From Rickettsiales bacterium (GTDB lineage: Bacteria > Pseudomonadota > Alphaproteobacteria > Rickettsiales > UBA8987): a stretch of 64,000 nucleotides of DNA. The notes beneath the pieces are model-generated. The model did not search any database. It had not been told where the DNA came from and was given only the letters and a program-made list of their open reading frames with translations. The translations under genes were made by a program, and so were the position numbers. The stretch spans positions 13,580-77,579 of the forward strand of contig JAHDCD010000004.1 of assembly GCA_020630095.1 (NCBI GenBank), written 5' to 3'. This document shows positions 1 to 64,000 of the stretch, piece after piece; the stretch's first letter is position 1, and every line of letters begins with the position of its first letter.

Positions 1-434
1 CCTATTGGCGCAACAATTGCGAGTAAGTCTGTTACTCTTACGAAATCTGTTCTGTGAACCTTCGCAAATAATGCGATTGATAATATTACACCTACCATTC
101 CGCCGTGGAAGCTCATGCCACCTTGACGTATGTAAAGTAGTATTAGCGGGTTTTGTAGAAAGGCCTCGGTTTGATAAAATAATATATAACCGACTCTTCC
201 GCCTAAAATTATACCCAGTATTAGCCAGATAAAAATATCTGAATATGCTTTTTCTGATAGGATTTCTTTGCCGTTAACTGCGCTAGAGCGCTTAGCTAGT
301 GGCTTTAATAAATACCAACCGATAAGTAAGCCAGCTATGTAAGATAGCGCATACCAAAATATATCCACCTGCCCTAGGTAAGGTAAGTTAAAGGTAACTG
401 CGGATCTATCAAATAATGGTAATTCATATGCCAT
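1..434 (-). CDS. lgt: prolipoprotein diacylglyceryl transferase, N-terminal part (3' end lies outside the window)
   Basis: Absent from the ORF track because there is no stop in the window. My minus-strand translation from the ATG at 434 reads MAYELPLFDRS...LLYIRQGGMSFHGGMVGVILSIALFAKVHRTDFVRVTDLLAIVAPIG. The GGMSFHGG motif and multi-helix hydrophobic pattern are typical of Lgt. Confidence 0.8.
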   Translation of the reverse strand, partial: MAYELPLFDRSAVTFNLPYLGQVDIFWYALSYIAGLLIGWYLLKPLAKRSSAVNGKEILSEKAYSDIFIWLILGIILGGRVGYILFYQTEAFLQNPLILLYIRQGGMSFHGGMVGVILSIALFAKVHRTDFVRVTDLLAIVAPI

Positions 435-476
435 ATATAATACCTAACGGCTTATTGGCGATATGTGAAGTACGTA

Positions 477-1340
477 TTATTCTTTTTCGAAGCCACGAGC
501 ATTCGTTTGATTTACAATTTCAGCCATGGCTTGTGGGTATGCGTTTGCACCAACTTTTTCTGTTTCAATTTCTGTTAATTTAGCACCCAAACCCATTTGC
601 ATAATAAATTCTTGAGCTTTCCCATTTTCAATAAGGTTAAACACCTGCTCAAGGTCATCACCATTTACACCAATTCTACCTAGGTGTGTATATGAATCTT
701 TAAATGCAACATAGTTATCTTTCTTAGGGGTAAACATATCTTCATCAATCATCCATTTCAAAGCTGTAACTGCATTATCTTCATCTGCCTGAGTTTTTAC
801 ACAATCCATTGATTCTTCTAAATTTGGAAACGCCGAAAGTAGATCAACTGCTAGAGTTAACGGATTATTTGACTTTTGAGACGGGCCTTTAGGTATGTCC
901 TCAAAATCGATTAATATTAGCGAAGAGTTTTGTATCAGATCATTTAAATGTGAATATTCTGGGTTGCTAACCTTCTCTAATTCTACATCTAGCGCTTGAG
1001 AAACAAGTTCAGCAAATAAATCACATTTTTCTTCTGCCGTAATCTCTTCTTTTGAAAGAAAATAGAAAAAATCACCTAAATCCTTTGTGTCATCAATTTT
1101 AAAATCAATGCCGTAATGTACAAAAACTGTATTAATATGCTTATTCGCTATTTCTTGGGCATCCTCCTCGGATACCCCTTCATCTAACTGAGACATTCTA
1201 TTAGGATTAAGAAAATACCTAATTATCATATCACTAAATTCTTTATCATTATCTTTAATGATATCAAGATTGATAAGAAAGGTTTCTAAATCAGGATTTT
1301 CATCCAGATAATCTGAAGCTATTTGAGAAAAATCTGCCAT
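477..1340 (-). CDS. hypothetical acidic protein (287 aa), orphan
   Basis: Long ORF with a very D/E-rich product and no motif I recognise. It is preceded by the conserved TTAA-N7-TTAA/-10 promoter architecture. Confidence 0.6.
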   Translation of the reverse strand: MADFSQIASDYLDENPDLETFLINLDIIKDNDKEFSDMIIRYFLNPNRMSQLDEGVSEEDAQEIANKHINTVFVHYGIDFKIDDTKDLGDFFYFLSKEEITAEEKCDLFAELVSQALDVELEKVSNPEYSHLNDLIQNSSLILIDFEDIPKGPSQKSNNPLTLAVDLLSAFPNLEESMDCVKTQADEDNAVTALKWMIDEDMFTPKKDNYVAFKDSYTHLGRIGVNGDDLEQVFNLIENGKAQEFIMQMGLGAKLTEIETEKVGANAYPQAMAEIVNQTNARGFEKE

Positions 1341-1347
1341 TAGCCTT

Positions 1348-1379
1348 ATTGTAGGGGCTAATGTTTAATAAATCGTTAA
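1348..1379 (-). promoter_or_regulatory. CtrA-type box (TTAA-cgattta-TTAAA) + N10 + TACAAT, 7 nt before the ATG at 1340
   Basis: The minus strand reads cTTAAcgatttaTTAAAcattagccccTACAATaaggctaATG. The geometry matches seven other loci in the window. Confidence 0.55.
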
Positions 1380-4300
1380 GCTTGAAGGGAAATTACTTCT
1401 AGGTTATCCCATCCGATAGAGTTTACCTTCTCAATTGAAGCAACAATTTCACGTGCGCCAGTTGCGGTAGTTGTATAAGGAATCTTTTCAATAAGCGTAT
1501 TACGACGGATAGAGAAACTATCTTGTAACGCCTGCTCACCTTCAGTTGTGTTGATAACAAGGTCAACTTTACCTTCCTTAATTGCATCTACAATATGCGG
1601 ACTACCTTCAAGCACTTTATTAATTTGAGCAGCTTTAATGCCGTTAGTATTTAAGTGCTTTGCCGTACCTTCAGTTGCGGTAATATTAAAGCCCATATTG
1701 GCGAATTTTTGTGCGATAGGTAGAATGTCTTCCTTATCCTTGTTGCGTACAGAAATAAATACATTACCTGAAAGTGGTAATTTATTCCCCGTACCAAGCT
1801 GCCCCTTGTAAAAGGCGATTTCAAAGTCGGCATCGTAACCCATAGCTTCGCCAGTAGATTTCATTTCTGGGCCAAGTACTACGTCAACATCCGCGAAACG
1901 GCTGAATGGGAATACAACTTCTTTTACCGCGAATAACTGCTTAGCTTTACCTTGAGTTAAAGCTTTGATATCTTTTAGCTTTTTGCCAGCCATAACTTTT
2001 GCGGCAATTTTAGCGACAGGCACGCCAGTTGCTTTTGCAACGAATGGCACTGTACGCGATGCGCGTGGGTTAACCTCTAACACGTAAATTGTACCTTCCT
2101 GAGAAACCGCGAATTGTACGTTCATTAAACCGATAATCCCAAGCTCTTTAGCCATTTGCGTAGCTTGAGTTTTAAGCTCATCAATTTTAGCATCCGAAAG
2201 TGAATATGGCGGTATAGAACAGGCTGAATCGCCAGAGTGAACACCAGCTTCTTCAATATGCTCCATTACACCTGCGATAAAAATATCATCACCATCAGAT
2301 ATAACATCAACGTCAACTTCTGTGGCTTTATTTAAGAATCTATCAAGTAATAGAGGACCATGTTCAAAACAGTTGGGGAATTGGATTAGGTATTTAGCAA
2401 AACCCTCTGTATTATCTACAATTGCCATTGCCTGACCGCCAAGTACAAATGACGGACGAACAACCACAGGGAAACCAATTTCTTCAATTTTAACTTTCGC
2501 TTCTTCTGGAGTATTAGCAATAGCGTTTTCAGGCTGTTTTAAATCTAACTTCTCTAGAAGCTTTTTAAACAAATCTCTATCTTCCGCGTCATCAATTACT
2601 TTGGCAGATGTACCAAGTAACGGGAAGTTATTTTCGTGTAATTTGTTAGCTAGTTTTAACGGAGTTTGCCCGCCGAACTGCATATTAACACCTTTTACCT
2701 TACCGGCAGTTTGCTCTTTATAGATAATTTCAGAAACATCTTCATAAGTAATAGGCTCGAAATATAGGCGGTCGGAAGTATCGTAATCAGTTGATACAGT
2801 TTCAGGGTTACAGTTAACCATTATGCTCTCGTAGCCGTCTTCCTTGGCAGCGAAAAGTGCGTGAACGCAAGCATAGTCAAATTCGATACCCTGCCCGATT
2901 CTATTAGGGCCAGAGCCTAGAACGATTATTTTCTCCTCATCAGAAACACCTGCTTCGCAGTCTGGTTCATTTACACCGTCACCAGCGTAAGTTGAATACA
3001 TATAAGGTGTAATTGCAGCGAACTCGCCTGCGCATGAATCTATGCGTTTGAATACTGGGCGAACATCTAGTGAGTGACGAAGTGCACGGATTTCATCTTC
3101 AGTTTTACCCGCAAGCTCTGCAAGGCGCGCATCCGAGAAGCCTTTTTTCTTAACCGCAAGCATGCCGAATTTATCTTCTGGAATGCCCTGCTCTTTAATA
3201 TCTAGCTCGTAAGAAACGATTTCTTCAATTTGGTCTAAAAACCATTGATCCCATTCCGTTAATTCTTGGATTTTCTTTAATGTATAACCGCGGCGCATAG
3301 CTTCGGCTATGTACATAATACGTTTTGGGGTACGTTTTGCCAGTTCCGCATCAAGGTCTGCTGTTGCTATTGCAGCTTTATCATTTAAGCCTGAAACACC
3401 AGTTTCAAGTGAGCGTAATGCTTTTTGTAAGCTTTCTGCAAAGTTTGAGCCGATAGCCATAACTTCACCAACGGATTTCATTGCAGATGTTAAAATAGGC
3501 TCAGCGCCGGCGAATTTTTCAAATGTGAAGCGTGGTATTTTAGTTACAACGTAATCAATTGAAGGCTCAAATGATGCTGGCGTACAGCCAGTACAGTCAT
3601 TTGTAATTTCATCTAGCGTATAGCCAATCGCTAGTTTTGCGGCAACTTTAGCTATCGGGTAACCTGTCGCTTTAGATGCAAGCGCGGATGAACGGCTTAC
3701 GCGTGGATTCATTTCAATAACGACCATTTTGCCATTTTCAGGATTAACGCCGAATTGTACGTTTGAACCACCAGTTTCAACACCGATTTCGCGCAGTACA
3801 GCAATAGATGCGTTACGCATGCGCTGATATTCTTTATCCGTTAATGTTAGCGCAGGGGCAACTGTTATAGAGTCCCCCGTATGTACACCCATAGGGTCTA
3901 CGTTTTCAATGGCGCAAATAATAATGCAGTTATCAGCTTTATCGCGGACAACTTCCATTTCATACTCCTTCCAGCCAAGAAGTGATTCATCAATAAGCAC
4001 TTGATTAGTTGGTGAAGCATCTAAGCCTGAAGCTACGATTGCTTTAAATTCTTCCATTGTGTTAGCAATACCACCACCTGTACCACCTAGGGTAAATGAT
4101 GGGCGGATAATTGCCGGCAAGCCTGCAGTTTTAATGAACTCTAGTGCGTCATCAATATTATCAACAACAGTATTAGCGGGCACGTTTAAGCCGATTTTTG
4201 CCATAGCCTCGTTGAAGCGGGCGCGGTTTTCAGCTTTATCTATAGAGTCTGGCTGAACACCGATAAGCGATACGTTATGTTTTTCTAAAATGCCAAGCTC

Positions 4301-4609
4301 GTGAAGTTCAAGTGCGCAGTTTAATGCCGTTTGACCACCCATTGTAGGCAGTAAAACATCCGGCTTTTCTTTAGCGATAATTTTTTCAACAAACTCTGGA
4401 GTGATAGGCTCAATATAAGTCGCGTCCGCCATGTTGGGGTCGGTCATAATTGTAGCAGGGTTGGAGTTTACCAGAATTACGCGATACCCTTCTTCCTTCA
4501 ATGCCTTACAAGCTTGAGCGCCGGAATAGTCAAATTCGCATGCTTGACCTATAATGATAGGGCCAGCGCCGATAATTAATATTGATTTTATATCTGTTCT
4601 TTTTGGCAT
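1376..4609 (-). CDS. carB: carbamoyl-phosphate synthase large subunit
   Basis: The ~1077 aa product has duplicated ATP-grasp halves and the [31 protein letters not shown]-terminus. The start was moved to the MPKRTD methionine at 4609; the track start at 4645 adds 12 unlikely residues. Confidence 0.97.
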
Positions 4610-4700
4610 AGTATTAGCAGATGAGCATATAAGAAGGTTAAGCATATTAGAAGCCCAACTTCTTATCTGCTTATATGCTTATTCCTCTTATATGCTAAAT
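4610..4700 (-). repeat. ~90 bp palindromic leader element directly upstream of the carB start; first 42 nt shared with the lipA leader
   Basis: The minus strand reads ATTTAGCATATAAGAGGAATAAGCATATAAGCAGATAAGAAGTtgggCTTCTAATATGCTTAACCTTCTTATATGCTcatctgctaatactATG. The two arms are inverted copies of each other. Confidence 0.7.
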
Positions 4701-4774
4701 TTAGGCAAAACTTTGAGAGTACTACAAAATGAAGGCAATTAATCAAGGGGAAAATTGGAGAATTATAAGATTTT

Positions 4775-5020
4775 TTAGCCTAAGAAGATTTTAAGCATAG
4801 CAAACATACCGCCCAATATAGCAAATGCCATGATATACATTTTGTTAGTAAGCTTATATTCAAGAACTTGTAAAGAGTTCTCAAGGTCAGATTTTGTAGC
4901 AACACCATCGCCAATATCAGTAATTACTTCAACAACTTGCTGGGCTTGCTTTTTGGTAAAGCTCTTATTCTTCATAAGATGTTCTATAGCTTGATGTGTA
5001 TCTATAATTTGTGCTACCAT
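4775..5020 (-). CDS. small C-terminally membrane-anchored coiled-coil protein (DUF1640/CCDC90-like)
   Basis: The sequence MVAQIIDTHQAIEHLMKNKSFTKKQAQQVVEVI...ATKSDLENSL with a C-terminal TM helix resembles DUF1640 proteins. The start was set at 5020 to avoid overlap with dcd. Confidence 0.5.
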   Translation of the reverse strand: MVAQIIDTHQAIEHLMKNKSFTKKQAQQVVEVITDIGDGVATKSDLENSLQVLEYKLTNKMYIMAFAILGGMFAMLKIFLG

Positions 5021-5057
5021 GCCTTTAATATATAATATAAATCTATAAAAATCAAGG

Positions 5058-5621
5058 TTATACCTTTGGAAGGGTAACACCTTTTTGTTGCATATATTTA
5101 CCAGCTTTATCTGCGTATGAGGTTTCGCATGGTTGATCGCCCTTTAAGAATAAGAACTGACACACACCTTCATTAGCATAAATTTTGGCAGGAAGTGGCG
5201 TAGTATTTGAGAACTCTAGAGTTACATGACCTTCCCAATCTGGCTCAAGCGGGGTAACATTTACAATTATACCACAACGCGCATATGTAGACTTACCTAA
5301 ACAGATAGTTAAAACGTCACGCGGGATTTTAAAATATTCCGTAGTGCGAGCAAGTGCAAAGCTATTTGGTGGAATAATGCAAACGTCGCCCTTGAAATCT
5401 ACAAAACTATTTTCGGAAAAGTTTTTAGGGTCAACAGTTGCAGAGTGAACATTGGTGAAAATTTTAAACTCGTCAGCAACGCGGGCATCGTACCCGTAAG
5501 ATGACAAACCATACGATACTATTTTATTGCCATCGACCTCGCGGATATTGCCATCAACAAATGGTTCAATCATTGAGTGGTTTTGGGCTAAATCTCTTAT
5601 TGCTATATCGCTTAGTATCAT
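5058..5621 (-). CDS. dcd: dCTP deaminase
   Basis: 187 aa. [11 protein letters not shown]...EPF...SYGYD...[23 protein letters not shown] is the typical Dcd pattern. Confidence 0.93.
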
Positions 5622-5623
5622 CT

Positions 5624-5652
5624 TTTGTTTGTGTTTGTGTTTGTGTTTGTGT
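5624..5652. repeat. hexanucleotide microsatellite (TTTGTG)n, about 4.5 units, starting 3 nt upstream of the dcd start codon
   Basis: Read directly as tttgTTTGTGTTTGTGTTTGTGTTTGTGtag. On the dcd strand this is (CACAAA)n sitting where an RBS would be. Confidence 0.9.
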
Positions 5653-5670
5653 AGGTATCAAACTAAATTT

Positions 5671-5739
5671 TGTCATTCCCGCGCAGGCGGGAATCTCATA
5701 CAAATTCAGAGGAGATCCCCGATCAAGTCGGGGATGACA
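5671..5739. repeat. ~70 bp palindromic (MITE/RPE-like) element with TGTCAT...ATGACA termini
   Basis: The sequence is tgtcattcccgcgcaggcgggaatc...gatccccgatcaagtcggggatgaca. Each arm is itself a hairpin. A second copy in opposite orientation lies at 29521-29592. Confidence 0.8.
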
Positions 5740-5789
5740 CAAGCAAGACTAATAAACCACCTAAACAAAAACATAAACATAAAACATTA

Positions 5790-6806
5790 ATGGACTTTAT
5801 TGAAAATAACTTCGCTAATATCAAGGGGCATGAAGATATTGAGAAGCAATTTGTTGCTGAGTTTAATAACGACAAGATGCACCATGCGTATCTATTAAGT
5901 GGTGTTAAGGGCATAGGCAAGGCATCTGTAGCTTTGCGTTTAGCGTATTTTCTACTTACTCAACATAAAGCTAATGCTATGTTTGCACCTGAAGGGGTTG
6001 AGGTGGATGCTGAATCCTCCGATTATAGCCAAATGAAGCAAGGCATTACGCCAGACTTAATGTATTTAGGGCTAAATTCTTATGAGCGCTACCTTGCAAA
6101 GCCTGAGGATAAATCTGAAAAAACTATAAAAGTTGAAGCGATGAAGAAGATTGAAGCCTTCTTGATGCAGTCTGCAAGTATTGCAGAATATAAGGTAGTT
6201 ATTATAGATTCTTACGAAGCGCTAAATAAAGAAGGTGTAAATAGTATTTTAAAGATAGTTGAAGAACCGCCAAAGAAGTGCGTGTTCTTTATTATATCAC
6301 ATACGGATAACGTTCTACCAACTATAAAGTCACGCTGTAGAAAGCTTAACTTTAAACCTATAGAACAGGATGTTATTATAAATATCTTAGGTAATAAGTT
6401 AGGCGATGCAATTAAGAATTTTGCTGTTAACAATTCTGGCGGGTCAGTTGGTACAGCGCAGGCCTTAGCTAAGGAAAAATTATATAATCTTTATATGCAA
6501 ATCTCTACATTGCTGGCGGCAAATGATATAGATATTGGCAGAGCGCAGGAAATTGGTAAAGTTATTGATAAAGAGTATAAAAAAGACTTCGCGCTGATTA
6601 CTCTACTTATTCAACAAATTATTCGAGAGAAGGTGCTTCATAAATCCCCTCACCCAACCCTCTCCCCAGAGGAGAGGGCTAAAATAATGGCCAATCTTTG
6701 GTTTGAAGTTGGAGAAATTGGGATTGATAAAAATAATCTTAACCTAAGTGGCGAGCATGCCTTTGTTGAGATAGCAAGAAAATTTAGCAAGATTAGCGAG
6801 GGCTAG
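5790..6806 (+). CDS. holB: DNA polymerase III delta-prime subunit
   Basis: AAA+ clamp-loader pattern with GVKGIGKASVALRLAYFLL, a VVIIDSYEAL Walker B-like segment and the SRCRKLNFKP (SRC) motif. The start was set at MDFIENN (5790) because the track start at 5670 reads through the palindromic element. Confidence 0.75.
   Translation: MDFIENNFANIKGHEDIEKQFVAEFNNDKMHHAYLLSGVKGIGKASVALRLAYFLLTQHKANAMFAPEGVEVDAESSDYSQMKQGITPDLMYLGLNSYERYLAKPEDKSEKTIKVEAMKKIEAFLMQSASIAEYKVVIIDSYEALNKEGVNSILKIVEEPPKKCVFFIISHTDNVLPTIKSRCRKLNFKPIEQDVIINILGNKLGDAIKNFAVNNSGGSVGTAQALAKEKLYNLYMQISTLLAANDIDIGRAQEIGKVIDKEYKKDFALITLLIQQIIREKVLHKSPHPTLSPEERAKIMANLWFEVGEIGIDKNNLNLSGEHAFVEIARKFSKISEG
6645..6679. repeat. GC-rich hairpin element embedded in-frame in holB
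   Basis: The sequence tcccctcacccaaCCCTCTCCccagaGGAGAGGGc has an 8 bp stem (6658-6665 pairing with 6671-6678). It encodes SPHPTLSPEERA in an otherwise AT-rich gene. Confidence 0.6.
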
Positions 6807-6829
6807 CAGATGTGTAGCGAGGATTAGCA

Positions 6830-7987
6830 ATGATTTACTTAGATTACAATGCAACCTGCCCTATATTGCCTGAAGTTAAACAGACTATGTTAAGTGCTAT
6901 GGATAGACCTTATAATGCATCTTCTGTGCATGCCTTGGGGCGCGAGGCGAAGAATATTATATCCAAAGCTAAAGATAATATTCGCGGTAAGCTTGGTAGT
7001 GAATCTGCTGAGATAATATTTACTGGAACATCTACTGAAGCATCTAACTTAGCGTTAAAAGGATTAGATAAAGTTAAAACCATTATAACTACCGAAGTTG
7101 AGCATAGCGCAGTACTTAATACTGTAAAATCATTTTATCATTGCGAGAAACAAAGTGACGAAGCAATCCAGAAATCTACCCAAGCGAATAAATCACTGGA
7201 TCGCTTCGCTAATGCTCGCGATGACAGGATATATATAATTCAAGTTGATTCAAATGGTATAACTAAACTAGATGAATTAGATAAAGCCTTGAGTAAGGCG
7301 GAAAGCCCTGCTTTGGTTAGCGTGCAATTAGCTAATAGTGAAACTGGAGTAATTCAGCCTATTAAAGAAGTAGTTAAAATTGCGCTTAAATATGGCGCGT
7401 ACATCCATTCTGATGCTACTGCGGCACTAGGTAAGGTTAATATAAACTTTGATGAGTTAGGCGTGGATATGATATCCGTAGCAGCGCATAAAATTGGTGG
7501 CCCACAAGGTGTTGGCGCACTTATCCATAAGAAGGGATTACATTTTAATGCGTTAATTCAAGGTGGCGGACAACAAGGTGGCTATAGAAGTGGCACAGAA
7601 AATATAGCTGGAATTGTTGGCTTTGCTAAAGCATGCGAGCTTATTGAAACTAAAGCATATAACAATATTTCTATATTGCGTGATGAGTTACAGTACACAT
7701 TAGAAACTAAGGGCTGGCAGGTATTTGGTAAAGAGTCTGAGCGCCTATGCAACACCTTGCTTGTTTCTGATGGTAAAACGCCCGCAGAAACCCAGCTTAT
7801 TAAAGCAGACTTAGCGGGCATTTGTATATCTGCAGGTTCGGCATGCTCAAGCGGTAAAGTTACTGAAAGTTATGTATTAAAGGCAATGGGAATAGATAAA
7901 ATAATAGCCGAAGGTGCTATTCGCCTTTCCTTAGGGGTTAATACTACAAAAAATGAAATTAAAACCTTTTTAACCAAGTTAACTTAA
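6830..7987 (+). CDS. cysteine desulfurase (NifS/IscS-type class V aminotransferase) carrying an in-frame palindromic-element insertion
   Basis: Contains the PLP-lysine context SVAAHKIGGPQGVGAL, the catalytic Cys loop SAGSACSSG and the N-terminus MIYLDYNATCP. Confidence 0.85.
   Translation: MIYLDYNATCPILPEVKQTMLSAMDRPYNASSVHALGREAKNIISKAKDNIRGKLGSESAEIIFTGTSTEASNLALKGLDKVKTIITTEVEHSAVLNTVKSFYHCEKQSDEAIQKSTQANKSLDRFANARDDRIYIIQVDSNGITKLDELDKALSKAESPALVSVQLANSETGVIQPIKEVVKIALKYGAYIHSDATAALGKVNINFDELGVDMISVAAHKIGGPQGVGALIHKKGLHFNALIQGGGQQGGYRSGTENIAGIVGFAKACELIETKAYNNISILRDELQYTLETKGWQVFGKESERLCNTLLVSDGKTPAETQLIKADLAGICISAGSACSSGKVTESYVLKAMGIDKIIAEGAIRLSLGVNTTKNEIKTFLTKLT
7139..7225. repeat. RPE-like palindromic element inserted in-frame in the cysteine desulfurase gene
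   Basis: CATTGCGAG..ACGAAGCAATCCAG...CTGGATCGCTTCG..CTCGCGATG has two nested inverted repeats with one mismatch each. It is translated as HCEKQSDEAIQKSTQANKSLDRFANARDDR. Confidence 0.75.
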
Positions 7988-8010
7988 TATTAACCTATCT
8001 GTTGTAATAT
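7979..8010 (+). promoter_or_regulatory. CtrA-type box TTAAC-N6-TTAAC + N10 + TAATAT, 7 nt before the ATG at 8018
   Basis: Reads gTTAACttaataTTAACctatctgttgTAATATttgaattATG. Confidence 0.55.
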
Positions 8011-8017
8011 TTGAATT

Positions 8018-8572
8018 ATGGCAAAGGATACTACAGATAAAAAAGGGTTCTTTATACGTTTATTTACAGCAATTGGGCTAGCTTCTGTGTTACCTTTTAT
8101 TGGAAAAAAAGATGAGGCGGGAATTGATGGCATTTTACAGCCTGATGGTAGCATTACTCATCCAAAAAGTGGAGAAGTAATTAGATTAAATAACTATCTA
8201 GAAAATTATTTTGGAGTTGAACCTGAAAGTAAAAAAGAAACACCCATTACTGAGGATCAGCCAGCATTACCTTTGGAAATGAAAGAAATCATTGAAGCTC
8301 GCCCTAGAGGACGAGGTGATATTGTACCAATCCACCCTAAACAAAAAACTGAACCTGACGCTGCACCTAGTTATTGGGATGAAAAAAATTGGAAAAAACC
8401 TGATGAAAATCCTGCTCCTGAAGAATTATCTCCACCACAAGAAGATGAGCAAAAGGAAGAAAGAAGAAGGCCCAGAGGAAGGGAACCACATGCGCTTGAA
8501 GCAGAATTTCAGATGGCTGAAGCTCCTCAAAGTGAAGCTAGCGCACAAGTAACTGAAAATGAGCTAAGTTAA
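8018..8572 (+). CDS. hypothetical protein with N-terminal TM helix and a Pro/Glu-rich acidic tail (184 aa)
   Basis: ORF with the conserved promoter architecture. The hydrophobic segment is FFIRLFTAIGLASVLPFIG. No known motif. Confidence 0.55.
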   Translation: MAKDTTDKKGFFIRLFTAIGLASVLPFIGKKDEAGIDGILQPDGSITHPKSGEVIRLNNYLENYFGVEPESKKETPITEDQPALPLEMKEIIEARPRGRGDIVPIHPKQKTEPDAAPSYWDEKNWKKPDENPAPEELSPPQEDEQKEERRRPRGREPHALEAEFQMAEAPQSEASAQVTENELS

Positions 8573-8577
8573 TTATG

Positions 8578-8609
8578 TTAACTTTAAATTAACCTTTTGA
8601 AGATAAAAT
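8578..8609 (+). promoter_or_regulatory. CtrA-type box TTAAC-N6-TTAAC + N10 + TAAAAT, 6 nt before the ATG at 8616
   Basis: Reads gTTAACtttaaaTTAACcttttgaagaTAAAATttaactATG. Confidence 0.55.
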
Positions 8610-8615
8610 TTAACT

Positions 8616-9197
8616 ATGAATAGTCTATTTAAATTTACCCTTGGTATTTCATCTTTAATCTTTTCCAGCTCATTAACCCCTTTAAGCGCGCAGGAAATAT
8701 TTAAAGATCCAAATGCCCCTATAGAGAGAAAAGAACGATTTTTTACTGAACTAGTACCTAAAAGATTAAGTGCAGAAAGCTCCCAAAAAGAAGGGGATCA
8801 AAGATGGGGAGAGCTTTTTGGTAAATTAGAGTGGGATAACGCTGAAGGAAAAAGAATACCAGCTGATGACGATAGCATAATTCCTCCATTAATGCCAGAA
8901 GAGCTACCTACTATGTCAGAAATATTACAACATGACCCCTCCTTAAAAAATGGCTTTGAGGGCTTAGGAGAAAGCGTTGAAGTTGACTTAAGCAGACCTG
9001 AATCGAATTATGAACCGGATGATTCTGTTAAAAAATCAAACTCTAACAAACCTAATGTTATAAGAGTATTTTCAAAAGAAGATTTTAAAGAAATATTAAA
9101 TAGCCCTAGCGCACCTTCGCAAAAGCATAAACCTCATAAACCAATTACAGTTGGGAGCGCTGATGTGCAATCAAAAGGTTCGGAACTTGGTGGTTAA
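8616..9197 (+). CDS. hypothetical secreted protein (signal-peptide-like N-terminus, 193 aa)
   Basis: MNSLFKFTLGISSLIFSSSLTPLSAQE looks like a Sec signal peptide. The gene has the conserved promoter architecture. Confidence 0.55.
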   Translation: MNSLFKFTLGISSLIFSSSLTPLSAQEIFKDPNAPIERKERFFTELVPKRLSAESSQKEGDQRWGELFGKLEWDNAEGKRIPADDDSIIPPLMPEELPTMSEILQHDPSLKNGFEGLGESVEVDLSRPESNYEPDDSVKKSNSNKPNVIRVFSKEDFKEILNSPSAPSQKHKPHKPITVGSADVQSKGSELGG

Positions 9198-10180
9198 CTT
9201 GTCATTTCTAGCATTTTATTTAATGGCTTAGCGGCCGCCTCAATAAGTTCTGGAGTCATTGTTAGCTCTGGCGTTTCATTAGCTAGGCATAAATATAACT
9301 TCTCTAACGTATTCATTTTCATGAAGGGGCAATTGTTACAGCTCGTACACCCCTCCATTGTACCGCCAACTGTTATAAGTTCAGACTCTGGCGAGCGTTT
9401 CTGCATTTCGTGCAAAATACCTGGTTCGGTAAGAACAATAAATTGCTTACCTTTACCACCATGTTTTTCAACATACTGAATTAGCTTAATAGTAGAGCCG
9501 ATATATTCCGAATGATCTAGTAGAGGTTTAGGGCATTCTGGGTGAGCAATAACAACGGCATCCGGATTACGAGTTTTAAGTTTAACTAATTCTTTTTCGT
9601 TAAATTGCTCATGCACTATGCAAGTGCCCTCCCACATAATCATGTCGCGCCCTGTTTTGCGTGATAACCAACCACCTAAATATTTATCCGGCGAGAATAG
9701 AATTGGTTTATCTTTAGGGATTTGTTCAACAATTTGTTCAGCGCATGAAGATGTTACGATAATGTCCGATGCGGCTTTAACATCCGCTGAGCAATTAATA
9801 TAAGTAAGGGCAACATGTTCGCCAACTTCCTTATTCAGCTTTTCGCGGTATGCTTTGAATTTATCAATCGGGGCGGAAAGTTCTAGTGAACAGCCCGCAT
9901 CCATATCCGGCAGGACTACTTTAGTATTTGGAGAGAGGATTTTAGCCGTTTCAGCCATGAATTTAACACCGCAGAATACTATTAAATCAGCGTCAGCATC
10001 TTTAGCTTTGCGTGATAAATCCAGCGAATCACCTACGAAGTCTGCGATATCCTGAATTTCGGAATCTTGATAGAAATGCGCTAGAATAATGGCATTTTTT
10101 TCTTTCTTTAATTTGAGAATTTCTTCTTCAATATTAAACGATGGATCAGCAAATATTTTTTCTGTAACTTTCATGCTCAC
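9194..10180 (-). CDS. nadA: quinolinate synthase
   Basis: 328 aa. Contains ILAHFYQDSEIQDIADFVGDSL, three-domain NadA-like repeats, and conserved Cys in CIVHEQF and CTSCNNCPFM. Confidence 0.9.
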   Translation of the reverse strand: MSMKVTEKIFADPSFNIEEEILKLKKEKNAIILAHFYQDSEIQDIADFVGDSLDLSRKAKDADADLIVFCGVKFMAETAKILSPNTKVVLPDMDAGCSLELSAPIDKFKAYREKLNKEVGEHVALTYINCSADVKAASDIIVTSSCAEQIVEQIPKDKPILFSPDKYLGGWLSRKTGRDMIMWEGTCIVHEQFNEKELVKLKTRNPDAVVIAHPECPKPLLDHSEYIGSTIKLIQYVEKHGGKGKQFIVLTEPGILHEMQKRSPESELITVGGTMEGCTSCNNCPFMKMNTLEKLYLCLANETPELTMTPELIEAAAKPLNKMLEMTS

Positions 10181-10241
10181 ATTTATTTATATAGTAATAC
10201 GGCAATGTATTACAAGCTATTCGCAGTAATTTTAATAAAAA

Positions 10242-10273
10242 TTAACTAAAGTTTAAGAACTGAATAATATAAT
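10242..10273 (+). promoter_or_regulatory. CtrA-type box TTAAC-N6-TTAAG + N10 + TATAAT, 6 nt before ATT at 10280
   Basis: Reads aTTAACtaaagtTTAAGaactgaataaTATAATtttataATT. The layout is the same as the two downstream paralogue promoters. Confidence 0.5.
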
Positions 10274-10279
10274 TTTATA

Positions 10280-10963
10280 ATTACTGATAATAATAAAAAT
10301 ATACTCGGGCATAATATACCACCAAGTAAAAACGATAAAGAGGCAAGAGAGCTTTGGCGCTTTGGGGTTTCTTATCTTATAAAATCTATTTTACCTGAGA
10401 AAAAGCCCACACAGGCGGTTATAGCAGAAGACCTCGGGATTCCTTTATCAAAATATAGGCACTTACTTAGAGGGTATGGCGATACACCACAATTATTAGA
10501 TAAATTATTAGATAACTTTAATGTACCAGACAATGAGAGGCTTGAATTTTACAATAACTGTAATGAACTGGGTATTGTTACCAGTCAAAGCCTCTATAAA
10601 CAAGGTGCCTCAAGCTTAGGAGATTGCTTAAAGAAGATTAGACTGAAAGCCGGTTTGACTCAAGAAGAGCTTAGCGATGCATTGGATGTCGAAAGAGTTT
10701 TTCATAGCCATGTTGAAAGTGGTTATGAAGTTTATGACGCAACAACAACTGGCAAGCTTTTAGATTTTTGTAACGCAAGTGAGCTAGATAGGACCTTTAC
10801 TGAACAGCTTAGATCTGGAGATGTTGGATTTCAAAGAAACTCAGGAAAAAAACACCTTCCTAGTGATGCACAAATTAAAGCCGTAGAAATAGGCGCTGCA
10901 ATTGTTGAATCAATAGAGTATTTAGCCAATGAGTTAGATGCCCTACCCTCTAAAGAAAGGTAG
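10280..10963 (+). CDS. short multi-HTH protein, third member of the tandem family; no canonical start codon (ATT at the conserved start position), possibly a pseudogene
   Basis: The frame is open from 10268. The first ATG/GTG/TTG in frame is the TTG at 10655 (track ORF 10655-10963). The upstream part encodes HTH-like KPTQAVIAEDLGIPLSKYRHLLRG and LKKIRLKAGLTQEELSDAL. Confidence 0.45.
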   Translation: MTDNNKNILGHNIPPSKNDKEARELWRFGVSYLIKSILPEKKPTQAVIAEDLGIPLSKYRHLLRGYGDTPQLLDKLLDNFNVPDNERLEFYNNCNELGIVTSQSLYKQGASSLGDCLKKIRLKAGLTQEELSDALDVERVFHSHVESGYEVYDATTTGKLLDFCNASELDRTFTEQLRSGDVGFQRNSGKKHLPSDAQIKAVEIGAAIVESIEYLANELDALPSKER

Positions 10964-10992
10964 TTAAGTATCTATAGATAATTTAATAAAAA

Positions 10993-11024
10993 TTAACCAA
11001 ATCTTAAGAAATATGCTTTAAAAT
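10993..11024 (+). promoter_or_regulatory. CtrA-type box TTAAC-N6-TTAAG + N10 + TAAAAT, 6 nt before the ATG at 11031
   Basis: Reads aTTAACcaaatcTTAAGaaatatgcttTAAAATacccatATG. It is nearly identical to 13214-13251. Confidence 0.6.
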
Positions 11025-11030
11025 ACCCAT

Positions 11031-13208
11031 ATGGGACAAGATACAACATACGGCGGCCTATCCTTTGAAGAATATACCAATGGTTATGGAAGGGATAGCG
11101 GTCGAAAAATAGGGGCTGCTGGATTACCATTTGAATTTTCTGTATCTGGCTTTTTAAATCACTGGCTAGATTTAGAAGAAACCTCTGCAAGTGAGTTTTA
11201 TGCAATTCATAAACTGTCTGACTTTGAGGTGGATTATTCAGATTTTGAAAAATTAATATCTCCACCATCAAGAGAGAATGGCAGTTATTCGCTAGGTGAT
11301 AATTTACATATATATCTACAATCTGCATTACCTAAAAGTATGAAAGAGCATTCTTGGGCTTTAAGATATTCATCTCAGAAAGAAATTGATGCGATAGGAG
11401 CAGAGATTGTAGAGGCAGATATTAGCATTTTTGAACAAATTACAAAGGCTGATCCAAGAACTATATTAGCCCCTTATATAAAGCCAGCTGAAAGAGTTAA
11501 TGCACAGAATTACCCTTCTGAATTTTTAACAAAATTATTAAAAACCTTAAGAAAAGCTAATGATTTACAGGGCTCTTTGGGAGGAAGCTTTCCATTTGAA
11601 GAGATTGAATTCTTCAGAAAGGTAGATGATTTCTATCAGTTTCTTACTAAAGGCACAATCCCTGAAAAAAAAATGCTAAGTCTACTTGAATCAACGTATG
11701 ATTTAACAGACTCAGATATCAACTTTATTTCAGATGCTCTTACGGAGGCTGAGACTCAAGGCTATCCGAAAGATTTCTTTTCAAAAGAAATCGACAAAAT
11801 TATAGATCAGGTAAAAAATCAAGAGCAAGGCGAGGTTTTACAACTTAGCGATTATGAATTAATGAATAAATTTGCTAGAATAGTTGATGCTCCTATAGAA
11901 TGTTTATACGGGCTAAGGCCCTTAACATACTCTGATAAAACAAGGCAAATTAGTGCTATATGCGAAAAAATATCATCTTTTGCAGGTGAAGAGTTAGCGA
12001 ACTTAGCTGAAGAGCATTTTCAAAGTATTGAAGGCATTGATATTGAAAGACTCATTGAAATTAAAGAGGAATCTGGAGTTACAGGTAGAAAGCTACTTGG
12101 TTATGCGCTTAGTTTAATTCGGTTGTCTGAAGGGATGACTCAGGCTGAACTTGGCGATAAGGCTGACTTAAGGCCGCAGAAAGTTTCCTCTATGGAAATA
12201 CATACTAGAACCAGTATAAAAAATAGCTCAACTAGAGCGCAAAAACCCTCTCAGATAGAAGCATATCTTGACGGGTGTAATACTGATAAAAAGTTTAGAG
12301 GCATAATAGAAAGAATATGTAAAAAATATGATATTGATACAGTTAAAAACTTAACTGATAGAATTTATAAAACAGATAATGTGAATGAAGCCGTATATTT
12401 ACTTACAAAATTATATGAAACTTCACTGACAGCTATTGATAGGAAAGCCCGTAAACTAGACCCTGATTGTATTACATATGTTAAAATAAAAAACAAAAAA
12501 ACTCAATTAAAGCCTAAAGAAGTTAGACTTACATTAGGTATATTAGAAGTTAAAGCTGAACATAGGCAGCATTTTGAGGGGCTTATAAACCTTACTAATT
12601 TACTTGAGGCAGAAACTGAACTTGGCAGCGCTTTGAGAATAGTTAGAGAAAGTTACGACTTAACTACCACTGATATTAAAAATCGCCTAGGTGTTACTAG
12701 ACAGGCGGTCAATAATGCTGAAATAAAAGGCTGTAAGGCATCTACTGCAATGAATTATCTAAACGCTTGTGGGGCTACTAGAGATGTACGCTATATGGTT
12801 GCCGTTACAAGTGAGCATGCCGAATTTATACCAGAATTACTATATGAGGTAGTTAACAGGGTCTCAATTGACATAATGGATACTGATAATAACTTATCTG
12901 CTAGAGCTATAGTGGCTGATAATATGGGTATAAGCGTAAAAGAATTTAATAGCATACTATCCTACGAAACAAAACCCAATAAAACTGAAATTAGGGAGTT
13001 GTGCAAGTTAACTAGAGATAATTTAGCCAATTACCTTACCGATAAAGATTCAACCTATTTAGAAAATTCAATTGATAAAACTCGTACAAATAAAATAACA
13101 AAATCTGGAGCGTATAAGGAGCGCACCATTAGGCACCCTTCTGTAAATACTAAAGCGGATCATTGGCGGACTCTTAGCGGTCCTACTAAAATGTCTAAAA
13201 TTACTTAA
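11031..13208 (+). CDS. large multi-HTH (XRE-like repeat) protein, paralogue A (725 aa)
   Basis: At least three HTH-like modules: GRKLLGYALSLIRLSEGMTQAELG, LRIVRESYDLTTTDIKNRLGVTRQAVNNAE and ARAIVADNMGISVKEFNSIL. It shares blocks with 13252-15450. Confidence 0.7.
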   Translation: MGQDTTYGGLSFEEYTNGYGRDSGRKIGAAGLPFEFSVSGFLNHWLDLEETSASEFYAIHKLSDFEVDYSDFEKLISPPSRENGSYSLGDNLHIYLQSALPKSMKEHSWALRYSSQKEIDAIGAEIVEADISIFEQITKADPRTILAPYIKPAERVNAQNYPSEFLTKLLKTLRKANDLQGSLGGSFPFEEIEFFRKVDDFYQFLTKGTIPEKKMLSLLESTYDLTDSDINFISDALTEAETQGYPKDFFSKEIDKIIDQVKNQEQGEVLQLSDYELMNKFARIVDAPIECLYGLRPLTYSDKTRQISAICEKISSFAGEELANLAEEHFQSIEGIDIERLIEIKEESGVTGRKLLGYALSLIRLSEGMTQAELGDKADLRPQKVSSMEIHTRTSIKNSSTRAQKPSQIEAYLDGCNTDKKFRGIIERICKKYDIDTVKNLTDRIYKTDNVNEAVYLLTKLYETSLTAIDRKARKLDPDCITYVKIKNKKTQLKPKEVRLTLGILEVKAEHRQHFEGLINLTNLLEAETELGSALRIVRESYDLTTTDIKNRLGVTRQAVNNAEIKGCKASTAMNYLNACGATRDVRYMVAVTSEHAEFIPELLYEVVNRVSIDIMDTDNNLSARAIVADNMGISVKEFNSILSYETKPNKTEIRELCKLTRDNLANYLTDKDSTYLENSIDKTRTNKITKSGAYKERTIRHPSVNTKADHWRTLSGPTKMSKIT

Positions 13209-13213
13209 TAAAA

Positions 13214-13245
13214 TTAACCAAACCTTAAGAAATATGCTTTAAAAT
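13214..13245 (+). promoter_or_regulatory. CtrA-type box TTAAC-N6-TTAAG + N10 + TAAAAT, 6 nt before the ATG at 13252
   Basis: Reads aTTAACcaaaccTTAAGaaatatgcttTAAAATacccatATG. Confidence 0.6.
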
Positions 13246-13251
13246 ACCCAT

Positions 13252-15450
13252 ATGGGACACGGGCCTAAATATGGAGGATTATCATTTGATGATTATACCA
13301 ATGGTTATGGAAGGGATAGCGGTCGAAAAATAGGGGCTGCTGGATTACCATTTGAATTTTCTGTATCTGGCTTTTTAAAATATTGGCTTGAACAAGAAGA
13401 AATATCCGTAAAAGATTTCTATACGGGGCATAAATTATCTAACTTTGGGGTTGATTATCAAAGTTTTAAAAGTTTAGTTTATCCCCCCTCAGCAGATAAA
13501 GGTGAATTTGCACTAGGCGAAAAGTTGCGAGTATATATACAGTCTATTTTACCTAAAAAGATGGCAAATTACGTTTGGGTTTTAAGACACTCTGCTTATA
13601 ATGAAAATAGCTCAGGTATGGCACAGGTGGTTGAGGCTAAAATAGAAATATTAGACTCCATTGTAAAAAAAGATCCTAAAGATTTAAAAGCTCCAAACTT
13701 AAAATCTGCAAAAAGAATCTCTACTAAAAATTACCCATCAGAGTTTTTATCAAAATTATTGGAAGCCTTAAGAAAGGCTAATCATATGCAAGGCTCAATA
13801 GGTGATATTTTTCCATTTGAGGAAGTTGAGTTTTATAGAAAAATAGATGATTTATATCAATTCTTAACTCAAGGGTCAATATCAGCCGATCAAATGCTAG
13901 ATTTTCTTGAAGCTGACCATACACTTTTAGATTCTGATATATTATTTATATCTAAAGCTTTAGTTGAAGCTGAAAAGCAAGGCTATCCAACAGATTTCTT
14001 TAGCAAGTCTATCGATGTGGTAATAGAGCGTGAAAAGAGTAAAGAGTGCGGTGGTACAGCTAAGCAGTATAGTGATTATGAATTAATGAGTAAATTTGCA
14101 AAGCTAGTAAACTGCCCATTAGAAAGCCTTTATGGGTTAAAGCCCCTTACTCAAGTTAGAATCACTGAACAAATTAACCATATTTGTGAAAGAATAGCAA
14201 CTTTTGCCGACCCCAAATTAGCCGTTTTGGCAAAATCACATTTTGAATCAATAGAAGGTATTGATATTCCTCGCTTAGTTGAAATTAAAGAGGAATCTGG
14301 AGTTACAGGTAGAAAGCTTCTTGGCTATGCGTTGAGCTTGATAAGATTATCAGAGGGGGTGAGTCAAACGGATGTTAGTGCAAAGATGGGAGTAAGTCAA
14401 AGAGCTGTTAGTGCCATGGAGTACTTTGAAAGCTTTAGGGTTAGTGGTGTTCATAGAAAAAATCAAAAACCGTCAGAAATAGAAAATTACTTAGATGCGT
14501 GTGATGCTGATAAAAGTGCTAGGAAAACCATTGATAGAATTTGCAAAAAATATGACATCGATACAGTACAAAAGCTAGAAGGCAATTTTAATGCCTCTAA
14601 AACAACTTTAGAAGCCATTGTTAATTTAATAAAATTACATGAAGTTCCTTTTAAAGTTCTGGGAAGGGAAATTAAACAAAAAGGATTAAAGTGTGAGGCT
14701 TCAGTTGAATTTTTAAAAAAAAAATCTCAACCACTGACTGAGTCTGATACAAAGATAATAATGGACACTCTTGGTGCAACTGCAGAAGAAAGAGAAATAG
14801 TCGAGGGTGTAATTCAAGAAAATAGCATGACAGCCTTACTTCAAAATGCAACTCATAGCGGTGAGGCACTAAAGATAGTGCGAGAAGGACTTGATTTAAC
14901 CGGTGAACAACTTGCTAAATTATGTGGCATTTCTAGGCGAACTATACAAAACCAAGAAGCTACTCCAGAAGTTAGCTCTATAAATATAATTAAGAGACTT
15001 AATGTATGCGAAGTTTCTCCAGAAGTTAGATATTATGTAGCCTTAGCAAGCTCTAGAGTTGAGTTACTACCTGAAATACTTTATGAGGTAGTTAACAGGG
15101 TCTCAATTGACATAATGGATACTGATAATAACTTATCTGCTAGAGCTATAGTGGCTGATAATATGGGTATAAGCGTAAAAGAATTTAATAGCATACTATC
15201 CTACGAAACAAAACCCAATAAAACTGAAATTAGGGAGTTGTGCAATCTTGTAAAAGAGTCTTTATCTGCTCATTTAACTGAAAGAGAAGTTGTATTTATA
15301 GATTCTTCTTTAGACGCTCTATACATAGATACTTTAAAGAAAGATGGCACGAGAAGAGAAAGAAAGATATCCATTCCCTCACCAGCTGCTAAAGCGGATC
15401 ATTGGGAAAACTTATCATGCCCTGTAAATATTAATTATTTGGGTGAATAA
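13252..15450 (+). CDS. large multi-HTH (XRE-like repeat) protein, paralogue B (732 aa)
   Basis: Collinear with paralogue A and carrying nucleotide-identical blocks. HTH-like modules include LIRLSEGVSQTDVSAKMGVSQRAVSAME and LKIVREGLDLTGEQLAKLCGISRRTIQNQE. Confidence 0.7.
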   Translation: MGHGPKYGGLSFDDYTNGYGRDSGRKIGAAGLPFEFSVSGFLKYWLEQEEISVKDFYTGHKLSNFGVDYQSFKSLVYPPSADKGEFALGEKLRVYIQSILPKKMANYVWVLRHSAYNENSSGMAQVVEAKIEILDSIVKKDPKDLKAPNLKSAKRISTKNYPSEFLSKLLEALRKANHMQGSIGDIFPFEEVEFYRKIDDLYQFLTQGSISADQMLDFLEADHTLLDSDILFISKALVEAEKQGYPTDFFSKSIDVVIEREKSKECGGTAKQYSDYELMSKFAKLVNCPLESLYGLKPLTQVRITEQINHICERIATFADPKLAVLAKSHFESIEGIDIPRLVEIKEESGVTGRKLLGYALSLIRLSEGVSQTDVSAKMGVSQRAVSAMEYFESFRVSGVHRKNQKPSEIENYLDACDADKSARKTIDRICKKYDIDTVQKLEGNFNASKTTLEAIVNLIKLHEVPFKVLGREIKQKGLKCEASVEFLKKKSQPLTESDTKIIMDTLGATAEEREIVEGVIQENSMTALLQNATHSGEALKIVREGLDLTGEQLAKLCGISRRTIQNQEATPEVSSINIIKRLNVCEVSPEVRYYVALASSRVELLPEILYEVVNRVSIDIMDTDNNLSARAIVADNMGISVKEFNSILSYETKPNKTEIRELCNLVKESLSAHLTEREVVFIDSSLDALYIDTLKKDGTRRERKISIPSPAAKADHWENLSCPVNINYLGE

Positions 15451-15560
15451 AGACTTTACAAGGTCAAAGCCTGCCTTATTCTCAACTATTGTTTAATGGT
15501 TTCGCTGGCGCGAAACATACACTTACTTCGCAGTGCAAAATTAGCTCAAGCTAATTTTGA

Positions 15561-18038
<2,478 letters not shown>

Positions 18039-18117
18039 TTTAGCATATAAGAAGGATAAGCATATTAGCAGATAAGAGGTAATTATTGCTTATATGCCAA
18101 TCCACTAGTATACTTAT
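18039..18117 (+). repeat. leader element upstream of lipA sharing ~42 nt with the carB leader
   Basis: TTTAGCATATAAGAAGGATAAGCATATTAGCAGATAAGAGGTaattattGCTTATATGCcaatccactagtatacttatATG. About 37-38 of the first 42 positions match the carB copy, in the same orientation relative to the gene. Confidence 0.7.
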
Positions 18118-19071
18118 ATGCTGATGAATGAGCTGAAAAAGATACGTCATCCTGAAAAACAGGGTAATGCTGATAATGTAGCGCCGAAGCGTCCTGATTG
18201 GATTAGAGTTAAAGCGCCGCAATCGGAAGGTTATAAGAAAACTAAGGAACTTATAAAATCTAATAATCTTTATACTGTATGCGAGGAAGCCGCATGCCCT
18301 AATATTGGCGAATGTTGGGAGCAAAAGCATGCTACAGTGATGATTCTTGGCTCTATTTGCACGCGCGCTTGTGCGTTTTGTAATGTGGAAACGGGTAAAC
18401 CAGATATGCTAGACCCACATGAGCCGGAAAATTTAGCTAATGCTGCGAAAGAGCTCGGGCTTAACCACATAGTTATAACATCGGTTGATAGGGATGATTT
18501 GGATGATGGTGGTGCGCAACATTTTGCAGAATGTATTATACGTTTACGTAATGCTACGCCGAATACTACAGTTGAGATTCTTACACCAGATTTCCGCGGT
18601 AAGGAAGGCGCGCTAGAAATTGTAGTAGCGAGTAAACCAGACGTGTTTAATCATAATATTGAAACTGTACCATCGCATTACCGCACTATTCGCCCGTATG
18701 CGCGTTATTTTGAAAGTTTGCGTTTATTGCAACGCGTTAAAGAATTAGAGCCGATGATGTTTACTAAGTCTGGCCTTATGGTTGGGTTAGGTGAAACGGA
18801 TGATGAGGTTTATCAGTTAATGGATGATTTACGCTCGGCTGATGTAGACTTTTTAACGATTGGTCAATATTTACAGCCAACACCGAAGCATGCGCCAATT
18901 GACCGCTACGTTACGCCTGAGCAGTTCGATAAATATAAAGAAGTTGCTTATTCTAAGGGCTTCTTAATGGTTGCGAGCTCTCCGTTAACGCGCTCGAGCT
19001 ATCATGCAGGTGATGACTTCGCTGAAATGCGCCGTAACAGAGAAAAGAAGTTTAAGGAAGCCAATGCATAA
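18118..19071 (+). CDS. lipA: lipoyl synthase
   Basis: Contains the [13 protein letters not shown] and [10 protein letters not shown] radical-SAM/auxiliary cluster motifs. 317 aa. Confidence 0.95.
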
Positions 19072-19462
19072 CTCGTCTTATAAAGTTTACTATGAAGATA
19101 CTGATGCTGGTGGCGTGGTATATTATGCGAATTATTTAAAATTCGCGGAGCGTGCTAGAACTGATTGGCTGGATTATGTTGGTGTTAATCAGAAAGAATT
19201 GATTGAAAATGATAAAATTGCTTTCGTTGTTTCTGAGGTAAATGCAAAATATAAAGGTGCGGCAAAGCTTGGCGATATTATTGAAATAGAAACAAAATTA
19301 GTCGATTCTACAAAAATTTCTTTTAATTTTGTACAAATTCTTAAAATTGGTTCGAATATAATTAATGAAATGGAAGTTAAGGTGATATGTGTTACCTTAA
19401 AAGATGATGGGTCATTTAGGCCTACTAAGATTCCTGTTAATATAATCGAACTAATAAAATGA
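19064..19462 (+). CDS. ybgC: acyl-CoA thioester hydrolase, YbgC/4HBT family
   Basis: [31 protein letters not shown] is the hot-dog fold signature. The start was set at MHNSSY (19064), overlapping the lipA stop by 8 nt. Confidence 0.85.
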
Positions 19463-21333
19463 AATTCTTAATACCTGTAATAATTTTTCTAATATCTGCA
19501 CTTAATGTTAATGCAACGAGCTATCCTATTAAAAAGGATGAAGGGTATGAGGCATTTTATGATATTGAATCTTATGACGGCAAGGCCTTTACAGGGTTAA
19601 GATTTGATCTAGATGATGGCTATAAAACTTATTGGAAGCACCCAGGGGATGGCGGTTTACCGCCCGTTATAAATTTAGAGAATGCGGTAAATGTTAAGTC
19701 TTACGAATTAATATTCCCAGCGCCAGAGCGCTTTTTACCTTTCGAAGATATTCAAACCATAGGATATAAATCGGATATGGCTTACCCGTTAATTATTACT
19801 GCGGAAGATGATACTAAGCCTGTATCATTCACATTAAAGGGCGAGTTTGGAGTATGTAAGGATTTATGCTTATTTGGTGAGATTGACCAAGCGATAAGCA
19901 TTGAGCCTAACTATAACAGCGGGAAAACTGCAATATCTAATGAAATTGCCAATGCAGATAGTGATAAAATTACCGTTAACTCTTATGGATTAAAAGATGG
20001 CAAATTAATGTTTGATATATCTGCTGATGATAAGATTAAGCAAGCCGATGTATTTATTAATGCTAATGATGAATATAGGTTTGGTAAAACGGATGTTACT
20101 ATAGATGGTAAGAATGCCGTGGTTAGCCTTAATATTTCTGATGCTTTTGGAGAGAATGAAGTTAAAGCTACGGATATTAAAGAAGAGTTTGAGTATCAGG
20201 TTTCAGTAAAAACTGATGATGGTTTTTCTGGTAAAATTGGAAAAGTAGATTTTGCTAATTTAGCTAAATTACAAGAAGCTAAGAAATCTGATGGTAATAG
20301 TATTTTATATTTAATATTTGCAGCGTTTATTGGTGGTTTAATACTTAACATTATGCCGTGCGTACTGCCAATATTAGGTGTTAAAATAATTGGAGTTGTT
20401 AAAAGCGCGGGCGTAGAAAAAAAGCAAATTAGGAAGAAGTTTATAGCATCTGCTTTGGGTATTATTTTATCGTTCCTACTGCTTGCTGGTATTGTGATAT
20501 ATATAAAGTCACTAGGGAATTACTTTGGCTGGGGCACGCATTTCCAGCATAATGAGTTCTTATATTTCCTATTCTTTATAATGCTGTTCTTTGGTTTAAA
20601 TCAGCTTGGATTATTTGAGATTAAGCTACCATCATTATTTAATAATAAATTAGCTAGTGCTGGCGGTAACTCGGACAGTTTACTTAGTCATTTTATGACC
20701 GGTGTTCTAGCGACAATTTTAGCTACGCCCTGCTCTGCGCCGTTTGTAGGCACTGCGGTTAGCTTTGCGCTTAGTCAAGGTAGCTTACAGGTTTTCTATA
20801 TATTCCTATTTATGAGCCTAGGGCTGGCATTCCCGTATTTATTGCTAATAGCGTTTCCAAGTGCAGTTTCTGTACTACCAAAACCTGGGGCGTGGATGAA
20901 TAAAGTTAAGCAATTTATGGGCATTTTATTACTAGCTTCTGCTGTTTGGATTGGATCAATTATTTATAATAATTATACAGGCGGTGAAGCTGTAAAAGGT
21001 GAAGCTGTAAAATTTAACGAACAGCAACTTACAAGCCTTGTTAATGAAGGTAAAACTGTATTTGTAGATATTACCGCGGACTGGTGCTTGAACTGCAAGT
21101 ATAATAAGAAGTTCGTTATAAATACTGACGAAGTGCAAAACGCCTTTAAAGCCAATAACATCGTATTTATGCAAGGTGACTACACTCGCCCTTCGCCAGA
21201 GATTACCGAATTCTTAAAGTCTCATGACCGCTATGCTATTCCATTTGACGCGGTATTTAAGCAGGGTAAAGTACCCGTTATATTGTCTGAAAAACTTACT
21301 ATTAGCGAAGTTTTAGAGAGCTTAGGCCAATAA
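19459..21333 (+). CDS. DsbD/ScsB-family thiol:disulfide interchange protein
   Basis: Has a signal peptide, a central multi-TM CcdA-like core ([23 protein letters not shown]) and a C-terminal thioredoxin-like domain (DWCLNCK). Confidence 0.75.
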
Positions 21334-22381
21334 TCGCAAATAGGATGGCGATTATCCAGAAACGGATAACGACAGTTGGTTCATTCCAACCTTTCTTTTC
21401 AAAGTGATGATGAATAGGTGCCATTAAGAATATGCGCTTACCCGTTAACCTAAAATATCCGATTTGTAAAATTACTGATATAGTTTCAATTACGAATAGT
21501 CCACCGATAATGGCCCATACAAATTCGTGACGCGTTACGACACTCATTGAGCCTAACATTGCACCTAGTGATAGCGAGCCAGTATCGCCCATGAATACGT
21601 GCGCTGGTGGTGCGTTATACCATAGGAAGCCTAGGCCAGCGCCGCCAACTGCCGCGCATAAAATAGCAAGTTCGCCAGTTCCTTGTATGAAATTGATTTT
21701 TAAATAATCAGCGAAGTTTGCGTTACCTACTAAGTAGCAAATTAGTGCAAAGCATGAAGCTGATATCATAATAGGAACGATGGCTAAGCCGTCCAAGCCA
21801 TCGGTAAAGTTTACCGCGTTTGATGAGCCCACAATTACGAATGATGCGAATACTAGGTAGAAAAGTCCTAAATCTATATAGAAGCTTTTTGTGTATGGAA
21901 TGTAAACTCTACCGCCAGCATCTGAGATATTATAAATTAAGTATGCGCCGATTAATGCGATAAATAATTGCCCTAAAAATTTCTTACGAGAACTTATACC
22001 AGCAGAGCTATTTTTCTTTAGCTTTGCGTAGTCATCTATAAAGCCTAGTAAGCCGAAAAGTAAGGTAGAGCCTAGAACTATCCATACGAATTTATTGGAT
22101 AGGTCTGCCCAAAGTAGCGTAGAGATTGTGATAGAGATTAGTATCATTAAGCCGCCCATTGTTGGCGTGCCTTTCTTTAATAAATGCGTTTCAGGGCCAC
22201 AATCGCGGATAGGTTGCCCCTCTGCTTGGATGGTTTTAAACCAGCGGATCATGCGGGGGCTAATAAGGAATGATATTATTAATGCGGTAATCAATGCTGC
22301 GCCAGAACGCGTTGTTAAGTAACTAAATACGTTAAATGCACTTATGTTTTCTGATAGGCCTTGGAATAAATGATACAGCAT
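21302..22381 (-). CDS. mraY: phospho-N-acetylmuramoyl-pentapeptide transferase
   Basis: Contains [10 protein letters not shown]...[34 protein letters not shown] and HHHFE motifs. Confidence 0.95.
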
Positions 22382-22423
22382 AGGAGTTGTGTAATAATTT
22401 TACTTAGTTTAGTAAACTTAAAT

Positions 22424-23326
22424 ATGACTGAATTGAAGGATACATTCATAAAAATGATGCTTGGGCAGCTTTCTGATGCAGAAATGGAGGAGGTTTTACT
22501 TTCTACAGAGATTACAGCACAAAATGTAATTGCCGCGCGTGAAGGAATATTGGAGGTATCTAAGGATAATCTACCTAGCATTTCTAATGAATTGCGTGAG
22601 CGAACTATTGATGTTTGTGGTACTGGTGGCGATGGCTTAAACACGCTTAATATATCTACCGCGGTGGCATTTGTGCTTGCGGGTTGTGGTATTAAAGTTG
22701 CCAAACATGGGAATAAAGGGGTTTCATCTAAAAGTGGCTCATCCGATGTTTTGCAGGAGCTTGGAATAAATGTCCTTTCAGATAATTATTTGGATGCCCT
22801 GCAAGATGATGAGTGCAATATATGCTTTTTATTTGCACCGAAATTTTATCCTGCGATGAAAAATGTTGCACCTGTGCGTGCTAAGCTTGGTAGACGTACA
22901 ATATTTAATGTGCTTGGACCGCTGTTGAATCCGCTAAAAGTTAAGCATCAGATAATTGGCGTTTATGATAAGGCGCTTATTGAGCCGTTATCTGAAGCGT
23001 TTAGTGATAAGTTATTTATTCACTCTGAAGATGGCATGGATGAGGCTTCAATATTTGCCGATACTCATACCTCAAAAGGATTGAAAAATACAAAAATTGA
23101 AGGGCATGAACTAAAAGAAATTATAGGCGGTAATGCAAAGCATAACTCGACAGAGCTTGAAAAACTATTAAAAGGTAAAGGTGATAATGAAGCCTATAAG
23201 CAAATGGTTATTTTAAATGCTCAAATAGCAATTAATTATATGGGACTTAATAAATCAGCTAAAGAATCGCTTGAATCTGGGAAGGCATATAGGTCTTTAG
23301 AAAAGCTTAGACAAATTTGCACTTAA
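22424..23326 (+). CDS. anthranilate phosphoribosyltransferase family protein (short, 300 aa)
   Basis: Contains VCGTGGDGLNTLNIST and KHGNKGVSSKSGSSDVLQELG TrpD-type motifs. The start was set at MTELKD (22424). Confidence 0.7.
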   Translation: MTELKDTFIKMMLGQLSDAEMEEVLLSTEITAQNVIAAREGILEVSKDNLPSISNELRERTIDVCGTGGDGLNTLNISTAVAFVLAGCGIKVAKHGNKGVSSKSGSSDVLQELGINVLSDNYLDALQDDECNICFLFAPKFYPAMKNVAPVRAKLGRRTIFNVLGPLLNPLKVKHQIIGVYDKALIEPLSEAFSDKLFIHSEDGMDEASIFADTHTSKGLKNTKIEGHELKEIIGGNAKHNSTELEKLLKGKGDNEAYKQMVILNAQIAINYMGLNKSAKESLESGKAYRSLEKLRQICT

Positions 23327-23364
23327 AGGTTGATAATTTTTAGAGTCTAGCTAACTATGAGTTT

Positions 23365-23964
23365 ATGCTAGGTAAGCGTTTAATAAAAGTGGCTATGATT
23401 GCCATGTTGTCAATTTCTTTGAGTTCGTGTTATTTAATCACGACCTCTAAACCCTCAAACATAGATCATATATGTACGATATTTAAGGAGCGTCCGCATT
23501 GGCAACGCGCAGTATTTAAGGCATCTAATCGCTGGAATGTGCCTGTGCCGATGATAATGTCTATCATTTATCAAGAAAGTTCGTTTAGGCGCTACGCACA
23601 GCCTACTCAATATTTATTGCTTGGTAGTATTCCTATGCTTGGCTCGTCTGGCGCGCTAGGCTTTTCTCAGGCGATTGGTATAACGTGGAAGGAATATGTT
23701 TCTGAAACTTCAAATGACTTTGCAATGCGTACATCTTTTGATGATTCAGTAGATTTCATTGGGTGGTACGTTGATAAATCTGCTAGGCTAATAGATATTG
23801 CACGTACTGATGCGTTTGGTCATTACCTTGCTTACCACGAAGGACGTACAGGCTATAAGCGTAAAACTTATAATTCAAAGTCTAAGAAATGGCTGTTAGG
23901 CGCAGCTAAAAAAGTGCGCAACAGAACTGCAAACTATAAAAAACAATTATTGGATTGTTATTAA
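23365..23964 (+). CDS. lipoprotein with SLT/transglycosylase-like motif
   Basis: The signal peptide has a lipobox (LSLSSC). SIIYQESSFRRYA resembles the SLT catalytic ES motif. Confidence 0.5.
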   Translation: MLGKRLIKVAMIAMLSISLSSCYLITTSKPSNIDHICTIFKERPHWQRAVFKASNRWNVPVPMIMSIIYQESSFRRYAQPTQYLLLGSIPMLGSSGALGFSQAIGITWKEYVSETSNDFAMRTSFDDSVDFIGWYVDKSARLIDIARTDAFGHYLAYHEGRTGYKRKTYNSKSKKWLLGAAKKVRNRTANYKKQLLDCY

Positions 23965-23992
23965 CTTTCTATTAACCTTATTAGACTAGAAT
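23961..23992 (+). promoter_or_regulatory. CtrA-type box TTAAC-N6-TTAAC + N10 + TAGAAT, 9 nt before the ATG at 24002
   Basis: Reads TTAACtttctaTTAACcttattagacTAGAATcataaatatATG. Confidence 0.55.
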
Positions 23993-24001
23993 CATAAATA
24001 T

Positions 24002-24973
24002 ATGATCTTAGATAATAAATTGTTACATAAGTTATCATCATCGCTTCAAATTTTAACATCTATCTTTGGTTTTAAAGATTACCCTAACTTTAAACATTTA
24101 TTAGATTTTTCTAGAGAGCCTATTAATAATACAAGATCATTAGTAGCATTTATGAGGGTTTTATCCAGTGAGCTTGATGATAAAATAGATACACAGCCAC
24201 CTGAGGTAATATCTAATTTAGGTACGGCTAAATTAGGGTGTTATGAAGAGTGTGAGTTTCTAGAGTCTTTATTAGATGAAGACTCTAGAGTTAAATTGTA
24301 CGGATTATCAAAAAACGATATATTATCTAAAGAGGCTATAAGAGGATTCTCAAATTTATTGTCTGCTCTTGTTGTAGAGCAATCCGACTTGCAATTAATT
24401 GAATCTCCTACCCCTTCGGATAGAAAGGCTTTAATTTCAATCCATCATGATATATCTATTGCCTGCCTAGCTTTCACCCTGCAAATAGTTAATCCAGTTA
24501 AAATAACCGAAGAGACAAAGCTTGACATGGGTTTTATTAAAGAAAACTACAGAAACGTAGCTCTTCTTGGTAAGAATATGCAGGTTATCGATGATTTACA
24601 TGATTTTATAATTGATCTGTATGAAGAGTCTACTACAGGAGTTACAAAGCAAAACTCTGCCTTAGTAAATGCATACCTAAAATGCGGAGAGGATGAGGAT
24701 CAAATGTCTCAATTAAAAGAAAAAATTAATGCTACCGCAGAAACCTTTAAAAGAGAAGGTCATATAGATTTCAATAAGCTGCCAAGTAAATTACAGGATG
24801 CCTATAATAGTACATTGGGTAATTTAAGAGAAGATATCAATAAGATGCCAGTAGCATATAGACTTATTATCTCACCTATTTTAAAGGATCTTGAGAGAGG
24901 CCTTTTAGCAAACAATAAGAACTCATCATTTATTAATGGAGTAGCGGTTTCGGTTGCAAACTCTATAACTTAA
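24002..24973 (+). CDS. hypothetical protein (323 aa) with two DDxxD motifs about 138 residues apart (isoprenoid-synthase-like?)
   Basis: LSSELDDKID spans residues 59-63, and GKNMQVIDDLHDF (residues 197-201) resembles the G..FQ..DD..D second Asp-rich motif of trans-prenyl synthases. Confidence 0.5.
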   Translation: MILDNKLLHKLSSSLQILTSIFGFKDYPNFKHLLDFSREPINNTRSLVAFMRVLSSELDDKIDTQPPEVISNLGTAKLGCYEECEFLESLLDEDSRVKLYGLSKNDILSKEAIRGFSNLLSALVVEQSDLQLIESPTPSDRKALISIHHDISIACLAFTLQIVNPVKITEETKLDMGFIKENYRNVALLGKNMQVIDDLHDFIIDLYEESTTGVTKQNSALVNAYLKCGEDEDQMSQLKEKINATAETFKREGHIDFNKLPSKLQDAYNSTLGNLREDINKMPVAYRLIISPILKDLERGLLANNKNSSFINGVAVSVANSIT

Positions 24974-25317
24974 GCTGATTCAGCAGGAGGGTTAGCAGTA
25001 ATACCTTTTTGTTTTAGGAACGCTGGCCACTCGCCATTTTCGTACATTTCGTACATTATGTCACCACCGCCAATGAACTCACCTTTAATGTAAAGCTGAG
25101 GAATAGTAGGCCAGTCAGAAAACTCTTTAACACCTGCCCAAATTTCTTGGTCGTCGAATACATTTACAGATTCAAAATCTACACCAACATTTTGTAAAAT
25201 ACCTGAAGCACGTGCAGAGAATCCGCATGAAGGCATATGTTTTGAGCCTTTCATGAATAAAACTACATCGTTTGAATCTATTAATCCTTTAATCTTTTCT
25301 CTTATTTCTCTTTCCAT
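24970..25317 (-). CDS. grxD: monothiol glutaredoxin (Grx4 family)
   Basis: Contains VVLFMKGSKHMPSCGFS and WPTIPQLYIKGEFIGGGDI. Confidence 0.92.
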   Translation of the reverse strand: MEREIREKIKGLIDSNDVVLFMKGSKHMPSCGFSARASGILQNVGVDFESVNVFDDQEIWAGVKEFSDWPTIPQLYIKGEFIGGGDIMYEMYENGEWPAFLKQKGITANPPAESA

Positions 25318-25410
25318 AATATAATAATAAGGTTGGGGTTTGAGTTGGAGTTTGAGATAAGTTTATTCTGAAATAAAAATACCCAAACACTAACTCAAAC
25401 ACTAACGAGC

Positions 25411-25938
25411 TTAATCTTTATTTCTAAAACTATCTAATGAAATTACATTATTCTTATAACCACCTTCAGGAACTTCTTCGCCCTCAGGGTTTGCTGTATT
25501 GCCATCTAGCATATGCTCTAATTCTTCTATAGCTTGCTCAAGCGCTTCAACATCTGCATCCGTTTGTGCATCTGAAGTTAGATTATCAATATTACTAAAC
25601 TGAATACCAAACTTCATTGAAGGGTCTACAAATGAAGTAAGTGAATTAAATGGCACAGTTAAATGGTGCTTTACTCCGTTAAATGAAAGTGCTATAGAAA
25701 ATTTCTGCTCATCAACGCGCAAGTCCCAATATTGATGTTGCATAACGATGGTCATCTCATGCGGGTATTTTTCCATTAAAACTTCGCCGATATCCACCCC
25801 TGCATGGCGAGTGTTAAATGTAATGAAAAAATGATGCGCACCTTGTAGCCCATCTTTCTCAATTTGCTTTAGTGTCTTCTTGACTACGCCTTGCATTGCT
25901 TCATCTATAAGCGCACTGTAATTGATATATTCTGTCAT
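25411..25938 (-). CDS. sspB: ClpXP adaptor SspB (alphaproteobacterial type)
   Basis: HHFFITFNTRHAGV...YPHEMTIVMQHQYWDLRVDEQKFSIALSFNG...VPFNSLTSFVDPSMKFGIQF matches the SspB-alpha pattern from memory. The C-terminal tail is acidic. Confidence 0.8.
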   Translation of the reverse strand: MTEYINYSALIDEAMQGVVKKTLKQIEKDGLQGAHHFFITFNTRHAGVDIGEVLMEKYPHEMTIVMQHQYWDLRVDEQKFSIALSFNGVKHHLTVPFNSLTSFVDPSMKFGIQFSNIDNLTSDAQTDADVEALEQAIEELEHMLDGNTANPEGEEVPEGGYKNNVISLDSFRNKD

Positions 25939-25996
25939 CTGTTACTAATTTAGTATGCCATGATTATGATTACAAGGGGAAATGGCGTTTAATTTG

Positions 25997-26028
25997 TTAA
26001 CTTTATATTAACACCAAGCTTATATTAT
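25997..26028 (+). promoter_or_regulatory. CtrA-type box TTAAC-N6-TTAAC + N10 + TATTAT, 7 nt before the ATG at 26036
   Basis: Reads gTTAACtttataTTAACaccaagcttaTATTATatagctaATG. Confidence 0.55.
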
Positions 26029-26035
26029 ATAGCTA

Positions 26036-26392
26036 ATGGCTAATATTAAAAATAACTATCCCAGCTTTTATAACTTGGTTGAAGCTATTTTATTTAGTTC
26101 TTATCAAGAAGGCGATGAAGAACTTCAAGGATCTGGTGAGGTTGTACAGTTTATTGAAAACTACTGGAGTCTTAATCATGTATATTATCATGAGCCGTTA
26201 AAGAATATTAGAGAATCATGGGAAAAACCATTTAATAGTGATTCTATACCTATTGAAATAAATGTTGAAAGCTGGCTAAAACTAGTTGCATTCCCAACTT
26301 TGTTTTTAAATGGTGAATTAAGTGAATTTGATGATCCTGATAATGATATTAACATCTCGATAGCACTGCTAGAAGCTAGCAGTTTTTTTTAA
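26036..26392 (+). CDS. hypothetical protein, upstream part of a gene split at a T8A7 tract
   Basis: The 118-codon ORF ends in ...agtTTTTTTTTAAAAAAAgtt. The -1 frame stays open to 27105. Confidence 0.5.
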   Translation: MANIKNNYPSFYNLVEAILFSSYQEGDEELQGSGEVVQFIENYWSLNHVYYHEPLKNIRESWEKPFNSDSIPIEINVESWLKLVAFPTLFLNGELSEFDDPDNDINISIALLEASSFF

Positions 26393-27105
26393 AAAAAGTT
26401 TTTGAAACTGGGGCTACAAATGAGGCCATTTCTGAGATATTACAATCTAACTTCTCAGAGTTAGTAGAAAATATCCCTGATAGAGCGCTTACTATAGCTT
26501 ATGATAGAGAGGATAGACGAAGCGTTTCTAGGCGAATCAAATTTGGACTATCCCATGGAAACTCAGATGACTCAATTGTAGATGGGCATAATACCGTAGA
26601 GAAAATGGACTATGAGCGACATACAGAAATCACTGAGTTTATATATGAACGATACCCTAATGTTTCTAAGGATATAGATGCTATAGTTGAAAGCCTTCTT
26701 GATTATCCGGGGTATATTGGGAAAGACTTCTCAAGTCATGGACCTGAAGAATTATTAGAGGAAGCCTTAATGCTACATTTTGCAACAGATGGCGATCAAA
26801 CTAAGCTACCTTTTTTATTTAATCATTCACAGATAACACATACTAAACCAAAATTAGAAAGTTTAGATCTTGCTTTATATGACTTATTTGAAAACTTTAT
26901 GGCGATTACAAAGACCGATGTAATTGCAATTATTTCTCAAATAAGCCTATTAGGAATTGAACAAGACTTTGGTGATATACCAAGTATTCCTATAGATATT
27001 GATTCTATTGATTTTTCAAAAGAAAGTGAACCTAAGCCAGTTGTTCAAGATATAACAAAATACGATGCTATCGCTGAATATCTTGGTAAACAGCAAGGCG
27101 GGTAA
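26380..27105 (+). CDS. hypothetical protein, downstream part (open from 26380; first ATG at 26605)
   Basis: The frame is open for 75 codons upstream of the annotated ATG with no start codon. It would fuse to 26036-26392 by a -1 shift in the homopolymer tract. Confidence 0.45.
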   Translation, partial: QFFLKKVFETGATNEAISEILQSNFSELVENIPDRALTIAYDREDRRSVSRRIKFGLSHGNSDDSIVDGHNTVEKMDYERHTEITEFIYERYPNVSKDIDAIVESLLDYPGYIGKDFSSHGPEELLEEALMLHFATDGDQTKLPFLFNHSQITHTKPKLESLDLALYDLFENFMAITKTDVIAIISQISLLGIEQDFGDIPSIPIDIDSIDFSKESEPKPVVQDITKYDAIAEYLGKQQGG

Positions 27106-27109
27106 TAAG

Positions 27110-28585
27110 CTACTGTAATCTTTGGAATATACCTTGAGGTTTTTCGATTTTTTTATCAGGCGTAATAGAATACTCGCCGTGTAAGAAATCTTTCATTTTA
27201 TTAGCACCTTCAGGAACAAAAGGCTCAAGCATTGCAAACGCTTTTACCGCATAGTTAGCGATAATATAAAGGTAAGCCATCGCATCTTCAGGGTTTTCTT
27301 TCATTACCACCCAAGGGGCAATGCTATCAAACTTTTCATTAAGGAAAGATGTATATTTAGTGATGCTTTCAAGCGAGCTTGAGAAGGCATAATTATTCAT
27401 ATTCTCAGTATAAGATTCAACGGCCTGTTTATGCTGAGCATCAAGTTCCGCTTGTAACTCGTTAAATATATCACCCGTTGCAGGTGTAATATTGTCCTGC
27501 TGTTTAAATATCATAGAGATTGAGCGTTGTGCAAGGTTACCGATATTATTAGCAAGTTCAGTGTTAACGCGCTGGGCAAGGTTATCTGCCGAAAAGTTAC
27601 CATCATTACCAAATGGCACTTCGCGAAGTAGGAAATAGCGGGTATAGTCTATGCCGTATTTTTCAATTAGCTCATCTGGGGAAATTACATTACCAATAGA
27701 TTTACTCATCTTCTCGCCCTCAATCATCCACCAGCCATGGGCAATTATTTTCTCAGGCACTTTAATATTAGCCCCCATAAGGAAAGCTGGCCAATATACC
27801 GCGTGGAAGCGGATAATATCTTTACCTACTACATGATGAACTTCGCCTTTATTCCAGTGGTCGGAATCTTGGTCGGCGGTAAGGTAGTTACATAAAGCGT
27901 CTATCCATACATACATAACATGGTCGGGGTCGTTAGGTACTGGCACTCCCCAGTCAAAAGTTGTGCGGGAAATAGACAAATCTTTTAAGCCACCTTCAAC
28001 GAATGAAATAACTTCATTAAAACGTGCTTGAGGTTGAATAAAATCTGGATTCTCTTTGAAGAATTTAAGTAGAGGCTCTTGGAACTCTGACAATTTAAAG
28101 AAATAGCTTTCTTCCTTCACCCATTCAACTTCTGCACCCGTTGGGGCTTTGCCATCTATAAGTTCAGATTCTTGATAATAAGCTTCATCACGAACGGAAT
28201 ACCACCCCTCGTAAGCGCCTTTATATATGTAGCCGTAGCTCTCTAACTTTTTCCAAAACTCTTGCGCATATTCCTTATGACGCGGTTCGGTGGTTCTAAT
28301 AAAATCGTCATTAGTGATATTTAATTTATTCTCGCCAGTATTTACAAGGTCACGGAAGTTTTGTGAGAATTTATCGCACTGAGCTTGCGGAGTAACACCA
28401 GCCGCTGTTGCAGATTTATCTACCTTTTGCCCGTGTTCATCCGTTCCTGTTAAGAACTTAACATCAAAACCTTGCGCACGTTTAAAGCGTGCCATAACAT
28501 CTGCGGCGATGGTGGTATACGCATGCCCTATATGAGGCTTATCATTAACGTAGTAAATTGGTGTAGTGATGTAAAAATGTTCCAT
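27110..28585 (-). CDS. metG: methionyl-tRNA synthetase
   Basis: Contains MEHFYITTPIYYVNDKPHIGHAYTT (HIGH) and the KMSKS motif. The start was set at the ATG (28585), two codons inside the track TTG start. Confidence 0.95.
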   Translation of the reverse strand: MEHFYITTPIYYVNDKPHIGHAYTTIAADVMARFKRAQGFDVKFLTGTDEHGQKVDKSATAAGVTPQAQCDKFSQNFRDLVNTGENKLNITNDDFIRTTEPRHKEYAQEFWKKLESYGYIYKGAYEGWYSVRDEAYYQESELIDGKAPTGAEVEWVKEESYFFKLSEFQEPLLKFFKENPDFIQPQARFNEVISFVEGGLKDLSISRTTFDWGVPVPNDPDHVMYVWIDALCNYLTADQDSDHWNKGEVHHVVGKDIIRFHAVYWPAFLMGANIKVPEKIIAHGWWMIEGEKMSKSIGNVISPDELIEKYGIDYTRYFLLREVPFGNDGNFSADNLAQRVNTELANNIGNLAQRSISMIFKQQDNITPATGDIFNELQAELDAQHKQAVESYTENMNNYAFSSSLESITKYTSFLNEKFDSIAPWVVMKENPEDAMAYLYIIANYAVKAFAMLEPFVPEGANKMKDFLHGEYSITPDKKIEKPQGIFQRLQ

Positions 28586-28619
28586 TTTCAAGGGTAAAAG
28601 GGTAAAAGAAATGATAGGG

Positions 28620-28939
28620 TTAGCTGTTTAATTTAGCTATCATAGAGTTTAGCATTTTTTCTACTTCTAAAGCTAATTCTGTAATTTTTGTTATTTGTTG
28701 TTCTTTTATAATTTCAATTTCTAAACATATATCTAATTGAGTATTAAGTTCAAATAAAGAGCCACGAGCTATAACTAAAAATTTTAAGAAATCCTTTTTA
28801 CCACTTCTTCCTTTTCCTTCAGCTATATTTGAGGGGATAAAGTTTCATTTTTAGGGAAGGACTTAGTTAACCTATAAATCTCGCCTGCTAGCTTTATGGA
28901 TTTCTGCCAGACTATAAGGTCTTTATAATAAATATTCAC
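28620..28939 (-). pseudogene. four-helix-bundle protein (23S rRNA intervening-sequence protein family), frameshifted/internally deleted, flanked by GGGTAAAAG inverted repeats
   Basis: My minus-strand translation gives (GTG)NIYYKDLIVWQKSIKLAGEIYRLTKSFPKNETLSPQI* followed, in another frame, by IAEGKGRRSGKKDFLKFLVIARGSLFELNTQLDICLEIEII...KLNS*. GGGTAAAAG lies at 28592-28608 (x2), and its complement lies at 28939-28947 and 28964-28972. Confidence 0.7.
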
Positions 28940-28983
28940 TTTTACCCTTTTCTACCTTTTGGGCTTTTACCCTATTAAATTTG

Positions 28984-29460
28984 TTATACGAATTTAATAT
29001 CCAGAATTTCGTATTCATGGGCGCCGTTGGGAGTGTTAATTGTAACATCATCCTCAACCTCTTTACCAATAAGGCCACGTGCGATAGGGGTAGTTAAAGC
29101 AATTTTGCCATTTTCAAGGTCAGATTCTGCTTCGCCAACAATTTGGTAAATCACTTCTTTGTTAGTATCTATATTAAGCAACGTTACTGTTGTGCCAAAC
29201 ACTACACGATCCGTGTTAGACATAGCAGATACATCAATAATTTCTGCATGGGCAATTACGCCTTCAATCTCAGCTATGCGACCTTCAATGAAACCTTGCT
29301 TCTCACGCGCTGAATGATATTCCGCATTCTCCTTTAAATCGCCATGTTCACGGGCATCCGCAATTTGTTCAATAATAGCGGGGCGGTCAACTTTCTTTAA
29401 TTGGTCAAGTTCAACTTCTAAAGCCTCAAAACCGGTTTTTGTTATTGGTAATTTTTCCAT
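28984..29460 (-). CDS. greA: transcription elongation factor GreA
   Basis: Contains [22 protein letters not shown]...[20 protein letters not shown]. Confidence 0.95.
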
Positions 29461-29520
29461 AATAATTTTTCTTATTTTAGCGCCTTCCGACTATATAGGC
29501 TGATTGTAATATTAGTCAAT

Positions 29521-29592
29521 TGTCATCCCCGCGAAGGCTGGGATCTTATAAAACAGACCTATCAAAAGATTTCCGCCTTCGCGGGAATGACA
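29521..29592. repeat. second copy of the ~70 bp TGTCAT...ATGACA palindromic element (inverted relative to 5671-5739)
   Basis: Reads tgtcatccccgcgaaggctgggatc...gatttccgccttcgcgggaatgaca. It lies in the divergent greA / 29615 intergenic region. Confidence 0.8.
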
Positions 29593-29614
29593 AGAGGTAG
29601 GCTTTATATAAAAA

Positions 29615-29995
29615 ATGGAAAAGGAAAATAGCAATACATACTTAGATGAAACCTTTGAGAAATTCTTAAATGATTCGAACCCTAAAAGCTTCAAAATGAT
29701 GCTTAAAAATACCTCTGATTTACTAATTTTATTACTAAAAGAGCTAAAATTAAGCGTAAAAAATACAAAAAATGGCGAGTTTTTTGAAGAAAATAGCCAT
29801 ATTTTTGACATTTTTTACAAGTTTTCACCGTCATTATTTAAGCTTTTATCTATTCAAATGCGCTTATGTGAAACGAATTTTAAAAATATAAAAAGCGAGC
29901 AACTTACTGATATAGATGATATTTTTAATGAATCTGACGCAGATGATATAATTAGCTTCTTAGTTAATCGATACAACGAAAAAGGGGATAAATAA
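29615..29995 (+). CDS. hypothetical protein (126 aa) immediately upstream of the terminase gene
   Basis: ORF only. Its position would suit a small terminase subunit or partner, but I see no supporting motif. Confidence 0.4.
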   Translation: MEKENSNTYLDETFEKFLNDSNPKSFKMMLKNTSDLLILLLKELKLSVKNTKNGEFFEENSHIFDIFYKFSPSLFKLLSIQMRLCETNFKNIKSEQLTDIDDIFNESDADDIISFLVNRYNEKGDK

Positions 29996-30010
29996 TTTTT
30001 TCTGAGATTT

Positions 30011-31522
30011 TTGGGATCTCATGAAAATTCTATATTTGAGAAAATGGACTTTAATTTACTTTTAAAAGGCTTGGTAAAAAAGGATTTTCCTACGTTTATG
30101 AGGAAGTGCTTTTCTACCGTTAACCCAGGGATTAGGTATCAGCATAATTGGCATTTAGATTTAATTGCCGAATATTTAGATGCCATAGATAAGGGGCAGA
30201 TTAAGCGCCTGATAATTAATATTCCACCACGTTATTTGAAATCATTCACTTGCAATGTGACCTACCCTGCTTGGGTGCTAGCGAATAATCCTACAAAGCG
30301 AGTTATATCTGTTTCGTATAGCCAAGCTCTTAGCTTAAAACATTCTATTGATTCGCGCGCGCTAGTTGAAAGTAAATGGTTTAAGCAATGTTTTAAAGAT
30401 TGTGCGCTGTTGGCGGATCAGAATGAAAAACATAAGTTTATGACCGAACAGCGCGGCTTCCGCTTTGCGACATCTGTTGGTGGCACGCTTACCGGCGAAG
30501 GTGGAGATTTAATTATTATAGATGACCCGCAGAACCCGATTAACATCCATAATCATGCGTATCGTGAGCATAGTATGGAATGGTTTTCCACTGTGCTTTC
30601 CAGCCGTTTAGATGATAAGAAAAACGGCGCAATGTTACTTGTTATGCAACGTTTGCATGAGGAGGATTTAACAGGAAAACTACTTAAACGCGGTGGCTGG
30701 GAGCATTTATCTATCTCCGCTCTGAATGAAAATGAAATTACTTATTATAGTTTTAAACAAATAAAAGCAAAAGAGTCGAATAAAGAATCTGTTATAGCTA
30801 TAACAGATTTTATTGATAATAATCTATTTAATTCAATAAGATCTGAATATTTAAGAAAGCCTAATTCTCCTTTACATTTTACACGTGAAGGATTTGATGA
30901 GTTGGATCAAATAAAGGCCGATTTGGGTGATCATGCATTTGCCGCGCAATATTTACAAAATCCTGCCCCCGCTAAAGATGGTATGGTTAGGCGCGATTGG
31001 CTATGTTATATATCTGAACCCTCTGAAGCGCCTGAGCAGATAATTTATTCATGGGATACGGCAATTAAAACTGCATCGCATAATGATTATACAGTTTGCA
31101 CGCGCTGGAAGACTTATAAGAATTTCTATTTCTTGGATAATTTATATCGCGGTAAATTGGAATACCCTGAACTGCTTAATTTAATTGATGAATTTAGTGC
31201 AGATGCTGATGTGGTATTGCTAGAGGATAAAGCCTCTGGGCAGTCTTTAATTCAAGACTTACGGAAGAATAGTAATCATCCTGTAATTGCCATTACCCCA
31301 CATAAAGATAAATTAACGCGCTTTGCGGCAACAACTCCGCTATTTGAGGCGAGTAAAGTAAAGATTAATCAGGATAGAGATTGGCGCATAGATTTAGAGC
31401 GTGAATTGCTAACATTTCCGAACTCAAAACACGATGACCAAGTAGATTCAATTAGCCAGTTTTTAAACTATATGAAAAATAGAAAGATAGAAATTTCTAA
31501 GCCCAACTTACGGAGGTTTTAA
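30011..31522 (+). CDS. phage terminase large subunit-like protein (orphan)
   Basis: Contains a Walker A-like IINIPPRYLKS, a Walker B DLIIIDDPQNP, and C-terminal RNaseH-like nuclease Asp motifs (YSWDTA, KHDDQVDS). The start may be the TTG at 30011 or the ATG at 30044. Confidence 0.8.
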   Translation: MGSHENSIFEKMDFNLLLKGLVKKDFPTFMRKCFSTVNPGIRYQHNWHLDLIAEYLDAIDKGQIKRLIINIPPRYLKSFTCNVTYPAWVLANNPTKRVISVSYSQALSLKHSIDSRALVESKWFKQCFKDCALLADQNEKHKFMTEQRGFRFATSVGGTLTGEGGDLIIIDDPQNPINIHNHAYREHSMEWFSTVLSSRLDDKKNGAMLLVMQRLHEEDLTGKLLKRGGWEHLSISALNENEITYYSFKQIKAKESNKESVIAITDFIDNNLFNSIRSEYLRKPNSPLHFTREGFDELDQIKADLGDHAFAAQYLQNPAPAKDGMVRRDWLCYISEPSEAPEQIIYSWDTAIKTASHNDYTVCTRWKTYKNFYFLDNLYRGKLEYPELLNLIDEFSADADVVLLEDKASGQSLIQDLRKNSNHPVIAITPHKDKLTRFAATTPLFEASKVKINQDRDWRIDLERELLTFPNSKHDDQVDSISQFLNYMKNRKIEISKPNLRRF

Positions 31523-32244
31523 ATTCCCTTATCTATTGCATCTACATGCAGAGAATAATCTTCAATTATATATTCAATATCTCCACCTTGTTGGATAATT
31601 AGCTTTTCTTTTATCCCAACATTAAACAGGATATTACCTTTTACTGGCAACAACTCTTTTATGATCAAAGCCCCTATAACACTATTGTCACTTTCTAAAT
31701 ATCGCCCCATATATTCTGGAGTCATACAAAAAGCTTCAAGCTCCTCTACTTCTTGTATTTCTGATAGAATTCTATCCGTTGCAATTTCTGCACCATCTAA
31801 ATCTGCAATGGAATAAAGCTCTTTATTTTGACATGTATTAGCAACCGCTTCTTTTAAAATATTACTATACTGCTCCAATGTCCCCATGAATACACCACCT
31901 TCTAAAAAACAACCTTCTGCCCTATGTTTATCAATATCTTTATCACCAATAATTAACTGATTAAAGGTTGGATCTACTATCATTAAATCAAGATTCCCTG
32001 TTTTATTATCTTTTACTACTGTTGCAATATATACATGACCATCTGCATTAACTCTAGCACATGAAATATTCATTCTGGCAAAATGATTAGCATACATAAT
32101 TGAGTAAGGGCCACATGCTAAATATAAATCTTTCCCACAACCTTTATCTTGTGTAAAACTTTTCACCCTAAATTTTGAATAATCACCAAGGCGACGCTCT
32201 TCCCTTTCCTGCTTGATAAGCGCTATGTAGAGTATCAAATTCAA
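31519..32244 (-). CDS. hypothetical protein, paralogue 2 of a tandem pair with a conserved Cys...His...Asp pattern
   Basis: LACGPYSIMYANHF...ADGHVYIATVV...LMIVDPTFNQLI aligns with the upstream paralogue. Confidence 0.55.
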   Translation of the reverse strand: MNLILYIALIKQEREERRLGDYSKFRVKSFTQDKGCGKDLYLACGPYSIMYANHFARMNISCARVNADGHVYIATVVKDNKTGNLDLMIVDPTFNQLIIGDKDIDKHRAEGCFLEGGVFMGTLEQYSNILKEAVANTCQNKELYSIADLDGAEIATDRILSEIQEVEELEAFCMTPEYMGRYLESDNSVIGALIIKELLPVKGNILFNVGIKEKLIIQQGGDIEYIIEDYSLHVDAIDKGI

Positions 32245-32944
32245 TTTGAGAATTTGCTGTTAACATTTCTTTTATAGCTAGCTTTGTATCTTCACTTCGA
32301 AATTCACCTCTAACATCAACGACCTTGTGTATGCCTGCTATTCTATTTAAGGCTATTTCATCTTTTTCTGTTAATGCTGACTCAAAAAAGGAATTGCTTA
32401 AAACTGGCTCTTCATATAAATCTATATGCTCAGCTACCAATGTTGTATCTAGTTTTCCTTTTTCTGAAGACCTTCCCGTACTGGAAGAAAAGTCTTCATA
32501 TATAGCTCTGTTTCTTGGATCTTTGGAGTTTAACAATGCTTCGATTAATAAATCTGCATATTGATCATAAGAGCCTAAATACAAACCATTCTTATTATAT
32601 GAATCTCCAGCATTTTTAGAATCTTCTGCGTTAAGAACAATTTGACCAAAGGTTGGGTCTAAAACTACAATTCCTGAATCTAATGTTGGTATAAGGATAA
32701 ACTGATGACCTTCGCTTCTAACAATTATGTTATCTATTCCTTTATCATCTAAGAATTTTGAATATGAGTTAGTATATCTTTCACATGCTTTAGAAAGTGG
32801 TGTTCTATCTTCTGAAAGCTTATCTAATTTTCTAACCCATAGCTCCACCTCTTCACCATTAATTTCCATCTTGTGAGGTAATGATTCTCCAGGAAATATA
32901 AATACCATAGAGATGATATCAGATTTTTTAGGTAAAAGTCTCAC
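32183..32944 (-). CDS. hypothetical protein, paralogue 1 of the tandem pair (GTG start)
   Basis: SKACERYTNSYSKF...SEGHQFILIPT...IVVLDPTFGQIV...LGSYDQYADLLIEAL aligns with paralogue 2. Confidence 0.55.
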   Translation of the reverse strand: MRLLPKKSDIISMVFIFPGESLPHKMEINGEEVELWVRKLDKLSEDRTPLSKACERYTNSYSKFLDDKGIDNIIVRSEGHQFILIPTLDSGIVVLDPTFGQIVLNAEDSKNAGDSYNKNGLYLGSYDQYADLLIEALLNSKDPRNRAIYEDFSSSTGRSSEKGKLDTTLVAEHIDLYEEPVLSNSFFESALTEKDEIALNRIAGIHKVVDVRGEFRSEDTKLAIKEMLTANSQIEFDTLHSAYQAGKGRASPW

Positions 32945-32950
32945 AATACT

Positions 32951-32982
32951 ATTAACTCATAAAAAAGTTTATTTTCTCTTAA
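32951..32982 (-). promoter_or_regulatory. degenerate CtrA-type box (TTAAG-N6-TAAAC) + N10 + GTTAAT, 6 nt before the GTG at 32944
   Basis: The minus strand reads TTAAGagaaaaTAAACttttttatgaGTTAATagtattGTG. The geometry is the same but there is one half-site mismatch and a weak -10. Confidence 0.3.
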
Positions 32983-33007
32983 CAAAAATAACTTTATACC
33001 TTCCGAT

Positions 33008-34672
33008 ATGAATATTTTTGAGGAAATTAAAGGTTTAGTTGTTCAAATAGTAAAATCTGAGTTTGGTGAGGTTGATGAGAATATTTTAAGCCGTATCGCG
33101 GTGGAACCTCCTAAAAACCCTGAGCACGGAGATTTATCTACCAACGCGGCGATGCTTTTAGCTAAGCCATTAAAGAGCAATCCACGTGAGGTTGCACAAA
33201 AAATAGTAGGAAGTAATAAATGGGAAGTTGAAAGCCTAGATATTGCTGGTGCAGGGTTTATAAATATTAAGCTTAATAAGGCTGATCATTTAAATGTTTT
33301 AAAGAGCTGTTTAGAAAATAAGCGTAAGTTTGGTAATAATAACCAAGGCGGTAATTTAAAAACTAATATCGAGTTTGTATCTGCCAACCCAACGGGCCCT
33401 ATGCATATTGGACATGCGCGTGGAGCGGTTGTAGGTGATGCGCTTGCGAATATTCTAAAGAAGTCTGGGTATGATGTTACTAAAGAATATTATATCAATG
33501 ATGCTGGTTCACAAATTGAGACTTTGCTTGAATCTGCTAAGTGTAGAATGGAAGGTAAAGATATACCTGAAGGCTTGTACCCCGGGGAGTACTTAATACC
33601 TGTTGGTGAGAAATTAAAGGAACTTCCAGAAGGTGAATGGCGCGGCTATGTTGTTAAGGCAATGCTTGATAATATTAAGCAGGACTTAAAAGGTTTGGGA
33701 GTTGAACATGATATTTTCACATCCGAAAAGGAAATTGTAGATTCAGGTGCGATTGGTAAAGCGATTGATAAATTACGAGATTCTGGGCTTATTTATGAAG
33801 GTGTGCTTGAGCCCCCAAAAGGTAAAGTAATTGAAGATTACGAAGCTTTGCCGCAAACTTTATTTAAATCTGCGCAATTTGGTGACGATGTAGATAGAGC
33901 GGTAATTAAGAATGATGGTGGAACAACTTATTTTGCATCCGACATTGCGTACCATGAAGATAAATATAATCGCGGATTTAACTATCAGATTGTTTCGTTA
34001 GGTGCTGACCATGGTGGTTATATTAAACGCTTAAAGGCGGCAACTAAAGCGATATCTGATGGCGATGCGGAACTAGAAGTCGTTATACATCAGCTGGTTA
34101 ACTTCATGGAAGATGGTGTTGCCATTAAAATGAGTAAACGCGCTGGTAAGTTTAAAACTGTAAAAGATGTTTTAGATGATGTTGGTAAAGATATTTTACG
34201 CTTTGTTATGCTTACTAAAAAGTCTGACTCTACTTTGGATTTTGATCTTGTTAAGGTCAAAGAGCAATCTAAGGATAACCCAGTATTTTATGTGCAATAT
34301 GCGCATGCTAGATGCAACTCTATACTTAACAAAGCTTTAAATGACAGCGGTTTAAAGCCAGAAATTAGTGCAGTAGATAAATTAAAGTCTGAGCATGATT
34401 TTAATCTGATTAAGAAAATATCTGAGTTCCCAAGAATTGTGGCGCAAAGTGCGGAGCATTTAGAACCGCACAGGATCGCGTACTATCTATATGAGCTTGC
34501 TGGCGAGTTCCATAGCCTATATAATATGGGTAAACAAGATGGTGAGCTTCAATTTATCATTGAAAGCAATGTAGAACTTGCTAAAGCTAGATTATGCTTG
34601 GTTGAGGCCGCTAAATGTGTTATAGATGAGGGCTTAAGATTACTAGGTGTAACCGCCATGGAGGCAATGTAA
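33008..34672 (+). CDS. argS: arginyl-tRNA synthetase
   Basis: 554 aa. Contains SANPTGPMHIGHARG (HIGH) and an MSKRAG KMSK-like motif. Confidence 0.95.
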   Translation: MNIFEEIKGLVVQIVKSEFGEVDENILSRIAVEPPKNPEHGDLSTNAAMLLAKPLKSNPREVAQKIVGSNKWEVESLDIAGAGFINIKLNKADHLNVLKSCLENKRKFGNNNQGGNLKTNIEFVSANPTGPMHIGHARGAVVGDALANILKKSGYDVTKEYYINDAGSQIETLLESAKCRMEGKDIPEGLYPGEYLIPVGEKLKELPEGEWRGYVVKAMLDNIKQDLKGLGVEHDIFTSEKEIVDSGAIGKAIDKLRDSGLIYEGVLEPPKGKVIEDYEALPQTLFKSAQFGDDVDRAVIKNDGGTTYFASDIAYHEDKYNRGFNYQIVSLGADHGGYIKRLKAATKAISDGDAELEVVIHQLVNFMEDGVAIKMSKRAGKFKTVKDVLDDVGKDILRFVMLTKKSDSTLDFDLVKVKEQSKDNPVFYVQYAHARCNSILNKALNDSGLKPEISAVDKLKSEHDFNLIKKISEFPRIVAQSAEHLEPHRIAYYLYELAGEFHSLYNMGKQDGELQFIIESNVELAKARLCLVEAAKCVIDEGLRLLGVTAMEAM

Positions 34673-35895
34673 TGAGCTATAACGAGACTTATCAAACTAT
34701 TGACGCAAGGGATTCTAATTTTAAACGCAAAAAAGCCATAGCTGCTATAGCCATTATAGGCTCAATACTGCTTTTGGTAATATTAGGTGGACTAGCCTTT
34801 AACTCATCGCAAACTGGAAGTGCAGATATTCCACTGATAACTGCCGAAAGTGAACCTTATAAAACTTTTGTATCGGAACGCGTTGTGCAAACACCCAAAG
34901 TTTATGAAGTGCTTACTGATGAATCAGCCCAACCTGCAGCGCGTACAATTGTAAAAGAAGAGTATGAAAGTGAATCCTCAAGACTGGCGCAGATACGAGC
35001 GAATTTAGAGAGTAAATATGATGGCAATACTGAATCAACAGTGCAACAAGCTGTAACTTCAAGAGTTATAGGAACTCCAAGAAGTAATGCTGAGCCTACA
35101 AAGGTAAATAGCGATAATGGCGCTGAGTCTAACTTATTTAGTTACGTAACTCCTAAAGCTAAGCCTGAAGCTCCTAAGCAACAAGTTGCAAAGGTAAGGC
35201 CTAAAGAATCTAATTCAAGTGATGTATTTGCTGTAGTTAAACCTGAGAAACCAGTTAAAGAAATATCTAAAGTAATCGAGACTGCAACTGAGCCAAGTGG
35301 TATTGCTAAGCAATTTGCTTCAACTAATTTCAGATTTACCAAGCCTAATGCACCTAGAGTTAAGCAAGCTTTAGCTTCTAATAATTCTGATAATTCTAGA
35401 ATATCTATCTACGAGCCTGCTAGAGAAGCCTCTATTAAAACTCCAAGTAATGATGGCTTTGTAAAAAAGAGTTCTACTCCATTTGATCCATTTGCTAAAT
35501 TTGGCTCTGCTACTGTAAGTGGCAGTGTTAGGGATGCAGGTGGTTCAGTTCAATTAGCTAGTAATAATTATAGTAATGATGAAGTTACCTCTGACGCTTC
35601 ACAAATTGTTTATAACAATAACTCGGTAAATAGCACTTCTTCTGATAAAGATTATTTTATTCAGCTAGGCTCCTTCCGCTCTACAGATAATTTACGTACT
35701 ACTTGGAATATTTTAAAACGCAGATTCCCTAGTCAATTAAGGCGCCTAAACTATAACGTACAAACAGCCAACTTTGGTGAGCGTGGTACTTTCTATCGTT
35801 TGCAAGCTGGTAGCCTACCTAATCAAATAGCCGGCAAAGAAGTGTGTGCTATTTTAATGGCTAACGGTCAAGACTGTATCGTTGTTTGGAACTAA
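34672..35895 (+). CDS. SPOR domain-containing membrane protein
   Basis: Has an N-terminal TM anchor, a long low-complexity linker, and a C-terminal DYFIQLGSFRSTDNLRTTWNILKRRFP...YRLQAG SPOR-like domain. It sits downstream of argS, the usual alphaproteobacterial arrangement. Confidence 0.7.
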   Translation: MSYNETYQTIDARDSNFKRKKAIAAIAIIGSILLLVILGGLAFNSSQTGSADIPLITAESEPYKTFVSERVVQTPKVYEVLTDESAQPAARTIVKEEYESESSRLAQIRANLESKYDGNTESTVQQAVTSRVIGTPRSNAEPTKVNSDNGAESNLFSYVTPKAKPEAPKQQVAKVRPKESNSSDVFAVVKPEKPVKEISKVIETATEPSGIAKQFASTNFRFTKPNAPRVKQALASNNSDNSRISIYEPAREASIKTPSNDGFVKKSSTPFDPFAKFGSATVSGSVRDAGGSVQLASNNYSNDEVTSDASQIVYNNNSVNSTSSDKDYFIQLGSFRSTDNLRTTWNILKRRFPSQLRRLNYNVQTANFGERGTFYRLQAGSLPNQIAGKEVCAILMANGQDCIVVWN

Positions 35896-35898
35896 AGC

Positions 35899-36456
35899 AT
35901 GAATCTACTTAACCAGATATGGCTAGAAGCTTATGTTAAATCTGGTTGGATTAGGAGTTTTTATTTTTCTACCCTTATAATATTTGCGTTAACTTATTTA
36001 TTAAAAATTGATACAGTTAATGGCCTGTACTTCTGCCTAATAGTTATTAGCACTCTTAATTTCACCCAGATATTTCAAGATGATAAAGAAAATGGAGTGT
36101 TAGAACACAATATTATTAATTTAGGTACTTCCAGTACAGTTTTAGTTAAATTAACATCCTTTTTAGTAAGTAACTTTTTGCCAATTATTTTTATTAAACT
36201 AATTATTGATTTTGATAACTCTATTAGTTTTATTTTAATTTCTGCAATTATTGCAATGATTACTACACTTACGGCGGGGCTTTTAATTAAGCTTAATACA
36301 AGCTCTAACTTACCTTTAATGATTACATTCCCTGTAATTTTAAGCCTTATAGTATTTGCCATTAAAGGCTTGAGTGTAGCAATACTTGGATATCTATTAA
36401 TTATTTTGCCAATTTCTGTTTTCGTTACATCTTTTTCATTGCGTAATAATTTGTGA
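35899..36456 (+). CDS. polytopic membrane protein, possibly divergent heme exporter CcmB
   Basis: Has five to six TM helices. FQDDKENGVLEHNII resembles the CcmB F..D.EDGSL.LL segment. The call is weak. Confidence 0.4.
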   Translation: MNLLNQIWLEAYVKSGWIRSFYFSTLIIFALTYLLKIDTVNGLYFCLIVISTLNFTQIFQDDKENGVLEHNIINLGTSSTVLVKLTSFLVSNFLPIIFIKLIIDFDNSISFILISAIIAMITTLTAGLLIKLNTSSNLPLMITFPVILSLIVFAIKGLSVAILGYLLIILPISVFVTSFSLRNNL

Positions 36457-36497
36457 AAGGTTATAAATCTCCCATCTTTTTTATCTGATTTAAGTGT

Positions 36498-36573
36498 GAT
36501 CTCGTAGCTCAGTCGGTAGAGCAACTGACTTTTAATCAGTGGGTCGGGAGTTCGAGCCTCCCCGAGATCACCA
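36498..36573 (+). tRNA. tRNA-Lys (anticodon UUU)
   Basis: Cloverleaf read by hand. The acceptor GATCTCG pairs with CGAGATC. The D arm is GCTCAGTCGGTAGAGC, the anticodon loop is CTTTTAA, and the T arm is GGGAG-TTCGAGC-CTCCC. The discriminator is A and CCA is encoded. Confidence 0.93.
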
Positions 36574-36781
36574 ATCATTTCAATGACTTATCACGACCCA
36601 CTGCTCTAATTAACTTCCCAAAATCAACTCTAATAGGCACCGAATAGGCACGGTAAGTAAAAACTATGAGTATCATGGCACTAAAAGTAGCAACTCATGG
36701 TTTATTTTTTTCTATCTATATTTTAATGAATCTAACTAGTTTATCTTGTTTTTAAACTGGGTAATTATAACCTAATCAGCT

Positions 36782-37132
36782 ATGATAGACACTTACGAAA
36801 AAGCCTCTGCTCAAATGCTAGCTGCACTATGTGTCCGTAATACATTTCTTGAAGATTTGCATTCTGGAACCGTTCCAACTTCAAAAACTGGAGATTATTC
36901 AGACATTACTGTTAAAACTCCTTATGGTGAAATACCATGGAATGAAGTTTCACGTTTAAATGACGATGAAATGAAAATACTAATGAAAGAAGTTGTTAGT
37001 AAGCTTTACACCTTTTTTCAAAATCAAAATGATGATGATTTTATGGACGGCTTTGTAAATACAGCAATGAGATATATTGAGCATTGGGATGAGCCCAAAA
37101 TTGATAGTAGATTATTGTCTTTTAAGAATTAA
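36782..37132 (+). CDS. hypothetical protein (116 aa)
   Basis: ORF only. Confidence 0.4.
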   Translation: MIDTYEKASAQMLAALCVRNTFLEDLHSGTVPTSKTGDYSDITVKTPYGEIPWNEVSRLNDDEMKILMKEVVSKLYTFFQNQNDDDFMDGFVNTAMRYIEHWDEPKIDSRLLSFKN

Positions 37133-37224
37133 AGACATTTTCGGTCGTTTTATTTGCAAACTTGCAAATTCATTCTTGATTAATTTATATCAAGATGTCA
37201 GAATTTAAATTGGTGTAAATTACT

Positions 37225-39885
37225 ATGAATCAAGCGCAAGTTGAAAAGAAGCTAAGTGAGTTAGTTAGGAATATAAATAAAGAAGATTTTATATATGATT
37301 TTCTTATGTGCTACGGCATACCCAAAGCTACCATTACCTTAATGAAGAAAGGTAGTAGAGATTTATCAAAGGTTGAGCATCAAAAAATACTAAAGAAGAA
37401 AATATTCTTTCATGAAGAACTTAATGGCGGCAGTTTATACGAGGCTATTGATAAGTTAAAAAATGATAGTTCAACATTCAAGCATGACCCTAATTTTATA
37501 ATAGTAACCGATTATAAAAACATTGTCGCAATTGATGTTAAAGCAAATGATACTTTAGACTCCGAAATAGAAAATCTTCATAAGAAGTATGATTTCTTTT
37601 TACCTTTAGCAGGTATGAAGAAATATAATGTTGCTGATGAAAATGAAGCTGATGTTAAAGCTGCAGAAAGAATGGCAAAGCTTTACGATCAGTTGCAGAG
37701 CGATAATGAGTTTGAAACAGAACAAGAAATTCATCACTTAAACATCTTCTTATCTCGCCTATTATTCTGCTTTTTCGCTGAAGATACTGATATGTTTGAA
37801 GGTGGAGATAACATCTTCACAAATTCAATTAAAAGCCATACCCAAGAAGATGGCTCAGATTTAAATGTATATTTAGATAGGTTATTTGAAGCACTTAACA
37901 CTACATCAAGAGATGATTACCCAGACCATTTTTCTAATTTTGATTATGTAAATGGTGGCTTATTTGCTGAAAATATTAAAGCCCCTCAATTCACAAGAAA
38001 ATCAAAAAGATTAATTGAAGATTTAGGCGAGCTTGATTGGTCTGAAATTAATCCTGATATTTTCGGTTCAATGATTCAGGCCGTTATCACCCCTGAACAT
38101 AGGGGTGGTTTGGGCATGCACTACACATCTGTGCCTAATATCATGAAGGTTATTGAGCCTTTATTCCTTGATGAGCTAAAGGAAGAATTTAAAAAGAATC
38201 ATAACAATGAAAAGAAACTAAATAAGCTACTTTTACGGTTAGAGAAAATTAAAATTTTCGACCCTGCCTGTGGTTCAGGTAATTTCTTAATTATTGCCTA
38301 TAAAGAACTTAGAGAGCTTGAGATTAATATATTCGTTAGAATTAACGAGCTTTCGCAATCAAGGCAGCTTCCGCTATCTCGAATTAAATTATCTCAATTT
38401 TACGGTATAGAGCTTGATGATTTTGCCCATGAAATAGCCATTTTATCACTATGGCTTTCTGAGCATCAGATGAATAAATTATTTAAAGAAAAGTTTGGCG
38501 ATGCTCCAAACCTTCTGCCTTTAAAGCCAAGCGGCAATATTGTTCATGGCAATGCAACCAGAATTGATTGGGAAGAAGTTTGCCCTAAAGAAAAAGATGA
38601 TGAAATCTATATTTTGGGCAACCCTCCTTATTTAGGCTCAAGTATGCAAGACGCTACCCAAAAAGAGGATATGGCAATTGTTTTTGATGGGTTTAAAAAT
38701 TATAAAAACTTAGATTACATAGCCTGCTGGTTTTATAAAGGTGCTGAATACATATCGGGCATCAATTCAAAATATGCTTTTGTATCAACTAATTCCATAT
38801 GTCAGGGGGAGCAAGTTGGACTCTTATGGCCTACAATTTTTGATAAAAATATTGAAATTAACTTTGCTTATACTTCATTTAAGTGGAGTAATAGTGCTAA
38901 AAGTAAGGCTAAAGTTATCTGCGTTATAGTTGGTCTAGCCAATAAGCAAGAGTTAAGTAAAAAAATATTTAATGAGATATCTATCTCTGAAGTTAAATCA
39001 ATAACTCCATACTTAACTTCAGGTAGATATGTTAAGCTAGAGAGAAGGTCAAAGAATATAAGCCCTTCATTACAGTCAATGGTTTGGGGGAATAAGGCTA
39101 CAGATGGAGGGAACTTTATATTAACCATTGATGAGGTTAATTCTTTAAAAAATGATTTTCCTGATAGTGTAAAATTTATAAAAAAATATATAGGTTCTGT
39201 AGAGTTTATAAGGGGAGTTGCGAGATGGTGCTTGTGGATAAGGGATAAAGATTTAGATAAAGCAAAAGAGATTCCTTTTATATTTGATAGAATTGAACGG
39301 GTCAAAAATGAAAGACTTTTGAGCAAAGCTGCGTCTACTAGGGCGTCAGCTAATAAGGCTCATAAGTTTATTCAAATACAGGGGGAACCTGATAAAGCCT
39401 TAATTATACCTAGCGTTTCTTCAATCAATAGAGATTACATTCCGATAGGTTTCGTTGAATCTGATACTGTTGTTAATGCTCAATGTTATGTTGTTTATAG
39501 ACCAGAATTTTATCTTTTTGGAGTTCTATCTTCTAAAATGCATATTACTTGGGTTAGAGCCGTAGCAGGTAAGTTGAAAAATGATTTTCGCTATTCTTCG
39601 GCTCTTTGTTACTCATCATTCCCAGTTCCCGAACTAACTGATGCTCAAAAGAAGATAATAGAAGACTGTGCGTTAAATGTTTTAGATGAGCGAGATAGGC
39701 ACCCAACAAAAACAATGGCAGAGCTTTACGACCCTGATAAAATGCCTGATGGCCTCCGCCAAGCCCACAAAATGTTAGATGAAGCGGTTGAAAAATGCTA
39801 TCGCAAAAAACCATTTGAATCAGACGAAGAACGCCTTGAACACCTGTTTAACCTATACGAAAAAATGACATCGGAGGAAGTGTAA
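37225..39885 (+). CDS. MmeI/PglX-family N6-adenine DNA methyltransferase (886 aa), no recognisable N-terminal PD-ExK nuclease motif
   Basis: Motif I is FDPACGSGNFLI and motif IV is GNPPYLGS. The family-typical segments LDWSEINPDIFGSMIQAV...GLGMHYTSVPNIMKVIEPLFLDEL and the C-terminal AELYDPDKMPDGLRQAHKMLDEAV are collinear with MmeI as I remember it. Confidence 0.85.
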   Translation: MNQAQVEKKLSELVRNINKEDFIYDFLMCYGIPKATITLMKKGSRDLSKVEHQKILKKKIFFHEELNGGSLYEAIDKLKNDSSTFKHDPNFIIVTDYKNIVAIDVKANDTLDSEIENLHKKYDFFLPLAGMKKYNVADENEADVKAAERMAKLYDQLQSDNEFETEQEIHHLNIFLSRLLFCFFAEDTDMFEGGDNIFTNSIKSHTQEDGSDLNVYLDRLFEALNTTSRDDYPDHFSNFDYVNGGLFAENIKAPQFTRKSKRLIEDLGELDWSEINPDIFGSMIQAVITPEHRGGLGMHYTSVPNIMKVIEPLFLDELKEEFKKNHNNEKKLNKLLLRLEKIKIFDPACGSGNFLIIAYKELRELEINIFVRINELSQSRQLPLSRIKLSQFYGIELDDFAHEIAILSLWLSEHQMNKLFKEKFGDAPNLLPLKPSGNIVHGNATRIDWEEVCPKEKDDEIYILGNPPYLGSSMQDATQKEDMAIVFDGFKNYKNLDYIACWFYKGAEYISGINSKYAFVSTNSICQGEQVGLLWPTIFDKNIEINFAYTSFKWSNSAKSKAKVICVIVGLANKQELSKKIFNEISISEVKSITPYLTSGRYVKLERRSKNISPSLQSMVWGNKATDGGNFILTIDEVNSLKNDFPDSVKFIKKYIGSVEFIRGVARWCLWIRDKDLDKAKEIPFIFDRIERVKNERLLSKAASTRASANKAHKFIQIQGEPDKALIIPSVSSINRDYIPIGFVESDTVVNAQCYVVYRPEFYLFGVLSSKMHITWVRAVAGKLKNDFRYSSALCYSSFPVPELTDAQKKIIEDCALNVLDERDRHPTKTMAELYDPDKMPDGLRQAHKMLDEAVEKCYRKKPFESDEERLEHLFNLYEKMTSEEV

Positions 39886-40419
39886 ATGAAGTGGAAGGAC
39901 TTACATACCTTAGGTTATGATCAATCAGGAAATATTAATATACCAGCCTTGCAGGATTCTTTACCTGATACGCCACTAGAAGTTCATGAAGATTTACTTT
40001 CTGGCTTTGGTAAAAACGATGATTTCCTTGAGTTATACGGTGATATTGACTTATCAAAAATTAAGTGGGAGAAGCATAAATTGAGAGCAAAAGAGCTTGT
40101 TGAATGTAGCTACTATAATAAATACTCCGACTGGCTTGAAGGTATGTCAGAGAGAATGGATAATTATAGCACTTTAGGATGGGATTGTTTACATCACACC
40201 GAAAAAGTTATGAATTATTGGAAAAACAATTCAACTTGGTATAGAAGACCCATCTTCTTTGATTTTGATCCTAGCAGTATATCTCAAGAAAAATGCCTTA
40301 GACTTTTAGAGGGGCATACTCGAATAGGTATTTTAAAGGGTGCATTAAAAAACAATATCTTAGACAAAAATAGTGAGCATGAAATATGGCTAGGTAAACT
40401 ACTGGGAGGACATAATTAA
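39886..40419 (+). CDS. small protein of unknown function (177 aa), possible ParB/Srx-like LLEGHTR motif
   Basis: The start abuts the methyltransferase stop (TAAATG). LRLLEGHTRIGIL faintly resembles the DGHHR motif of ParB-like domains. Confidence 0.45.
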   Translation: MKWKDLHTLGYDQSGNINIPALQDSLPDTPLEVHEDLLSGFGKNDDFLELYGDIDLSKIKWEKHKLRAKELVECSYYNKYSDWLEGMSERMDNYSTLGWDCLHHTEKVMNYWKNNSTWYRRPIFFDFDPSSISQEKCLRLLEGHTRIGILKGALKNNILDKNSEHEIWLGKLLGGHN

Positions 40420-41699
40420 TGACTAAATGGGAAGATAAACTGGGTAATTCAGGACTAATTGCAGAATTTGAAGAAATGGAGGGTTTGATACCTCAAGTTG
40501 AAGACATACTTGATGAAGATGACTTCACTGAGTTCCGAAGGTTTAAAAAGGTTTTTAAATATTGCAAAGAAATTATAGAACAAATAGACCCCGAATTGAT
40601 TCCTTCACAGTTTTATAGCTTATTTAATAAAAATAACGCTATTAACAACAGCTTAAGGCAATTTATATCTACAAAAAATTCATCAAATATAACAGCTGCT
40701 TCAAATGGCATTGATGTCTATTTAAATAATATTAATAATCTTGCTCCACTATTAAAGAGAACAGCAAATTTAAAGCCCTTAAAAGGTTTGGAAGAACTGA
40801 CTGATAAAGCTATTGAAAAACTCAAAGAAGAGGAAAAAAGTCTTAAAGAAAAGTTATCAAAGTTAGACTTGGAAATTAAAAATCGAAAAAAGCAAATCGA
40901 AACACTTGATCAATCTTTAGAGAGTAAAAAATCACAGATCGACAACTTTGTTAATGATTGGCAAGAAAAATTTGCTTCTTCACAAGAATCAAGATCAACT
41001 TCATTTAACGATGAGTTAAAAGATAAGGGTAAAAAATATGATGAATGGTATTCAAAAACTAGGGAAGAAGTTCAAAAGGAAATAGATAGTTTCTATAAAA
41101 GTAATTCTGAAAAATCAAAAGTTGAATACGATTCATTTAATGACAAAATTACAAAATTCATAGAAAGTGCTAATGGGAAGCATAATGAAATCATTAACTT
41201 ATACCAATTGGTTGCAAAGGATAGTGTCGCTGGTGGGCATGAATCTAATGCAGAAAAAGAAAAGAAGTCTGCTAATATTTGGAGATGGGGTGTAATTGGT
41301 TCGGTAGTTGTGATTGTAGTGTGGAATATGTTTTCGCATTTAGTTGGCTTTAGTATAACTAATGAGAAAAATGAATTAGATATCTATTCTCTTGTTAAAT
41401 CCTTAACAATTAATTTAGTAACATTTTTTGTAATTGGATATTCGTCAAAGCAATCGGCCATGCACAGAAAGAAAGAGCATGAGGCTAGAAAGTTTGCTCT
41501 TGAAACTCAGGCATTTGATCCATTTATCTCATCATTAGAGAAAACTGAACGAGATGAGCTTAAAGTTAAAATTACCGAACACCTTTTTAAGGCTAATGAT
41601 TCTGATAAAAATTTAGATATATCTAAAAATGATTTCGATATATCTGATAAAACTCTGACTAAAATTGTGGAATTAATAAAAGCATTTAAAGATAAATAA
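40419..41699 (+). CDS. coiled-coil protein with two C-proximal TM helices (426 aa)
   Basis: The start overlaps the upstream stop (TAATGA). Contains a long heptad-like region EEKSLKEKLSKLDLEIKNRKKQIETLDQSLESKKSQIDNF. The TM segments are IWRWGVIGSVVVIVVWNMFSHLV and LVKSLTINLVTFFVIGYS. Confidence 0.6.
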   Translation: MTKWEDKLGNSGLIAEFEEMEGLIPQVEDILDEDDFTEFRRFKKVFKYCKEIIEQIDPELIPSQFYSLFNKNNAINNSLRQFISTKNSSNITAASNGIDVYLNNINNLAPLLKRTANLKPLKGLEELTDKAIEKLKEEEKSLKEKLSKLDLEIKNRKKQIETLDQSLESKKSQIDNFVNDWQEKFASSQESRSTSFNDELKDKGKKYDEWYSKTREEVQKEIDSFYKSNSEKSKVEYDSFNDKITKFIESANGKHNEIINLYQLVAKDSVAGGHESNAEKEKKSANIWRWGVIGSVVVIVVWNMFSHLVGFSITNEKNELDIYSLVKSLTINLVTFFVIGYSSKQSAMHRKKEHEARKFALETQAFDPFISSLEKTERDELKVKITEHLFKANDSDKNLDISKNDFDISDKTLTKIVELIKAFKDK

Positions 41700-41703
41700 T
41701 AAT

Positions 41704-43626
41704 ATGCCAAATATAATAGATTTAAAATATGAGCAAACTGGTGCTAGTACGAAACATAATAAAATGGGTATGCGAGATATGCAGGCTCAGGCTTATGAAA
41801 AACGTGCAGCACAATATCTGCTAATCAAAGCTCCACCTGCATCAGGTAAGTCTAGGGCTTTAATGTTTTTGGGGTTGGATAAGCTTCATAATCAAGGCTT
41901 AAAGAAGGTGATAGTTGCTGTGCCTGAGAGGTCTATTGGCTCTTCATTTGCACCTACTGATTTATCTAGTTTTGGCTTCTTTACTGATTGGAACCCAAGC
42001 CCTGAATATAATTTATGTACTGCAGGAGATTCAACGAGCAAAGTTAAAAAATTCGTTCGTTTCCTTAATTCTGACGAGCAAATTCTTATATGCACACATG
42101 CAACGCTAAGATTTGCTTATGAGCAGCTTGAAGAGGAGCAGTTTAATGATTGCGTACTTGCAATTGATGAGTTCCATCATGTTTCATCTGATAATGAGTC
42201 TAGTCGCTTAGGTAATTTATTAGGTAATATTATGGCTAAATCTAATGCTCATGTTGTGGCAATGACAGGCTCATATTTTAGAGGCGATGGCGTTGCTGTT
42301 TTATCTCCTGATGATGAGGCTAATTTTGATAAGGTAACTTATAATTATTACGAACAGTTAAACGGCTATAGCTATCTTAAAACGCTTGGTATTGGCTATC
42401 ATTTTTATCAAGGGAAATATACATCTGCAATAAGTGAAGTGCTAGATACTGATAAGAAAACTATTATTCATATTCCAAGCCCTAATGCAGGTGAATCTAC
42501 TAAAGATAAATATGCGGAGGTTGATACTATAATAGGAATTATTGGAGAGGTTGAATCTGAAGATTTTGATACTGGTGTAATTAATGTTAAGCGTAAATCT
42601 GATGGTAAAATTATAAAGGTTGCTAATTTAGTTCATGAAGAAGGTAGAGAGCGAGTTCAAGAGTTTCTTCGTAATGTTAATTCTGTTGATGATATTGATA
42701 TTATAATTGCATTAGGAATGGCTAAGGAGGGCTTTGACTGGCCATATTGTGAGCATGCACTTACAGTAGGATATAGAGGCTCTTTAACAGAGGTTATTCA
42801 AATTATAGGTCGCTGTACAAGAGATTCGGATAATAAGAGCCATGCTCAATTTACTAATCTTATTATTGAACCAGATGCAGCTAGCGATGAAGTTAATGTT
42901 GCAGTTAATAATATGCTTAAAGCTATTACCTGCTCACTTTTAATGGAGCAGATTATGGCTCCAGTATTTAAGTTTAAGCCTAAATTATCCGATGATGAAA
43001 AATCAAAAGGTAATAATGTTCTTATCAAAGGTTTAAAAGTTCCGAGCTCTAAAAAAGTTAAAGATATTTTAGAGTCTGATTTAAATGATTTAAAAGCTAA
43101 AATTCTTCAAGATAAACAAGTTGAGGAATCTATATCGGGCGCTATTGAGCCTGAAATTATGAATAAGGTAGTTATTCCAAGAATTATTAGGGAGAAATAC
43201 CCAGACTTAGATAAAGAGCAGGTTGAAGAAATTAGGCAGCACGTGGTTGCTGATTCAGTTCTTAAAGGTGCGAAAATTGATAATAGTGGGGATCAAAGAT
43301 TCTTAATAATGTCTAGTAAGTTTATCAATATTGATGAGCTTGAAATTGATTTAATTGATAAGATAAACCCATTCCAAGATGCTTATGAAATTATGTCTAA
43401 GAATGTTGATAAGAAAACTCTAAAAGCAATCAAGGATCATATAGATTCTAATAGGTCTAGCATTACTGAGGAGGAAGCCCTTTATCTATGGCAAAATAAG
43501 ACCATTCAAACATTCGTAGAAAATAATGGCAGTGAACCTGACTTAAATGCTAACAATCCATTAGAAGTAAGAATGGCTGAGGCATTGGCTTATTTGCGAA
43601 ATATGAAGCGTCAGTTAGCAAGTTAG
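41704..43626 (+). CDS. SF2 DExH-box helicase (ResIII-like, 640 aa)
   Basis: Contains Walker A KAPPASGKSR, DExH box AIDEFHH, motif III MTGSYFRG and motif VI QIIGRCTRD. Confidence 0.85.
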   Translation: MPNIIDLKYEQTGASTKHNKMGMRDMQAQAYEKRAAQYLLIKAPPASGKSRALMFLGLDKLHNQGLKKVIVAVPERSIGSSFAPTDLSSFGFFTDWNPSPEYNLCTAGDSTSKVKKFVRFLNSDEQILICTHATLRFAYEQLEEEQFNDCVLAIDEFHHVSSDNESSRLGNLLGNIMAKSNAHVVAMTGSYFRGDGVAVLSPDDEANFDKVTYNYYEQLNGYSYLKTLGIGYHFYQGKYTSAISEVLDTDKKTIIHIPSPNAGESTKDKYAEVDTIIGIIGEVESEDFDTGVINVKRKSDGKIIKVANLVHEEGRERVQEFLRNVNSVDDIDIIIALGMAKEGFDWPYCEHALTVGYRGSLTEVIQIIGRCTRDSDNKSHAQFTNLIIEPDAASDEVNVAVNNMLKAITCSLLMEQIMAPVFKFKPKLSDDEKSKGNNVLIKGLKVPSSKKVKDILESDLNDLKAKILQDKQVEESISGAIEPEIMNKVVIPRIIREKYPDLDKEQVEEIRQHVVADSVLKGAKIDNSGDQRFLIMSSKFINIDELEIDLIDKINPFQDAYEIMSKNVDKKTLKAIKDHIDSNRSSITEEEALYLWQNKTIQTFVENNGSEPDLNANNPLEVRMAEALAYLRNMKRQLAS

Positions 43627-43629
43627 ATT

Positions 43630-44778
43630 ATGGATAAAGATGAATTATTAGATATTTTAGGAGATGACTCTTTAGGCTTACTTAATGTTAAGCCTAAAGC
43701 AAAAGCCGTTACTGCTGATGAAAGGCTTGTAGAAACTCTTGAGCAGATTAATGCCTTCTATGATGAAAATGGAAAGGAGCCAGAGTTAACTAGCGATTTA
43801 ACAGAAAGAAAGTTATTTAATCATTTAAAATCCATTAGAGAAAATGAACAGTTTATTGAGTCTTTATTGCCTCTGGATAAATTTTCTTTGCTAAAAAAAA
43901 CTAAAAAGAAATCCACTAATGAACTTTTAGATGATGATGAATTTGGATTGTTAGACTCAGCTTCGGATAGTATCTTCACTTTAAAGCATATTAAAAAAGT
44001 TGATAAAACTAGCCCAGATTACATAGCCCGCAGAAAACCCTGTAAAGACTTCACGCTATTCAATGAAAAGTTTATTAAATGTCATGAAGATATACAATCT
44101 GGCAACAGGAAGATACTAGATTTTAAAAGAGGTGAAGATATGCGTGTAGGCCATTTCTTCGTTTTGAAGGGAATGCTAGTTTATATAGATGAAATCAATA
44201 ATGTTAGAAAAGATGACCATGGAAAATTAGATGCCAGATTAAGAGCTATATTTGAAAATGGAACTGAATCAGACTTGCTTTTAAGGTCTTTAGCTAAAGA
44301 ATTATATAAAGATGGTAGAAGAGTTAGTGAAATTAAAGGCTCTGGTCTTGAAGAGTTAACTTCAGCTAATGAAGAAGAATTAACAGGTTATATCTATGTA
44401 CTTAAATCTTTAAGTAAGAAACCACAAATACAAGATTGCAAAAATTTATATAAAATAGGTTTTTGCACAACCTCAGTTGAAGATAGAATTAAGGGAGCAG
44501 AAACTGATCCGACTTACCTTATGGCACCAGTTGCAATAGTTGAAAAGGCAATTTGTTATGGTGCTAAAGCCAAGCAATTTGAAAGCTTGATTCACAGGTT
44601 TTTTGACTCTGCTAGGCTTGATATAGAAGTAACAGAAAATGATGGATACAAATATAAGCCTAACGAATGGTTTAATGTCCCTCTATCCGAAATTAATAAG
44701 GCTATCGACTTGTTAGATAATGGACAGATTATTAATTATAAATTCAATTCCAGTAAGGATTGTATAGAACTAATTTAA
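43630..44778 (+). CDS. T5orf172/Mug113 (GIY-YIG superfamily) domain protein (382 aa)
   Basis: The C-terminal GYIYVLKSLS...LYKIGFCTTSVEDRIKG...LIHRFFDSARL...NEWFNVPLSEINKAIDLL matches the T5orf172 pattern. Confidence 0.75.
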   Translation: MDKDELLDILGDDSLGLLNVKPKAKAVTADERLVETLEQINAFYDENGKEPELTSDLTERKLFNHLKSIRENEQFIESLLPLDKFSLLKKTKKKSTNELLDDDEFGLLDSASDSIFTLKHIKKVDKTSPDYIARRKPCKDFTLFNEKFIKCHEDIQSGNRKILDFKRGEDMRVGHFFVLKGMLVYIDEINNVRKDDHGKLDARLRAIFENGTESDLLLRSLAKELYKDGRRVSEIKGSGLEELTSANEEELTGYIYVLKSLSKKPQIQDCKNLYKIGFCTTSVEDRIKGAETDPTYLMAPVAIVEKAICYGAKAKQFESLIHRFFDSARLDIEVTENDGYKYKPNEWFNVPLSEINKAIDLLDNGQIINYKFNSSKDCIELI

Positions 44779-44970
44779 CTTTTTTACTTGCAAGTGCAAC
44801 CTAGTGTTGCTATAGTGCAACACTTATCAACTTTGTGCATTTAATAAAATGTGTTTAGTTATGCTTTTTTTAGATTAAATTGAAAAAAATTATAAAAGGC
44901 ACTTCCGAACTTATTTTTAATGTGTTTAAGCTGATATATTAACAGGTTAAGTTACTTAAGGAGGTGACGT

Positions 44971-45321
44971 ATGAATAATGTGGTATTAGTTAAAGATTAC
45001 TATCAGGATCATAGGTTTGATAATGAAGTGGTCATAAATCTTATAAATTCTCTAAAAAATCAATTGGAGAAATATATATTAACAGCAAACAAGGAGCTGA
45101 GGTCTAACAAGGATAAGGATTTGATAAATTCTTACTCAATATTTAGATTAGTAGCCAAAAAGGCAGTCTTTAACTGTAATAAGATAGCTCAAGCACCTAA
45201 TAGTTTTACAGCATGGCAGATAGTAAACGAAATTGAGATAATTTTGTCTGCAATGCCAGATTACTTTAAAGAGGAATTTGAAGATAAATATTATGAAGAG
45301 CTTTCAGCTTTAAGATACTAG
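44971..45321 (+). CDS. hypothetical protein (116 aa) with a strong Shine-Dalgarno sequence (AAGGAGGTGAcgtATG)
   Basis: ORF with a canonical RBS. No motif recognised. Confidence 0.5.
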   Translation: MNNVVLVKDYYQDHRFDNEVVINLINSLKNQLEKYILTANKELRSNKDKDLINSYSIFRLVAKKAVFNCNKIAQAPNSFTAWQIVNEIEIILSAMPDYFKEEFEDKYYEELSALRY

Positions 45322-45322
45322 A

Positions 45323-45610
45323 TTACATATCAAAGAAATAATTGGCATCTTTGTTAAAGATTTTACATAAGGCTCTTATCTCGACATCTCTGACAGCCCT
45401 TATACCGTTCTCTATTTTTGAGATACCTTTTTGATTGATGATAATATTAAAATCAATTTCTAAGGCTGCTGATAAATCTACTTGCATCATGCCTTTTTCT
45501 TTTCTGGCCTCGGCAACCTTTTTACCTATTGTATTTTCTTTGATTTTTGAAGCTGTCATGAAACGCAACTTATTGTTTAATTTCATATTATGCCTGATAA
45601 ATACTTGCAT
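45323..45610 (-). CDS. XRE-family HTH repressor (phage cI/Cro-like)
   Basis: IGKKVAEARKEKGMMQVDLSAAL...ISKIENG is an HTH_XRE pattern. Confidence 0.75.
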   Translation of the reverse strand: MQVFIRHNMKLNNKLRFMTASKIKENTIGKKVAEARKEKGMMQVDLSAALEIDFNIIINQKGISKIENGIRAVRDVEIRALCKIFNKDANYFFDM

Positions 45611-45758
45611 TTACCCCTTATAAGGACTAAGGTTAAAAAAAGAAAACAAAGCCAATTTATGATAGGAGTATTAAAAATATTCATATTATTTTTCATGATA
45701 ATGATATCCCCTTTGGCTTTACTAATTTGCTTAATATTTAACACGATATTTAACAAAA

Positions 45759-46001
45759 ATGAGTACACCAAGCCTTGAAGAATTGCAGCAAGAGTCAGCT
45801 ACACTTGGTAAAAAATTAAAGGTTTACTTAAACCAGTACGAGAAACTTACACCTAAGCAAAGGTCGAAATTATTTAGAGTAGGATTATCCAGTTTATTAA
45901 TAGGAAGAGAAATTTATGATAAATCTATTACAGATCTAGAAACAAGAACTGCTAATCGCTACCCTCTTGATTGTCGTATAAAGCTTGTTGAAGAAGAGTG
46001 A
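45759..46001 (+). CDS. hypothetical small protein divergent from the repressor
   Basis: ORF only. Its position suits a Cro/antirepressor-like gene. It overlaps the 3' end of 45952-46176 on the other strand. Confidence 0.35.
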   Translation: MSTPSLEELQQESATLGKKLKVYLNQYEKLTPKQRSKLFRVGLSSLLIGREIYDKSITDLETRTANRYPLDCRIKLVEEE

Positions 46002-46176
46002 TTTCTTGCTCTAACGCCTCCCATTCAGATTGAGTGGGATTGCGGTTCTCTTCTACCAACTGATTTAGTAAATCACGAGATTGGTTATATTTACTTAAAA
46101 GCTCTGGTGCTAATTTTAACCCTAGGGCAAGTAAATCTAAGATTTTTAAAAGTATTTGAATATGTGTTGGGTTCAT
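45952..46176 (-). CDS. hypothetical small phage protein (74 aa)
   Basis: Its start overlaps the upstream stop (ATGA-type coupling with 46173-46511). Confidence 0.45.
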   Translation of the reverse strand: MNPTHIQILLKILDLLALGLKLAPELLSKYNQSRDLLNQLVEENRNPTQSEWEALEQEITLLQQALYDNQEGSD

Positions 46177-46511
46177 TGCTTTATCTCCACTAAGTTAGAA
46201 AATTCAGATAATAAAACCTCAATAGAAGCTATTGTAAGTGAGAGTTTTGTGTCTAAGCCACCATTCCTATAGCTATCAGCTAAAGCAAAGCTGGAGCTAA
46301 CTTTACCATCTATCTGGCGTATCTTTGCTATATTATCTTCACAATCCGGTTGGAATTTTAGGAACTTGCAATTTTCTTTATAGGCAACTGCTAGTTCAAG
46401 GATATTTTTATAATCAGACTTTAAGGCAAAATAAGCCTGTTCAGTCGTTGTAGCTTTAAGCCCTACGCATGAGGTAAGGCTTAAAACTAGAATAATTGCT
46501 AATTTTTTCAT
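46173..46511 (-). CDS. phage lipoprotein (spanin-like position)
   Basis: The signal peptide has a lipobox (LSLTSC). The gene lies downstream of the holin-like gene and endolysin. Confidence 0.55.
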   Translation of the reverse strand: MKKLAIILVLSLTSCVGLKATTTEQAYFALKSDYKNILELAVAYKENCKFLKFQPDCEDNIAKIRQIDGKVSSSFALADSYRNGGLDTKLSLTIASIEVLLSEFSNLVEIKQ

Positions 46512-46705
46512 GAGTCTTTGAAGATTCGAGTTTTAGTAAAGGTACGAAGAATAATATTTATTACACAAACGATGGTAACAGCGATTGCCGTTTGTTGCTC
46601 TTCAGATACTTCAATTCCATATTTAGTTGCTAACCAAGCCGCAAGTAATGCCACAAGATTAAAGATAACGGTTTTAAAACCGCTCAATTCTTTATTAATT
46701 TTCAT
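46508..46705 (-). CDS. holin-like small membrane protein (65 aa, two hydrophobic helices)
   Basis: Contains the helices FKTVIFNLVALLAAWLA and AIAVTIVCVINIIL, and is adjacent to the endolysin. Confidence 0.55.
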   Translation of the reverse strand: MKINKELSGFKTVIFNLVALLAAWLATKYGIEVSEEQQTAIAVTIVCVINIILRTFTKTRIFKDS

Positions 46706-46734
46706 TAGATATAAGGTTTAGATTTAATACCGTG

Positions 46735-47163
46735 CTATGATAAAAACATATTGGCTTCAGCGGCTCTACGCCTGATTAAGCCTCTATTTGGCTTGCCTTG
46801 AACTTTGTGCCAACGAAGCATCTCGGCAGGCACTTTATCTTTCTTATTTTCGTTCAGCCTTTTAAGTAAGGTGCTACGCCTAAACGCACCGCTTCCTATG
46901 TTATAAACTAGTGAAACTAGGCTTGAATATTCAGCATCTGAAAGCTCAATTTTGACATTCTTCTTAACTGCATCTTCAGCTTTTTGAATATCTTGGCGCA
47001 AAAGTTCTTCAGCTTTATCACGGCCAATAACTTCGTAACCTTCGCCCTTCTTAATAAGGTGGCCATATCCAATAGTAGGCTTACCACCTACATCTAAATA
47101 TTTGTGACTTCGGAAACCTTCAAACTTTTTAATAAGCTCTATGCCATTATTAGTTATTTGCAT
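46735..47163 (-). CDS. endolysin, GH24 (T4-type) lysozyme
   Basis: IELIKKFEGFRSHKYLDVGGKPTIGYGH matches the E...D...T catalytic pattern. Confidence 0.88.
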   Translation of the reverse strand: MQITNNGIELIKKFEGFRSHKYLDVGGKPTIGYGHLIKKGEGYEVIGRDKAEELLRQDIQKAEDAVKKNVKIELSDAEYSSLVSLVYNIGSGAFRRSTLLKRLNENKKDKVPAEMLRWHKVQGKPNRGLIRRRAAEANMFLS

Positions 47164-47389
47164 CTAAAGCCTCCAGTTTTTCAATACGATATTCAACTTG
47201 ATTAAGGCGTTGCTCTAGCACTACCGCCTTAATTTTATGTTCATCAACGCTATCAAGTTGCTTTTCGATATGGTTAAGTTTTTCATCGAGGCGAGTTATC
47301 TTTTCGCCATAAGATGTTAGCGAATAGCCCACCCATGAAAGCAGAGCTATAATTACGGCGCCAACTACCGCTTGTATGAATTTTTCCAT
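47150..47389 (-). CDS. small membrane-anchored coiled-coil protein (79 aa)
   Basis: Has the N-terminal TM helix AVVGAVIIALLSWVGY followed by a coiled coil. It is part of the lysis cassette. Confidence 0.5.
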   Translation of the reverse strand: MEKFIQAVVGAVIIALLSWVGYSLTSYGEKITRLDEKLNHIEKQLDSVDEHKIKAVVLEQRLNQVEYRIEKLEALDANN

Positions 47390-47402
47390 TTTAATTTTAG
47401 AT

Positions 47403-48254
47403 TTAAGAAGATGAGATAGCTTGCCGTGTATCAGTTCTAAGCCAGTTAGAACCGTCAGAAAATGCCGTTATCGGCAGTCCATTTGCTCCGTTAGATACGA
47501 ATATTATTGAACCATAATAAGTTGAAGCATTTGGTACATTTGAAACATTATAAGATTGCCCTTTAGCAGGATTATTGAAATAGCAATCTTTCTTGAAATC
47601 TATATTGCCGTTATCTTTATTAACCTTGAAAGACTCAAACCAGTTTGAGCCATCAGATACTTTTAAGGTAAAGCTATTGTCAGCAATTAAGCCAAATTCT
47701 GCAAAGCCAGTAAAAGCCTTTTGGAATATGAAGGAAGCAGTGTTAGCATCAGCATTTTTATTGAGCTTAACTCGAATATCTGTGCCATTATGATTAAGTA
47801 ATACTGCATCTGAAGCTACAGCAAGTTTATTGATACTATCCGCACTAGTATTGATACCAAGCATAGGTAAAGTGCTGATTGTGCCACCGCCACCCGAACC
47901 ACCGGCTTCAACCCAGCTTGAGCCGTCATAGGCATATAAAGCATCTTCATCATTTACCCATATTACAAAACCTTCATTGGGAATAATAAAACGCCATGCC
48001 TGATAATACCAAGCAATCTGCCCTTCTTTGCCAGTCCAGTCGCCAGTTGCAGAAGTTCCTACAATATACATATCGCCATTGTTAGGCGATGATGGTGGTG
48101 AAGATAAGTCCTTATCCTTAACGCCAGAATTAAGCAGTGCATCAATTACAATAAGAGCTTCATTAACCGTTACTTCTTTTTGGCTTTGACTCTGTTCGAG
48201 TAAGTCGAATCCTAAATTAGTTACTTGTGCCATGTGCAGGATAACCTCTGCCAA
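47403..48254 (-). CDS. DUF2793-type tail fibre/receptor-binding-like protein
   Basis: The N-terminal EQSQSQKEVTVNEALIVIDALL motif, and the position right after the g15-like gene, match GTA-type clusters. Confidence 0.65.
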   Translation of the reverse strand: MAEVILHMAQVTNLGFDLLEQSQSQKEVTVNEALIVIDALLNSGVKDKDLSSPPSSPNNGDMYIVGTSATGDWTGKEGQIAWYYQAWRFIIPNEGFVIWVNDEDALYAYDGSSWVEAGGSGGGGTISTLPMLGINTSADSINKLAVASDAVLLNHNGTDIRVKLNKNADANTASFIFQKAFTGFAEFGLIADNSFTLKVSDGSNWFESFKVNKDNGNIDFKKDCYFNNPAKGQSYNVSNVPNASTYYGSIIFVSNGANGLPITAFSDGSNWLRTDTRQAISSS

Positions 48255-51200
48255 CTATTGCTGATAGCTGGTAGATATTGAATGATATATTGTTTTGAGC
48301 CGTGCCGAAATCAGCAATTTGCATTGCCTCTGTATAAGTAAAATTACTAGTCGTTGCTTGATACGAAGCTATTTCGTTACCATTATCTAGTATTGTAATT
48401 TCGTATTTTTCAGATTCTTCAGAAAGTGGAATATCAACAAAGTCTTTCCAATCTCCGCCAAGCCTCGTGCGCCTTAGCCATGAAATCTCAAAATCATTAG
48501 CTGATTTATTAACCTCAATATTTACAGGCGAATAAGGCTTTAGTGTTTTTGCAGCATAAGTAAATGGTTGCTCTTGCGTTTCTACTATATTATCGCCTGA
48601 AGTAACGCCCTTGTAATGACGCTCTGAATTAAACAGAGAACTAACTACATCAATTTTAGAGATAGAGTTATCAAGCAGGATAAACCTATCGCCTATATCA
48701 TGATTAGCTATTTCGTGTTCTGTGCCATATCTGCCGCGCAGGAAGTTAGATAATCTGTAATATTTATCGCCAATTAAGCTTGCCGTTTGAAATTGCACTA
48801 ACTCGTTATTTATTAAAGCTAAGTTAGAACCATTAAGCATTTGAGCCTTGGTTACAGATGATAATTCACCTTCAATTAGCTGAACTTCAACTTCAGAATC
48901 AATATCTGTAATATTGCCTTCATGTATGGTTGAAAGAGTATTTAAGCAAGCACCTATTACTGAATAATTATCTGTGCTTGATATTGAGCCAAAATTATTG
49001 CCACCGCCAACTCCGCCATCATCAGAGCGATAAGTTATAGCACCTTGCCAGTTTTCACCTAGTGGAGCTACGGCAATTCTTAGTTTGCCTAAATTATCAA
49101 CATCTTCTTCTAATGCAGGAATATCAATAAGCTCAAGCTTAGTATCTGGTAAGATATAACCGATATCTTCATTCGATTCTGATAAACCAACTGGAATATA
49201 GAAATCATACGAGCTTATATCTTCAGCTACGCCTTGAACTTCCATTAAGCCGTTTCGTTCAATATTAATCTTATTGATGCGGATTTGATGGGTAACACCT
49301 TGAACCTCAACATCAATAATATCTGTAGGTTCTAAATAAGCATATTTAGGCGGAATAATTAGGCTATATGATGTTCTTCTTATCCAAGAGTTATAAAGCG
49401 TAATATCGGCTATATTACGCCCTTGCTGGTCATTTAGAACGATTGGTAAGTTCAAGCCTACTTTTTCAATAGCATTAACAGTATGACGCTGTGAACGCTG
49501 AACAGATGGATCGTAATTAGCAATTCGACTAATATATGAGATATTAACCTCTTTCGGTAATTCCAACTCTTGTGTGCGAGTTATCTGTAAAACATCTCGA
49601 ATATTGCCATCTTTATTGAGCGGAACAAGCTCATCTTGAGCTATGTTAGCAACCGCATCACTTCCACGCCTTTTGAATTTTAAGATACCGTCAGATTCGA
49701 CCATATCAAAAAAGTATGCTGCTTGCAGATGCTCTATAACCTGCCTAACGGTGCTTATTTGCATCCTGATATAGCCATCAACAATATCAGTAAGCTCAGA
49801 TACATCAAAGTCTGAATCTAACAGCCCTACTTTGCATAAATGATGAGCAATTATTGCCCCTAATGTTGAATTGCCTAATTTGCCTTGAACCCAATGGCCG
49901 CTTGAATATAGCCTAGCATCAGCCCATACGCTCTCAAAATCTGGCCATAAAGGGTAAGGTCTAGCATCCCATGTCCATAAAAAAGCTCTAGGTGTTAAAC
50001 CAGATTCCGCTTGATTGCGTTCTGTTAAATAATCAATAGTAGCTTCTAAGGCTTCTCTTTGAGCTACATAATCTATTCTGCCTTTTGAAGCTCTAGGGTA
50101 ATGGCTTTCTGATGAGGTAGGATCATAAAATACATTTGGTTGATTTGCAGCCCCATCTAAAGAAGGAAAGCCAAACTCCGTAAACCATACAGGCTTTGAT
50201 TTTGGAACCCATGCGGTATTATTGCCATCAGGGTTTTGATGTGTGTTAGACCACCAATATTCAAGATTTTTCCATGCGTATTTATTATCTGAATAATTGG
50301 TTTTGCCAGTACGATTTGCTGAATCTAAGTAATAATAGTCCCAACCTTCGCCAGATTCCCAGCCTTGCTTGATTTTATCATAAGTTATTTGAGCTTGTGG
50401 TAAGTCATCAGTTAATGGGAAATAAGCATCTATACCGATAAAATCTATATCAGGTGAAGCCCAAAGCGGATCCATATTGAACCAACCATTAACTGAATGA
50501 TACTCGCTCCAGTCCGCAGCGTAAGTTACTGCAACAGAACTACCAACAGCAGATTTTACAAGTGAAGCTAGATTAACGAATTGGTCAACAACGGGGTAAA
50601 CTCCACTAGTTTCAGTAAAATTGGTTAAGCCTCGAAGTTCTGAACCAATTACGATAGCAGAAATTAGGTCTTTCAAATTTACCGAATCGACCTGAAGATT
50701 AGCGTAATGTAATATGTAATCATTGTAGCCATTAACTTTTGTGAAGAAATTATTAGCATCAGCGGTGCTTTGCGGTGTTATTCTGCCTCGCCATGGCTTA
50801 GGGTTAGGCTCTGTTTCATCAACAAATATCATGGGGTAAAGCATGATATTTAAGCCTCTATTCTTAAGCTCTTGGCATATCTCAATTATGCTTCTGTCTG
50901 ATGGTGTACCGCCATAGGTAATTGAGCCATCAGGCAGAGTAAGTACCATTTGAGCGGTATGTCTATTCAGCCCTGCAACTTCCCATTCATAAGGTTCAGT
51001 TGATGTAGTATCTGCATTATATTCAACTTTAGGGATTACATCGCAAGCTCCTGCATCTGTTGATGTGCCGAACCAAGTTACCACTAGCGCCACCCATTCT
51101 AGGTTTGGCAGAGTTTCTTGGAGCTTATCTAGCGAAGGTAAAACATTCGCCACACCCTCAAAATTGTGCATGTTTATAGACTCTTTCTTTCCATTAGGAT

Positions 51201-51954
51201 TGAAAGTGCCATAGGCATAATATCCTGTGATTTTTTGATATACAGATGTTGAATATACGAACTCGCCCGCCCCAGGTATTAAAACTATGTCCGTTACCTT
51301 ATCTTCTAATGCAGGTGTGAAGCGGATATTACGCTTAACTTCAAAAGTAAAATTTGGAATACGGTTACCGAATTTAAGTAATGGCAAATCTTCAATTACA
51401 ATATAAGCAAGCCCTCTATAAGCTGGAACATTACCAACACCTTCAAAAGATTCTATTATCGGGTCAGGCAATTGCTCTTCAGTGCCAAGATAGATATTAT
51501 ATTTACCTTCAGCACCATTTACGAAGTTATTATCAATAACTTCAGTATCAGCCCAAGTTTTGACAATTTCTGTTATCTCGCCTTCGCATATACCAATGGC
51601 AAGTGTAGCGTAATACTCATAAGTATTGGTTGTTTGTGAAGTAGATGGCCCACCGCCTTTACCTTGCTGTTGAGTATTAGTTTGAGATTTCTTAACCTCT
51701 TTGATCTCTTGAGCCCATATAATATTGCCGGCTAACCTTGCTGTGCCGAATATTTCAGGGATGGACTTGCCATAATTTGAGGTTTGTATTCTTAAGTCAG
51801 CTAGTCTAGGCCCTTCTACCGTTGGTTGCTCAATAGTATCTGCACCAAAGGTTCTTGATAATATAGTGCCAATTCCTGCACCTAATTTAGCACCGGTTGG
51901 ACCGCCGATAATGAAGCCACCTACAGCTCCTATTACTGGTAATGCGGAAGTCAT
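48217..51954 (-). CDS. host-specificity/central tail protein, RcGTA g15-like (1245 aa)
   Basis: Size, position after the NlpC/P60 gene, and a Gly-rich N-terminus. A central glycoside-hydrolase/TIM-barrel-like region is typical of GTA g15 homologues (from memory). Confidence 0.7.
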   Translation of the reverse strand: MTSALPVIGAVGGFIIGGPTGAKLGAGIGTILSRTFGADTIEQPTVEGPRLADLRIQTSNYGKSIPEIFGTARLAGNIIWAQEIKEVKKSQTNTQQQGKGGGPSTSQTTNTYEYYATLAIGICEGEITEIVKTWADTEVIDNNFVNGAEGKYNIYLGTEEQLPDPIIESFEGVGNVPAYRGLAYIVIEDLPLLKFGNRIPNFTFEVKRNIRFTPALEDKVTDIVLIPGAGEFVYSTSVYQKITGYYAYGTFNPNGKKESINMHNFEGVANVLPSLDKLQETLPNLEWVALVVTWFGTSTDAGACDVIPKVEYNADTTSTEPYEWEVAGLNRHTAQMVLTLPDGSITYGGTPSDRSIIEICQELKNRGLNIMLYPMIFVDETEPNPKPWRGRITPQSTADANNFFTKVNGYNDYILHYANLQVDSVNLKDLISAIVIGSELRGLTNFTETSGVYPVVDQFVNLASLVKSAVGSSVAVTYAADWSEYHSVNGWFNMDPLWASPDIDFIGIDAYFPLTDDLPQAQITYDKIKQGWESGEGWDYYYLDSANRTGKTNYSDNKYAWKNLEYWWSNTHQNPDGNNTAWVPKSKPVWFTEFGFPSLDGAANQPNVFYDPTSSESHYPRASKGRIDYVAQREALEATIDYLTERNQAESGLTPRAFLWTWDARPYPLWPDFESVWADARLYSSGHWVQGKLGNSTLGAIIAHHLCKVGLLDSDFDVSELTDIVDGYIRMQISTVRQVIEHLQAAYFFDMVESDGILKFKRRGSDAVANIAQDELVPLNKDGNIRDVLQITRTQELELPKEVNISYISRIANYDPSVQRSQRHTVNAIEKVGLNLPIVLNDQQGRNIADITLYNSWIRRTSYSLIIPPKYAYLEPTDIIDVEVQGVTHQIRINKINIERNGLMEVQGVAEDISSYDFYIPVGLSESNEDIGYILPDTKLELIDIPALEEDVDNLGKLRIAVAPLGENWQGAITYRSDDGGVGGGNNFGSISSTDNYSVIGACLNTLSTIHEGNITDIDSEVEVQLIEGELSSVTKAQMLNGSNLALINNELVQFQTASLIGDKYYRLSNFLRGRYGTEHEIANHDIGDRFILLDNSISKIDVVSSLFNSERHYKGVTSGDNIVETQEQPFTYAAKTLKPYSPVNIEVNKSANDFEISWLRRTRLGGDWKDFVDIPLSEESEKYEITILDNGNEIASYQATTSNFTYTEAMQIADFGTAQNNISFNIYQLSAIVGRGYPAHGTSN

Positions 51955-52427
51955 TTTATTCTATAAATTGCTACTATTCGCTTACGCCAATTTTCGTTAA
52001 TGCGGTGTTCAACAACTTTTCCAGATGATAGATAGCAATGAATGAGGGTAAGTTGTCCCTCTATTTCGCCAATAAATGCTGTATGTTGAGGGTTGTTTGC
52101 AAAGCGAAGTAATGCTATATCGCCAAGTTTAATATTTTGTTTAGGTATTTCTTTTAAGTAATTGTTAAGTTTAGCTTTTAATCTTTTGCCGTCAGGTAAG
52201 TTTGAGTAATTGATTTCATCATATTCAGATAACAACTTTCCGTTAGAGTCTTTTATTTGAAGTTCATTTAATACGCCAATTATAAGCCCTAAACAATCCA
52301 CACCGCCATTATGATTAGAGGATTTTTTCAGTCGCCCTTGATGATGATATTTCGTGCCTAGCCAAGTTCTAGCTTGAGTTACTATTTTATCAGATAATGG
52401 CATCTGTGGTTGGTATGTGAGGTTCAC
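51951..52427 (-). CDS. NlpC/P60 family phage cell-wall peptidase (RcGTA g14-like)
   Basis: Has GGVDCLGLI (catalytic Cys) and a downstream His (PQHTAFIG). The position is conserved. Confidence 0.75.
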   Translation of the reverse strand: MNLTYQPQMPLSDKIVTQARTWLGTKYHHQGRLKKSSNHNGGVDCLGLIIGVLNELQIKDSNGKLLSEYDEINYSNLPDGKRLKAKLNNYLKEIPKQNIKLGDIALLRFANNPQHTAFIGEIEGQLTLIHCYLSSGKVVEHRINENWRKRIVAIYRIK

Positions 52428-53214
52428 CTCTAAAATTTATTATATTAGAAAACTTGTTTTTGCATGAATCTAAGCTTTTATCGCAACCCGCTATTGCTTT
52501 GATGTTATCGCCAACTTGAATTTCATAAGGCATAGGCAAGGCTAAGATTATAAAGTTTTCGGTAAATTCTTTAACTTCCATTCTAAGCCCTTGATTAGAG
52601 CCTGAGGTAAATTCAACTTCGCCGCCAGTAAAATAACCTGCATTTTGAGTAAGGTTATTAGTTCTAAAAGTAATATTATTAACAACTTCAGCTACATTAT
52701 CAGCGAATGTAAATGCAGATAAATTAGCCTTGCATCTGCTGTCGCCTAAATCTGCCCTGCAAGATTTGCTATATAATTGACCGATATTCTTTTGGATATT
52801 CTCTGATAACCCACGAAGTTCAGCGGTAAAACTATCTTTCTGTAATGACACTTCGCCAATACGACCACGCTTTAATATCATTTTACCTTGCGATAAATCA
52901 GCATAATTAAGCGAAAATATTAGAACTTCTGCATAGTCATATTTACCCGCAAGCAAATCTGGTGCTGTAATATGGTTAGAATGAAGCCCTGCTTGTATAT
53001 CAAGATTATCAACCGCCAGATTACCCTTTGCTTCAACTGAAGTTGGCGTAAATCCTGCTATTGAGATGTAATTAAAGCCCTCAAATTCAATATCCTTATC
53101 AGCATCAGTAAAGGCTTTTATATCGCCATTGGTAAGCTGAATTAGCCAACAAGTGGCAAGAGTAGTTAAATCTTGCTCAAGATGGCTTTTAAGCTCATTA
53201 GATATAGTTTTCAT
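52390..53214 (-). CDS. DUF2163 / BR0599-family phage protein (RcGTA g13-like)
   Basis: Contains the N-terminal LATCWLIQLTNGDIKAFTDADKDIEF pattern and the C-terminal CDKSLDSCKNKFSNIINFRGEPHIP. Confidence 0.7.
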   Translation of the reverse strand: MKTISNELKSHLEQDLTTLATCWLIQLTNGDIKAFTDADKDIEFEGFNYISIAGFTPTSVEAKGNLAVDNLDIQAGLHSNHITAPDLLAGKYDYAEVLIFSLNYADLSQGKMILKRGRIGEVSLQKDSFTAELRGLSENIQKNIGQLYSKSCRADLGDSRCKANLSAFTFADNVAEVVNNITFRTNNLTQNAGYFTGGEVEFTSGSNQGLRMEVKEFTENFIILALPMPYEIQVGDNIKAIAGCDKSLDSCKNKFSNIINFRGEPHIPTTDAII

Positions 53215-53819
53215 AAGCGTAATTCAATTAGCGGAATATCAGACCATGAACGAGTACCGAAATCATCTATGGAAGCATCTAAGCTGTCCGTGTCGAATCT
53301 TACAGGGACATCAAATTCAAAATTAGCCGTAATTATTGCACCATTATTAGGCGGAGTATCAAAATTAACTATGCCGGTTACGTAATCTACGCTGTAGCCA
53401 TTTGTTTGCTCAATAGAGTCTAAGAATATCTTAAACTCATCATTATCAACAGGCTTTGAAATATTGCGGATAATTTCTTGCCCTGCATTGGAGTAAGTTT
53501 TAACAAGCTGAAATTCAGTTGTAGCATCATCGCCAGTACCGATTTGCTGATTATTAGCTTTATAATCTAGCCAGTCTTTAAACCTAAAGCCAATTGCTCT
53601 GCCACGCCTTGCATGGAAGAACTCAATAAGAGCTTCCATTTGAGCCTGCTTCTTTACACCATGAGCTACATTATATTTTGCTCTTGGCAGTTGCCAGTTG
53701 ATATTTCTTTGCTCATGACCGTTAAATGTTTCTACAATATCCGTTGAATATACAGGCCCACCAGATGAGCCGTATGATATATCAGGTGGGAACTGAATTT
53801 CTGCAAATGATGAAGTCAT
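53211..53819 (-). CDS. DUF2460 distal tail protein (RcGTA g12-like)
   Basis: Contains FPPDISYGSSGGPVYSTDIVETFNGHEQRNINW and KYNVAHGVK. Confidence 0.75.
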   Translation of the reverse strand: MTSSFAEIQFPPDISYGSSGGPVYSTDIVETFNGHEQRNINWQLPRAKYNVAHGVKKQAQMEALIEFFHARRGRAIGFRFKDWLDYKANNQQIGTGDDATTEFQLVKTYSNAGQEIIRNISKPVDNDEFKIFLDSIEQTNGYSVDYVTGIVNFDTPPNNGAIITANFEFDVPVRFDTDSLDASIDDFGTRSWSDIPLIELRL

Positions 53820-53967
53820 TATGGTAGTTTTATGATGTTTTAAGCCTTGGTGTACATTAAATGTGGTAAATATTATACATATATAACAACACCTTAATTG
53901 GCGTTATGCAGTTTAGCTATTTTTATTTACTTAACTGCGATTAAATATGCCTAATCTAATCGTAATT

Positions 53968-54005
53968 AACGCTAAAACTAACACAAAACTGTTAGTTTTA
54001 GCGTT
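53968..54005. promoter_or_regulatory. perfect 15 bp inverted repeat with an 8 nt spacer at the edge of the inserted HTH/Fic module
   Basis: Reads AACGCTAAAACTAACacaaaactGTTAGTTTTAGCGTT. Confidence 0.6.
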
Positions 54006-54052
54006 AGTATAGTTGGTAAACTTTTGTAATTCATTTACTGGAATCATTTTTA

Positions 54053-54133
54053 AATGTATATATTGATAAATTACCTTGCTTTTCAATGTATATATTGATA
54101 TAGTAAGTCATAAACTCAATTTATATATTGATT
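54053..54133 (+). promoter_or_regulatory. three direct copies of a 16 bp motif (AATGTATATATTGATA) spaced 32-33 bp apart; the last abuts the ATG at 54134
   Basis: The copies lie at 54053-54068, 54085-54100 and 54118-54133. The third reads AATTTATATATTGATT. Confidence 0.65.
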
Positions 54134-54589
54134 ATGGGTAAGTTTAATAAATTACAATTAGAGTCTTTAGATAAGCAAATTAAGCAAGCTAATTGCCCTA
54201 GAACACCTAATGGCGGTTGGTTAAAGGCAATTCGTACAGCTCTTAAAATGCCATTATCTGCGGTAGCTTCAAGAATAGGAGTTAGCTCGCAGGCTGTATC
54301 TCAAGCAGAAAAACTTGAAGATCAAGGCTCAATATCTATTTCTCAACTAAATAAGATAGCTAACGCTATGGGCTTTGAACTACATTATGCTCTAAAGCCT
54401 ATAGATAATAAATCTATAAATGATGTTATTAAGGCTCAAGCTATGGTTAAAGCAAAGCAGATTGTCGATAAGGTTGATATTACCATGACTATTGAAGATC
54501 AAAAAGTAACATCTTCAAAGCAATCTATTGAGCAGTTAGCTAACGAATTAGCAGATAATCTTAACAGCAAATTATGGCAAGATGATTAA
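54134..54589 (+). CDS. HTH XRE-type protein ('mobile mystery protein A'-like)
   Basis: LKAIRTALKMPLSAVASRIGVSSQAVSQAEK is an HTH. The gene is paired with a Fic gene and overlaps it by 8 nt. The start was set at the ATG (54134) rather than the track TTG at 54128. Confidence 0.7.
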   Translation: MGKFNKLQLESLDKQIKQANCPRTPNGGWLKAIRTALKMPLSAVASRIGVSSQAVSQAEKLEDQGSISISQLNKIANAMGFELHYALKPIDNKSINDVIKAQAMVKAKQIVDKVDITMTIEDQKVTSSKQSIEQLANELADNLNSKLWQDD

Positions 54590-55166
54590 GTATTTCTACC
54601 CTGAAGGAGCAACTCCGATTGATGAACAAGAGAAGCTAGCTCTAATACCTATTCTTTCAAATATGGAAGAGCTTAACCTTTGGGAGCAAGAAAACATTAT
54701 CGAAGCTTATACATGGCTTAGCCGAGCTAGACTTCAGAACACCGATATCTTTACTGAAAAGTTCATTTGCAATCTACATAAACGAATGTTTAGCCGCACT
54801 TGGAAATGGGCTGGCGAATATCGTAAAACAAACAAGAATATTGGTTGTGAGTTTCATTTAGTACCTATTGAACTTAATTATCTATTAGAAGATGCTAAGT
54901 TTTGGCTTGATAATTCAACTTATACTATTCATCAACTTGCTTTGGCTTTCCACCATAGGCTTGTTAAAATCCATCTATTCCCCAATGGCAATGGAAGGCA
55001 TGCAAGGCTTATGGCAGATTGTATAGCTAAAAAATTAGGGGCAGAATATCTTAATTGGGGTTGGGATATGCAAGCAGATAATGACTATCGTAAATTATAC
55101 ATATCAGCATTGAAAGAAGCTGATTATGGTGATTACACGTCTTTATTTAAAATATTCAAAGTTTAA
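54582..55166 (+). CDS. Fic-domain protein ('mobile mystery protein B'-like)
   Basis: Carries the Fic motif HLFPNGNGRHARL. Confidence 0.85.
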   Translation: MIKYFYPEGATPIDEQEKLALIPILSNMEELNLWEQENIIEAYTWLSRARLQNTDIFTEKFICNLHKRMFSRTWKWAGEYRKTNKNIGCEFHLVPIELNYLLEDAKFWLDNSTYTIHQLALAFHHRLVKIHLFPNGNGRHARLMADCIAKKLGAEYLNWGWDMQADNDYRKLYISALKEADYGDYTSLFKIFKV

Positions 55167-58066
55167 AGATTACGCCTTGCCCGTTTAATTGCTAGTGCCA
55201 TGTCTGCAGTTATTTGCTTTTCAGAACGCCTAAATGAGCTAGCATCTTGAGCAGATATATTCATATTTATTGTAATGTTATCGCCTTTAGAAGAGCTGTT
55301 ATTATTGGTATTATTTACCGTTTGGTAGTTATCTGGAATAAATAACTCTGCACCTTTTTCGCCTACAACATGAAGGTTGTTAGCCATAACAGAGCCGCCA
55401 TTAGCATAATAACCTGCAAAATTACCCATCTTATGATTAGGTATAATTTCACCGTTGGCTGAAGGCACAAATAGTTCAGGTCCTCGCTCTCCTACTACAA
55501 TTGGAACAGATGATTTAACCATTCCACCGTTAGCAAAGAATCCGCCGAATATTGAGCTAAAGTCACCACCGAAAAAGGAGTCTCCGCCAGTTGAACCGCC
55601 ACCGAATAAAAAATCTCCAACAAATTGCGTGGTAAAGTTGAGAGCGATATCCTCAAAGCTGGTCATCATGTCTTTCCAGCCATCTTTACCTTTTGTGAAA
55701 ACGGATTTTAAGCCGTCAGTAAACGCACTTTTAAAATCTTCTGTGAATTGGTCTGTATGCTCTAATGATTGGTCTAATTCTTGCTTAACATTGTCAGAAA
55801 AGTCTAATTCAGGTAAGCTAAAGTTACCTGCTAAATCAAGTTCAGGCCTTGAATAGCTAAATTCGGGAGTGTCAAAACTAGGTGTATCAAATGAAGGCGT
55901 TGAAATCTCAGGCTTGGAGAAATCAATCTTTTGTGAAGAAGATGCTAGTTTAGATATTTTATCATCTGTATTTTCAGCAGCATTAGCTACAGAATTTAAA
56001 CTTTCTTCGGCTTCTTCTAAGCGATTAGATTCTCCGATTATGTCATCTACGAAATCAGAAAAGAAGCCACCTATTCCATCAAACAAGTCTGAGAATGTAC
56101 TAGATACGCTCTCGCCAATATCAATAAATACGGAACTAACCGTGTCATACATACTTGTAAAGAAACCGCCTATTTCTGGCATTGTTTCTGCTACATAGTT
56201 ATAGATTCCACTAAATGTATCTTCAGCAAAGCTATATATACCGCTAAATACTTGGCCAACAGGCTCAAGAAACTCACCGAAAAATCCAACTATAGAAGAC
56301 AGTGTATTAGCTGTAGTTTTTGCAAGGTAATTAAATCCTTCACTAATATTGCTAGTTATACCGACAAAAATGTCGCTAACAAATTCGTAAACCCCAGTTA
56401 AAGCGGAACTAACAACATTATAAATCTGCTCGAAGCCTTGAATATGCCAATCAACAATGGTTTGAATGAAGTTGCCAACTCGCTCTGATATTACATTCCA
56501 TGTACCGAAAATAATATTGCCAACAGATGCGTTTAATTCACCTACAGATACAATTTTATCTTTGAAGAATTGAAAAGCTCCAATAACAGCAGTAACCGCT
56601 CCTATGGCTAAACCAATAGGACCTGTAAGAAACGCAAAGGCAGCTCCTAAAATTCTAAGCCCTCCAGAAAGTAAGGTGCTAGCACTTCCCATTAAAGAAA
56701 AGCTGGTGGTTACATTTGCTGCTGCGAAACTAAACTTTAAGCCTAATGTCGATGCAAGGCTGATAAGCCTTAAAAACATCGGGGCAAGCTTTAGAAGTGT
56801 TAGCCCAGTTAAAGCTATACCTAAAATTTCAGCATTTTCTGCTAAAAACATAAAGGCAGAGCCAAGCGATTTGGCAAATACTTCAACAGCACCGCTATTT
56901 AGGAAAGTAATTAACTTATCAGATAGCAGAATTATTGCCGGTGCTAATTCTTTACCAATAGTCTTAGCTGCATCTTTGAAGTTATTGCCAAGTAAGGTAA
57001 GCTTTGAACGAAGTGTAGAAAATGCAACGGCAACTTCTTCATTTAATGCCTTGTTTTGTTGATAAGCTCTATTTGAATCTTCAACTTTTGATTTTAGAAC
57101 ATCAAAGTTTTTAGCCAATAATGGCATAATAGCGTTAATTTCTGTGCCATTAAGCCCTAAAGATTTTAGCGTTTTAGCAGCACTTCCGCCTTGGTCAATT
57201 ATACCTTTTAATCCTTTGGTAAACGATAAGAAAGCTCCGAATGCATCTTCTTCAAATGCTTGCTTAAACTGGTCGCCAGTTTGACCAGTCAAAATGGATA
57301 GAGTCTTTAAGTCATCTCCTCCTTCTTGGCTGACCTTTTGCATGGTAAGGAATAACCTTAACATTGAAGAACGAGCAAGTTCAGGTTGTTGCCCGAATGA
57401 CGATAAGGTTGCACCTAAGCCTGCTATATCGGCACTCGCAACATCAAATTGAGCCAAGCCTTTAGAGATTTCAATTACCATCTTGGCAATTTCTCGTTCG
57501 GTGGTAGCTGAAGTGTTACCTAGATAAACTAAGGCTGAAGCTAGTTTATCAACAGATTCTATAGGCTCTCTAGTATTATTTAAAATACGAGCAAGAGTAG
57601 TCGCAGCAGCATCACCAGATAAATTACTGGCAGCTCCTAGTTTTGATATAGTTTCTGTAAATTTCTCAATATCCTTAGGTGCTGAAATACCTAGCTGTCC
57701 TGCCGCTTGTGCGATAGATAAAAGCTCATCTCTAGCGATAGGAATACGCTTAGACATATTGACGATATTGTCGCCTAAGCTTTCTAACGCTTCGCCTGCA
57801 AGTCCTGTAGTTTTACCTACACCAACTAAGCCAGTTTCATAATCAGCAAATGAGTTTACAGAAGCCCTTATAAACTGCCCGATACCAAGAGTAGCTATTG
57901 CACCTCTAACAGAAAATAGATTTTTCTTCAGTCTATCAAAGCTAGAATCAATCTCGCCCGCCATAGCACGAGAGTTTTTTCTAACTGAATTGATGGCGCT
58001 AATAAGCTTCTTACTACCTTGAAGTGCTCTTCGAGCATCAATGGTTACGAGTAATTTGCTTTCCAC
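55163..58066 (-). CDS. tail tape measure protein (967 aa, GTG start)
   Basis: Size, position after the chaperone frameshift, helical/Gly-rich hydrophobic central region, and short internal repeats (TPSFDTPSFDTPEF). Confidence 0.85.
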   Translation of the reverse strand: MESKLLVTIDARRALQGSKKLISAINSVRKNSRAMAGEIDSSFDRLKKNLFSVRGAIATLGIGQFIRASVNSFADYETGLVGVGKTTGLAGEALESLGDNIVNMSKRIPIARDELLSIAQAAGQLGISAPKDIEKFTETISKLGAASNLSGDAAATTLARILNNTREPIESVDKLASALVYLGNTSATTEREIAKMVIEISKGLAQFDVASADIAGLGATLSSFGQQPELARSSMLRLFLTMQKVSQEGGDDLKTLSILTGQTGDQFKQAFEEDAFGAFLSFTKGLKGIIDQGGSAAKTLKSLGLNGTEINAIMPLLAKNFDVLKSKVEDSNRAYQQNKALNEEVAVAFSTLRSKLTLLGNNFKDAAKTIGKELAPAIILLSDKLITFLNSGAVEVFAKSLGSAFMFLAENAEILGIALTGLTLLKLAPMFLRLISLASTLGLKFSFAAANVTTSFSLMGSASTLLSGGLRILGAAFAFLTGPIGLAIGAVTAVIGAFQFFKDKIVSVGELNASVGNIIFGTWNVISERVGNFIQTIVDWHIQGFEQIYNVVSSALTGVYEFVSDIFVGITSNISEGFNYLAKTTANTLSSIVGFFGEFLEPVGQVFSGIYSFAEDTFSGIYNYVAETMPEIGGFFTSMYDTVSSVFIDIGESVSSTFSDLFDGIGGFFSDFVDDIIGESNRLEEAEESLNSVANAAENTDDKISKLASSSQKIDFSKPEISTPSFDTPSFDTPEFSYSRPELDLAGNFSLPELDFSDNVKQELDQSLEHTDQFTEDFKSAFTDGLKSVFTKGKDGWKDMMTSFEDIALNFTTQFVGDFLFGGGSTGGDSFFGGDFSSIFGGFFANGGMVKSSVPIVVGERGPELFVPSANGEIIPNHKMGNFAGYYANGGSVMANNLHVVGEKGAELFIPDNYQTVNNTNNNSSSKGDNITINMNISAQDASSFRRSEKQITADMALAIKRARRNL

Positions 58067-58813
58067 GACTTCTATTCTTTGTTATGGCATTTTGCTTGTT
58101 CTTTTTATTGAGAAGTTTTACGGTTAACTTATCCATTGATTGAACTAGATGGACAAAGCCTTCAACATCTGGAGGATCAAAAACATCTATATATGCTTTG
58201 ATTTCTGAAAATGGTATTAAGGATATTCCAAAACCTACATTTCTGCTTGAAGAAAGAGTTGTAAACCCTTGTTTTACATATTCTAAATGTGGGTATATTA
58301 TGGGTGTATTTTGTAGGGCATCAGGGATAGTGCCTGTTTTTTCTTTTATGCTATTTAGAAAGTCTAAATGCTTGCCCCACTCAACTTGCCATTCAACCCA
58401 CGAAGCTAGTTTTTTTCCGCTTCTTCTAACTCCTCTTCACGGAATAGCTCAAAGTTTGTTGCCAGCTCAACTATAAAATCTCTAAAGTCTGATAATGTAG
58501 GGTCAGAAAGAACCTTAAGAGCATTTTCTTTTGAGTAAGGTAATTTCTTATTATCTAATTCAAGATTTTCCCAGTCTAGTAAAACCGCTTCAGCTAGACA
58601 TTCGGTTGCTATCTTTTCTTCAATTTTAGGGTCTAGTTTGCCAGTTCTAATTTGCCTTTGGTAAGGTTGCGTAAGACGGTTATATTCCCTTTGGAAATTA
58701 GGGTTCTTAAGCCTAGCAATTTTAAGCTTTAAGCCATCGCCTAAATCTTCTGTCCAAGTTCCATCAGTAGCTTTGCTTATGTTAATTCCGTATTGTTTTC
58801 TTAAATCTGCCAT
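58038..58813 (-). CDS. tail assembly chaperone GT-like fusion made by a -1 programmed frameshift at A-AAA-AAC (58415-58409)
   Basis: After the heptamer, the -1 frame is open for 123 codons (LASWVEWQVEWGKHLDF...GKQITRNH*) with no start codon of its own. It ends at 58038, overlapping the tape-measure start. Confidence 0.7.
58406..58813 (-). CDS. tail assembly chaperone (G-like, 135 aa)
   Basis: It lies between the tail tube and tape measure genes. It ends ...GAA AAA AAC TAG, with the slippery heptamer in frame. Confidence 0.8.
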   Translation of the reverse strand: MADLRKQYGINISKATDGTWTEDLGDGLKLKIARLKNPNFQREYNRLTQPYQRQIRTGKLDPKIEEKIATECLAEAVLLDWENLELDNKKLPYSKENALKVLSDPTLSDFRDFIVELATNFELFREEELEEAEKN

Positions 58814-58857
58814 AGTTTATATGTTTTTGAATTATAAACCGTGCTGTAAATAAATTT

Positions 58858-59646
58858 TTATTTTTTAGGTTCTTCAATGGACTTGAGAACTTTAATACCT
58901 AAGTTTGTAATCTTAAAACTATCGTCTTTGTTTAACTCATTTACGAGAGGTTCTAACCTTGTATCCACTCCATAGGCATGAGTACCACTAGAACCATTAT
59001 TAACATTTAGAGAAGATGTATTAATTTTATTCTTTACAACTTCAATTAATCCTTGTGATAGAAGTTGGTAACTTATTGATTTCCTTTTATTTTCTAAATC
59101 GAACCTTTCATTTAAAGAGATATCTCTTTGATCAACTTCGCTACCAATCCAAAGTTGAGGAAACTTTCGTTTATATTTATTTAAATGAGGTAAATTATTG
59201 CTTATCTTTTTTTCTTTATAAAAGCCCAGCATTACAAGTTCAGTGTTACTTAGCTTTTGAATTATTTTAAATATAATATCTTGCTCTTCATAATTAAAAA
59301 CTTCATAAGATAAGCCATTTATTAAGGTGTTTACTAACCTTTCTCTCTTCATATCATTTGGAGTTTTAGGAATTATATATAGACTTTCTTCAAATAAGTT
59401 TTGGCGGTCTATATCATCTGAAAAATAACACTTTAACTTTTCAGGAGGTAAATATTCAAACAAAGTGTTTAAATATTCTATTGCCCTATCATTTTGTAAT
59501 GAAATAAGGCTACCTACAACAGTCTCAATAACGGTTCCAACAAGAGGTATGCAGAACAACTCAGATAGACTCTTTATTCCCTCGATACTCTTATCTGCTA
59601 TGTTTTTATCAAATTCTCCTTTTTTATTATCCAGTTTGGTCATCAC
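58858..59646 (-). CDS. hypothetical protein (262 aa) inserted between the tail tube and chaperone genes (moron-like)
   Basis: The ORF is very AT/Lys/Asn-rich compared with its neighbours. It is separated by intergenic gaps on both sides, whereas flanking structural genes are tightly packed. Confidence 0.55.
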   Translation of the reverse strand: MMTKLDNKKGEFDKNIADKSIEGIKSLSELFCIPLVGTVIETVVGSLISLQNDRAIEYLNTLFEYLPPEKLKCYFSDDIDRQNLFEESLYIIPKTPNDMKRERLVNTLINGLSYEVFNYEEQDIIFKIIQKLSNTELVMLGFYKEKKISNNLPHLNKYKRKFPQLWIGSEVDQRDISLNERFDLENKRKSISYQLLSQGLIEVVKNKINTSSLNVNNGSSGTHAYGVDTRLEPLVNELNKDDSFKITNLGIKVLKSIEEPKK

Positions 59647-59692
59647 TAGATAATGATTTTTAAAGATAAAAGAGCAAGCTATTTGAATTTAA

Positions 59693-60874
59693 CTAAGCAT
59701 CGAATTTGTCAATTTGAATAGTGAAGTCATAGTCTGGGTGGCGAATTGCTTGATATTCTGATTCCATGATAATATCGCTATCTGCCGAACCTGCCGCTAA
59801 GTTTGAGCTTACAAACTTAATTCTAGGGAGTGTGAAGATATAGTTATTTCCTGCTATATCCTTTACTCGAAGTGAGATAGAGGATTCCGTGCCTTCAACA
59901 TATTTCTTATATATTGAGCCATCTTTAAAGTAGGCATTGAGCGTACCAGTAACACCAACTCGGCCAACACCAATACAAACATTACCTAATGTGCCTACGG
60001 CTTTTTGTCCTCTTAGGTTATTAGCTAAGGCAATTGAGAACTCTTGAATCTCTCCGGGAAACTTAGCCCCACCTTCACCAATGTAGGCAACATTATTTAC
60101 GGCATTCATTACATCATTTGCGGGAGCATCAATAGGCGCTCCTGTGCCAACTGTAGCGGTATTTATATTAGCTTCCTTACCTAAGAAACCGAATGAGCCA
60201 CTTAGAATCTCGCCAACAGAAAGACTTAAATTAAAGCTGTTAATCAGCATTCCAGTAAATACCTTAAACTCATTAACATCAGTAAATGCAGTTTCTAGCG
60301 TGTAGCTTTTAGCTTCTGTGCCATTACGAATATTTTTACCTACTGCATCAACTGAAGCTCCTGCGGCTTCATCGACTAAAAGGGTTTCACCCGATACTTG
60401 AAGCGTATTAGACGTAATATCAAGAACTAGAAAATAGCCGTTATTATCTGCGTTACTGAAACCGTCAATTTTTATCCATTGCCCTTTTCTGATGCCTTCG
60501 GCAACAAAATCAGTTGAAGTAGATGAAAATGTATCAGGGTTAACAGAATCCGTTGCTATGGCTTCAATGTCAGTTGCACCCGCTATTGCTACATCTGAAC
60601 CCCAGTTATCGAATAATGCGCCCTCAAATAAATCGTCATAAGCAAGATACGATAATTCAAAATTTACATCGCCTGAAGGCTCTGCATCTGTTTGAATAAG
60701 ATCGGTAATTTGCCTATCTGAACGGATTTCTTGGGATTGAGTATTTTCAATAGAGAAATTAAGCGATTCACCAGTAAAGCGTAAGCCTTTAAGCGGTAAC
60801 GCAGGTGTTTCACCTATATTAGTTTCTTCTACATAAAATAGTTGGGTTCTTGAGGTATCTGCAAAACAAGTCAT
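59693..60874 (-). CDS. major tail (tube) protein (393 aa)
   Basis: Called from its position between the tail-terminator-like gene and the chaperone. The N-terminal FYVEETNIGETP...LRFTGESLNF...SQEIRSDRQ resembles siphovirus tail tube proteins from memory. Confidence 0.55.
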   Translation of the reverse strand: MTCFADTSRTQLFYVEETNIGETPALPLKGLRFTGESLNFSIENTQSQEIRSDRQITDLIQTDAEPSGDVNFELSYLAYDDLFEGALFDNWGSDVAIAGATDIEAIATDSVNPDTFSSTSTDFVAEGIRKGQWIKIDGFSNADNNGYFLVLDITSNTLQVSGETLLVDEAAGASVDAVGKNIRNGTEAKSYTLETAFTDVNEFKVFTGMLINSFNLSLSVGEILSGSFGFLGKEANINTATVGTGAPIDAPANDVMNAVNNVAYIGEGGAKFPGEIQEFSIALANNLRGQKAVGTLGNVCIGVGRVGVTGTLNAYFKDGSIYKKYVEGTESSISLRVKDIAGNNYIFTLPRIKFVSSNLAAGSADSDIIMESEYQAIRHPDYDFTIQIDKFDA

Positions 60875-60876
60875 TT

Positions 60877-61284
60877 TTAAGCTCCAGTTAGTTTGTTTCT
60901 AAAGAAAGGGATTGTAAGGTTTACTCGGTAATGAGTATCGTCCGTGCCTATATCTTGCCTGATAACGCTTCGGCAAGTTATGTCTGATATTGATTTACCT
61001 CGATAAAGGTCATCAATAAAATCTGATATTTCATCTGCTTTAGTTGTTGCTTTATTAAGCTCCAAAAATAAGCCGATAGATATTACGCCTATGTATCTAT
61101 GAAGATTTACATTGCCTAAGCCTATTAGGTTAGAATCTCCGTTTAATATTGCATGGCGTACAAACTCTGATTTTGAGCTAAGCTCTACATTAACCCATGA
61201 GATAGGAATATCTGGATATTGAGTTTCCCAATTACTCTTAAAATAATCTTCAAGTGCTGCTCTTTGTGATTGATAATTACTCAT
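60877..61284 (-). CDS. tail terminator/tail completion-like protein (135 aa)
   Basis: Called from position and size. The N-terminal RAALEDYFKSNWETQYPDIPISWVNVE pattern resembles DUF3168/DUF4128 proteins. Confidence 0.5.
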   Translation of the reverse strand: MSNYQSQRAALEDYFKSNWETQYPDIPISWVNVELSSKSEFVRHAILNGDSNLIGLGNVNLHRYIGVISIGLFLELNKATTKADEISDFIDDLYRGKSISDITCRSVIRQDIGTDDTHYRVNLTIPFFRNKLTGA

Positions 61285-61365
61285 TTATTTTTTGATACGC
61301 AACGCTTCGCTAGCGCATAATCAACTCAAGTTGATTATGACATAACAACGCAACAAGTTGCATTG

Positions 61366-61770
61366 TTATGTAAACATCTCACGAATTTCAGCTAAAGTAA
61401 TACTAACCATGCCTTTAGGAGCTTGCTTGCTAGAGCCAAGCTCTAATACACCAATATAGGGTAAGTTATTAGCTAATGATATTGCCTTAAAACCACGATA
61501 GCTTTCAATTACAGGAACTCCATTATCCATAGCAAGTTGAACTGCAGCATCTTTTGATAATTTATCAATTTCAACAACACCTTGAGGGACTGAATCTACC
61601 GCAACTAGCCAATTGCCTCTCGCTCTGCCACTATCAACGGGAGTTTTAACAACGATTCGTTGTAATGTTTCAAAGGCAATTTTCTGTACTAATTCTTCAT
61701 GCTGTTTTGGTACTAAAGTTTCGGCAAAATGTTTAAGGTCTAAATCAAATTCCTTAATATTGCTTGGCAT
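61366..61770 (-). CDS. HK97 gp10-like neck protein (134 aa)
   Basis: IVVKTPVDSGRARGNW is the typical gp10-family motif. Confidence 0.65.
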   Translation of the reverse strand: MPSNIKEFDLDLKHFAETLVPKQHEELVQKIAFETLQRIVVKTPVDSGRARGNWLVAVDSVPQGVVEIDKLSKDAAVQLAMDNGVPVIESYRGFKAISLANNLPYIGVLELGSSKQAPKGMVSITLAEIREMFT

Positions 61771-62129
61771 TACTTACGAATTTGAAGGTTATAAATTATA
61801 GGCTGACTGCCTATTTGCTCTGAAGTTACTTTGACAATATTATACTCTTCTGAATTGTAGCTTAATTTGTCACCTGAATTTGGAATAAAACTTAAATTCT
61901 TAGCAGCGATAACTACTTTAAGGTCATCTGATTCAACTTGTTTATTTTCAACATAAAAACGAGCATAGCTCTCAACAACGCCCTTAATATTTCTGATAAC
62001 TTCATTTTTAGATACAGTACCAGTTGAAGGATTATATTCAGAATTACTAATTTTAGTTATAGCTATGCTTGCTCCGAAATCATTTATCATAGACTCGGAA
62101 AAGTCTAAAAATTCATCTTCAAAGCTCAT
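61770..62129 (-). CDS. head-closure/head-tail adaptor-like protein (119 aa)
   Basis: Called from position and size only. Confidence 0.45.
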   Translation of the reverse strand: MSFEDEFLDFSESMINDFGASIAITKISNSEYNPSTGTVSKNEVIRNIKGVVESYARFYVENKQVESDDLKVVIAAKNLSFIPNSGDKLSYNSEEYNIVKVTSEQIGSQPIIYNLQIRK

Positions 62130-62686
62130 GATCTAAATATTGGAATTGATTTGTGAGCATAATTTGTAGGTTCGGCAACTTCAGAATTAGCGTTTACTGC
62201 TAATCCGAATAGTAACTGCAATGCTAGTTTCTGCGTTTCTGATGCAGTTGAAGCTATAGTTTCTGCTTCTTCATCATTAAAATATTCAACTTCTAACGAA
62301 CCTACTTTTTGCCTCTTTACCCTGCCTGATGAAGTAGAGCTTGAAGATAGAGTTGAGCCTGAATTAGCTGATAATAGGCTTAATTCAGCACAAGCATATT
62401 TTACCTTTGTTGGAACGGTATCACCGGAAATTAGCCTGCCTTCATGGTCATAGGCATTTCTTCTTGGCCAGCCCAAAGCTTGTGATTCATCTTTGATATT
62501 GCCAATCCATATAAAATTAGAATCAAGATAAGTAGTTGCGTAAAGTAAGCCTGCTTCTTTTTCTTCTGCAGATTTAGCAGCCCATTCGCTGTTATTTCTA
62601 TTTAAGAAATAACTATCTGCATCTGCTACAGATATATAGGAATTGGCATTTTCTAAGCCTGTTCCATCTTCTACAATTATTGCCAT
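62126..62686 (-). CDS. gp6-like head-tail connector (DnaT-like fold) protein (186 aa)
   Basis: The N-terminal IVEDGTGLENANSYISVADADSYF is typical of this family. Confidence 0.6.
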   Translation of the reverse strand: MAIIVEDGTGLENANSYISVADADSYFLNRNNSEWAAKSAEEKEAGLLYATTYLDSNFIWIGNIKDESQALGWPRRNAYDHEGRLISGDTVPTKVKYACAELSLLSANSGSTLSSSSTSSGRVKRQKVGSLEVEYFNDEEAETIASTASETQKLALQLLFGLAVNANSEVAEPTNYAHKSIPIFRS

Positions 62687-62689
62687 ATT

Positions 62690-63469
62690 TTAGTTTTGTG
62701 GATTCCACTTATCAGTATAAGCGCTCTGTATTCGTTGCCGTGTATGGATATGAGGTATGTTGTTAAAGAAACATATCTCTAATATATAGCCTTGAAGTGA
62801 GTGGGTATTTGCTCCGTCATATTTACCGCCTACGCCCATATCAAATGAGCTATCGTCTAATAATGTGCCACTTGTGGGAGTTTCTGTAATTAGTGTAATG
62901 TCTACACCATTAAGTAATATTGTAGGTGTAAATGGTGCATTAGCTGAATCATAAATAACCTCTAACATATAACGCTTTAAACGAGTTATAATCTTATCAG
63001 TTATTACTTCAATTTTACCACCACCAAAATTAGCAGTAAATTTAAGCTTAGCCTTGCGTGAGCTATAATCTACGAGGCTAATGCTCCAATTGCCTTTATC
63101 CAATAACTTGCCGTCATTGCTTCCGCCACGGCTATTCATACGAAACATAATTGCCGTATAAGCTCCACCATTCCAAATGTTATTTAGAAGCGAATTAGCC
63201 TCGCAAAGTAAAACATCGCCACGCCTTCTTCTAAAGAAAACGCCATCTTTATAATTTAAGATAGAACGAGCCTTGATTAGCCTAGGTCTTTGTTTGTTTT
63301 GAACTTTAACCGCATCATTTATATATTTACTGCCATCAGCTAGCAGGTTAACAATAGTTTCCCTTCTGTTGGTTAATCTTAGTGAAGGGTCATCTGCATC
63401 AAACCACAATACGCAATCTTCAGCATGAGGAGGCACAAACTTTGAATCTATTGTGCTTAGTATAATCAT
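62690..63469 (-). CDS. hypothetical phage protein (259 aa), possibly a lectin/LamG-like fold
   Basis: ORF with beta-rich composition, lying between fibre-like and connector genes. The fold guess is weak. Confidence 0.4.
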   Translation of the reverse strand: MIILSTIDSKFVPPHAEDCVLWFDADDPSLRLTNRRETIVNLLADGSKYINDAVKVQNKQRPRLIKARSILNYKDGVFFRRRRGDVLLCEANSLLNNIWNGGAYTAIMFRMNSRGGSNDGKLLDKGNWSISLVDYSSRKAKLKFTANFGGGKIEVITDKIITRLKRYMLEVIYDSANAPFTPTILLNGVDITLITETPTSGTLLDDSSFDMGVGGKYDGANTHSLQGYILEICFFNNIPHIHTRQRIQSAYTDKWNPQN

Positions 63470-63481
63470 ATCATGATATAT

Positions 63482-63985
63482 TTAAGCGAATGATTTGGCG
63501 ATTGTGCCATACATAGAGCCACCGTCTGAAGTGAAGGTAAGAATATCTAAATTGCTTCCGCCAACGCTTAATATCGGAGCATTGCCACCTTCCCATTTGA
63601 AAGCTGGCCCCCAAGTTACAGTTCTGCCACCAGTTGAGTCTTGCTTTAAGTAGAGAATATAAGTACCGCCATTAACCATATTTGTTGGGTCTGGTATGGT
63701 TCTATTGCCTGCGATAGTTACTTCAGCCACTTGAGCATCGTCTAAATTCCATGCAATAGATGGTGCATCTGATAATGAAGCTCGTGAGAAATTCTGCTGT
63801 TTAGAGAAATATGTTTTTACATAATTTTTAACTATGCCTGAATCATAGGCTTGAACATTTGTACCAATTTGCAAACCTAAGGCGGTTCTTGCTCCTGCTG
63901 CTGTACTTTGCCCTGTGCCGCCATTTGCAAGAGGTAATACTCCGCTGGCTTCAGTTGCCATGTTAATAGTGCCAACTTCTAGCAC
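63482..63985 (-). CDS. fibre-like phage protein (about 160 aa)
   Basis: The N-terminal LPLANGGTGQSTAAGARTALGL motif is common at phage fibre N-termini. The likely ATG is at 63961. Confidence 0.5.
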   Translation of the reverse strand: MLEVGTINMATEASGVLPLANGGTGQSTAAGARTALGLQIGTNVQAYDSGIVKNYVKTYFSKQQNFSRASLSDAPSIAWNLDDAQVAEVTIAGNRTIPDPTNMVNGGTYILYLKQDSTGGRTVTWGPAFKWEGGNAPILSVGGSNLDILTFTSDGGSMYGTIAKSFA

Positions 63986-64000
63986 TCCTGAATTAGCTCT

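What the first reader, a model, noticed from the sequence alone, without database searches (positions are those of the whole stretch)
26383..26397. A T8A7 homopolymer junction splits a CtrA-box orphan gene; a -1 shift fuses 118 and 242 codons
ORF 26036-26392 terminates in ...AGT TTT TTT TAA AAA AAG. The -1 frame (TTA AAA AAA GTT TTT GAA ...) is open from 26380 to 27105. It has no start codon for its first 75 codons, because the annotated ATG is at 26605. The two ORFs therefore look like one ~356-codon gene interrupted at a slippery run. Four explanations are possible:
- Slipped-strand phase variation (ON/OFF switching by T or A tract length).
- Programmed -1 ribosomal frameshifting on T TTT TTT A.
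- A recent pseudogenising indel.
- A homopolymer sequencing error.
Basis: seen in the sequence. Interest (0 to 1): 0.58.

Follow-up and report, generated by a model that had tools for sequence, protein, structure and literature searches.

The report
Frame-broken orphan gene at terminator-like T-run
A single lineage-specific gene of about 356 codons is knocked out of frame by one missing base in a run of eight Ts that lies directly after a perfect RNA hairpin, so the site looks like a signal at which RNA polymerase stops or stutters, but no related sequences or reads were available to show whether this is used or is simply damage.

Summary
T8 (26383-26390) and A7 (26391-26397) lie exactly where frame a (ORF 26036-26392) closes and frame b (open 26380-27105) opens. 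The two open frames overlap by only 10 nt, and that overlap is essentially the T run.

The 71 start-less codons (26392-26604) score like real genes on a codon model. This is therefore one gene of about 356 codons that needs one extra T (T9), or two fewer bases, to be in frame.

It is a true ORFan. Searches of 5.8 billion and 1.84 billion proteins, GTDB genomes and JGI metagenomes returned only its own two pieces, so strain comparison was impossible.

It is built from rare codons and abuts the T8. This is the only canonical terminator-like motif in the 64 kb, and it works on the sense strand only (about 1e-3 by chance at this run).

My best reading (confidence about 0.38) is an RNA-polymerase-level event. 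Hairpin plus U8 causes termination or stuttering, and transcripts with one extra U encode the full protein.

The rivals are a plain recent pseudogene, a homopolymer sequencing error, phase variation and -1 ribosomal frameshifting. The last has no stimulator and is the least supported. Interest is moderate.

The parts
25997..26012 (+). CtrA-type box TTAACTTTATATTAAC (palindromic GTTAA-N7-TTAAC), 39 nt before the ATG; probable promoter element
   Evidence: 8 matches to TTAA-N7-TTAAC in the window against 2.5 expected; the same box, TTAACTTTnnATTAAC, lies 38-41 nt upstream of four ORFan genes.
26021..26026 (+). -10-like hexamer TATATT, ending 9 nt before the ATG (a short or absent leader is inferred)
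   Evidence: TTAACT-18-TATATT, 9 of 12 matches. (TA..AT is invariant in the four aligned upstream regions). (no Shine-Dalgarno sequence before 26036).
26036..27105 (+). The whole gene as reconstructed: about 356 codons, in two frames joined inside 26380-26389
26036..26392 (+). Frame-a part (118 codons plus TAA); the annotated 118-aa protein (P0002)
   Evidence: (coding score 0.417).
26365..26383 (+). Perfect 8-bp hairpin ACTGCTAG-aag-CTAGCAGT (4 G-C pairs, -9.4 kcal/mol) encoding A-L-L-E-A-S-S with rare codons; its 3' edge is the first T of the run
   Evidence: structure. (chance). (CTG is 5% of Leu codons, CTA 16%; AGC and AGT are 14% each of Ser codons).
26377..26379 (+). Last stop (TAG) of frame b, inside the 3' arm of the hairpin; it sets the upstream limit of the shift window
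26383..26390 (+). T8 run: the U-tract of the terminator-like motif and the proposed slippage site. T9 would put the gene in frame (AGT TTT TTT TTA AAA AAA GTT = S F F L K K V)
   Evidence: plus direct reading of the frames.
26390..26392 (+). TAA stop of frame a, formed by the T8/A7 junction itself; it sets the downstream limit of the shift window
26391..26397 (+). A7 run. Together with T8 it forms a perfect 7+7 DNA palindrome. Adding an A here would not remove the TAA
   Evidence: plus direct reading.
26380..26604 (+). Start-less coding stretch of frame b (75 codons with no ATG, GTG or TTG)
26605..27105 (+). The annotated 166-aa ORF (P0001), which is the C-terminal part of frame b
   Evidence: (coding score 0.555).

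Best explanation
SHOWN. Positions 26036-27105 are one lineage-specific gene of about 356 codons. Its reading frame changes within a 10-nt window (26380-26389) that is essentially the T8 run. One extra T would make it continuous. The run is immediately preceded, on the sense strand only, by a perfect 8-bp hairpin. Hairpin plus T8 therefore has the anatomy of a canonical intrinsic terminator.

INFERRED. The genomic sequence really is T8, and the site acts on RNA polymerase.
1. When the polymerase has transcribed the U8, the nascent hairpin closes up to the first U.
2. This leaves a short, all rU:dA hybrid. That is the state that normally leads to termination by hybrid shearing.
3. Complexes that do not release can re-pair the RNA one position back at no energetic cost and add a ninth U.
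4. Faithful read-through transcripts give the 118-aa product.
5. Transcripts released at the terminator would end at or before the TAA and so be non-stop mRNAs.
6. Transcripts with one extra U give the full 356-aa protein ...EASSFFLKKVFETG...

Whether this arrangement is selected as a two-product or regulated gene, or is a recent T9-to-T8 lesion partly rescued by the same slippage, cannot be decided here.
For: - Frame geometry: frame b carries 28 stops up to 26377 and none after; frame a closes at 26390.
- The start-less 71 codons score 0.409 per codon. Real genes score 0.427 +/- 0.114. Stop-free random frames score 0.057 +/- 0.10 with a maximum of 0.328. P(open by chance) = 0.0058.
- The downstream 242 codons show no decay: the scores are 0.409 and 0.555.
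- The hairpin ACTGCTAG-aag-CTAGCAGT plus T8 was found by the terminator scan. It is the best such motif on either strand of the 64 kb, and it is the minimum-free-energy fold of the nascent RNA.
- Chance of a perfect stem of at least 8 bp with at least 4 G-C pairs abutting a T run: 4.5e-5 per run and 0.007 per window in 300 dinucleotide shuffles. From the real density of such hairpins in the window it is about 5e-4 to 1.6e-3.
- The hairpin is built from minor codons, which suggests selection on the nucleotide sequence.
- The motif works only on the sense strand, because no T run follows the hairpin on the other strand (reading).
- All 16 other homopolymers of at least 7 nt (G/C at least 6) that lie in ORFs, including A9, A10 and A8, are in frame. 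This argues against a sloppy assembly.
- Literature: runs of 9 A/T slip efficiently, and runs of 8 can be productive. Examples are IS elements, about 10% rescue in apoB, and mxiE, where slippage on a run of Us fuses two ORFs (PMC1088944; PMC5009743). A stem-loop 5'-adjacent to the slip motif stimulates polymerase slippage in Roseiflexus IS630 with terminator-like requirements (PMC5009743).
- The gene has a conserved promoter box shared with three other ORFans, so it is probably expressed.
Against: - There is no direct evidence of mRNA heterogeneity and no orthologue to show that the run, the hairpin or the two-frame layout is conserved.
- T8 is one shorter than the length at which slippage is usually efficient.
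- The only documented hairpin-stimulated case gives a 1-nt deletion on a heteropolymeric motif, whereas this gene needs a 1-nt insertion.
- By folding energy alone the region is not exceptional: z = -1.32, and 22 of 200 shuffles fold at least as well.
- I noticed the hairpin after looking, so its p-value carries a look-elsewhere cost.
- A terminator-like signal in mid-gene could also simply be tolerated, because coupled ribosomes would mask it.
Confidence: 0.38

Rival explanations
1. Plain recent pseudogene. A replication slip shortened T9 to T8, or a quasi-palindrome template switch removed a base in the CAGT end of the hairpin. The ORFan is now truncated at 118 aa. The hairpin is incidental or had some other role, and any rescue by slippage is negligible.
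For: - Homopolymers are the commonest sites of frameshift mutation (my own knowledge).
- The gene is an ORFan with no detectable relatives, a class often under weak constraint.
- The permitted window for the indel (26380-26389) includes the last four bases of the hairpin arm, so a palindrome-perfecting event is geometrically possible.
- It is the only frame break found among roughly 60 genes in the window, which fits a sporadic lesion.
Against: - The downstream 242 codons carry no stop and score as well as or better than average genes, so the lesion would have to be very recent.
- It leaves the hairpin plus T-run coincidence, about 1e-3, unexplained.
- It also leaves the rare-codon make-up of the hairpin unexplained.
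Confidence: 0.2
2. Homopolymer sequencing or assembly error. The real genome has T9 and an intact 356-codon gene.
For: - The source is a draft assembly; the two pieces lie on a 158,780-bp NCBI contig.
- A single undercalled T gives exactly this picture.
- The downstream frame is perfectly preserved.
- An adjacent hairpin can worsen base calling (my own knowledge).
Against: - All 16 other homopolymers of at least 7 nt (G/C at least 6) inside ORFs, including the longer A9, A10 and A8, are in frame.
- Every conserved gene checked is full length.
- An independent Logan assembly (SRR14415274) is 100% identical over 961 bp next to the site, but it stops at 26106 and does not cover the tract.
Confidence: 0.17
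3. Slipped-strand phase variation. The T tract, which is part of a T7/A7 palindrome, changes length at replication, switching the full-length protein ON (T9) or OFF (T8) within the population.
For: - The tract lies one third of the way into the ORF, and a single-step change restores the frame (reading).
- The intact downstream frame is what reversible switching predicts.
- Hairpin-forming and palindromic DNA favours slippage (plus my own knowledge).
Against: - A/T tracts of 8-9 nt are only mildly mutable (my own knowledge).
- The window shows no excess of long tracts. There are four runs of at least 8 nt, and an i.i.d. estimate from base composition (my own arithmetic) gives about ten.
- The protein has no feature of the usual contingency genes (surface, restriction-modification or glycosyltransferase); it has no family hit at all.
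- The two longer tracts in the Xre paralogues are in frame.
Confidence: 0.1
4. Programmed -1 ribosomal frameshifting on U UUU UUU, helped by the slow-to-decode UAA that follows.
For: - The heptamer T TTT TTT is in the correct phase in frame a.
- A -1 shift gives the same ...SFFLKK... product.
- The frame-a stop directly follows the heptamer.
Against: - There is no significant downstream structure (z = -1.0).
- There is no Shine-Dalgarno-like sequence in the 20 nt upstream (reading).
- Heptamers without a stimulator give only about 2-10 times a background of 0.055% in E. coli (PMC4066793).
- The sole strong structure is 5' of the site. There it would be melted inside the ribosome, and 5' hairpins are reported to attenuate -1 shifts (my own knowledge).
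Confidence: 0.05
5. Two independent genes. The 118-aa gene ends with an ordinary intrinsic terminator, and the 166-aa gene starts at ATG 26605.
For: - Hairpin plus T8 has full terminator anatomy at the end of ORF1.
- This is how the record is annotated.
- Many genes here lack a Shine-Dalgarno sequence, so ATG 26605 cannot be excluded as a start.
Against: - The 71 start-less codons between the two ORFs are open (P = 0.0058) and score as coding.
- No convincing internal promoter was found; the only candidate is a weak 9-of-12 match at 26477-26505.
- No other gene end in the window uses such a terminator.
- Release 7-9 nt after the stem would cut the RNA at or before the TAA, leaving non-stop mRNAs (inference from terminator geometry).
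Confidence: 0.04

Closest known systems
Shigella flexneri mxiE (transcriptional slippage on a run of Ts that fuses mxiEa and mxiEb)
   Same: Both have two overlapping ORFs that meet at a T run. Both need one extra U in the mRNA to make the longer protein. In both, the short product is the default (PMC1088944; PMC5009743).
   Different: From my own knowledge, the mxiE run is nine Ts and I recall no adjacent hairpin. Here the run is T8 with a perfect 5'-adjacent hairpin. mxiE is conserved and tested experimentally, whereas this gene has no known relatives.
Roseiflexus IS630-family transposase (nascent-RNA stem-loop-stimulated transcriptional slippage; Penno et al. 2015, as described in PMC5009743)
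   Same: An inverted repeat lies directly 5' of the slippage motif (GCGGGCgcaaGCCCGC before U5C5 there, ACUGCUAGaagCUAGCAGU before U8 here). The requirements resemble those of intrinsic terminators.
   Different: The Roseiflexus motif is heteropolymeric (T5C5) and yields only a 1-nt deletion. Here the run is homopolymeric and an insertion of one U, or loss of two, is needed. There is no transposase or IS context here.
Thermus thermophilus dnaX and endosymbiont poly(A) 'rescue' (Buchnera, Blochmannia)
   Same: Polymerase stuttering on A/T runs gives a mixed mRNA population. In the endosymbiont cases this restores the frame of genes that carry genomic frameshifts (PMC5009743).
   Different: Those runs are 9-10 nt or longer and need no hairpin. 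In dnaX the slipped product is the shorter one.
Canonical intrinsic (Rho-independent) terminator
   Same: It has a G-C-containing stem of 8 bp, a short loop and an uninterrupted U8 directly after the stem, and it works on the sense strand only.
   Different: It lies inside a coding unit. The stop codon sits at the far end of the U-tract, not before the hairpin, and coding sequence continues in another frame.
Homopolymer contingency loci (phase-variable genes of host-adapted bacteria)
   Same: A homopolymer inside the ORF where one repeat-unit change switches the frame.
   Different: No tract polymorphism could be observed. The gene belongs to no typical class, and the tract is short for an A/T contingency locus.

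Membership tests
Programmed transcriptional slippage gene (mxiE / Thermus dnaX type) | Homopolymeric A or T run of about 9 nt (8 in some organisms) at the frame junction | tested here: met
   T8 at 26383-26390. This is borderline in length; runs of 8 are reported as productive in some IS elements (PMC1088944).
Programmed transcriptional slippage gene (mxiE / Thermus dnaX type) | Two ORFs that overlap only at the run and are fused by a change of 1 nt in the mRNA | tested here: met
   The overlap is 26380-26389, and one extra T gives a continuous 356-codon frame.
Programmed transcriptional slippage gene (mxiE / Thermus dnaX type) | The run and the two-frame layout are conserved in orthologues | tested here: inconclusive
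   No orthologue exists in any collection searched.
Programmed transcriptional slippage gene (mxiE / Thermus dnaX type) | An mRNA population heterogeneous in run length, and the trans-frame protein detected | not testable with these tools
   This needs deep sequencing of cDNA against gDNA, and mass spectrometry.
Stem-loop-stimulated transcriptional slippage (Roseiflexus IS630 type) | A stable nascent-RNA stem-loop immediately 5' of the slippage motif | tested here: met
   An 8-bp perfect stem, -9.4 kcal/mol, whose last base is the first T of the run.
Stem-loop-stimulated transcriptional slippage (Roseiflexus IS630 type) | A heteropolymeric T5C5 motif that yields a specific 1-nt deletion | tested here: not met
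   The motif here is homopolymeric T8. A 1-nt deletion would lead to TGA at 26403, and fusion needs +1 or -2 nt (PMC5009743).
Stem-loop-stimulated transcriptional slippage (Roseiflexus IS630 type) | The gene is an IS transposase | tested here: not met
   No Pfam, NCBIfam or PHROG hit, and no repeat copy of the hairpin elsewhere in the window.
Intrinsic terminator | A G-C-containing hairpin followed directly by a U-tract on the transcribed strand | tested here: met
Intrinsic terminator | It lies after the stop codon, at the end of a transcription unit | tested here: not met
   The TAA is formed by the last T of the tract, and coding sequence continues in frame b.
Programmed -1 ribosomal frameshift site | An X XXY YYZ heptamer in phase with the upstream frame | tested here: met
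   T TTT TTT at 26383-26389 in frame a.
Programmed -1 ribosomal frameshift site | A stimulator: a structure 5-9 nt downstream, or a Shine-Dalgarno-like sequence upstream | tested here: not met
   The downstream fold has z = -1.0. There is no GGAG or GAGG in 26360-26382.
Phase-variable contingency locus | Tract length is polymorphic among reads, isolates or strains | not testable with these tools
   No second copy of the tract could be retrieved. The one independent contig ends at 26106.
CtrA-regulated promoter | A TTAA-N7-TTAAC box in the promoter region | tested here: met
   The box is at 25997-12. There are 8 matches in the window against 2.5 expected. It lies at a fixed distance from four ORFan start codons.
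CtrA-regulated promoter | A CtrA regulator is present and binds the box | not tested
   I did not look for ctrA in the window. Binding needs an experiment.

The most novel reading that the evidence does not exclude
A cellular, non-mobile gene uses a terminator-type hairpin fused to a U8 run as a built-in decision point. RNA polymerase either releases (giving non-stop RNA and no stable product), reads through faithfully (giving the 118-aa protein), or shears back one register and adds a ninth U (giving the 356-aa protein). Because the tract switches from U to A, the ratio of outcomes could depend on the UTP/ATP balance. This would be the first insertion-type, hairpin-assisted transcriptional recoding site on a homopolymer outside IS elements. 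It would be part of a small CtrA-box regulon of lineage-specific genes.
Probability: 0.18. Interest if true: 0.7.

Novelty: new member of a known kind. Interest (0 to 1): 0.42.

Why it matters
If the hairpin-U8 site is used, it would link two processes that are usually treated separately: intrinsic termination by hybrid shearing, and productive transcriptional slippage. It would link them in an ordinary chromosomal gene. It would also extend the single documented class of hairpin-stimulated slippage, which is a heteropolymeric motif, a deletion and an IS element, to a homopolymeric motif and an insertion.

It also shows a practical point for annotation. The record splits one gene into a 118-aa and a 166-aa hypothetical protein and leaves 71 clearly coding codons unannotated.

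If the site is only a lesion or an error, the finding is routine.

Tried and rejected
Searches for relatives or tract variants that found nothing:
- The fused 356-aa protein against 5.8 billion proteins gave no hit.
- The same query against GTDB species genomes gave 74 pattern matches, none of them real.
- The same query against JGI metagenomes gave none.
- A full HMMER scan of 1.84 billion representatives returned only the gene's own two pieces.
- A DNA pattern allowing a variable tract length found 0 matches in metagenomes.
- Exact-protein look-ups of the 118-aa, 166-aa and MetRS products found nothing on record.

Synteny:
- The closest MetRS (57% identity, a Rickettsiales MAG) has tatD, not this gene, next to it.
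- None of the 81 fetched loci has a relative of the gene, or SspB next to MetRS.

Function by sequence or fold:
- Pfam, NCBIfam, PHROGs and PDB sequence searches gave nothing significant.
- The single-sequence AlphaFold2 model had pLDDT 35.5 and is unusable, so no fold search was run.

Other ideas considered and rejected:
- Paralogy with the other CtrA-box ORFans, or internal repeats: none.
- The hairpin being a dispersed repeat: no other copy exists.
- A non-canonical start for the downstream frame: only ATT or ATA codons occur, and by my reading the GAGG nearest ATT 26428 sits too close (2 nt) to act as a Shine-Dalgarno sequence.
- Other split genes in the window: the overlapping ORF pairs checked are separate or intact genes.
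- A literature search for the SRA run identifier returned 0 papers.
- Penno et al. 2015 is not held in the library, so it is cited through the review PMC5009743.
Full report
**1. The observation**

The sequence reads ...GCA CTG CTA GAA GCT AGC AGT TTT TTT TAA AAA AAG TTT... T8 occupies 26383-26390 and A7 occupies 26391-26397.

- ORF 26036-26392 (118 aa) ends at the TAA formed by the last T and the first two As.
- The frame one base behind it carries 28 stop codons between 25951 and 26377. The last is TAG at 26377-26379. It then carries none until 27103. It is open for 242 codons from 26380.
- The first ATG, GTG or TTG in that frame is at 26605.

The two open frames therefore overlap only at 26380-26389 (CAGTTTTTTT).

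**2. One gene, not two**

I trained a codon model on 23 long ORFs of the window.

| Segment | Score per codon in its own frame |
|---|---|
| Upstream part, 26036-26389 | 0.417 |
| Start-less stretch, 26392-26604 | 0.409 |
| Annotated downstream ORF, 26605-27102 | 0.555 |
| 71-codon windows of real genes | 0.427 +/- 0.114 (none at or below 0) |
| Random Markov-1 frames that happen to lack stops | 0.057 +/- 0.10 (maximum 0.328 of 400) |

All the other frames of the three segments score strongly negative. Only 0.58% of random frames are open for 71 codons.

The 212 bases that the public annotation leaves empty are therefore coding. The unit is a gene of about 356 codons.

Reading the frames directly gives these outcomes:
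- T9 restores continuity: AGT TTT TTT TTA AAA AAA GTT = S F F L K K V.
- Loss of two bases also restores continuity.
- An extra A does not help, because the TAA remains.
- Loss of one base runs into TGA at 26403.

**3. No relatives**

- The fused protein has no hit among 5.8 billion proteins, in GTDB species genomes or in JGI metagenomes.
- A full HMMER pass over 1.84 billion representatives returned only the two annotated pieces themselves, P0001 (166 aa) and P0002 (118 aa). Each forms a single-member cluster, from one NCBI contig of 158,780 bp.
- The closest MetRS in GTDB is only 57% identical (an uncultured Rickettsiales MAG), and its neighbourhood is not syntenic. The lineage itself is therefore poorly sampled.
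- One independent Logan contig (SRR14415274) is 100% identical to window 25146-26106, but it ends 277 bases before the tract.
- A DNA pattern with a variable tract length found nothing in metagenomes.

**4.

The terminator scan flagged 26365-26383, ACTGCTAG-aag-CTAGCAGT, followed by TTTTTTTT.

- It is a perfect 8-bp stem with four G-C pairs, at -9.4 kcal/mol. It is the minimum-free-energy fold of the nascent RNA.
- Its last base is the first T of the run.
- In my own scans of both strands of the whole window it is by far the best hairpin-plus-T-run motif. No gene end in the 64 kb has a comparable one.
- On the opposite strand no T run follows the hairpin, so the motif is specific to the gene's sense strand.

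How likely is this by chance?
- In 300 dinucleotide-preserving shuffles, a perfect stem of at least 8 bp with at least 4 G-C pairs abutting a T>=6 run occurred 0.0067 times per window, or 4.5e-5 per run.
- Using the real density of perfect 8-bp hairpins in the window (20 in total, 6 of them with at least 4 G-C pairs), the chance that a given T run has one within the five allowed positions is about 5e-4 to 1.6e-3.

The stem is written with minor codons: CTG is 5% and CTA 16% of Leu codons, and AGC and AGT are 14% each of Ser codons. This is what selection on the nucleotide sequence would produce.

Caveats:
- By folding energy alone the 53-nt region is unremarkable (z = -1.32).
- I found the hairpin after looking.

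**5. Mechanism**

The geometry is that of an intrinsic terminator: the stem edge at the first U, and eight uninterrupted Us that fill the RNA-DNA hybrid.

From established knowledge of termination, a closed hairpin strips the upstream end of the hybrid. On a perfect U-tract the RNA is sheared backwards. A complex that does not release can resume after re-pairing one register back, which adds one U.

Here that is isoenergetic. Once G26382 and U26383 are taken into the stem, the remaining hybrid is all rU:dA. A ninth U is exactly what fuses the two frames.

The literature supports the components:
- Slippage is efficient on runs of 9 A/T.
- It can be productive on runs of 8, as in Deinococcus and Nostoc IS elements and in the roughly 10% rescue of apoB.
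- It fuses two ORFs in Shigella mxiE (PMC1088944; PMC5009743).
- A stem-loop directly 5' of the motif drives slippage in a Roseiflexus IS630 element, with terminator-like requirements. Insertions there are prevented only by the heteropolymeric motif (PMC5009743).

The steps above are inferred, not shown.

One further inference concerns an ordinary gene-end terminator. Release 7-9 nt after the stem would end the RNA at 26389-26392, at or before the TAA. That would make non-stop mRNAs, which argues against the hairpin being a normal gene-end terminator for a stand-alone 118-aa gene.

**6. Rivals**

*(a) Plain recent pseudogene.* This is compatible with ORFan status and with being the only frame break among roughly 60 genes. 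However, the lesion must be very recent, because there is no decay in 242 codons. It also leaves the hairpin unexplained. A quasi-palindrome template-switch event could give both a perfected stem and a frameshift, because the permitted indel window includes the CAGT end of the stem. It would still need a pre-existing near-perfect palindrome.

*(b) Sequencing error.* This is possible in a draft. However, all 16 other runs of at least 7 nt (G/C at least 6) inside ORFs, including A9 (11665), A10 (14715) and A8 (43893), are in frame. All conserved genes inspected are full length.

*(c) Phase variation.* This cannot be tested. The window has no excess of long tracts, and the protein has no feature of the typical contingency-gene classes.

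*(d) -1 ribosomal frameshifting.* The heptamer T TTT TTT is in phase. Against it:
- There is no downstream structure.
- There is no upstream Shine-Dalgarno-like element.
- Unstimulated heptamers give well under 1% in E. coli (PMC4066793).
- The only structure lies on the wrong side of the site.

*(e) Two separate genes with a terminator between them.* This is contradicted by the coding, start-less 71 codons and by the absence of a convincing internal promoter.

**7. Context**

The gene sits among core genes:
- Upstream lie gyrB, lipA, dsbD, mraY, trpD, an SLT transglycosylase, a monothiol glutaredoxin and sspB.
- Downstream lie a convergent metG, greA and RcGTA-like genes.

Its promoter region carries TTAACTTTATATTAAC, a full CtrA-type box. 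The same box, TTAACTTTnnATTAAC, lies 38-41 nt before the ATG of three other ORFans (8018, 8616 and 24002). In each case a TAnnAT follows about 8 nt before the ATG, and there is no Shine-Dalgarno sequence.

This suggests a small co-regulated set of lineage-specific genes, probably with little or no leader. It argues that the split gene is, or recently was, expressed.

**8. Verdict**

The most informative feature is the terminator-type hairpin fused to the T run. It shifts the likeliest level of action from the ribosome to RNA polymerase.

Without reads, strains or orthologues, I cannot separate a programmed site from a fresh lesion or an error. My confidences are:

| Explanation | Confidence |
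|---|---|
| Polymerase-level mechanism on a genuine T8 | 0.38 |
| Silent pseudogene | 0.20 |
| Sequencing error | 0.17 |
| Phase variation | 0.10 |
| -1 ribosomal frameshifting | 0.05 |
| Two separate genes | 0.04 |

Interest is moderate (0.42). It is a good, cheap-to-test candidate rather than a demonstrated recoding event.

Noticed in passing
window 7979-7994, 8578-8593, 23961-23976, 25997-26012: The box TTAACTTTnnATTAAC (CtrA-type, TTAA-N7-TTAAC) lies 38-41 nt upstream of the ATG of four genes with no family hit: 8018-8572, 8616-9197, 24002-24973 and 26036-. A conserved TAnnAT follows, and there is no Shine-Dalgarno sequence. This looks like a shared, nearly leaderless promoter for lineage-specific genes. 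The 8616 product, and perhaps the 8018 product, has a hydrophobic N-terminus that looks like a signal peptide.
   Followed up: partly
window 11031-13208 and 13252-15450: These are tandem paralogues (725 and 732 aa, 53% amino-acid identity, Xre-type HTH) with identical 25-nt upstream sequences. They carry in-frame A9 (11665-11673) and T5A10 (14710-14724) tracts, which are longer than the T8 studied and therefore themselves prone to slippage.
   Followed up: partly
window 30011-31522 and 47403-53819: RcGTA-like gene transfer agent genes lie in two separate blocks. One holds the large terminase. The other holds DUF2460, a baseplate hub protein, NlpC/P60, the GTA_TIM tail protein (1245 aa) and DUF2793. 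All appear intact.
   Followed up: no
window 5675-5694, 5715-5735, 6658-6678, 44803-44824: These are G-C-rich perfect palindromes (for example ATTCCCGCgcagGCGGGAAT and CCCTCTCCccagaGGAGAGGG), none followed by a T run. The first two lie at the very start of the holB ORF as listed from TTG 5670, so the true start may be further downstream. They could be repeat elements or terminators that lack a T tract.
   Followed up: no
whole window: No canonical hairpin-plus-T-run terminator lies at any gene end in the 64 kb. The only good one is the intragenic motif at 26365-26390.
   Followed up: yes
L001 (Logan contig SRR14415274_322855), equal to window 25146-26106: An independent assembly of a public sequencing run holds a 961-bp contig that is 100% identical to the window. 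The same organism is therefore present in that run, and its reads could settle the tract length.
   Followed up: partly
window 10181-10654, 28592-28983, 45611-46172: These are the largest stretches without an ORF of at least 90 aa (474, 392 and 562 bp). I did not examine them for small genes, RNAs or gene remnants. Rfam at gathering thresholds finds only tRNA-Lys, at 36498.
   Followed up: no

What the first reader, a model, noticed from the sequence alone, without database searches (positions are those of the whole stretch)
37225..44778. Five-gene translationally coupled operon beside tRNA-Lys: nuclease-less MmeI/PglX-type methyltransferase, small protein, 2-TM coiled-coil protein, DExH helicase and T5orf172/GIY-YIG protein
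Seen in sequence: five same-strand ORFs have abutting or overlapping stop/start codons. The junctions are TAAATG at 39885/39886, TAATGA at 40417-40421, a 4 nt gap at 41699/41704 and a 3 nt gap at 43626/43630. They encode the following products:
- An 886 aa protein with the methyltransferase motifs DPACGSGNFLI and NPPYLGS and MmeI-family signature blocks. I cannot find a D...ExK nuclease motif in the N-terminal ~80 residues where MmeI has one.
- A 177 aa unknown protein.
- A 426 aa coiled-coil protein with two TM helices.
- A 640 aa SF2 helicase (PPASGKS, DEFH, QIIGRCTRD).
- A 382 aa T5orf172-domain protein.
Established knowledge: MmeI-like enzymes normally fuse nuclease and methylase in one chain, and BREX PglX is a nuclease-less relative. 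T5orf172 belongs to the GIY-YIG nuclease superfamily.
Inference: this is a split restriction-like or BREX-like defence system in which specificity/methylation, translocation and cleavage sit on separate polypeptides, with an added membrane component. From memory, the methyltransferase-helicase-T5orf172 trio resembles Bacillus subtilis yeeA-yeeB-yeeC, which is itself functionally uncharacterised. The two middle genes make this variant distinct. The location, a tRNA-adjacent island next to a prophage end, is a typical defence hotspot.
Basis: partly seen in the sequence, partly recalled or inferred. Interest (0 to 1): 0.88.

Follow-up and report, generated by a model that had tools for sequence, protein, structure and literature searches.

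The report
Split MmeI-type restriction operon with cargo
This is a member of a three-gene restriction-like system first described in 2009 (nuclease-less MmeI-type methyltransferase, helicase and GIY-YIG-type nuclease), and its two extra middle genes are most likely swappable passenger genes in a slot that holds other anti-phage genes in related genomes.

Summary
In detail: there are five intact, tightly abutting same-strand ORFs with the stated motifs, next to tRNA-Lys and a prophage end.

- **Core trio.** The methyltransferase, helicase and T5orf172 protein belong to the YeeA(DnmA)/YeeB/YeeC family. Morgan et al. 2009 described it and proposed the same split-restriction mechanism. In 80 related loci the helicase and T5orf172 genes are always coupled, and the PD-ExK nuclease motif is missing in 61 of 61 methyltransferases.
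- **Middle genes.** They do not define a conserved five-component system. The methyltransferase|helicase junction is a variable slot: empty in 39 of 67 loci and filled in 26. Fillings include Gabija, SIR2-HerA, AbiU, RhuM, Schlafen/AlbA_2 and PDC-S06/S42.
- **426 aa membrane coiled-coil protein.** It recurs in this slot in two other loci, lies upstream of the methyltransferase in a third, and a distant relative sits in a type I R-M locus.
- **177 aa protein.** It belongs to an uncurated family of about 190 clusters, possibly with a ParB/Srx-like fold. It occurs in no other locus of this system and elsewhere follows assorted defence genes.

Novelty is limited to the cargo and to the slot itself. 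Interest is moderate.

The parts
36498..36573 (+). tRNA-Lys (anticodon UUU). It marks the chromosomal side of the island.
   Evidence: ARAGORN. No second copy of its 3' end occurs in the window, so no att-type boundary can be defined.
37225..39885 (+). YeeA/DnmA-type methyltransferase: an MmeI homologue with all five MmeI domains, an intact SAM-binding motif (DPACGSGNF), an intact catalytic motif (NPPY) and a target-recognition domain. Its N-terminal domain has lost the PD-ExK nuclease triad.
   Evidence: Pfam. PADLOC REase_MTase_IIG 1031 bits. PDB 5hr4 MmeI E 1.6e-188 with D70 deleted, E80 aligned to H and K82 to E. The same loss is seen in 61 of 61 family members.
39886..40419 (+). Embedded cargo gene 1: a 177 aa soluble protein from an uncurated family. 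It has an invariant L-V-E-G-H-T-R-x-G motif at a strand-to-helix junction and is tentatively ParB/sulfiredoxin-like.
   Evidence: No Pfam, NCBIfam or PADLOC family. phrog_8867 E 3.9e-23. 190 cluster representatives by exhaustive HMMER. Alignment invariants. AlphaFold pLDDT 94. No PDB neighbour. Weak but consistent ParB/Srx, DndB-like and GmrSD-N matches in BFVD. Absent from 80 other YeeABC loci.
40419..41699 (+). Embedded cargo gene 2: a 426 aa protein with an N-terminal helical bundle, a long coiled coil, a two-helix membrane hairpin (about residues 287-305 and 322-340) and a conserved juxtamembrane motif Y-S-x-K-Q-S-x-x-H-R.
   Evidence: Hydropathy. All-helical AlphaFold model with low confidence, pLDDT 54. 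Only four distant relatives in 5.8 billion clusters. Relatives occupy the same slot in L007 and L071 at 30-31% identity. A distant relative lies upstream of the methyltransferase in L014. Another lies upstream of RhuM and HsdR in L006.
41704..43626 (+). YeeB-type SF2 helicase/translocase (Walker A PPASGKS, DEFH, motif VI QIIGRCTRD) with a conserved C-terminal extension of about 240 aa.
   Evidence: Pfam DEAD/ResIII/Helicase_C. At least 8000 homologous clusters at E<1e-20, some named YeeB. Motifs invariant. 62-67% identity across phyla.
43630..44778 (+). YeeC-type protein: a conserved N-terminal domain of unknown function plus a C-terminal T5orf172 (GIY-YIG superfamily) domain, the presumed nuclease.
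   Evidence: Pfam T5orf172 4.1e-12 and MUG113 1.5e-11. G253/Y256, K275-I276-G277, R286, E318, H322 and E346-W347-F348 are conserved in at least 95% of 70 homologues. It always lies -8 to +15 nt after the helicase gene (78 of 78 loci).

Best explanation
The locus is a YeeA(DnmA)-YeeB-YeeC type split restriction-modification-like system with two passenger genes inserted at its methyltransferase|helicase junction.

**Core system**
- Shown by homology: the MmeI-type subunit recognises a short asymmetric site through its target-recognition domain. By analogy with MmeI and B. subtilis DnmA, it methylates one adenine on one strand.
- Inferred: its catalytically dead N-terminal domain has been kept as a docking or signalling module.
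- Inferred: on unmethylated sites it engages the helicase/T5orf172 pair, a tightly coupled motor-plus-nuclease unit that stands in for the missing PD-ExK domain. This pair translocates and cuts foreign DNA. The arrangement resembles type I HsdM/S plus HsdR, split one step further.

**The two middle genes**
- They are not subunits of this machine.
- They occupy the same kind of slot in which type I R-M, BREX and Hma loci carry 'embedded' second-line defence genes.
- They are co-expressed with the host operon through translational coupling.
- My best guess (inference): each is an independent accessory defence or abortive-infection factor. The 426 aa protein would be a membrane-anchored coiled-coil effector or sensor. 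The 177 aa protein would be a ParB/Srx-like nucleotide- or DNA-binding protein.
For: **Trio membership**
- Domain calls.
- Source names 'YeeB' on 66-68% identical helicases.
- Methyltransferase, helicase and T5orf172 synteny in 79 of 80 loci from very diverse phyla.
- Family-wide loss of D70/E80/K82.
- Family-wide conservation of the helicase motifs and GIY-YIG-type residues.

**Literature**
- Description of the set and of the mechanism hypothesis (PMC2731913).
- DnmA makes m6A at GACGAG, and synteny is conserved (PMC9973331).
- yeeAB knock-outs sensitise Vibrio crassostreae to one phage group (bioRxiv 10.1101/2021.05.05.442762).

**Cargo slot**
- The methyltransferase|helicase gap is at most 100 nt in 39 of 67 loci and 0.57-6.0 kb in 26 of 67. 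Two more loci have gaps of 147 and 202 nt.
- The helicase|T5orf172 gap is -8 to +15 nt in 78 of 78 loci.
- Slot contents: GajA/GajB (640 and 677 bits), SIR2/HerA (190 and 582 bits), AbiU, PDC-S06/PDC-S42, RhuM, Bro-N, Schlafen AlbA_2, AIPR, DUF1016/YhcG, PDDEXK_3 and DUF488.

**Independence of the two middle genes**
- The 177 aa family has no member in the 80 loci.
- In its own 19 loci it follows Mrr, RloB, an OLD-like ATPase or a caspase-like protein, never the 426 aa protein, the helicase or T5orf172.
- 426 aa relatives follow the methyltransferase directly, without a 177 aa gene, in L007 and L071.
- One distant 426 aa relative sits in a type I R-M locus, upstream of RhuM and HsdR.

**Precedent for embedding**
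- PrrC in EcoprrI, TgvAB in a type I R-M locus, and guilt-by-embedding.
Against: - No biochemical activity has ever been shown for the helicase/T5orf172 pair. YeeA and a Moraxella homologue showed no endonuclease activity alone.
- The B. subtilis locus gave no phage or transformation phenotype.
- The very tight coupling in the window (TAAATG, TAATG overlap, 4-nt gap) would also fit genes that work together.
- The 426 aa family is adjacent to YeeA-type methyltransferases in 4 of the 6 distinct contexts seen for it. That is more than expected for a freely roaming cargo gene and could mean a functional link with the methyltransferase.
- My survey covers only the best 80 of at least 570 genomic loci.
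- The ParB/Srx assignment rests on weak Foldseek scores (E about 1e-3, TM 0.3-0.4).
Confidence: 0.7

Rival explanations
1. Integrated five-component system. In this lineage the 177 aa and 426 aa proteins are true subunits. For example, they might tether the methyltransferase-helicase-nuclease complex to the inner membrane so that it intercepts DNA at the point of entry.
For: - Abutting or overlapping stop and start codons across all five genes, with no internal promoter or terminator signal above background.
- 426 aa relatives lie directly next to YeeA-type methyltransferases in L007, L071 and L014.
Against: - 39 of 67 loci lack any inserted gene, and 26 of 67 carry unrelated cargo, including whole defence systems.
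- The 177 aa family is found in no other YeeABC locus, and its relatives live in unrelated operons.
- The closest relative of the system (L008) carries different cargo.
- A distant 426 aa relative sits in a type I R-M locus, and another lies next to an acetyltransferase.
Confidence: 0.1
2. A relic or non-defence locus. As proposed for B. subtilis DnmA, the methyltransferase acts as an orphan epigenetic regulator and the other genes are decaying or inert.
For: The B. subtilis dnmA-yeeB-yeeC locus showed no phage protection or transformation barrier, and the DnmA motif is not avoided in phage genomes (PMC9973331).
Against: - All five ORFs are intact and full-length relative to 80 homologues.
- Every catalytic-type motif is preserved.
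- The helicase is 62-67% identical across phyla, which implies strong purifying selection on a mobile cassette.
- A Vibrio homologue does protect against phage.
- The slot collects defence genes.
Confidence: 0.1
3. The middle genes are passengers with no defence role. They could be genes of the adjacent prophage or another mobile element (superinfection exclusion, membrane or regulatory functions), or selfish insertions that merely tolerate this site.
For: - The island abuts a prophage end.
- The 177 aa family matches a phage orthologous group (phrog_8867), and one relative lies on a viral contig with an integrase.
- Neither protein matches any PADLOC model, including the PDC/HEC candidates.
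Against: - In their other loci both families neighbour restriction or defence genes: Mrr, RloB, OLD-like ATPase, pPIWI-associated nuclease, HsdR and RhuM.
- The 426 aa family was not found on viral contigs.
Confidence: 0.1

Closest known systems
YeeA(DnmA)-YeeB-YeeC cluster of Bacillus subtilis and the 'second set' of MmeI homologues (Morgan et al. 2009, PMC2731913; Fernandez et al. 2023, PMC9973331)
   Same: - MmeI-homologous methyltransferase without PD-ExK.
- YeeB-type SF2 helicase.
- T5orf172/GIY-YIG protein.
- Same order and strand, with helicase and nuclease genes coupled.
   Different: - Two extra genes lie between the methyltransferase and the helicase.
- The B. subtilis locus is reported as non-protective.
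- The window's proteins match the full-length consensus of 80 homologues.
MmeI / type IIL (IIG) single-chain restriction-modification enzymes
   Same: About 880 residues align end to end with MmeI (E 1.6e-188), covering the same helicase-spacer, methyltransferase, TRD and C-terminal domains. Single-strand m6A protection is expected.
   Different: The catalytic D70-X9-E80-X-K82 triad is absent, so the protein cannot be a self-contained endonuclease. It depends on separate proteins. PADLOC's IIG model nevertheless scores 1031 bits.
Type I restriction-modification loci with embedded genes (PrrC in EcoprrI; TgvAB in V. cholerae VPI-2; Campylobacter Rlo genes) and 'guilt-by-embedding' in Hma, BREX and DISARM (Payne et al. 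2024)
   Same: - A modification/specificity module and a motor-nuclease module are separated by a slot.
- The slot accumulates unrelated defence genes (RhuM, Schlafen/AlbA_2, PrrC-like ABC ATPases, Gabija and others).
- The cargo is co-oriented and co-transcribed.
   Different: - The host system here is the split MmeI type, which those surveys did not treat as a host.
- The two cargo families in the window are not among the PADLOC HEC/PDC models.
BREX PglX
   Same: A distant relative of the same methyltransferase superfamily, also nuclease-less.
   Different: PglX models score only 15-36 bits against cut-offs of 400-900 bits. There is no PglZ, BrxC, BrxL or other BREX gene.

Membership tests
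YeeA/DnmA-YeeB-YeeC split MmeI-type system | MmeI-homologous methyltransferase that lacks the PD-ExK motif in its N-terminal domain | tested here: met
   all MmeI domains are present. D70 is deleted, E80 aligns with H and K82 with E. The same loss occurs in 61 of 61 relatives.
YeeA/DnmA-YeeB-YeeC split MmeI-type system | Flanking YeeB-type DEAD/SF2 helicase on the same strand | tested here: met
   66-68% identity to proteins that sources name YeeB, with helicase motifs invariant.
YeeA/DnmA-YeeB-YeeC split MmeI-type system | Flanking YeeC-type GIY-YIG/T5orf172 protein immediately after the helicase | tested here: met
   a 3-nt gap in the window, against a family range of -8 to +15 nt. GIY-YIG-type residues are conserved.
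YeeA/DnmA-YeeB-YeeC split MmeI-type system | Direct sequence homology to the B. subtilis YeeA, YeeB and YeeC proteins themselves | not tested
The link rests on source annotations, on Firmicute loci in the same family (L042, L043 and L049) and on the literature.
YeeA/DnmA-YeeB-YeeC split MmeI-type system | Single-strand m6A methylation of an asymmetric site, with restriction dependent on the helicase and nuclease | not testable with these tools
   Needs methylome sequencing and genetics.
MmeI-type (type IIL/IIG) bifunctional restriction enzyme | N-terminal PD-ExK catalytic triad (MmeI D70, E80, K82) | tested here: not met
BREX | PglX reaching the family cut-off, plus PglZ, BrxC and other BREX genes in the cluster | tested here: not met
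   the four PglX models that match (BREX-1, -2, -5, -6) score 15-36 bits against cut-offs of 400-900 bits; none of the other four proteins matches a BREX component.
Type I restriction-modification | Separate HsdS specificity subunit and an HsdR with an HSDR_N nuclease fused to its motor | tested here: not met
   the target-recognition domain is fused to the methyltransferase. The helicase has no HSDR_N domain, and the nuclease is a separate GIY-YIG-type protein.
Embedded defence cargo ('guilt-by-embedding') | Genes nested between the genes of a multi-gene defence system, with homologues also found outside that system | tested here: met
Embedded defence cargo ('guilt-by-embedding') | Anti-phage activity that is independent of the host system | not testable with these tools
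   Neither protein matches a PADLOC model, including HEC/PDC.
ParB/sulfiredoxin fold (177 aa protein) | Structural match to ParB/Srx domains, with the conserved G-x-x-R type motif at a strand-to-helix junction | tested here: inconclusive
   - BFVD matches to ParB/Srx, DndB-like and GmrSD-N proteins are weak: E 1e-3 to 0.1, TM 0.3-0.4.
- No PDB match by Foldseek or by profile.
- The motif E142-G-H-T-R146 lies at strand 139-142 / helix 144-155 of a pLDDT 94 model.

The most novel reading that the evidence does not exclude
The 426 aa membrane coiled-coil family, and separately the 177 aa ParB/Srx-like family, are new anti-phage genes that specialise in riding inside restriction-modification operons.

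The 426 aa protein in particular may act as a PrrC-style back-up. In that model it is held in check by the YeeA-type methyltransferase (or by HsdM/S in type I loci). It would be released to damage the membrane when a phage anti-restriction protein disables the host system.

More broadly, the YeeA|YeeB junction would be a previously unrecognised and rich 'embedding' hotspot for mining new defence genes.
Probability: 0.2. Interest if true: 0.6.

Novelty: new variant of a known kind. Interest (0 to 1): 0.4.

Why it matters
**Open question.** The three-gene split MmeI-type system is among the most widespread and most strongly conserved restriction-like cassettes. There are at least 8000 helicase clusters, with 62-67% identity from Candidate Phyla Radiation (CPR) bacteria to Proteobacteria. 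It still has no name in defence classifiers, no demonstrated nuclease activity, and contradictory phenotypes (Bacillus negative, Vibrio positive).

**What this window adds.** It does not add a new kind of system.

**What the comparison shows.**
- Classifiers would mislabel such loci as type IIG R-M.
- The system behaves like type I R-M in having a modification module and a motor-nuclease module separated by a cargo slot.
- That slot is a source of candidate defence genes. Two uncharacterised families are nominated here.

Tried and rejected
**Searches that found nothing**
- Megablast of the operon against plasmids and of the prophage side against phages: no match.
- Search for an att-type repeat of the tRNA 3' end, and for direct repeats bounding the island: none.
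- Organism identification by exact cluster look-up and contig look-up: every protein is a singleton without a name, on an unnamed NCBI contig of 158,780 bp.
- Viral-contig scans: one 177 aa relative and no 426 aa relative.

**Tool failures and low-quality results**
- The search for related loci with the 40-sequence 177 aa alignment failed as too divergent. It worked with 10 sequences.
- The 426 aa AlphaFold model was too poor for fold search (pLDDT 54).
- Its PDB profile search gave only coiled-coil noise.
- Its PADLOC LeoA hit (E 3e-7) and NCBIfam SMC-type hits are attributed to coiled-coil composition.

**Hypotheses rejected**
- The ~167 aa cargo cluster in other slots is a distant 177 aa relative: no profile hit at E<=10.
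- The 416 aa two-TM protein after the methyltransferase in L009 is a 426 aa homologue: no hit.
- The locus is BREX, type I R-M, or ARMADA. ARMADA's methyltransferase is only 'YeeA-related' and PglX-like.
- The locus is Hma: no Hma model appears among the PADLOC matches listed for the five proteins.

Full report
**1.

ORF listing and translation give five + strand ORFs at exactly the stated coordinates. The junction sequences are:
- TAA|ATG at 39885/39886, with GGAGGAAG upstream.
- A one-base TAATG overlap at 40417-40421, with GGGAGGA upstream.
- A 4-nt gap before the helicase gene.
- A 3-nt gap before the last gene.

Consensus promoter and terminator scans show nothing above the shuffled background inside the operon.

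Domain calls:
- Pfam places all five MmeI domains on the 886 aa protein.
- The 640 aa protein carries DEAD, ResIII and Helicase_C.
- The 382 aa protein carries T5orf172/MUG113 at residues 253-361.

The 426 aa protein has two hydrophobic helices, starting at about residues 287 and 322, after a long helical region.

tRNA-Lys lies at 36498-36573. Upstream are argS and a SPOR-domain gene, within ordinary chromosome. Downstream, from about 45.3 kb, are a phage-type repressor, a lysozyme and GTA-like tail genes.

**2. The methyltransferase really has no nuclease**

It aligns end to end with the solved MmeI chain 5hr4 (E 1.6e-188). In that alignment MmeI D70 lies in a stretch deleted here, and E80 and K82 align with H and E.

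I aligned the N-termini of 61 related methyltransferases with the MmeI segment. D70 is deleted in all 61, E80 is mostly K, and K82 is variable. The N-terminal fold is retained (MmeI_N, E 5.9e-27) but is catalytically dead. This is a family trait, not a local decay.

**3. The trio is a known family**

Morgan et al. 2009 (PMC2731913) described a second set of MmeI homologues, including YeeA of B. subtilis and an ORF from Moraxella osloensis.
- These lack PD-ExK and showed no endonuclease activity on their own.
- They are 'invariably' flanked by a DEAD helicase (YeeB) and a GIY-YIG protein (YeeC).

Fernandez et al. 2023 (PMC9973331) renamed YeeA as DnmA, which makes m6A at GACGAG. They confirmed the synteny but found no phage or transformation phenotype in B. 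subtilis.

Piel et al. (bioRxiv 10.1101/2021.05.05.442762) found that yeeAB inactivation sensitises a Vibrio crassostreae strain to one phage group.

The family is very large. The helicase has at least 8000 homologous clusters at E<1e-20, and several are named YeeB by their sources.

A scan of GTDB species genomes returned 80 loci from Proteobacteria, Bacteroidota, Firmicutes, Planctomycetota, Cyanobacteria and Candidate Phyla Radiation (CPR) lineages. Across them:
- Median identity to the window is 64% for the helicase, 52% for the methyltransferase and 41% for YeeC.
- Helicase motifs I, II and VI are invariant.
- The GIY-YIG-type residues of YeeC are conserved in at least 95% of 70 sequences and are present in the window. 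These are G253/Y256, K275-I276-G277, R286, E318/H322 and E346-W347-F348.

PADLOC recognises only the methyltransferase, as 'REase_MTase_IIG' at 1031 bits. It has no model for YeeC and only weak PbeA and Cas3 hits for the helicase. BREX PglX models score far below their cut-offs.

**4. The two middle genes sit in a variable slot**

In the 80 loci, the helicase and YeeC genes are always coupled, with gaps of -8 to +15 nt in 78 of 78 loci.

The methyltransferase|helicase junction is different. Of 67 measurable loci:
- 39 have a gap of at most 100 nt.
- 2 have gaps of 147 and 202 nt.
- 26 (39%) carry 0.57-6.0 kb of same-strand genes.

Clustering and family scans of the inserted genes show:
- A complete Gabija system (GajA 640 bits, GajB 677 bits) in L025.
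- SIR2-HerA plus a UvrD helicase in L065.
- AbiU/AIPR in L020.
- PDC-S06 (an AAA_13, PrrC-like ABC ATPase) with PDC-S42, followed by a RhuM gene, in L060.
- Recurrent RhuM, Bro-N, Schlafen AlbA_2, PDDEXK_3, DUF1016/YhcG and DUF488 genes.

This is the repertoire known from genes embedded in type I R-M, BREX and Hma loci. Examples are PrrC in EcoprrI, TgvAB, RhuM with PrrC and 'guilt-by-embedding'.

The slot falls at the same logical place as in type I loci, between the modification/specificity module and the motor-nuclease module.

**5. The 426 aa protein**

Word-indexed search of 5.8 billion clusters finds only four distant relatives.

In the locus survey, relatives at 30-31% identity lie directly after the methyltransferase in L007 (Methyloligella) and L071 (Opitutales), without any 177 aa gene. 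A profile also finds a shorter subfamily member directly upstream of the methyltransferase in L014.

One distant relative (P0003) lies immediately upstream of RhuM and an HsdR gene, so it is in a type I R-M locus. Another lies next to an acetyltransferase.

Conserved features:
- An N-terminal MSRW and an IDPELIP motif.
- A W-rich segment before the first TM helix.
- A Y-S-x-K-Q-S-x-x-H-R motif after the second TM helix.
- Basic residues on both flanks, which suggests an N-in/C-in hairpin (inference).

The AlphaFold model is all-helical but of low confidence (pLDDT 54). No curated family or solved structure matches beyond coiled-coil noise.

**6. The 177 aa protein**

The word-indexed search found only the protein itself. 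Exhaustive HMMER found 190 cluster representatives, 111 of them at E<=1e-10, mostly 165-180 aa. It also matches phrog_8867.

The family has an invariant E-G-H-x-R core within L-V-E-G-H-T-R-x-G, plus three invariant tryptophans.

A pLDDT 94 model has no PDB neighbour by Foldseek (best E 0.35) or by profile. Its best viral-library matches are weak (E 1e-3 to 0.1, TM 0.3-0.4). They are, however, consistently ParB/sulfiredoxin, DndB-like and GmrSD N-terminal proteins. The motif sits at a strand-to-helix junction, as the corresponding motif does in ParB/Srx domains. That last comparison is from my own knowledge of the fold.

In 19 metagenomic loci the family never co-occurs with the 426 aa protein, the helicase or YeeC. 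Instead it typically follows the following genes:
- Mrr.
- RloB.
- An OLD-like ATPase pair.
- A caspase-like protein.

Other copies precede a pPIWI-associated nuclease or a UvrD helicase.

Its profile finds nothing anywhere in the 80 YeeABC loci.

**7. Synthesis**

The best-supported reading is a standard YeeABC core carrying two independently acquired embedded genes. The cargo turns over quickly. L008 is among the window's two closest relatives (58%, 66% and 51% identity for the three core proteins) and carries a Schlafen/AlbA_2 gene in the slot. L007, equally close, carries only a 426 aa relative.

The tight coupling in the window shows co-expression, not co-function.

What remains open is the repeated adjacency of the 426 aa family to R-M methyltransferase modules. 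That pattern is compatible with a PrrC-like guard relationship.

**8. Limits**

- The survey used the best 80 of at least 570 loci.
- No experiment links the helicase/YeeC pair to cleavage.
- The organism is unidentified. It has low GC content and a GTA-type prophage tail, which hints at an alphaproteobacterium; this is inference only.
- Island boundaries could not be defined.

Noticed in passing
window 37225-39885: PADLOC's 'REase_MTase_IIG' model scores 1031 bits on this nuclease-less methyltransferase. The helicase gets only weak PbeA and Cas3 hits, and YeeC gets none. Automated classifiers would therefore call such loci type IIG R-M and miss the other two core genes.
   Followed up: partly
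L007-L086 (helicase at about 10001-11920 in most loci): The YeeB helicase is 62-67% identical (median 64%) to the window across very distant phyla, including Saccharibacteria, Magasanikbacteria and Paceibacterota. This is far more conserved than its partner methyltransferase (median 52%) or YeeC (median 41%).
   Followed up: partly
window 36782-37132; L008 3573-3884 (- strand): The 116 aa ORF between tRNA-Lys and the operon matches no family. It has a 45% identical homologue 2.4 kb upstream of the methyltransferase in the Rickettsiales MAG locus L008, so it may travel with the cassette.
   Followed up: no
window 30011-31522: A lone terminase large-subunit-like ORF (Terminase_6C) sits among housekeeping genes (metG, greA, argS), away from the prophage downstream of the island.
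   Followed up: no
L102 7914-8522 and 9515-12475 (- strand): A 177 aa family member lies about 1 kb from a second, divergent MmeI-like gene (986 aa, all MmeI domains) on the opposite strand. It follows an OLD-like ATPase pair.
   Followed up: partly
L009 7477-8727: A 416 aa protein with two predicted TM helices lies directly after the methyltransferase, in the same position as the window's 426 aa protein. It shows no detectable sequence relationship to it and may be an analogue.
   Followed up: partly
window 43630-44380 (YeeC residues 1-250): The N-terminal half of YeeC has residues conserved in at least 95% of 70 homologues (R135, R203, F208-E209-N210-G211-T212) but matches no Pfam family. 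It is an uncharacterised conserved domain of the core system.
   Followed up: no
window 44793-44824: Just after the operon's stop codon there is an inverted repeat, AGTGTTGC (44803-44810) / GCAACACT (44817-44824). It overlaps two direct copies of AGTGCAAC (44793 and 44814). It is not followed by a T-run, so it is more likely an operator-like site than a terminator.
   Followed up: no
L020, L026, L043: In three other loci a tRNA-Leu, tRNA-Arg or tmRNA gene lies directly upstream of the methyltransferase, as tRNA-Lys does in the window. 12 of 40 loci have a tRNA or tmRNA within 10 kb.
   Followed up: partly
window 48217-51954 (- strand): The adjacent prophage encodes a 1245 aa tail protein with GTA_TIM, Phage-tail_3 and Rcc01698_C domains, next to a DUF2793 protein. 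This is a gene-transfer-agent-like tail module of the alphaproteobacterial type.
   Followed up: no

Follow-up and report, generated by a model that had tools for sequence, protein, structure and literature searches.

The window analysed here, a 64,000-nucleotide stretch of genomic DNA from a Rickettsiales bacterium, contains a methyltransferase-helicase operon carried on an island directly downstream of a tRNA-Lys(UUU) gene (36498..36573, +) located with ARAGORN. The tRNA gene is a possible integration site; a second copy of its 3' end, which would mark the island boundary, is absent elsewhere in the window. Core gene 1 of the operon (37225..39885, +) encodes an MmeI-family (YeeA/DnmA-like) N6-adenine DNA methyltransferase of 886 aa with a fused target-recognition domain, identified with Pfam and PADLOC. 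The protein matched all five MmeI-family domains of Pfam (MmeI_N, MmeI_hel, MmeI_Mtase with 1e-111, MmeI_TRD and MmeI_C) and, over its full length, the type IIG model of PADLOC. Alignment to 5hr4 revealed that the catalytic residues D70/E80/K82 (PD-ExK) of MmeI are not conserved in the methyltransferase of the window. A D96-x7-D104-x-K106 motif conserved in YeeA-like methyltransferases was considered as the MmeI nuclease motif and was found to align elsewhere than D70/E80/K82. Core gene 2 (41704..43626, +) encodes a YeeB-like SF2 helicase (DEAD/ResIII by Pfam) of 640 aa with thousands of homologues at 60-68% identity in many phyla, some of which carry the name YeeB in public records. Core gene 3 (43630..44778, +) encodes a YeeC-like T5orf172/GIY-YIG-type protein of 382 aa with Pfam matches to T5orf172 (4e-12) and MUG113 (1.5e-11). 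A T5orf172 gene also comes after the helicase gene in those related loci for which the contig reaches past the helicase gene.

The three-gene core is the known, restriction-like DnmA(YeeA)-YeeB-YeeC cassette, in which an MmeI-family methyltransferase/specificity protein would act with an SF2 helicase and a GIY-YIG/T5orf172 nuclease-like protein. According to PMC2731913, MmeI homologues devoid of the nuclease motif invariably have a helicase and a GIY-YIG protein as neighbours, and dnmA-yeeB-yeeC is described as a conserved cluster (PMC9973331). The core cassette of B. subtilis gave no phage protection (PMC9973331), indicating that activity of the host system is not universal; the YeeABC copy of V. 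crassostreae is active in defence according to the statement for which PMC9973331 cites Piel et al. The window shares with the B. subtilis and V. crassostreae clusters the three core genes, their order and their orientation, and differs from them by two additional genes between the methyltransferase and helicase genes.

The two additional open reading frames, designated p177 (39886..40419, +, 177 aa) and p426 (40419..41699, +, 426 aa), were confirmed between the methyltransferase and helicase genes. The TAA stop codon of the methyltransferase gene is followed immediately by the ATG of p177 at 39886, with GGAGGAAG upstream. The stop codon of p177 and the start codon of p426 share one base in the sequence TAATG (40417-40421), which is preceded by GGAGGA, and the ATG of the helicase gene at 41704 lies 4 nt past the stop codon of p426. 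Thus, the tight coupling to neighbouring genes described in the sequence-only reading of this DNA was borne out, and the segments quoted there were located in p177 (LRLLEGHTRIGIL, aa 138-150) and in p426 (KQSAMHRKKEHEARK, aa 344-358). Both reading frames are intact and retain the conserved motifs of their families, and their ribosome-binding sites are good. p177 and p426 are real genes and not chance open reading frames.

The location of the two genes was compared with that in related loci, for which at least 596 species genomes were matched and the sample comprised the top 80 of at least 596 loci. The state of the methyltransferase|helicase junction was scored in the 69 related loci having both genes. 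The methyltransferase gene abuts the helicase gene with a gap of ≤150 nt and no insert in 41 of the 69, the uninterrupted junctions ranging from 2 to 148 nt with a median of 44 nt in the 39 gaps summarised; one further locus has a frameshifted methyltransferase gene. In the remaining 27, co-oriented inserts of 0.5-5.8 kb were found at the methyltransferase|helicase junction only, and no insert was found at the helicase|T5orf172 junction. The cargo of the 27 loci is unrelated from locus to locus, typical of conflict genes, and where identifiable is overwhelmingly of toxin or defence type. It includes RhuM, Schlafen/AlbA_2 with HATPase_c_4, PDDEXK_3, Fic/DOC, KAP NTPase, Abi_C, PIN, HTH with M78, DUF488 and a whole Hachiman system (HamA plus helicase), and is packed as tightly as p177 and p426. 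Scars of replaced cargo were also detected in the form of the first 56 aa of p426 fused to a truncated Fic gene (locus L045) and 5' fragments of RhuM in three loci (L059, L023 and L079). No description of a variable slot at the YeeA|YeeB junction was found in the literature, PMC9973331 mentioning only 'uncharacterized' neighbours; the slot may be likened to the one at hsdS|hsdR in type I R-M operons.

These results support the earlier description of p177 and p426 as inserts in a methyltransferase-helicase operon and argue against the further proposal that they are functional subunits rather than passengers. According to the latter, both proteins would be integral to this particular methyltransferase-helicase system and would work only with the core, for example p426 by anchoring it to the membrane or serving as its effector arm and p177 as a ParB-like DNA/NTP module. 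Tight translational coupling to both neighbours is in agreement with such a role, as is the position of the p426 family just upstream of, or one cargo gene from, the translocase gene in five independent R-M-type operons. However, the 41 loci that have no insert retain a complete core, conserved to the same degree, and among 79 other YeeABC-type loci the p177 profile matched none and the p426 profile matched two (L007 and L026), in place of the conservation with the core across operons expected for a core subunit. Since homologous operons usually lack p177 and p426 while the core is unchanged, an outcome that the sequence-only reading itself had named as refuting, the inference drawn from translational coupling fails. 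Many unrelated genes occupy the same slot with equally tight packing, the p426 family accompanies HsdM/S as well as MmeI-like methyltransferases, and both families are found outside any R-M operon. The integral-subunit reading is already largely refuted by synteny and is considered highly improbable.

The 426-aa product of cargo gene 2 comprises an N-terminal helical domain, a coiled coil, a transmembrane hairpin and a cytoplasmic tail. The N-terminal domain (aa 1-110; 40419..40748, +), defined by alignment, is conserved and includes an IDPELIP motif; no other part of the AF2 model reaches pLDDT values of around 60-88. The coiled-coil-like region extends from about aa 119 to 260 (40773..41198, +), where the AF2 helices are continuous, and its matches to SMC, ASRP, the ZorA tail, LmuB, JetC and apolipoprotein are of the composition type only. 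Hydropathy located the hairpin (41292..41438, +), in which TM1 (aa 292-310) and TM2 (aa 322-340) are separated by an 11-residue loop and have Kyte-Doolittle 19-residue means of 1.94 and 1.63; two hydrophobic 19-residue windows are present in five of six full-length family members, and basic residues are found on both cytoplasmic flanks of the hairpin in p426. The conserved juxtamembrane segment KQSAMHRKKEHEARK (41448..41492, +) conforms to the family consensus K-x-S-x-x-H-R-x-x-E-x-x-x-R. The AF2 model obtained with a five-sequence alignment was all-helical, with very long helices at 119-192 and 198-313, and was poor (pLDDT 54); thus, it is hydropathy and conservation that support the hairpin. 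Family alignment and hydropathy agree with the layout first read from the sequence, namely a coiled-coil protein with a conserved transmembrane hairpin and a basic juxtamembrane tail.

The likeness of p426 to SLATT proteins, also proposed in the sequence-only reading, holds for the layout and not for the sequence. SLATT effectors of nucleotide-signalling defence have a closely spaced transmembrane pair followed by a polar/basic cytoplasmic helix and occur in a conflict-gene context, as does p426, which differs from typical SLATT proteins by an additional N-terminal domain plus coiled coil of ∼280 aa. No SLATT family of Pfam was matched by p426 at E≤1, and none was among the 25 listed of the 68 families matched by seven family members. 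SMODS, SLOG, cyclase and CARF-like partners were not among the neighbours of the p426 family, which are R-M genes, RhuM, DUF4268 and a CI repressor. Identification of p426 as LeoA (PADLOC, 3e-7) was rejected as an artefact of coiled-coil composition, since other family members match LmuB, ZorA tails or JetC instead and the matches in NCBIfam and PDB are to SMC, apolipoprotein and keratin. Judged from its sequence, p426 matches no SLATT or other known family.

Full-length homologues of p426 exist, as exemplified by a Vibrio crassostreae plasmid protein (E 2e-38). Five of about nine known contexts of the p426 family are R-M-type operons, in which the gene lies by the helicase or HsdR gene, and two of these are type I operons with the gene at hsdS|hsdR (locus L006 and the V. 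crassostreae plasmid); the family thereby accompanies both MmeI-like and HsdM/S methyltransferases, which are unrelated types. Standalone members occur in loci L002-L005 and on a Parageobacillus plasmid. In addition, the transmembrane and C-terminal module of p426 recurs in a Vibrio prophage protein beside a CI repressor; it is all that the two proteins have in common, with the juxtamembrane segment conserved and the N-terminal 290 aa different from p426. The gene for the prophage protein immediately follows the CI gene of the 186/P2-like prophage in the same orientation, an arrangement resembling that of lambda RexB-like exclusion proteins, which are co-transcribed with the repressor, although the prophage protein has no sequence relation to RexA/RexB.

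The frequency of R-M-type contexts is consistent with a guard function of the kind known for PrrC of the EcoprrI type I locus, in which p426 would be autonomous in origin and functionally wired to translocating R-M complexes. The intact complex would keep p426 inactive, and a phage anti-restriction protein that disables the complex would lead to permeabilisation of the membrane. The conserved N-terminal domain, distinct from the effector-like membrane module, is in accord with this function, and embedded HEPN/RhuM/Fic toxins add to the PrrC precedent (PMC3710099). The methyltransferase and specificity subunits of the host systems are nonetheless unrelated and standalone members of the family exist, so that a guard function is thought unlikely both as regards the wiring of p426 to R-M complexes and as regards its release by anti-restriction proteins.

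The standalone 177-aa protein encoded by cargo gene 1 was modelled by AF2 with pLDDT 94, and a divergent ParB/Srx-like fold is probable. The model has strands at 123-125, 139-142 and 164-172 and a helix at 144-155, and places the motif E142-G143-H144-T145-R146 (40309..40323, +) between strand 139-142 and the helix. Alignment of 66 family members revealed that R146 is invariant and that E142, G143 and H144 are retained in at least 90%; the family consensus is PPI...LHLVEGHTRxGxLxGL...SxHxxWxG. The protein has the elements of the ParB/Srx signature, a 'P-I' strand followed by strand-[DE]GxxR-helix and then a strand, in the order found in the superfamily (ParB N-domain, sulfiredoxin, DndB, GmrSD N-terminal DUF262 and ParB-like nucleases), from which it differs by an additional N-terminal helical region of ∼55 residues and by the family's own invariant tryptophans W61, W112 and W118. 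In a Foldseek search of BFVD, 15 of the 24 informatively named top matches were to the ParB/Srx superfamily with E values of 1e-3 to 0.2; Foldseek against PDB gave no match. Pfam scans of the 66 members detected no ParB-type family (ParBc clan), and a profile search of PDB sequences detected no ParB/Srx protein. Alignments by hhalign were not significant for the ParB N-domain (P 0.043) or Srx (P 0.36); in these non-significant alignments EGHTR lines up with GERR of ParB and with GCHR of sulfiredoxin. Thus, the resemblance to ParB/Srx domains suggested by the sequence-only reading stands as regards the strand-motif-helix-strand order and the weak Foldseek matches and fails as regards any significant sequence-profile match; on the predicted structure, the EGHTR segment is probably the [DE]GxxR signature of a ParB/Srx-like fold.

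An exhaustive HMMER search recovered 190 cluster representatives of the p177 family at E≤1e-3, overturning the result of a word-index homologue search in which p177 appeared to have no relatives. p177 matched PHROG 8867, a phage protein family of unknown function, with E 3.9e-23 over profile positions 32-170 of 174, and five other members matched it as well. Family members were found in a prophage moron position between Q and lysis genes, in a cassette array with TA genes, adjoining Mrr, and on plasmids. Relatives with a C-terminal extension are 260-360 aa long, and no Pfam domain hinting at function was found in them. Weak matches of family members to DUF1281 (E 0.0012, under the cut-off) and CUE were rejected. 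Some homologues of p177 or p426 (L002, L095, L096 and L100) have no obvious defence genes nearby.

The p177-p426 pair was seen together only in the window in the profile searches and known contexts. Insertion of both genes as a single two-gene module, such as a toxin-antitoxin or a sensor-effector pair, would agree with the one-base overlap of the coding sequences and with the fact that the genes have no immediate neighbours but each other and the core. Yet homologues of p426 in L007, L026, L006 and the V. crassostreae plasmid have no p177 neighbour, and ten p177 contexts are without p426. In the closest core relative (L007), p426 is unaccompanied by p177 and directly follows the methyltransferase gene, which suggests that p177 was added later. 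A common insertion is therefore very hard to credit. The phage and plasmid contexts of p177 are also relevant to the reading in which neither gene serves in defence and both are selfish or neutral passengers, for example addiction genes, decaying cargo or phage-derived morons that have some other function. Membership of p177 in a phage family present in prophages and plasmids is in keeping with this reading, as are the many embedded genes elsewhere that stay functionless (bioRxiv 10.1101/2024.01.29.577857) and the scars, which show that cargo decays in the slot. Against it, both reading frames are intact with their motifs and ribosome-binding sites, and the other identifiable cargo is overwhelmingly of toxin or defence type; passengers with no defence role are considered rather unlikely.

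The results are best explained by a YeeABC-type cassette with a recombination-prone slot at the methyltransferase|helicase junction, in which p177 and p426 are probably independent mobile accessory genes and not subunits. The two genes are nested and co-oriented within a multi-gene defence-type operon, the cargo state varies among cores whose helicases share 91-98% identity, and homologues of both exist outside the host system. Genes embedded in Hma, BREX, DISARM and type I R-M systems are often independent defences (bioRxiv 10.1101/2024.01.29.577857; TgvAB, PMC11411939). In these cases of guilt-by-embedding, among them PrrC, TgvAB and BrxU, co-oriented genes are likewise nested among core genes, vary between related systems and also stand alone elsewhere, and the cargo is of the same types, including RhuM, Fic, Abi, nucleases and whole systems (bioRxiv 10.1101/2024.01.29.577857; PMC11411939; PMC3710099). 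The host described here differs in being of the YeeABC type, outside that survey. With p177 and p426, the already known embedding of accessory genes is seen in a new host system and with two uncharacterised families. The expectation of the sequence-only reading that a membrane effector would be unusual in a methylation-based system is not sustained, as embedded defence genes have already been published (bioRxiv 10.1101/2024.01.29.577857).

According to this explanation, two horizontally mobile accessory genes would be stacked in one slot, borrowing the transcription of the operon to which they are translationally coupled, and both may function as auxiliary conflict or anti-phage genes. p426 is predicted to enter the inner membrane as a hairpin of N-in/C-in topology and to oligomerise through the coiled coil, and may be an autonomous membrane effector of the abortive-infection or exclusion type in which the N-terminal domain senses infection. 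p177 would be a small ParB/Srx-fold protein in which an E-G-H-T-R pocket binds or hydrolyses nucleotide or cuts nucleic acid. Their location in a slot prone to swapping, within a restriction-like operon that is widespread, makes p177 and p426 candidate anti-phage defence genes. Neither protein matched the HEC/PDC models of PADLOC-DB v2, and the two families are absent from current defence-system model sets.

Overall, the results change the reading of the operon from a five-subunit machine to a three-gene core plus two passengers and indicate the presence of a dedicated cargo slot in the DnmA-YeeB-YeeC cassette, which is widespread and poorly understood, extending guilt-by-embedding to a new host. 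Two candidate families emerge, the first a modular coiled-coil/2-TM protein that five R-M-type operons carry and part of which recurs beside a prophage repressor, and the second a small, confidently folded ParB/Srx-like protein from phages, plasmids and cassette arrays. In its most far-reaching form, which is judged distinctly improbable, the interpretation would make p426 a new abortive-infection effector guarding type I and YeeABC restriction, p177 a new ParB/Srx-fold defence or counter-defence protein, and the slot a site of discovery. If so, p426 would bind the restriction complex through its conserved N-terminal domain and, once a phage anti-restriction protein had disabled the complex, would depolarise the cell through its 2-TM module; p177 would be a single-gene, nucleotide-dependent defence or counter-defence protein, and the YeeA|YeeB junction would constitute a rich, unmined source of defence genes in hundreds of species.

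Directly 3' of a tRNA-Lys gene (36498-36573, + strand) begins a compact gene run on the same strand encoding an 886-aa MmeI-family methyltransferase (37225-39885; MmeI_N, MmeI_hel, MmeI_Mtase at 1e-111, MmeI_TRD and MmeI_C), the 177-aa protein p177 (39886-40419), the 426-aa protein p426 (40419-41699), a 640-aa SF2 DEAD/ResIII helicase (41704-43626) and a 382-aa T5orf172/MUG113-domain protein (43630-44778), the last two assigned by Pfam domains. The TAA of the methyltransferase gene is followed immediately by the p177 ATG at 39886, the p177 stop overlaps the p426 start as TAATG at 40417-40421, and the helicase ATG lies 4 nt beyond the end of p426. The p177 and p426 genes are each preceded by a GGAGGA-type ribosome-binding site. 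These coordinates and junctions bear out the two tightly joined ORFs described in the sequence-only reading, and both peptide motifs quoted there were found in the translated p177 and p426.

The operon is flanked by two 116-aa ORFs (36782-37132 and 44971-45321) for which no match was found in Pfam, NCBIfam, PADLOC or PHROGs, and a divergent gene for a 95-aa HTH_3 protein (45323-45610) lies just 3' of the operon region. The defence island is bounded by tRNA-Lys on one side and a gene-transfer-agent-like cluster on the other; neither an integrase nor a tRNA repeat was found as a marker of the island ends in the window. The gene-transfer-agent-like genes (46735-52427, - strand, and 30011-31522, + strand), among them RcGTA-like ones suggestive of an alphaproteobacterium, include those for a 1245-aa GTA_TIM/Phage-tail_3/Rcc01698_C protein, DUF2793, NlpC/P60, phage lysozyme and large terminase. 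A 167-aa ORF (36075-36578, - strand; translation ...GEARTPDPLIKSQLLYRLSYE...) was rejected as a gene, being a spurious antisense-tRNA frame opposite tRNA-Lys; it also overlaps a + strand 185-aa membrane ORF.

Homologues of the helicase number in the thousands at 60-68% identity across many phyla, with 'YeeB' among their annotations. Morgan et al. (PMC2731913) found that a helicase (YeeB) and a GIY-YIG-like protein (YeeC) 'invariably' flank those MmeI homologues (YeeA) from which the PD-ExK motif is missing, exactly the arrangement of the core genes in the window, and the synteny of dnmA-yeeB-yeeC is conserved (Fernandez et al., PMC9973331). Alignment to 5hr4 revealed that MmeI D70/E80/K82 are not conserved in the window methyltransferase, a result that fits the YeeA group. 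Judged by gene order and domains, the host operon is a known DnmA-YeeB-YeeC-type (YeeABC) cassette. The B. subtilis dnmA-yeeB-yeeC genes gave no protection against phage (Fernandez et al., PMC9973331); the same article reports that phage sensitivity is affected by a Vibrio crassostreae homologue. The YeeA-like methyltransferases, a group without the nuclease motif according to published work (PMC2731913), were also observed to carry a D-x7-D-x-K motif (aa 96-106 in the window methyltransferase, 37510-37542). Of 58 sequences (the window methyltransferase and 57 homologues), 51 have D96, 57 have D104 and 48 have K106. The motif aligns at MmeI residues 115-125, away from the catalytic D70/E80/K82.

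The five window proteins were mapped onto 80 loci fetched around helicase homologues, the top-ranking 80 out of at least 596 that matched, with ORFs called in this analysis. The methyltransferase abuts the helicase with a gap of ≤150 nt in 41 of the 69 non-self loci having both genes (2-148 nt, median 44 nt, for the 39 gaps summarised), and in 27 of the 69 the additional DNA lying exactly at this junction amounts to 0.5-5.8 kb and contains co-oriented ORFs. The helicase-T5orf172 junction held an insert in none of the mapped loci. One of the 69 loci, L014:4618-7262, was rejected as a cargo locus; its YeeA-like methyltransferase is frameshifted, the C-terminal part forming a separate 180-aa ORF. 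The inserted genes are unrelated from locus to locus. RhuM was found in 9 loci and Schlafen AlbA_2 with HATPase_c_4 in 6; further cargo comprises PDDEXK_3, Fic/DOC alone or joined to HTH, KAP NTPase, Abi_C, PIN, DUF2513, DUF488 and HTH plus M78 peptidase. At L048:3617-8738 a whole Hachiman pair (HamA and an 862-aa helicase) plus an AlbA_2 protein lies between the YeeA-like and YeeB-like genes. By their domains the slot contents make up a typical conflict-gene repertoire; that p177 and p426 should themselves be non-defence passengers is unlikely.

Cargo differs between nearly identical cores: helicases 98% identical accompany RhuM in L072 and no cargo in L077, those 91% identical accompany AlbA_2 in L063 and RhuM in L072, and three loci at 85-87% identity (L039, L055, L046) hold three different cargoes. 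Fragments of the RhuM 5' end, left over from replacement, precede other cargo at L059:3153-3446 (AlbA_2), L023:8077-8364 (a 119-aa ORF) and L079:2655-3176 (PIN), suggesting that new cargo lands within or behind older cargo. A chimeric ORF at L045:8114-8809, in which the first 56 codons are p426-type (hmmsearch domain E 8.6e-13) and in frame with a 5'-truncated Fic/HTH gene, has the look of a scar left by recombination when slot cargo was replaced.

Translational coupling had been read as a sign that p177 and p426 are functional subunits. This interpretation fails by the refutation that the sequence-only reading itself had named, since related operons often lack both genes with the core unchanged: among the 79 other YeeABC-type loci the p177 profile matched none, all ORFs being searched, and the p426 profile matched only L007 and L026. 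Other slot cargo is packed as tightly as p177 and p426. Synteny thus largely refutes an integral role, which is now very improbable. The architecture is probably that of two independent cargo genes stacked in the methyltransferase-helicase slot, from which they would be expressed with the host operon; their biochemical roles are much less certain. In L007, whose core is the nearest to that of the window (helicase 67% and methyltransferase 58% identical), p426 by itself immediately follows the methyltransferase, which suggests that p177 joined the slot after p426.

The searches point to a real but sparse p426 family, with four distant relatives found by word-index search, homologues at 28-29% identity in L007 and L026, a full-length homologue on a V. 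crassostreae plasmid (E 2e-38) and two plasmid matches in Geobacillus/Parageobacillus. The family alignment showed a conserved N-terminal domain (MSRW..., R41, K44, IDPELIP), a helical middle of variable length, an A-N-x-W-R-W motif, two hydrophobic helices and a conserved tail, K-x-S-x-x-H-R-x-x-E-x-x-x-R...DPF. Two Kyte-Doolittle windows exceed 1.4 in 5 of 6 full-length members (1.94 and 1.63 in the window p426), and basic residues beside both predicted cytoplasmic ends of the helices fit an N-in/C-in hairpin. The AF2 model comprises only helices, including 119-192 and 198-313, at low confidence (pLDDT 54; about 60-88 for the N-domain alone). No known family fits p426: neither SLATT, to which its layout had been compared earlier, nor any other relevant Pfam model appears for the seven members among the matches listed at E≤1. 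No relative beyond coiled-coil noise was found in the PDB, and a PADLOC LeoA match was rejected as one of the scattered coiled-coil matches in the family (LmuB, ZorA tail, JetC).

Members of the p426 family occur in three YeeABC loci (the window, L007 and L026) and between hsdS and hsdR in two type I R-M operons, ordered HsdS C-terminus, p426-family protein P0004, RhuM, HSDR_N/SWI2_SNF2 protein in L006 and hsdM, hsdS, p426 homologue, DUF4268, hsdR on V. crassostreae plasmid p1. These five R-M contexts would suit a PrrC-like guard wired to translocating R-M complexes, but other members stand alone and the methyltransferase partners are unrelated, leaving such a guard quite unlikely. The hairpin and tail alone (aa 278-394) recur in a 480-aa protein (30% identity over 124 aa, E 3e-13) encoded at 3119-4561 of Vibrio phage PQ189357, immediately 3' of the CI repressor in a 186/P2-like prophage and in the same orientation. 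Sharing of only this membrane module indicates that p426 is modular, with exchangeable N-terminal parts. Prophages keep exclusion genes beside the repressor, as established for lambda rexAB, to which the Vibrio gene would correspond by analogy. A membrane-acting abortive-infection or exclusion role would be the best assignment for p426.

Word-index search found no relatives of p177. An exhaustive HMMER scan recovered 190 cluster representatives, most of them standalone and ~170 aa long, and p177 matched PHROG 8867 (3.9e-23). Among 66 aligned sequences W61, W112, W118, R146 and L150 are invariant and P30, Y51, T117, P122, L140, E142, G143, H144 and H165 nearly so, with the consensus ...TWxxPPI...LHLVEGHTRxGxLxGL...SxHxxWxG. 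The AF2 model from this alignment (pLDDT 94, pTM 0.88) has in its C-terminal half a PPI strand, a strand ending in E-G-H-T-R, a helix and a strand, the order found around GERR of ParB and GCHR of sulfiredoxin, both checked against PDB entries. The ParB/Srx likeness proposed earlier shows in element order and in motif register, which hhalign recovered both times, but its statistical support is weak (P 0.043 against four ParB N-domains, 0.36 against Srx). It gained nothing from Pfam, where no ParB-type family matched the 66 members, from the profile search of PDB sequences, which was empty, or from Foldseek against the PDB, which returned nothing relevant. The modelled fold family would be consistent with a nucleotide-binding, nucleotide-hydrolysing or nuclease role.

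Homologues of p177 were located in a Gifsy-like prophage between antiterminator Q and lysis genes (Salmonella phage ZC-S1_prp, 4908-5432), a lambdoid 'moron' position, and on a V. parahaemolyticus plasmid (5001-5504) where small cassettes in one orientation, TA, GNAT, NUDIX and PLD genes among them, form an integron-like array. Others were found on Streptomyces and Rhodococcus plasmids or adjoin a Mrr-type enzyme, nSTAND ATPase, TA pairs, RecT or terminase. No p426 neighbour was present in the p177-homologue contexts examined, which indicates that p177 is an independently mobile single gene. That p177 and p426 form a two-gene module is highly improbable, as they were found together nowhere else.

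Nesting of defence genes is an established phenomenon, known from toxins inside R-M operons, PrrC among them (PMC3710099), from a type I operon that contains TgvAB (PMC11411939) and, surveyed systematically as 'guilt-by-embedding', from Hma, BREX, DISARM and type I R-M (bioRxiv 10.1101/2024.01.29.577857). New are the YeeABC type as a host system with one well-defined slot, the p177 and p426 families, which lie outside current defence model sets (PADLOC search), and the recurrence of the p426 family in two different R-M types. The slot with its cargo, a reading that would not surprise a specialist, corrects the first reading and provides a useful lead.

Follow-up and report, generated by a model that had tools for sequence, protein, structure and literature searches.

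A putative Fic toxin-antitoxin operon with a three-dyad operator array, carried antisense in the tail operon of a Rickettsiales prophage

In a 64,000-nt stretch of contig JAHDCD010000004.1 from a Rickettsiales bacterium (hereafter, the window), two overlapping plus-strand genes, A and B, interrupt a minus-strand phage tail operon. The explanation that we consider probable is that they form a type II toxin-antitoxin (TA)-like 'mobile mystery protein A/B' operon, in which a class-I-like Fic toxin is paired with a DNA-binding, autorepressing antitoxin, and that this cassette is a moron that a siphovirus-type prophage of an AT-rich alphaproteobacterium carries antisense in its late (tail) operon. 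The model is built on family identity, protein fold, conservation of the motifs and operators, co-variation, promoter geometry and synteny. The family itself already has a name. Found here are the family-wide order of A then B behind an array of three dyads spaced by about 33 bp, the co-variation of the dyad arms with the helix-turn-helix (HTH) segment of A and an invariant motif in A; the existing family definition includes neither the operator array nor the A motif.

Gene A (mob_myst_A; 54134..54589, plus strand) starts with an ATG codon and encodes a 151-aa protein with an XRE-type HTH, the putative antitoxin and autorepressor. Its product is identical to NCBI's own 151-aa protein (P0121). 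Gene B (mob_myst_B; 54582..55166, plus strand) encodes a 194-aa single-domain Fic protein, the putative AMP-transferase-type toxin. The initial annotation was correct in describing an 8-nt overlap of the two genes and their antisense location between the genes for the tape measure and DUF2460. Profile matches identify the flanking minus-strand genes as those of the tail tape-measure protein (55163..58066) and of a DUF2460/Rcc01695-family distal tail protein (53211..53819). The latter is the first late-operon gene downstream of the insert and is followed by the genes for the hub, an NlpC/P60 protein and an RcGTA-type host-specificity protein; the best identity of its product among the GTDB representatives matched is 63%. 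The stop codons of the Fic and tape-measure genes overlap convergently (TTAA, 55163-55166), as they also do in three related loci (L039, L042 and L043). The window is AT-rich, the local GC content being 24%. No terminator was listed 3' of the Fic gene in a scan of the window, and no Shine-Dalgarno sequence precedes the start codon of A. A candidate internal promoter for DUF2460 lies on the minus strand; its TATAAT (53877 to 53872) is perfect, but no usable -35 element goes with it.

The assignment of the pair to the 'mobile mystery protein A/B' family, which had been proposed from the sequence, is borne out most clearly by B. Its score against NCBIfam TIGR02613 is 207.9 bits (E = 1.2e-61, profile positions 1-183 of 186), well above the cutoff of 124.4, and it matches Pfam Fic with E = 1e-12. 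The AF2 model of B, which has a pLDDT of 86.4, shows the Fic fold: the top Foldseek match is FICD (E = 7e-6), and the match probability is 1.00 for FICD, VbhT, EcFicT, BepA and EfFic, with TMq values of 0.6-0.72 and TMt values of 0.75 for VbhT and 0.68-0.71 for EcFicT. The Fic active-site motif, H131-L-F-P-N-G-N-G-R-H-A-R142 (54972..55007, plus strand), can be read directly from the sequence, residues 131-143 being HLFPNGNGRHARL. In the alignment of B proteins, H, F, N135, G, N, G, R139 and the second Arg of the motif, R142, are invariant, and the pattern HxF[PAS]NGNGRHxR is found in essentially all of the 65 family members. Compared with HxFx(D/E)GNGRxxR, the window motif (HLFPNGNGRHAR) deviates only in having Asn instead of Asp/Glu, a substitution found throughout the family.

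B lacks an intramolecular inhibitory helix, as is required of a class I Fic TA toxin. The strict inhibitory motif [ST]xxxE[GN] occurs five times among the 65 B proteins, the matches being scattered and sharing no conserved position. A candidate for an internal class II/III inhibitory helix, the N-terminal FEQEN, was rejected: E37 of this segment varies across the wider family, and the invariant residues, those of the conserved N-terminal E35-x-x-N38-I39, do not fit the inhibitory motif.

Protein A is more divergent. It aligns with 146 of the 150 positions of NCBIfam TIGR02612 (positions 5-150, E = 4.4e-30), but its score of 104.5 bits is below the cutoff of 122.6, and its identity to any other A protein is at most 44%. 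Judged by sequence, it is best treated as a divergent relative of mobile mystery protein A. The HTH is recognized by Pfam HTH_3 (E = 7.5e-07), and there is a weak match to the NCBIfam HipB-like Y4mF antitoxin family (0.0016). A profile search of the PDB with A returned generic HTH matches only (434 Cro, SinR and P22 C2) and none for the C-terminal half of the protein. When A is folded alone by AF2, the HTH (residues 29-78) is modeled confidently, whereas the C-terminal helical region is of low confidence.

It is in this C-terminal region that a candidate Fic-inhibitory helix is located. Residues 117-123 of A (T-M-T-I-E-D-Q; 54482..54502, plus strand), which have a pLDDT below 50 in the model of A alone, correspond to a family-wide motif [ST]-M-x-L-E-x-Q. 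In the 64 non-redundant A proteins, M, E and Q are present in every sequence, L in 62 and S/T at position -4 in 50. The family form, [ST]MxLE[D/A/E/N/G]Q, resembles the inhibitory consensus (S/T)xxxE(G/N), although the strict form is found in just 7 of the 64 proteins: the invariant Glu is followed by Asp in the protein of the window, as in about half of the family, and by the canonical Gly or Asn in 7/64. A evolves faster than B; for example, L039 and L042 are 69% identical in A and 95% identical in B, and their operator arms differ.

The two genes travel together. In nearly all of 103 family loci A is directly upstream of B and co-oriented with it, and most of 70 full-length pairs have overlapping or abutting genes (-10, -4, -7 or -8 nt), which is the bicistronic, antitoxin-first, translationally coupled order of a type II TA operon. 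About 3,900 homologues of B were found. The family is present on 253 plasmids, including Agrobacterium Ti/Ri, Rhizobium, Coxiella and Rickettsia plasmids, and on 23 viral contigs; uncultivated phages are among its carriers, whereas no B homologue with E <= 1e-10 was found among 50,697 cultured phage genomes. Xre-Fic/Doc pairs were predicted to be TA systems by Makarova et al. in 2009 (PMC2701414). In the literature searched we found no experimental study of any mobile mystery protein A/B member, the name being mentioned only in passing, in four papers.

A comparison with related tail loci upheld the initial annotation's view of the cassette as an antisense insert. That it is an insertion is supported by its absence from all 38 related GTA-like tail loci, and in two of these (L015 and L036) the gap between the tape-measure and DUF2460 genes is just 7-18 nt. 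However, the insertion is neither recent nor private to this prophage, as eight viral or metagenomic loci carry the A/B module at the identical junction. In RcGTA-like tails the cassette has been retained between the tape-measure and distal-tail genes even though protein identity has fallen to about 59%, a deep divergence. Given its absence from the 38 related tail loci, its opposite orientation and a promoter-like site of its own, the cassette qualifies as a phage moron, with the caveats that the eight loci share the insertion site and that no terminator was listed after the Fic gene.

Upstream of A are three putative operators: O1, TAAATGTATATATTGAT (54051..54067), a near-dyad; O2, TCAATGTATATATTGAT (54083..54099), with the dyad TCAAT-N6-ATTGA; and O3, TCAATTTATATATTGAT (54116..54132), which ends 1 nt before the ATG of A and covers the predicted short 5' leader. 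The initial annotation had reported three copies spaced by 32-33 bp, the third one reaching the start codon; their positions agree to within 1-2 nt with ours, and the start-to-start distances are 32 and 33 nt. The repeat unit, a dyad, is 16-17 bp long. Compared with copy 2 over 17 nt, copies 1 and 3 have one mismatch each; in the 16-mer frame used originally, copy 3 has two. Copies 2 and 3 match the minus strand as well, hence each repeat is itself a near-palindrome. With up to three mismatches allowed, the 17-mer has seven matches in the 64 kb, where 0.85 are expected, and seven were reached in none of 100 shuffles; with no or one mismatch, the three array copies are the only matches in the window.

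This arrangement is a property of the family. In 61 of 72 non-redundant regions upstream of A, self-similarity is best at a lag of 31-34 or 64-67 bp, compared to 9.9% in shuffles, and clear triple dyads are found in 50 of the 72. The Agrobacterium pTi locus (NZ_CP048526.1, 39069-40123) has three copies of ATCAG-N8-CTGAT spaced by exactly 33 bp, and the repeats of Rickettsia pRA1 are spaced by 33-34 bp. On phages, plasmids and chromosomes alike, the array is positioned directly 5' of A. Furthermore, operator half-site similarity correlates better with the HTH segment of A (Spearman 0.32) than with the rest of A (0.18) or with B (0.23), and when B is controlled for, operator and HTH have a partial correlation of 0.26 (Mantel p about 5e-4). 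The operator arms co-vary with the HTH segment, the signal being modest and not fully independent of shared ancestry.

The array overlaps a promoter-like site (54076..54104, plus strand), which consists of a -35 element TTGCTT (54076-54081), a 17-nt spacer filled by O2 and a -10 element TATAGT (54099-54104); the predicted transcription start is near 54110. It was recognized by its match to the consensus (8 of 12 positions, tied best in the region in a relaxed scan), whereas a standard promoter scan listed nothing upstream of A. We accept this match provisionally because equal geometry recurs in relatives. In L039, L042, L043 and L045, TTTAC(A/T) and TATATT/CATAAT are separated by a 17-nt spacer centered on O2, and in about 13 of 30 loci the best sigma-70-like match has its spacer centered on O2, where about three would be expected. 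Taken together, the dyad symmetry, the family-conserved number and 33-bp phasing, the co-variation with the HTH and the location of O2 in a promoter-like spacer support the original reading of the repeats as an array of operators.

Between the DUF2460 start and O1, the window has an extra non-coding segment of 230 nt (53820..54050) containing a perfect hairpin with a 17-bp stem and a 6-nt loop (53967..54006, arms 53967-53983 and 53990-54006; RNA fold z = -5.3). The initial annotation had placed a perfect 15-bp inverted repeat at the edge of the module. The repeat is indeed perfect, but its arms are 17 nt long and it does not mark a boundary, because the syntenic relatives do not have the 230-nt segment at all: the start codons of A and DUF2460 are separated there by a total of 82-90 nt, and the three operators fill this whole distance with O1 overlapping the DUF2460 start codon. 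Lacking a U-run, the hairpin is not listed by the terminator scan. A repeated or mobile element and a known RNA were rejected as its identity: neither the window nor 141 loci contain a further copy, and Rfam has no match.

In the proposed model, B would be a minimal Fic-fold nucleotidyl (AMP) transferase devoid of a built-in inhibitory helix. The N-terminal XRE HTH domain of A would bind, as dimers, to the three 16-bp dyads phased by 32-33 bp, and its C-terminal helical region would present the invariant [ST]-M-x-L-E-x-Q motif. We infer that the glutamate of this motif is inserted into the ATP site of Fic in the manner of VbhA/FicA and thereby neutralizes B. The operators are suitably placed for repression, O1 being upstream, O2 in the promoter spacer and O3 extending over the leader to the start codon, so that A or an A-B complex would repress its own promoter. 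The 8-nt overlap would couple translation of A and B. DNA binding by A, toxicity of B and the existence of a target for B are expected on this model, and the likely biological role would be prophage or plasmid addiction and/or abortive-infection defence. TA, abortive infection (Abi) and exclusion are interpretive labels for the cassette.

The same parts could serve a different role, that of an anti-phage abortive-infection or superinfection-exclusion module, in which infection or the loss of A synthesis would free Fic to AMPylate a host or phage target, so that the infection is aborted and the lysogen defended. This reading overlaps with the main one and departs from it in the biological role alone. 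We regard this as a possible but tentative alternative. Fic-based defence does exist in the form of SoFic (PMC12249575), the PADLOC defence-candidate PDC-S04 profiles match B at 1.4e-22 over about 170 residues, and antisense cargo recurs in the structural operons of two unrelated prophage types. However, PDC-S04 has only candidate status, and the 361-position profile of SoFic, a class II protein of 361 aa, matches B only at positions 93-207 (E = 3e-10), short of a full-length relationship. Moreover, a family that is most common on plasmids and was not found in the 50,697 cultured phage genomes fits addiction at least equally well. It is unlikely that the pair is non-toxic and without a TA relation, A serving as a transcription factor and B adjusting a host or phage protein by adding or removing a modification (lysogenic conversion). 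Some Fic proteins do regulate, FICD being one that both AMPylates and de-AMPylates BiP according to its entry titles, and the Asn in place of Asp/Glu in the Fic motif could change the chemistry. Against it stand the strict linkage of two translationally coupled genes, the faster evolution of A, the invariant Glu-containing motif of A next to a Fic protein without its own inhibitory helix, the spread on plasmids and phages and the full-length structural similarity of B to the FicT and VbhT toxins.

It is very unlikely that the repeats are not operators of A but promoter UP or -10-like AT-rich elements, host-factor sites or an iteron-like array for replication or partition. The central TATA of each dyad is -10-like and the window is AT-rich, but the number, the dyad symmetry and the 33-bp phase are kept in GC-rich relatives without the central TATA, such as the Agrobacterium locus, the arms change together with the HTH segment of A, and the array always lies directly 5' of A. 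We also find it improbable that the antisense orientation is itself functional, in the sense that the array bound by A or A-B and the convergent promoter gate read-through into the distal tail genes and that, conversely, late transcription silences the antitoxin and frees Fic upon induction. If this were true, the toxin would be triggered by transcription collision and would act as a host shut-off or lysis-commitment timer, and the fixed 33-bp phasing would reflect a toxin-bridged repressor filament.

For a widespread 'mobile mystery protein' pair, the analysis yields a concrete and testable model. Its components are a Fic toxin, an antitoxin that binds DNA and carries a variant of the inhibitory-Glu motif, and an operator of three 33-bp-phased dyads whose arms are re-specified along with the repressor. 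If confirmed, the model would add a DNA-binding class to the Fic antitoxins and make a set of orthogonal repressors and operators available. The analysis also bears on phage biology in that it identifies the tape-measure/distal-tail junction of RcGTA-like tails as a slot for cargo.

Among known systems, the cassette is closest to the TIGR02612/TIGR02613 family, of which B is a clear member; A is aligned end to end and located upstream of B, and the pair resides on mobile DNA, but A of the window is divergent and below the curated cutoff. With VbhT/VbhA and FicT/FicA (E. coli Fic/YhfG), the window shares a single-domain Fic protein (about 190 aa, no internal inhibitory helix) and an upstream partner gene; the conserved Glu-containing motif of A is a candidate for the corresponding helix. 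The B model superposes over nearly its full length on VbhT and EcFicT (TMt 0.68-0.75), whereas sequence identity to VbhT and FicT is just 16-17%. VbhA and FicA are small proteins that are not known to have a DNA-binding domain, in contrast to the 151-aa partner A with its XRE domain. The window also departs from class I Fic TA systems in the family motif, [ST]MxLE[D/A/E/N/G]Q instead of the strict (S/T)xxxE(G/N), and in the Asn at the Asp/Glu position of the Fic motif. SoFic and PDC-S04 have the Fic catalytic domain in common with B, but SoFic is a larger protein of which B matches the core only, and its reported antidote AS1 is encoded by a small downstream gene (PMC12249575) and not by an upstream HTH gene as in the window.

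CccR of Yersinia pseudotuberculosis (PDB 7XUX) has the identical active-site variant, HxFxNGNGRxxR. It AMPylates FtsZ and combines Fic activity with autorepressing DNA binding in one system (PMC9755527). However, CccR is a single 380-aa T6SS-secreted polypeptide, whereas the window encodes two separate co-translated proteins, and the similarity is remote (E = 8e-6). Finally, the layout of the cassette, with an XRE HTH gene first, a toxin gene second and dyads overlapping a promoter-like site, is reminiscent of HipBA-type Xre TA systems and of the triple operators of phages 434 and lambda. It differs from the former in that the toxin is a Fic enzyme and not a kinase or nuclease, and from all of them in that the dyads are kept at a fixed center-to-center distance of about 33 bp throughout the family.

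The cassette consists of two plus-strand ORFs, one for the mobile mystery protein A-like HTH protein (A; 54134-54589, 151 aa) and one for the Fic protein (B; 54582-55166, 194 aa), which overlap by 8 nt. It is flanked on one side by the minus-strand gene of a 967-aa tape-measure protein (55163-58066) and on the other by that of a DUF2460/Rcc01695 distal tail protein (202 aa, 53211-53819), also on the minus strand. The minus-strand genes further downstream encode a baseplate hub, a peptidase of the NlpC/P60 type and, at 1245 aa, an RcGTA-type host-specificity protein. Genes for a tail assembly chaperone, a tail terminator and a tail tube-like protein lie upstream, and the endolysin gene is at 46735-47163. 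Judged by these tail, hub, host-specificity and endolysin neighbors, the setting is the late operon of a siphovirus-type prophage with an RcGTA-like distal tail. The surrounding DNA has a GC content of about 36%, and the closest relatives of the DUF2460 protein (best identity 63%) come from Rickettsiales and other alphaproteobacterial MAGs. The NCBI products of the contig (P0001, P0121) are identical to the ORF calls made here. The palindrome TTAA holds the overlapping stop codons of the Fic gene (TAA, 55164-55166) and the tape-measure gene (complement of 55163-55165), and no terminator was found after the Fic gene. Hence, the two genes converge with neither intergenic space nor a terminator between them. 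The same overlap is present in three syntenic loci (L039, L042 and L043).

The initial annotation of the HTH and Fic pair as 'mobile mystery protein A/B'-like agrees with the profile searches. With 207.9 bits, B clears the 124.4 cutoff of the NCBIfam profile TIGR02613 'mobile mystery protein B', and it also matches Pfam Fic. For A, there is a Pfam HTH_3 match, and its alignment to TIGR02612 'mobile mystery protein A' spans profile positions 5-150 of 150, with a score of 104.5 bits that is under the 122.6 cutoff. The best homologs are up to 60% identical to B and only 36-44% identical to A. In a comparison set of 23 viral and 80 metagenomic loci with B relatives at 37-59% identity, nearly every locus with enough room has a co-oriented A homolog directly upstream of B, and overlaps of 10, 4, 7 or 8 nt predominate among 70 full-length pairs. 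A family homolog is carried by 253 plasmids, whereas a search of 50,697 cultured phage genomes yielded no B homolog.

That the cassette is an insert is borne out by related tails lacking it. None of the 38 related tail loci from genomes contains A or B, and in two of them (L015 and L036) the gap between the tape-measure and DUF2460 genes measures 7-18 nt. Other relatives carry unrelated, mostly antisense cargo at the tape-measure/DUF2460 or the DUF2460/hub junction (L009:6972-7967(-), L010:1307-1897(-), L014:7187-7948(-), L013:7156-7911(-), L024:7096-7533(+), L008:3376-4314(-) and L001:2062-3231(+)), namely a ClpP-like SDH protease, a cation-efflux protein, DUF347, DUF1622, ferritin and several proteins without a Pfam match. 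Such unrelated cargo indicates that both junctions are cargo slots. Eight further loci (L039-L045 and L062) carry the A/B cassette antisense at the same tape-measure/DUF2460 junction; relative to the window, their DUF2460 proteins are 56-60%, the hubs about 54% and the B proteins 53-59% identical. The window and these eight loci fall within one 11-member clade, alike in the A and B trees, alongside five loci of other context. The shared junction and clade suggest that the cassette is old in this phage lineage or that the slot has been used repeatedly. In unrelated viral contigs (L053:5546-6588; also L051, L055 and L056), the cassette is antisense inside the head module; in the L053 group it lies between a 427-aa portal-adjacent gene and the major head protein gene, with the large terminase further upstream.

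Three other features of the region deserve mention. A 262-aa ORF at 58858-59646 (-), flanked by the genes of the tail tube-like protein (59693-60874) and the tail assembly chaperone (58406-58813), has no match in Pfam or PHROG. The GC content of the tail region is lowest here (0.31), and the ORF may be a further cargo gene, in this case oriented like the operon. Just past the endolysin end of the prophage, a gene for a 95-aa HTH_3 protein (44971-45321 (+)) abuts a convergent 116-aa ORF (45323-45610 (-)) that has no Pfam match, and this pair may be a regulator or a small two-gene module. A tRNA-Lys(UUU) gene (36498-36573) is located about 9-10 kb from the endolysin end.

The three direct repeats at 32-33 bp spacing noted initially ahead of the HTH gene were recovered as copies of a 17-mer starting at 54051, 54083 and 54116 (spacing 32 and 33 nt), the third of which ends 1 nt short of the ATG of A. 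With 0 or 1 mismatch, these are the only copies in the 64 kb, and at three or fewer mismatches there are 7 matches compared to 0.85 expected. Copies 2 and 3 match the opposite strand as well, and each repeat unit is thus a dyad, TCAAT-N6-ATTGA, with TATA at its center (predicted operators O1, O2 and O3). The strongest self-similarity lag was 31-34 or 64-67 bp in 61 of 72 non-redundant upstream regions, compared to 9.9% in shuffles. A register search detected a triple dyad with 32-33 bp spacing in 50 of the 72 regions (for example, TCAGGTTATAACCTGA, ACAACATATATGTTGT and ATACCTATAGGTAT), with arms that vary among loci and a central TATA that is mostly retained. On the Agrobacterium tumefaciens pTi plasmid (L142:912-995, NZ_CP048526.1), direct reading shows three dyads ATCA(T/G)-N8-CTGAT, with centers 33 and 33 bp apart, upstream of the gene annotated as 'mobile mystery protein A'; in Rickettsia asiatica pRA1 the repeats are at 33-34 bp. 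The three-dyad, 33-bp design is, on this comparative evidence, a family-wide trait of mobile mystery A/B. Genetic work on the family, for which no experimental study was found in the literature searched, could use the Ti-plasmid cassette as a tractable model.

The best sigma-70-like match on the plus strand has a -35 TTGCTT (54076-54081), a 17-nt spacer and a -10 TATAGT (54099-54104), and its spacer is O2 itself (54083-54099). This geometry recurs in L039, L042, L043 and L045 as TTTAC(A/T), 17 nt centered on O2, and TATATT or CATAAT, and the best match is centered within 4 nt of the O2 center in about 13 of 30 loci compared to about 3 expected. By consensus, O1 (54051-54067) would therefore lie upstream of the predicted promoter, O2 within it and O3 (54116-54132) over a leader of about 22 nt. 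A standard promoter scan did not list this site upstream of A, and A has no Shine-Dalgarno sequence.

In the syntenic relatives, just 82-90 nt, all operator array, separate the A and DUF2460 start codons (L039:5468-5559, L043:5467-5560, L062:~375-455), and O1 (GTCATAATAT...) overlaps the DUF2460 start, because its CAT, read from the opposite strand, is the DUF2460 ATG. At this place the window is longer by 230 nt, which include an inverted repeat. Initially described as perfect and 15 bp long, this repeat is indeed perfect, but its stem measures 17 bp (53967-54006, 6-nt loop; strong fold, z = -5.3). It has no other copy, no Rfam family match and no U-run on either strand. Upstream of the DUF2460 ATG, at a distance of 53 nt, the minus strand has a perfect TATAAT (53877 to 53872) with no recognizable -35 partner, which might be an internal promoter of the distal tail genes.

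In a set of 44 loci, the similarity of the half-sites correlated with the identity of the HTH segment of A (Spearman 0.32); the correlation was lower for B (0.23) and for the rest of A (0.18). The partial correlation with the HTH segment controlling for B was 0.26 (label-permutation p ~5e-4), and the rest of A contributed almost nothing given the HTH segment (0.08). L039 and L042 are a natural illustration: they share 95% identity in B and 69% in A, and have different operator arms. This co-variation favors A as the reader of the predicted dyads, in a supportive way that falls short of proof because shared ancestry is not fully removed in the correlation.

The module noted initially is genuine, and its interpretation was correct. 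It belongs, as a new member, to a family that has a name but is uncharacterized, and to which our analysis adds a family-wide three-dyad 33-bp operator, an antitoxin motif and a conserved cargo slot, all directly testable. Most likely, the locus encodes a Fic toxin and a DNA-binding, autorepressing antitoxin; Xre-Fic/Doc pairs were among the toxin-antitoxin systems predicted in 2009 (PMC2701414). The predicted structure of B (pLDDT 86.4) matches Fic structures with a probability of 1.00. FICD gives the lowest E-values, and mutual coverage is best with VbhT (TMt 0.75) and EcFicT (0.68-0.71), both class I toxins. B retains H131, F133, G-N-G-R139 and R142 of the Fic motif, with Asn135 in place of Asp/Glu, as in essentially the whole B family. 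CccR (PDB 7XUX) shares this Asn variant and AMPylates FtsZ (PMC9755527), so that Asn135 is no argument for an inactive B. No conserved (S/T)xxxE(G/N) motif was found in B. All 64 non-redundant A members carry [ST]-M-x-L-E-x-Q, which reads T-M-T-I-E-D-Q in the window, and 7 of the 64 have the strict canonical (S/T)xxxE(G/N). The motif region is helical and of low confidence in the model of A folded alone, which is common for toxin-binding tails. By analogy, the Glu of this motif would act like the inhibitory Glu of VbhA and FicA.
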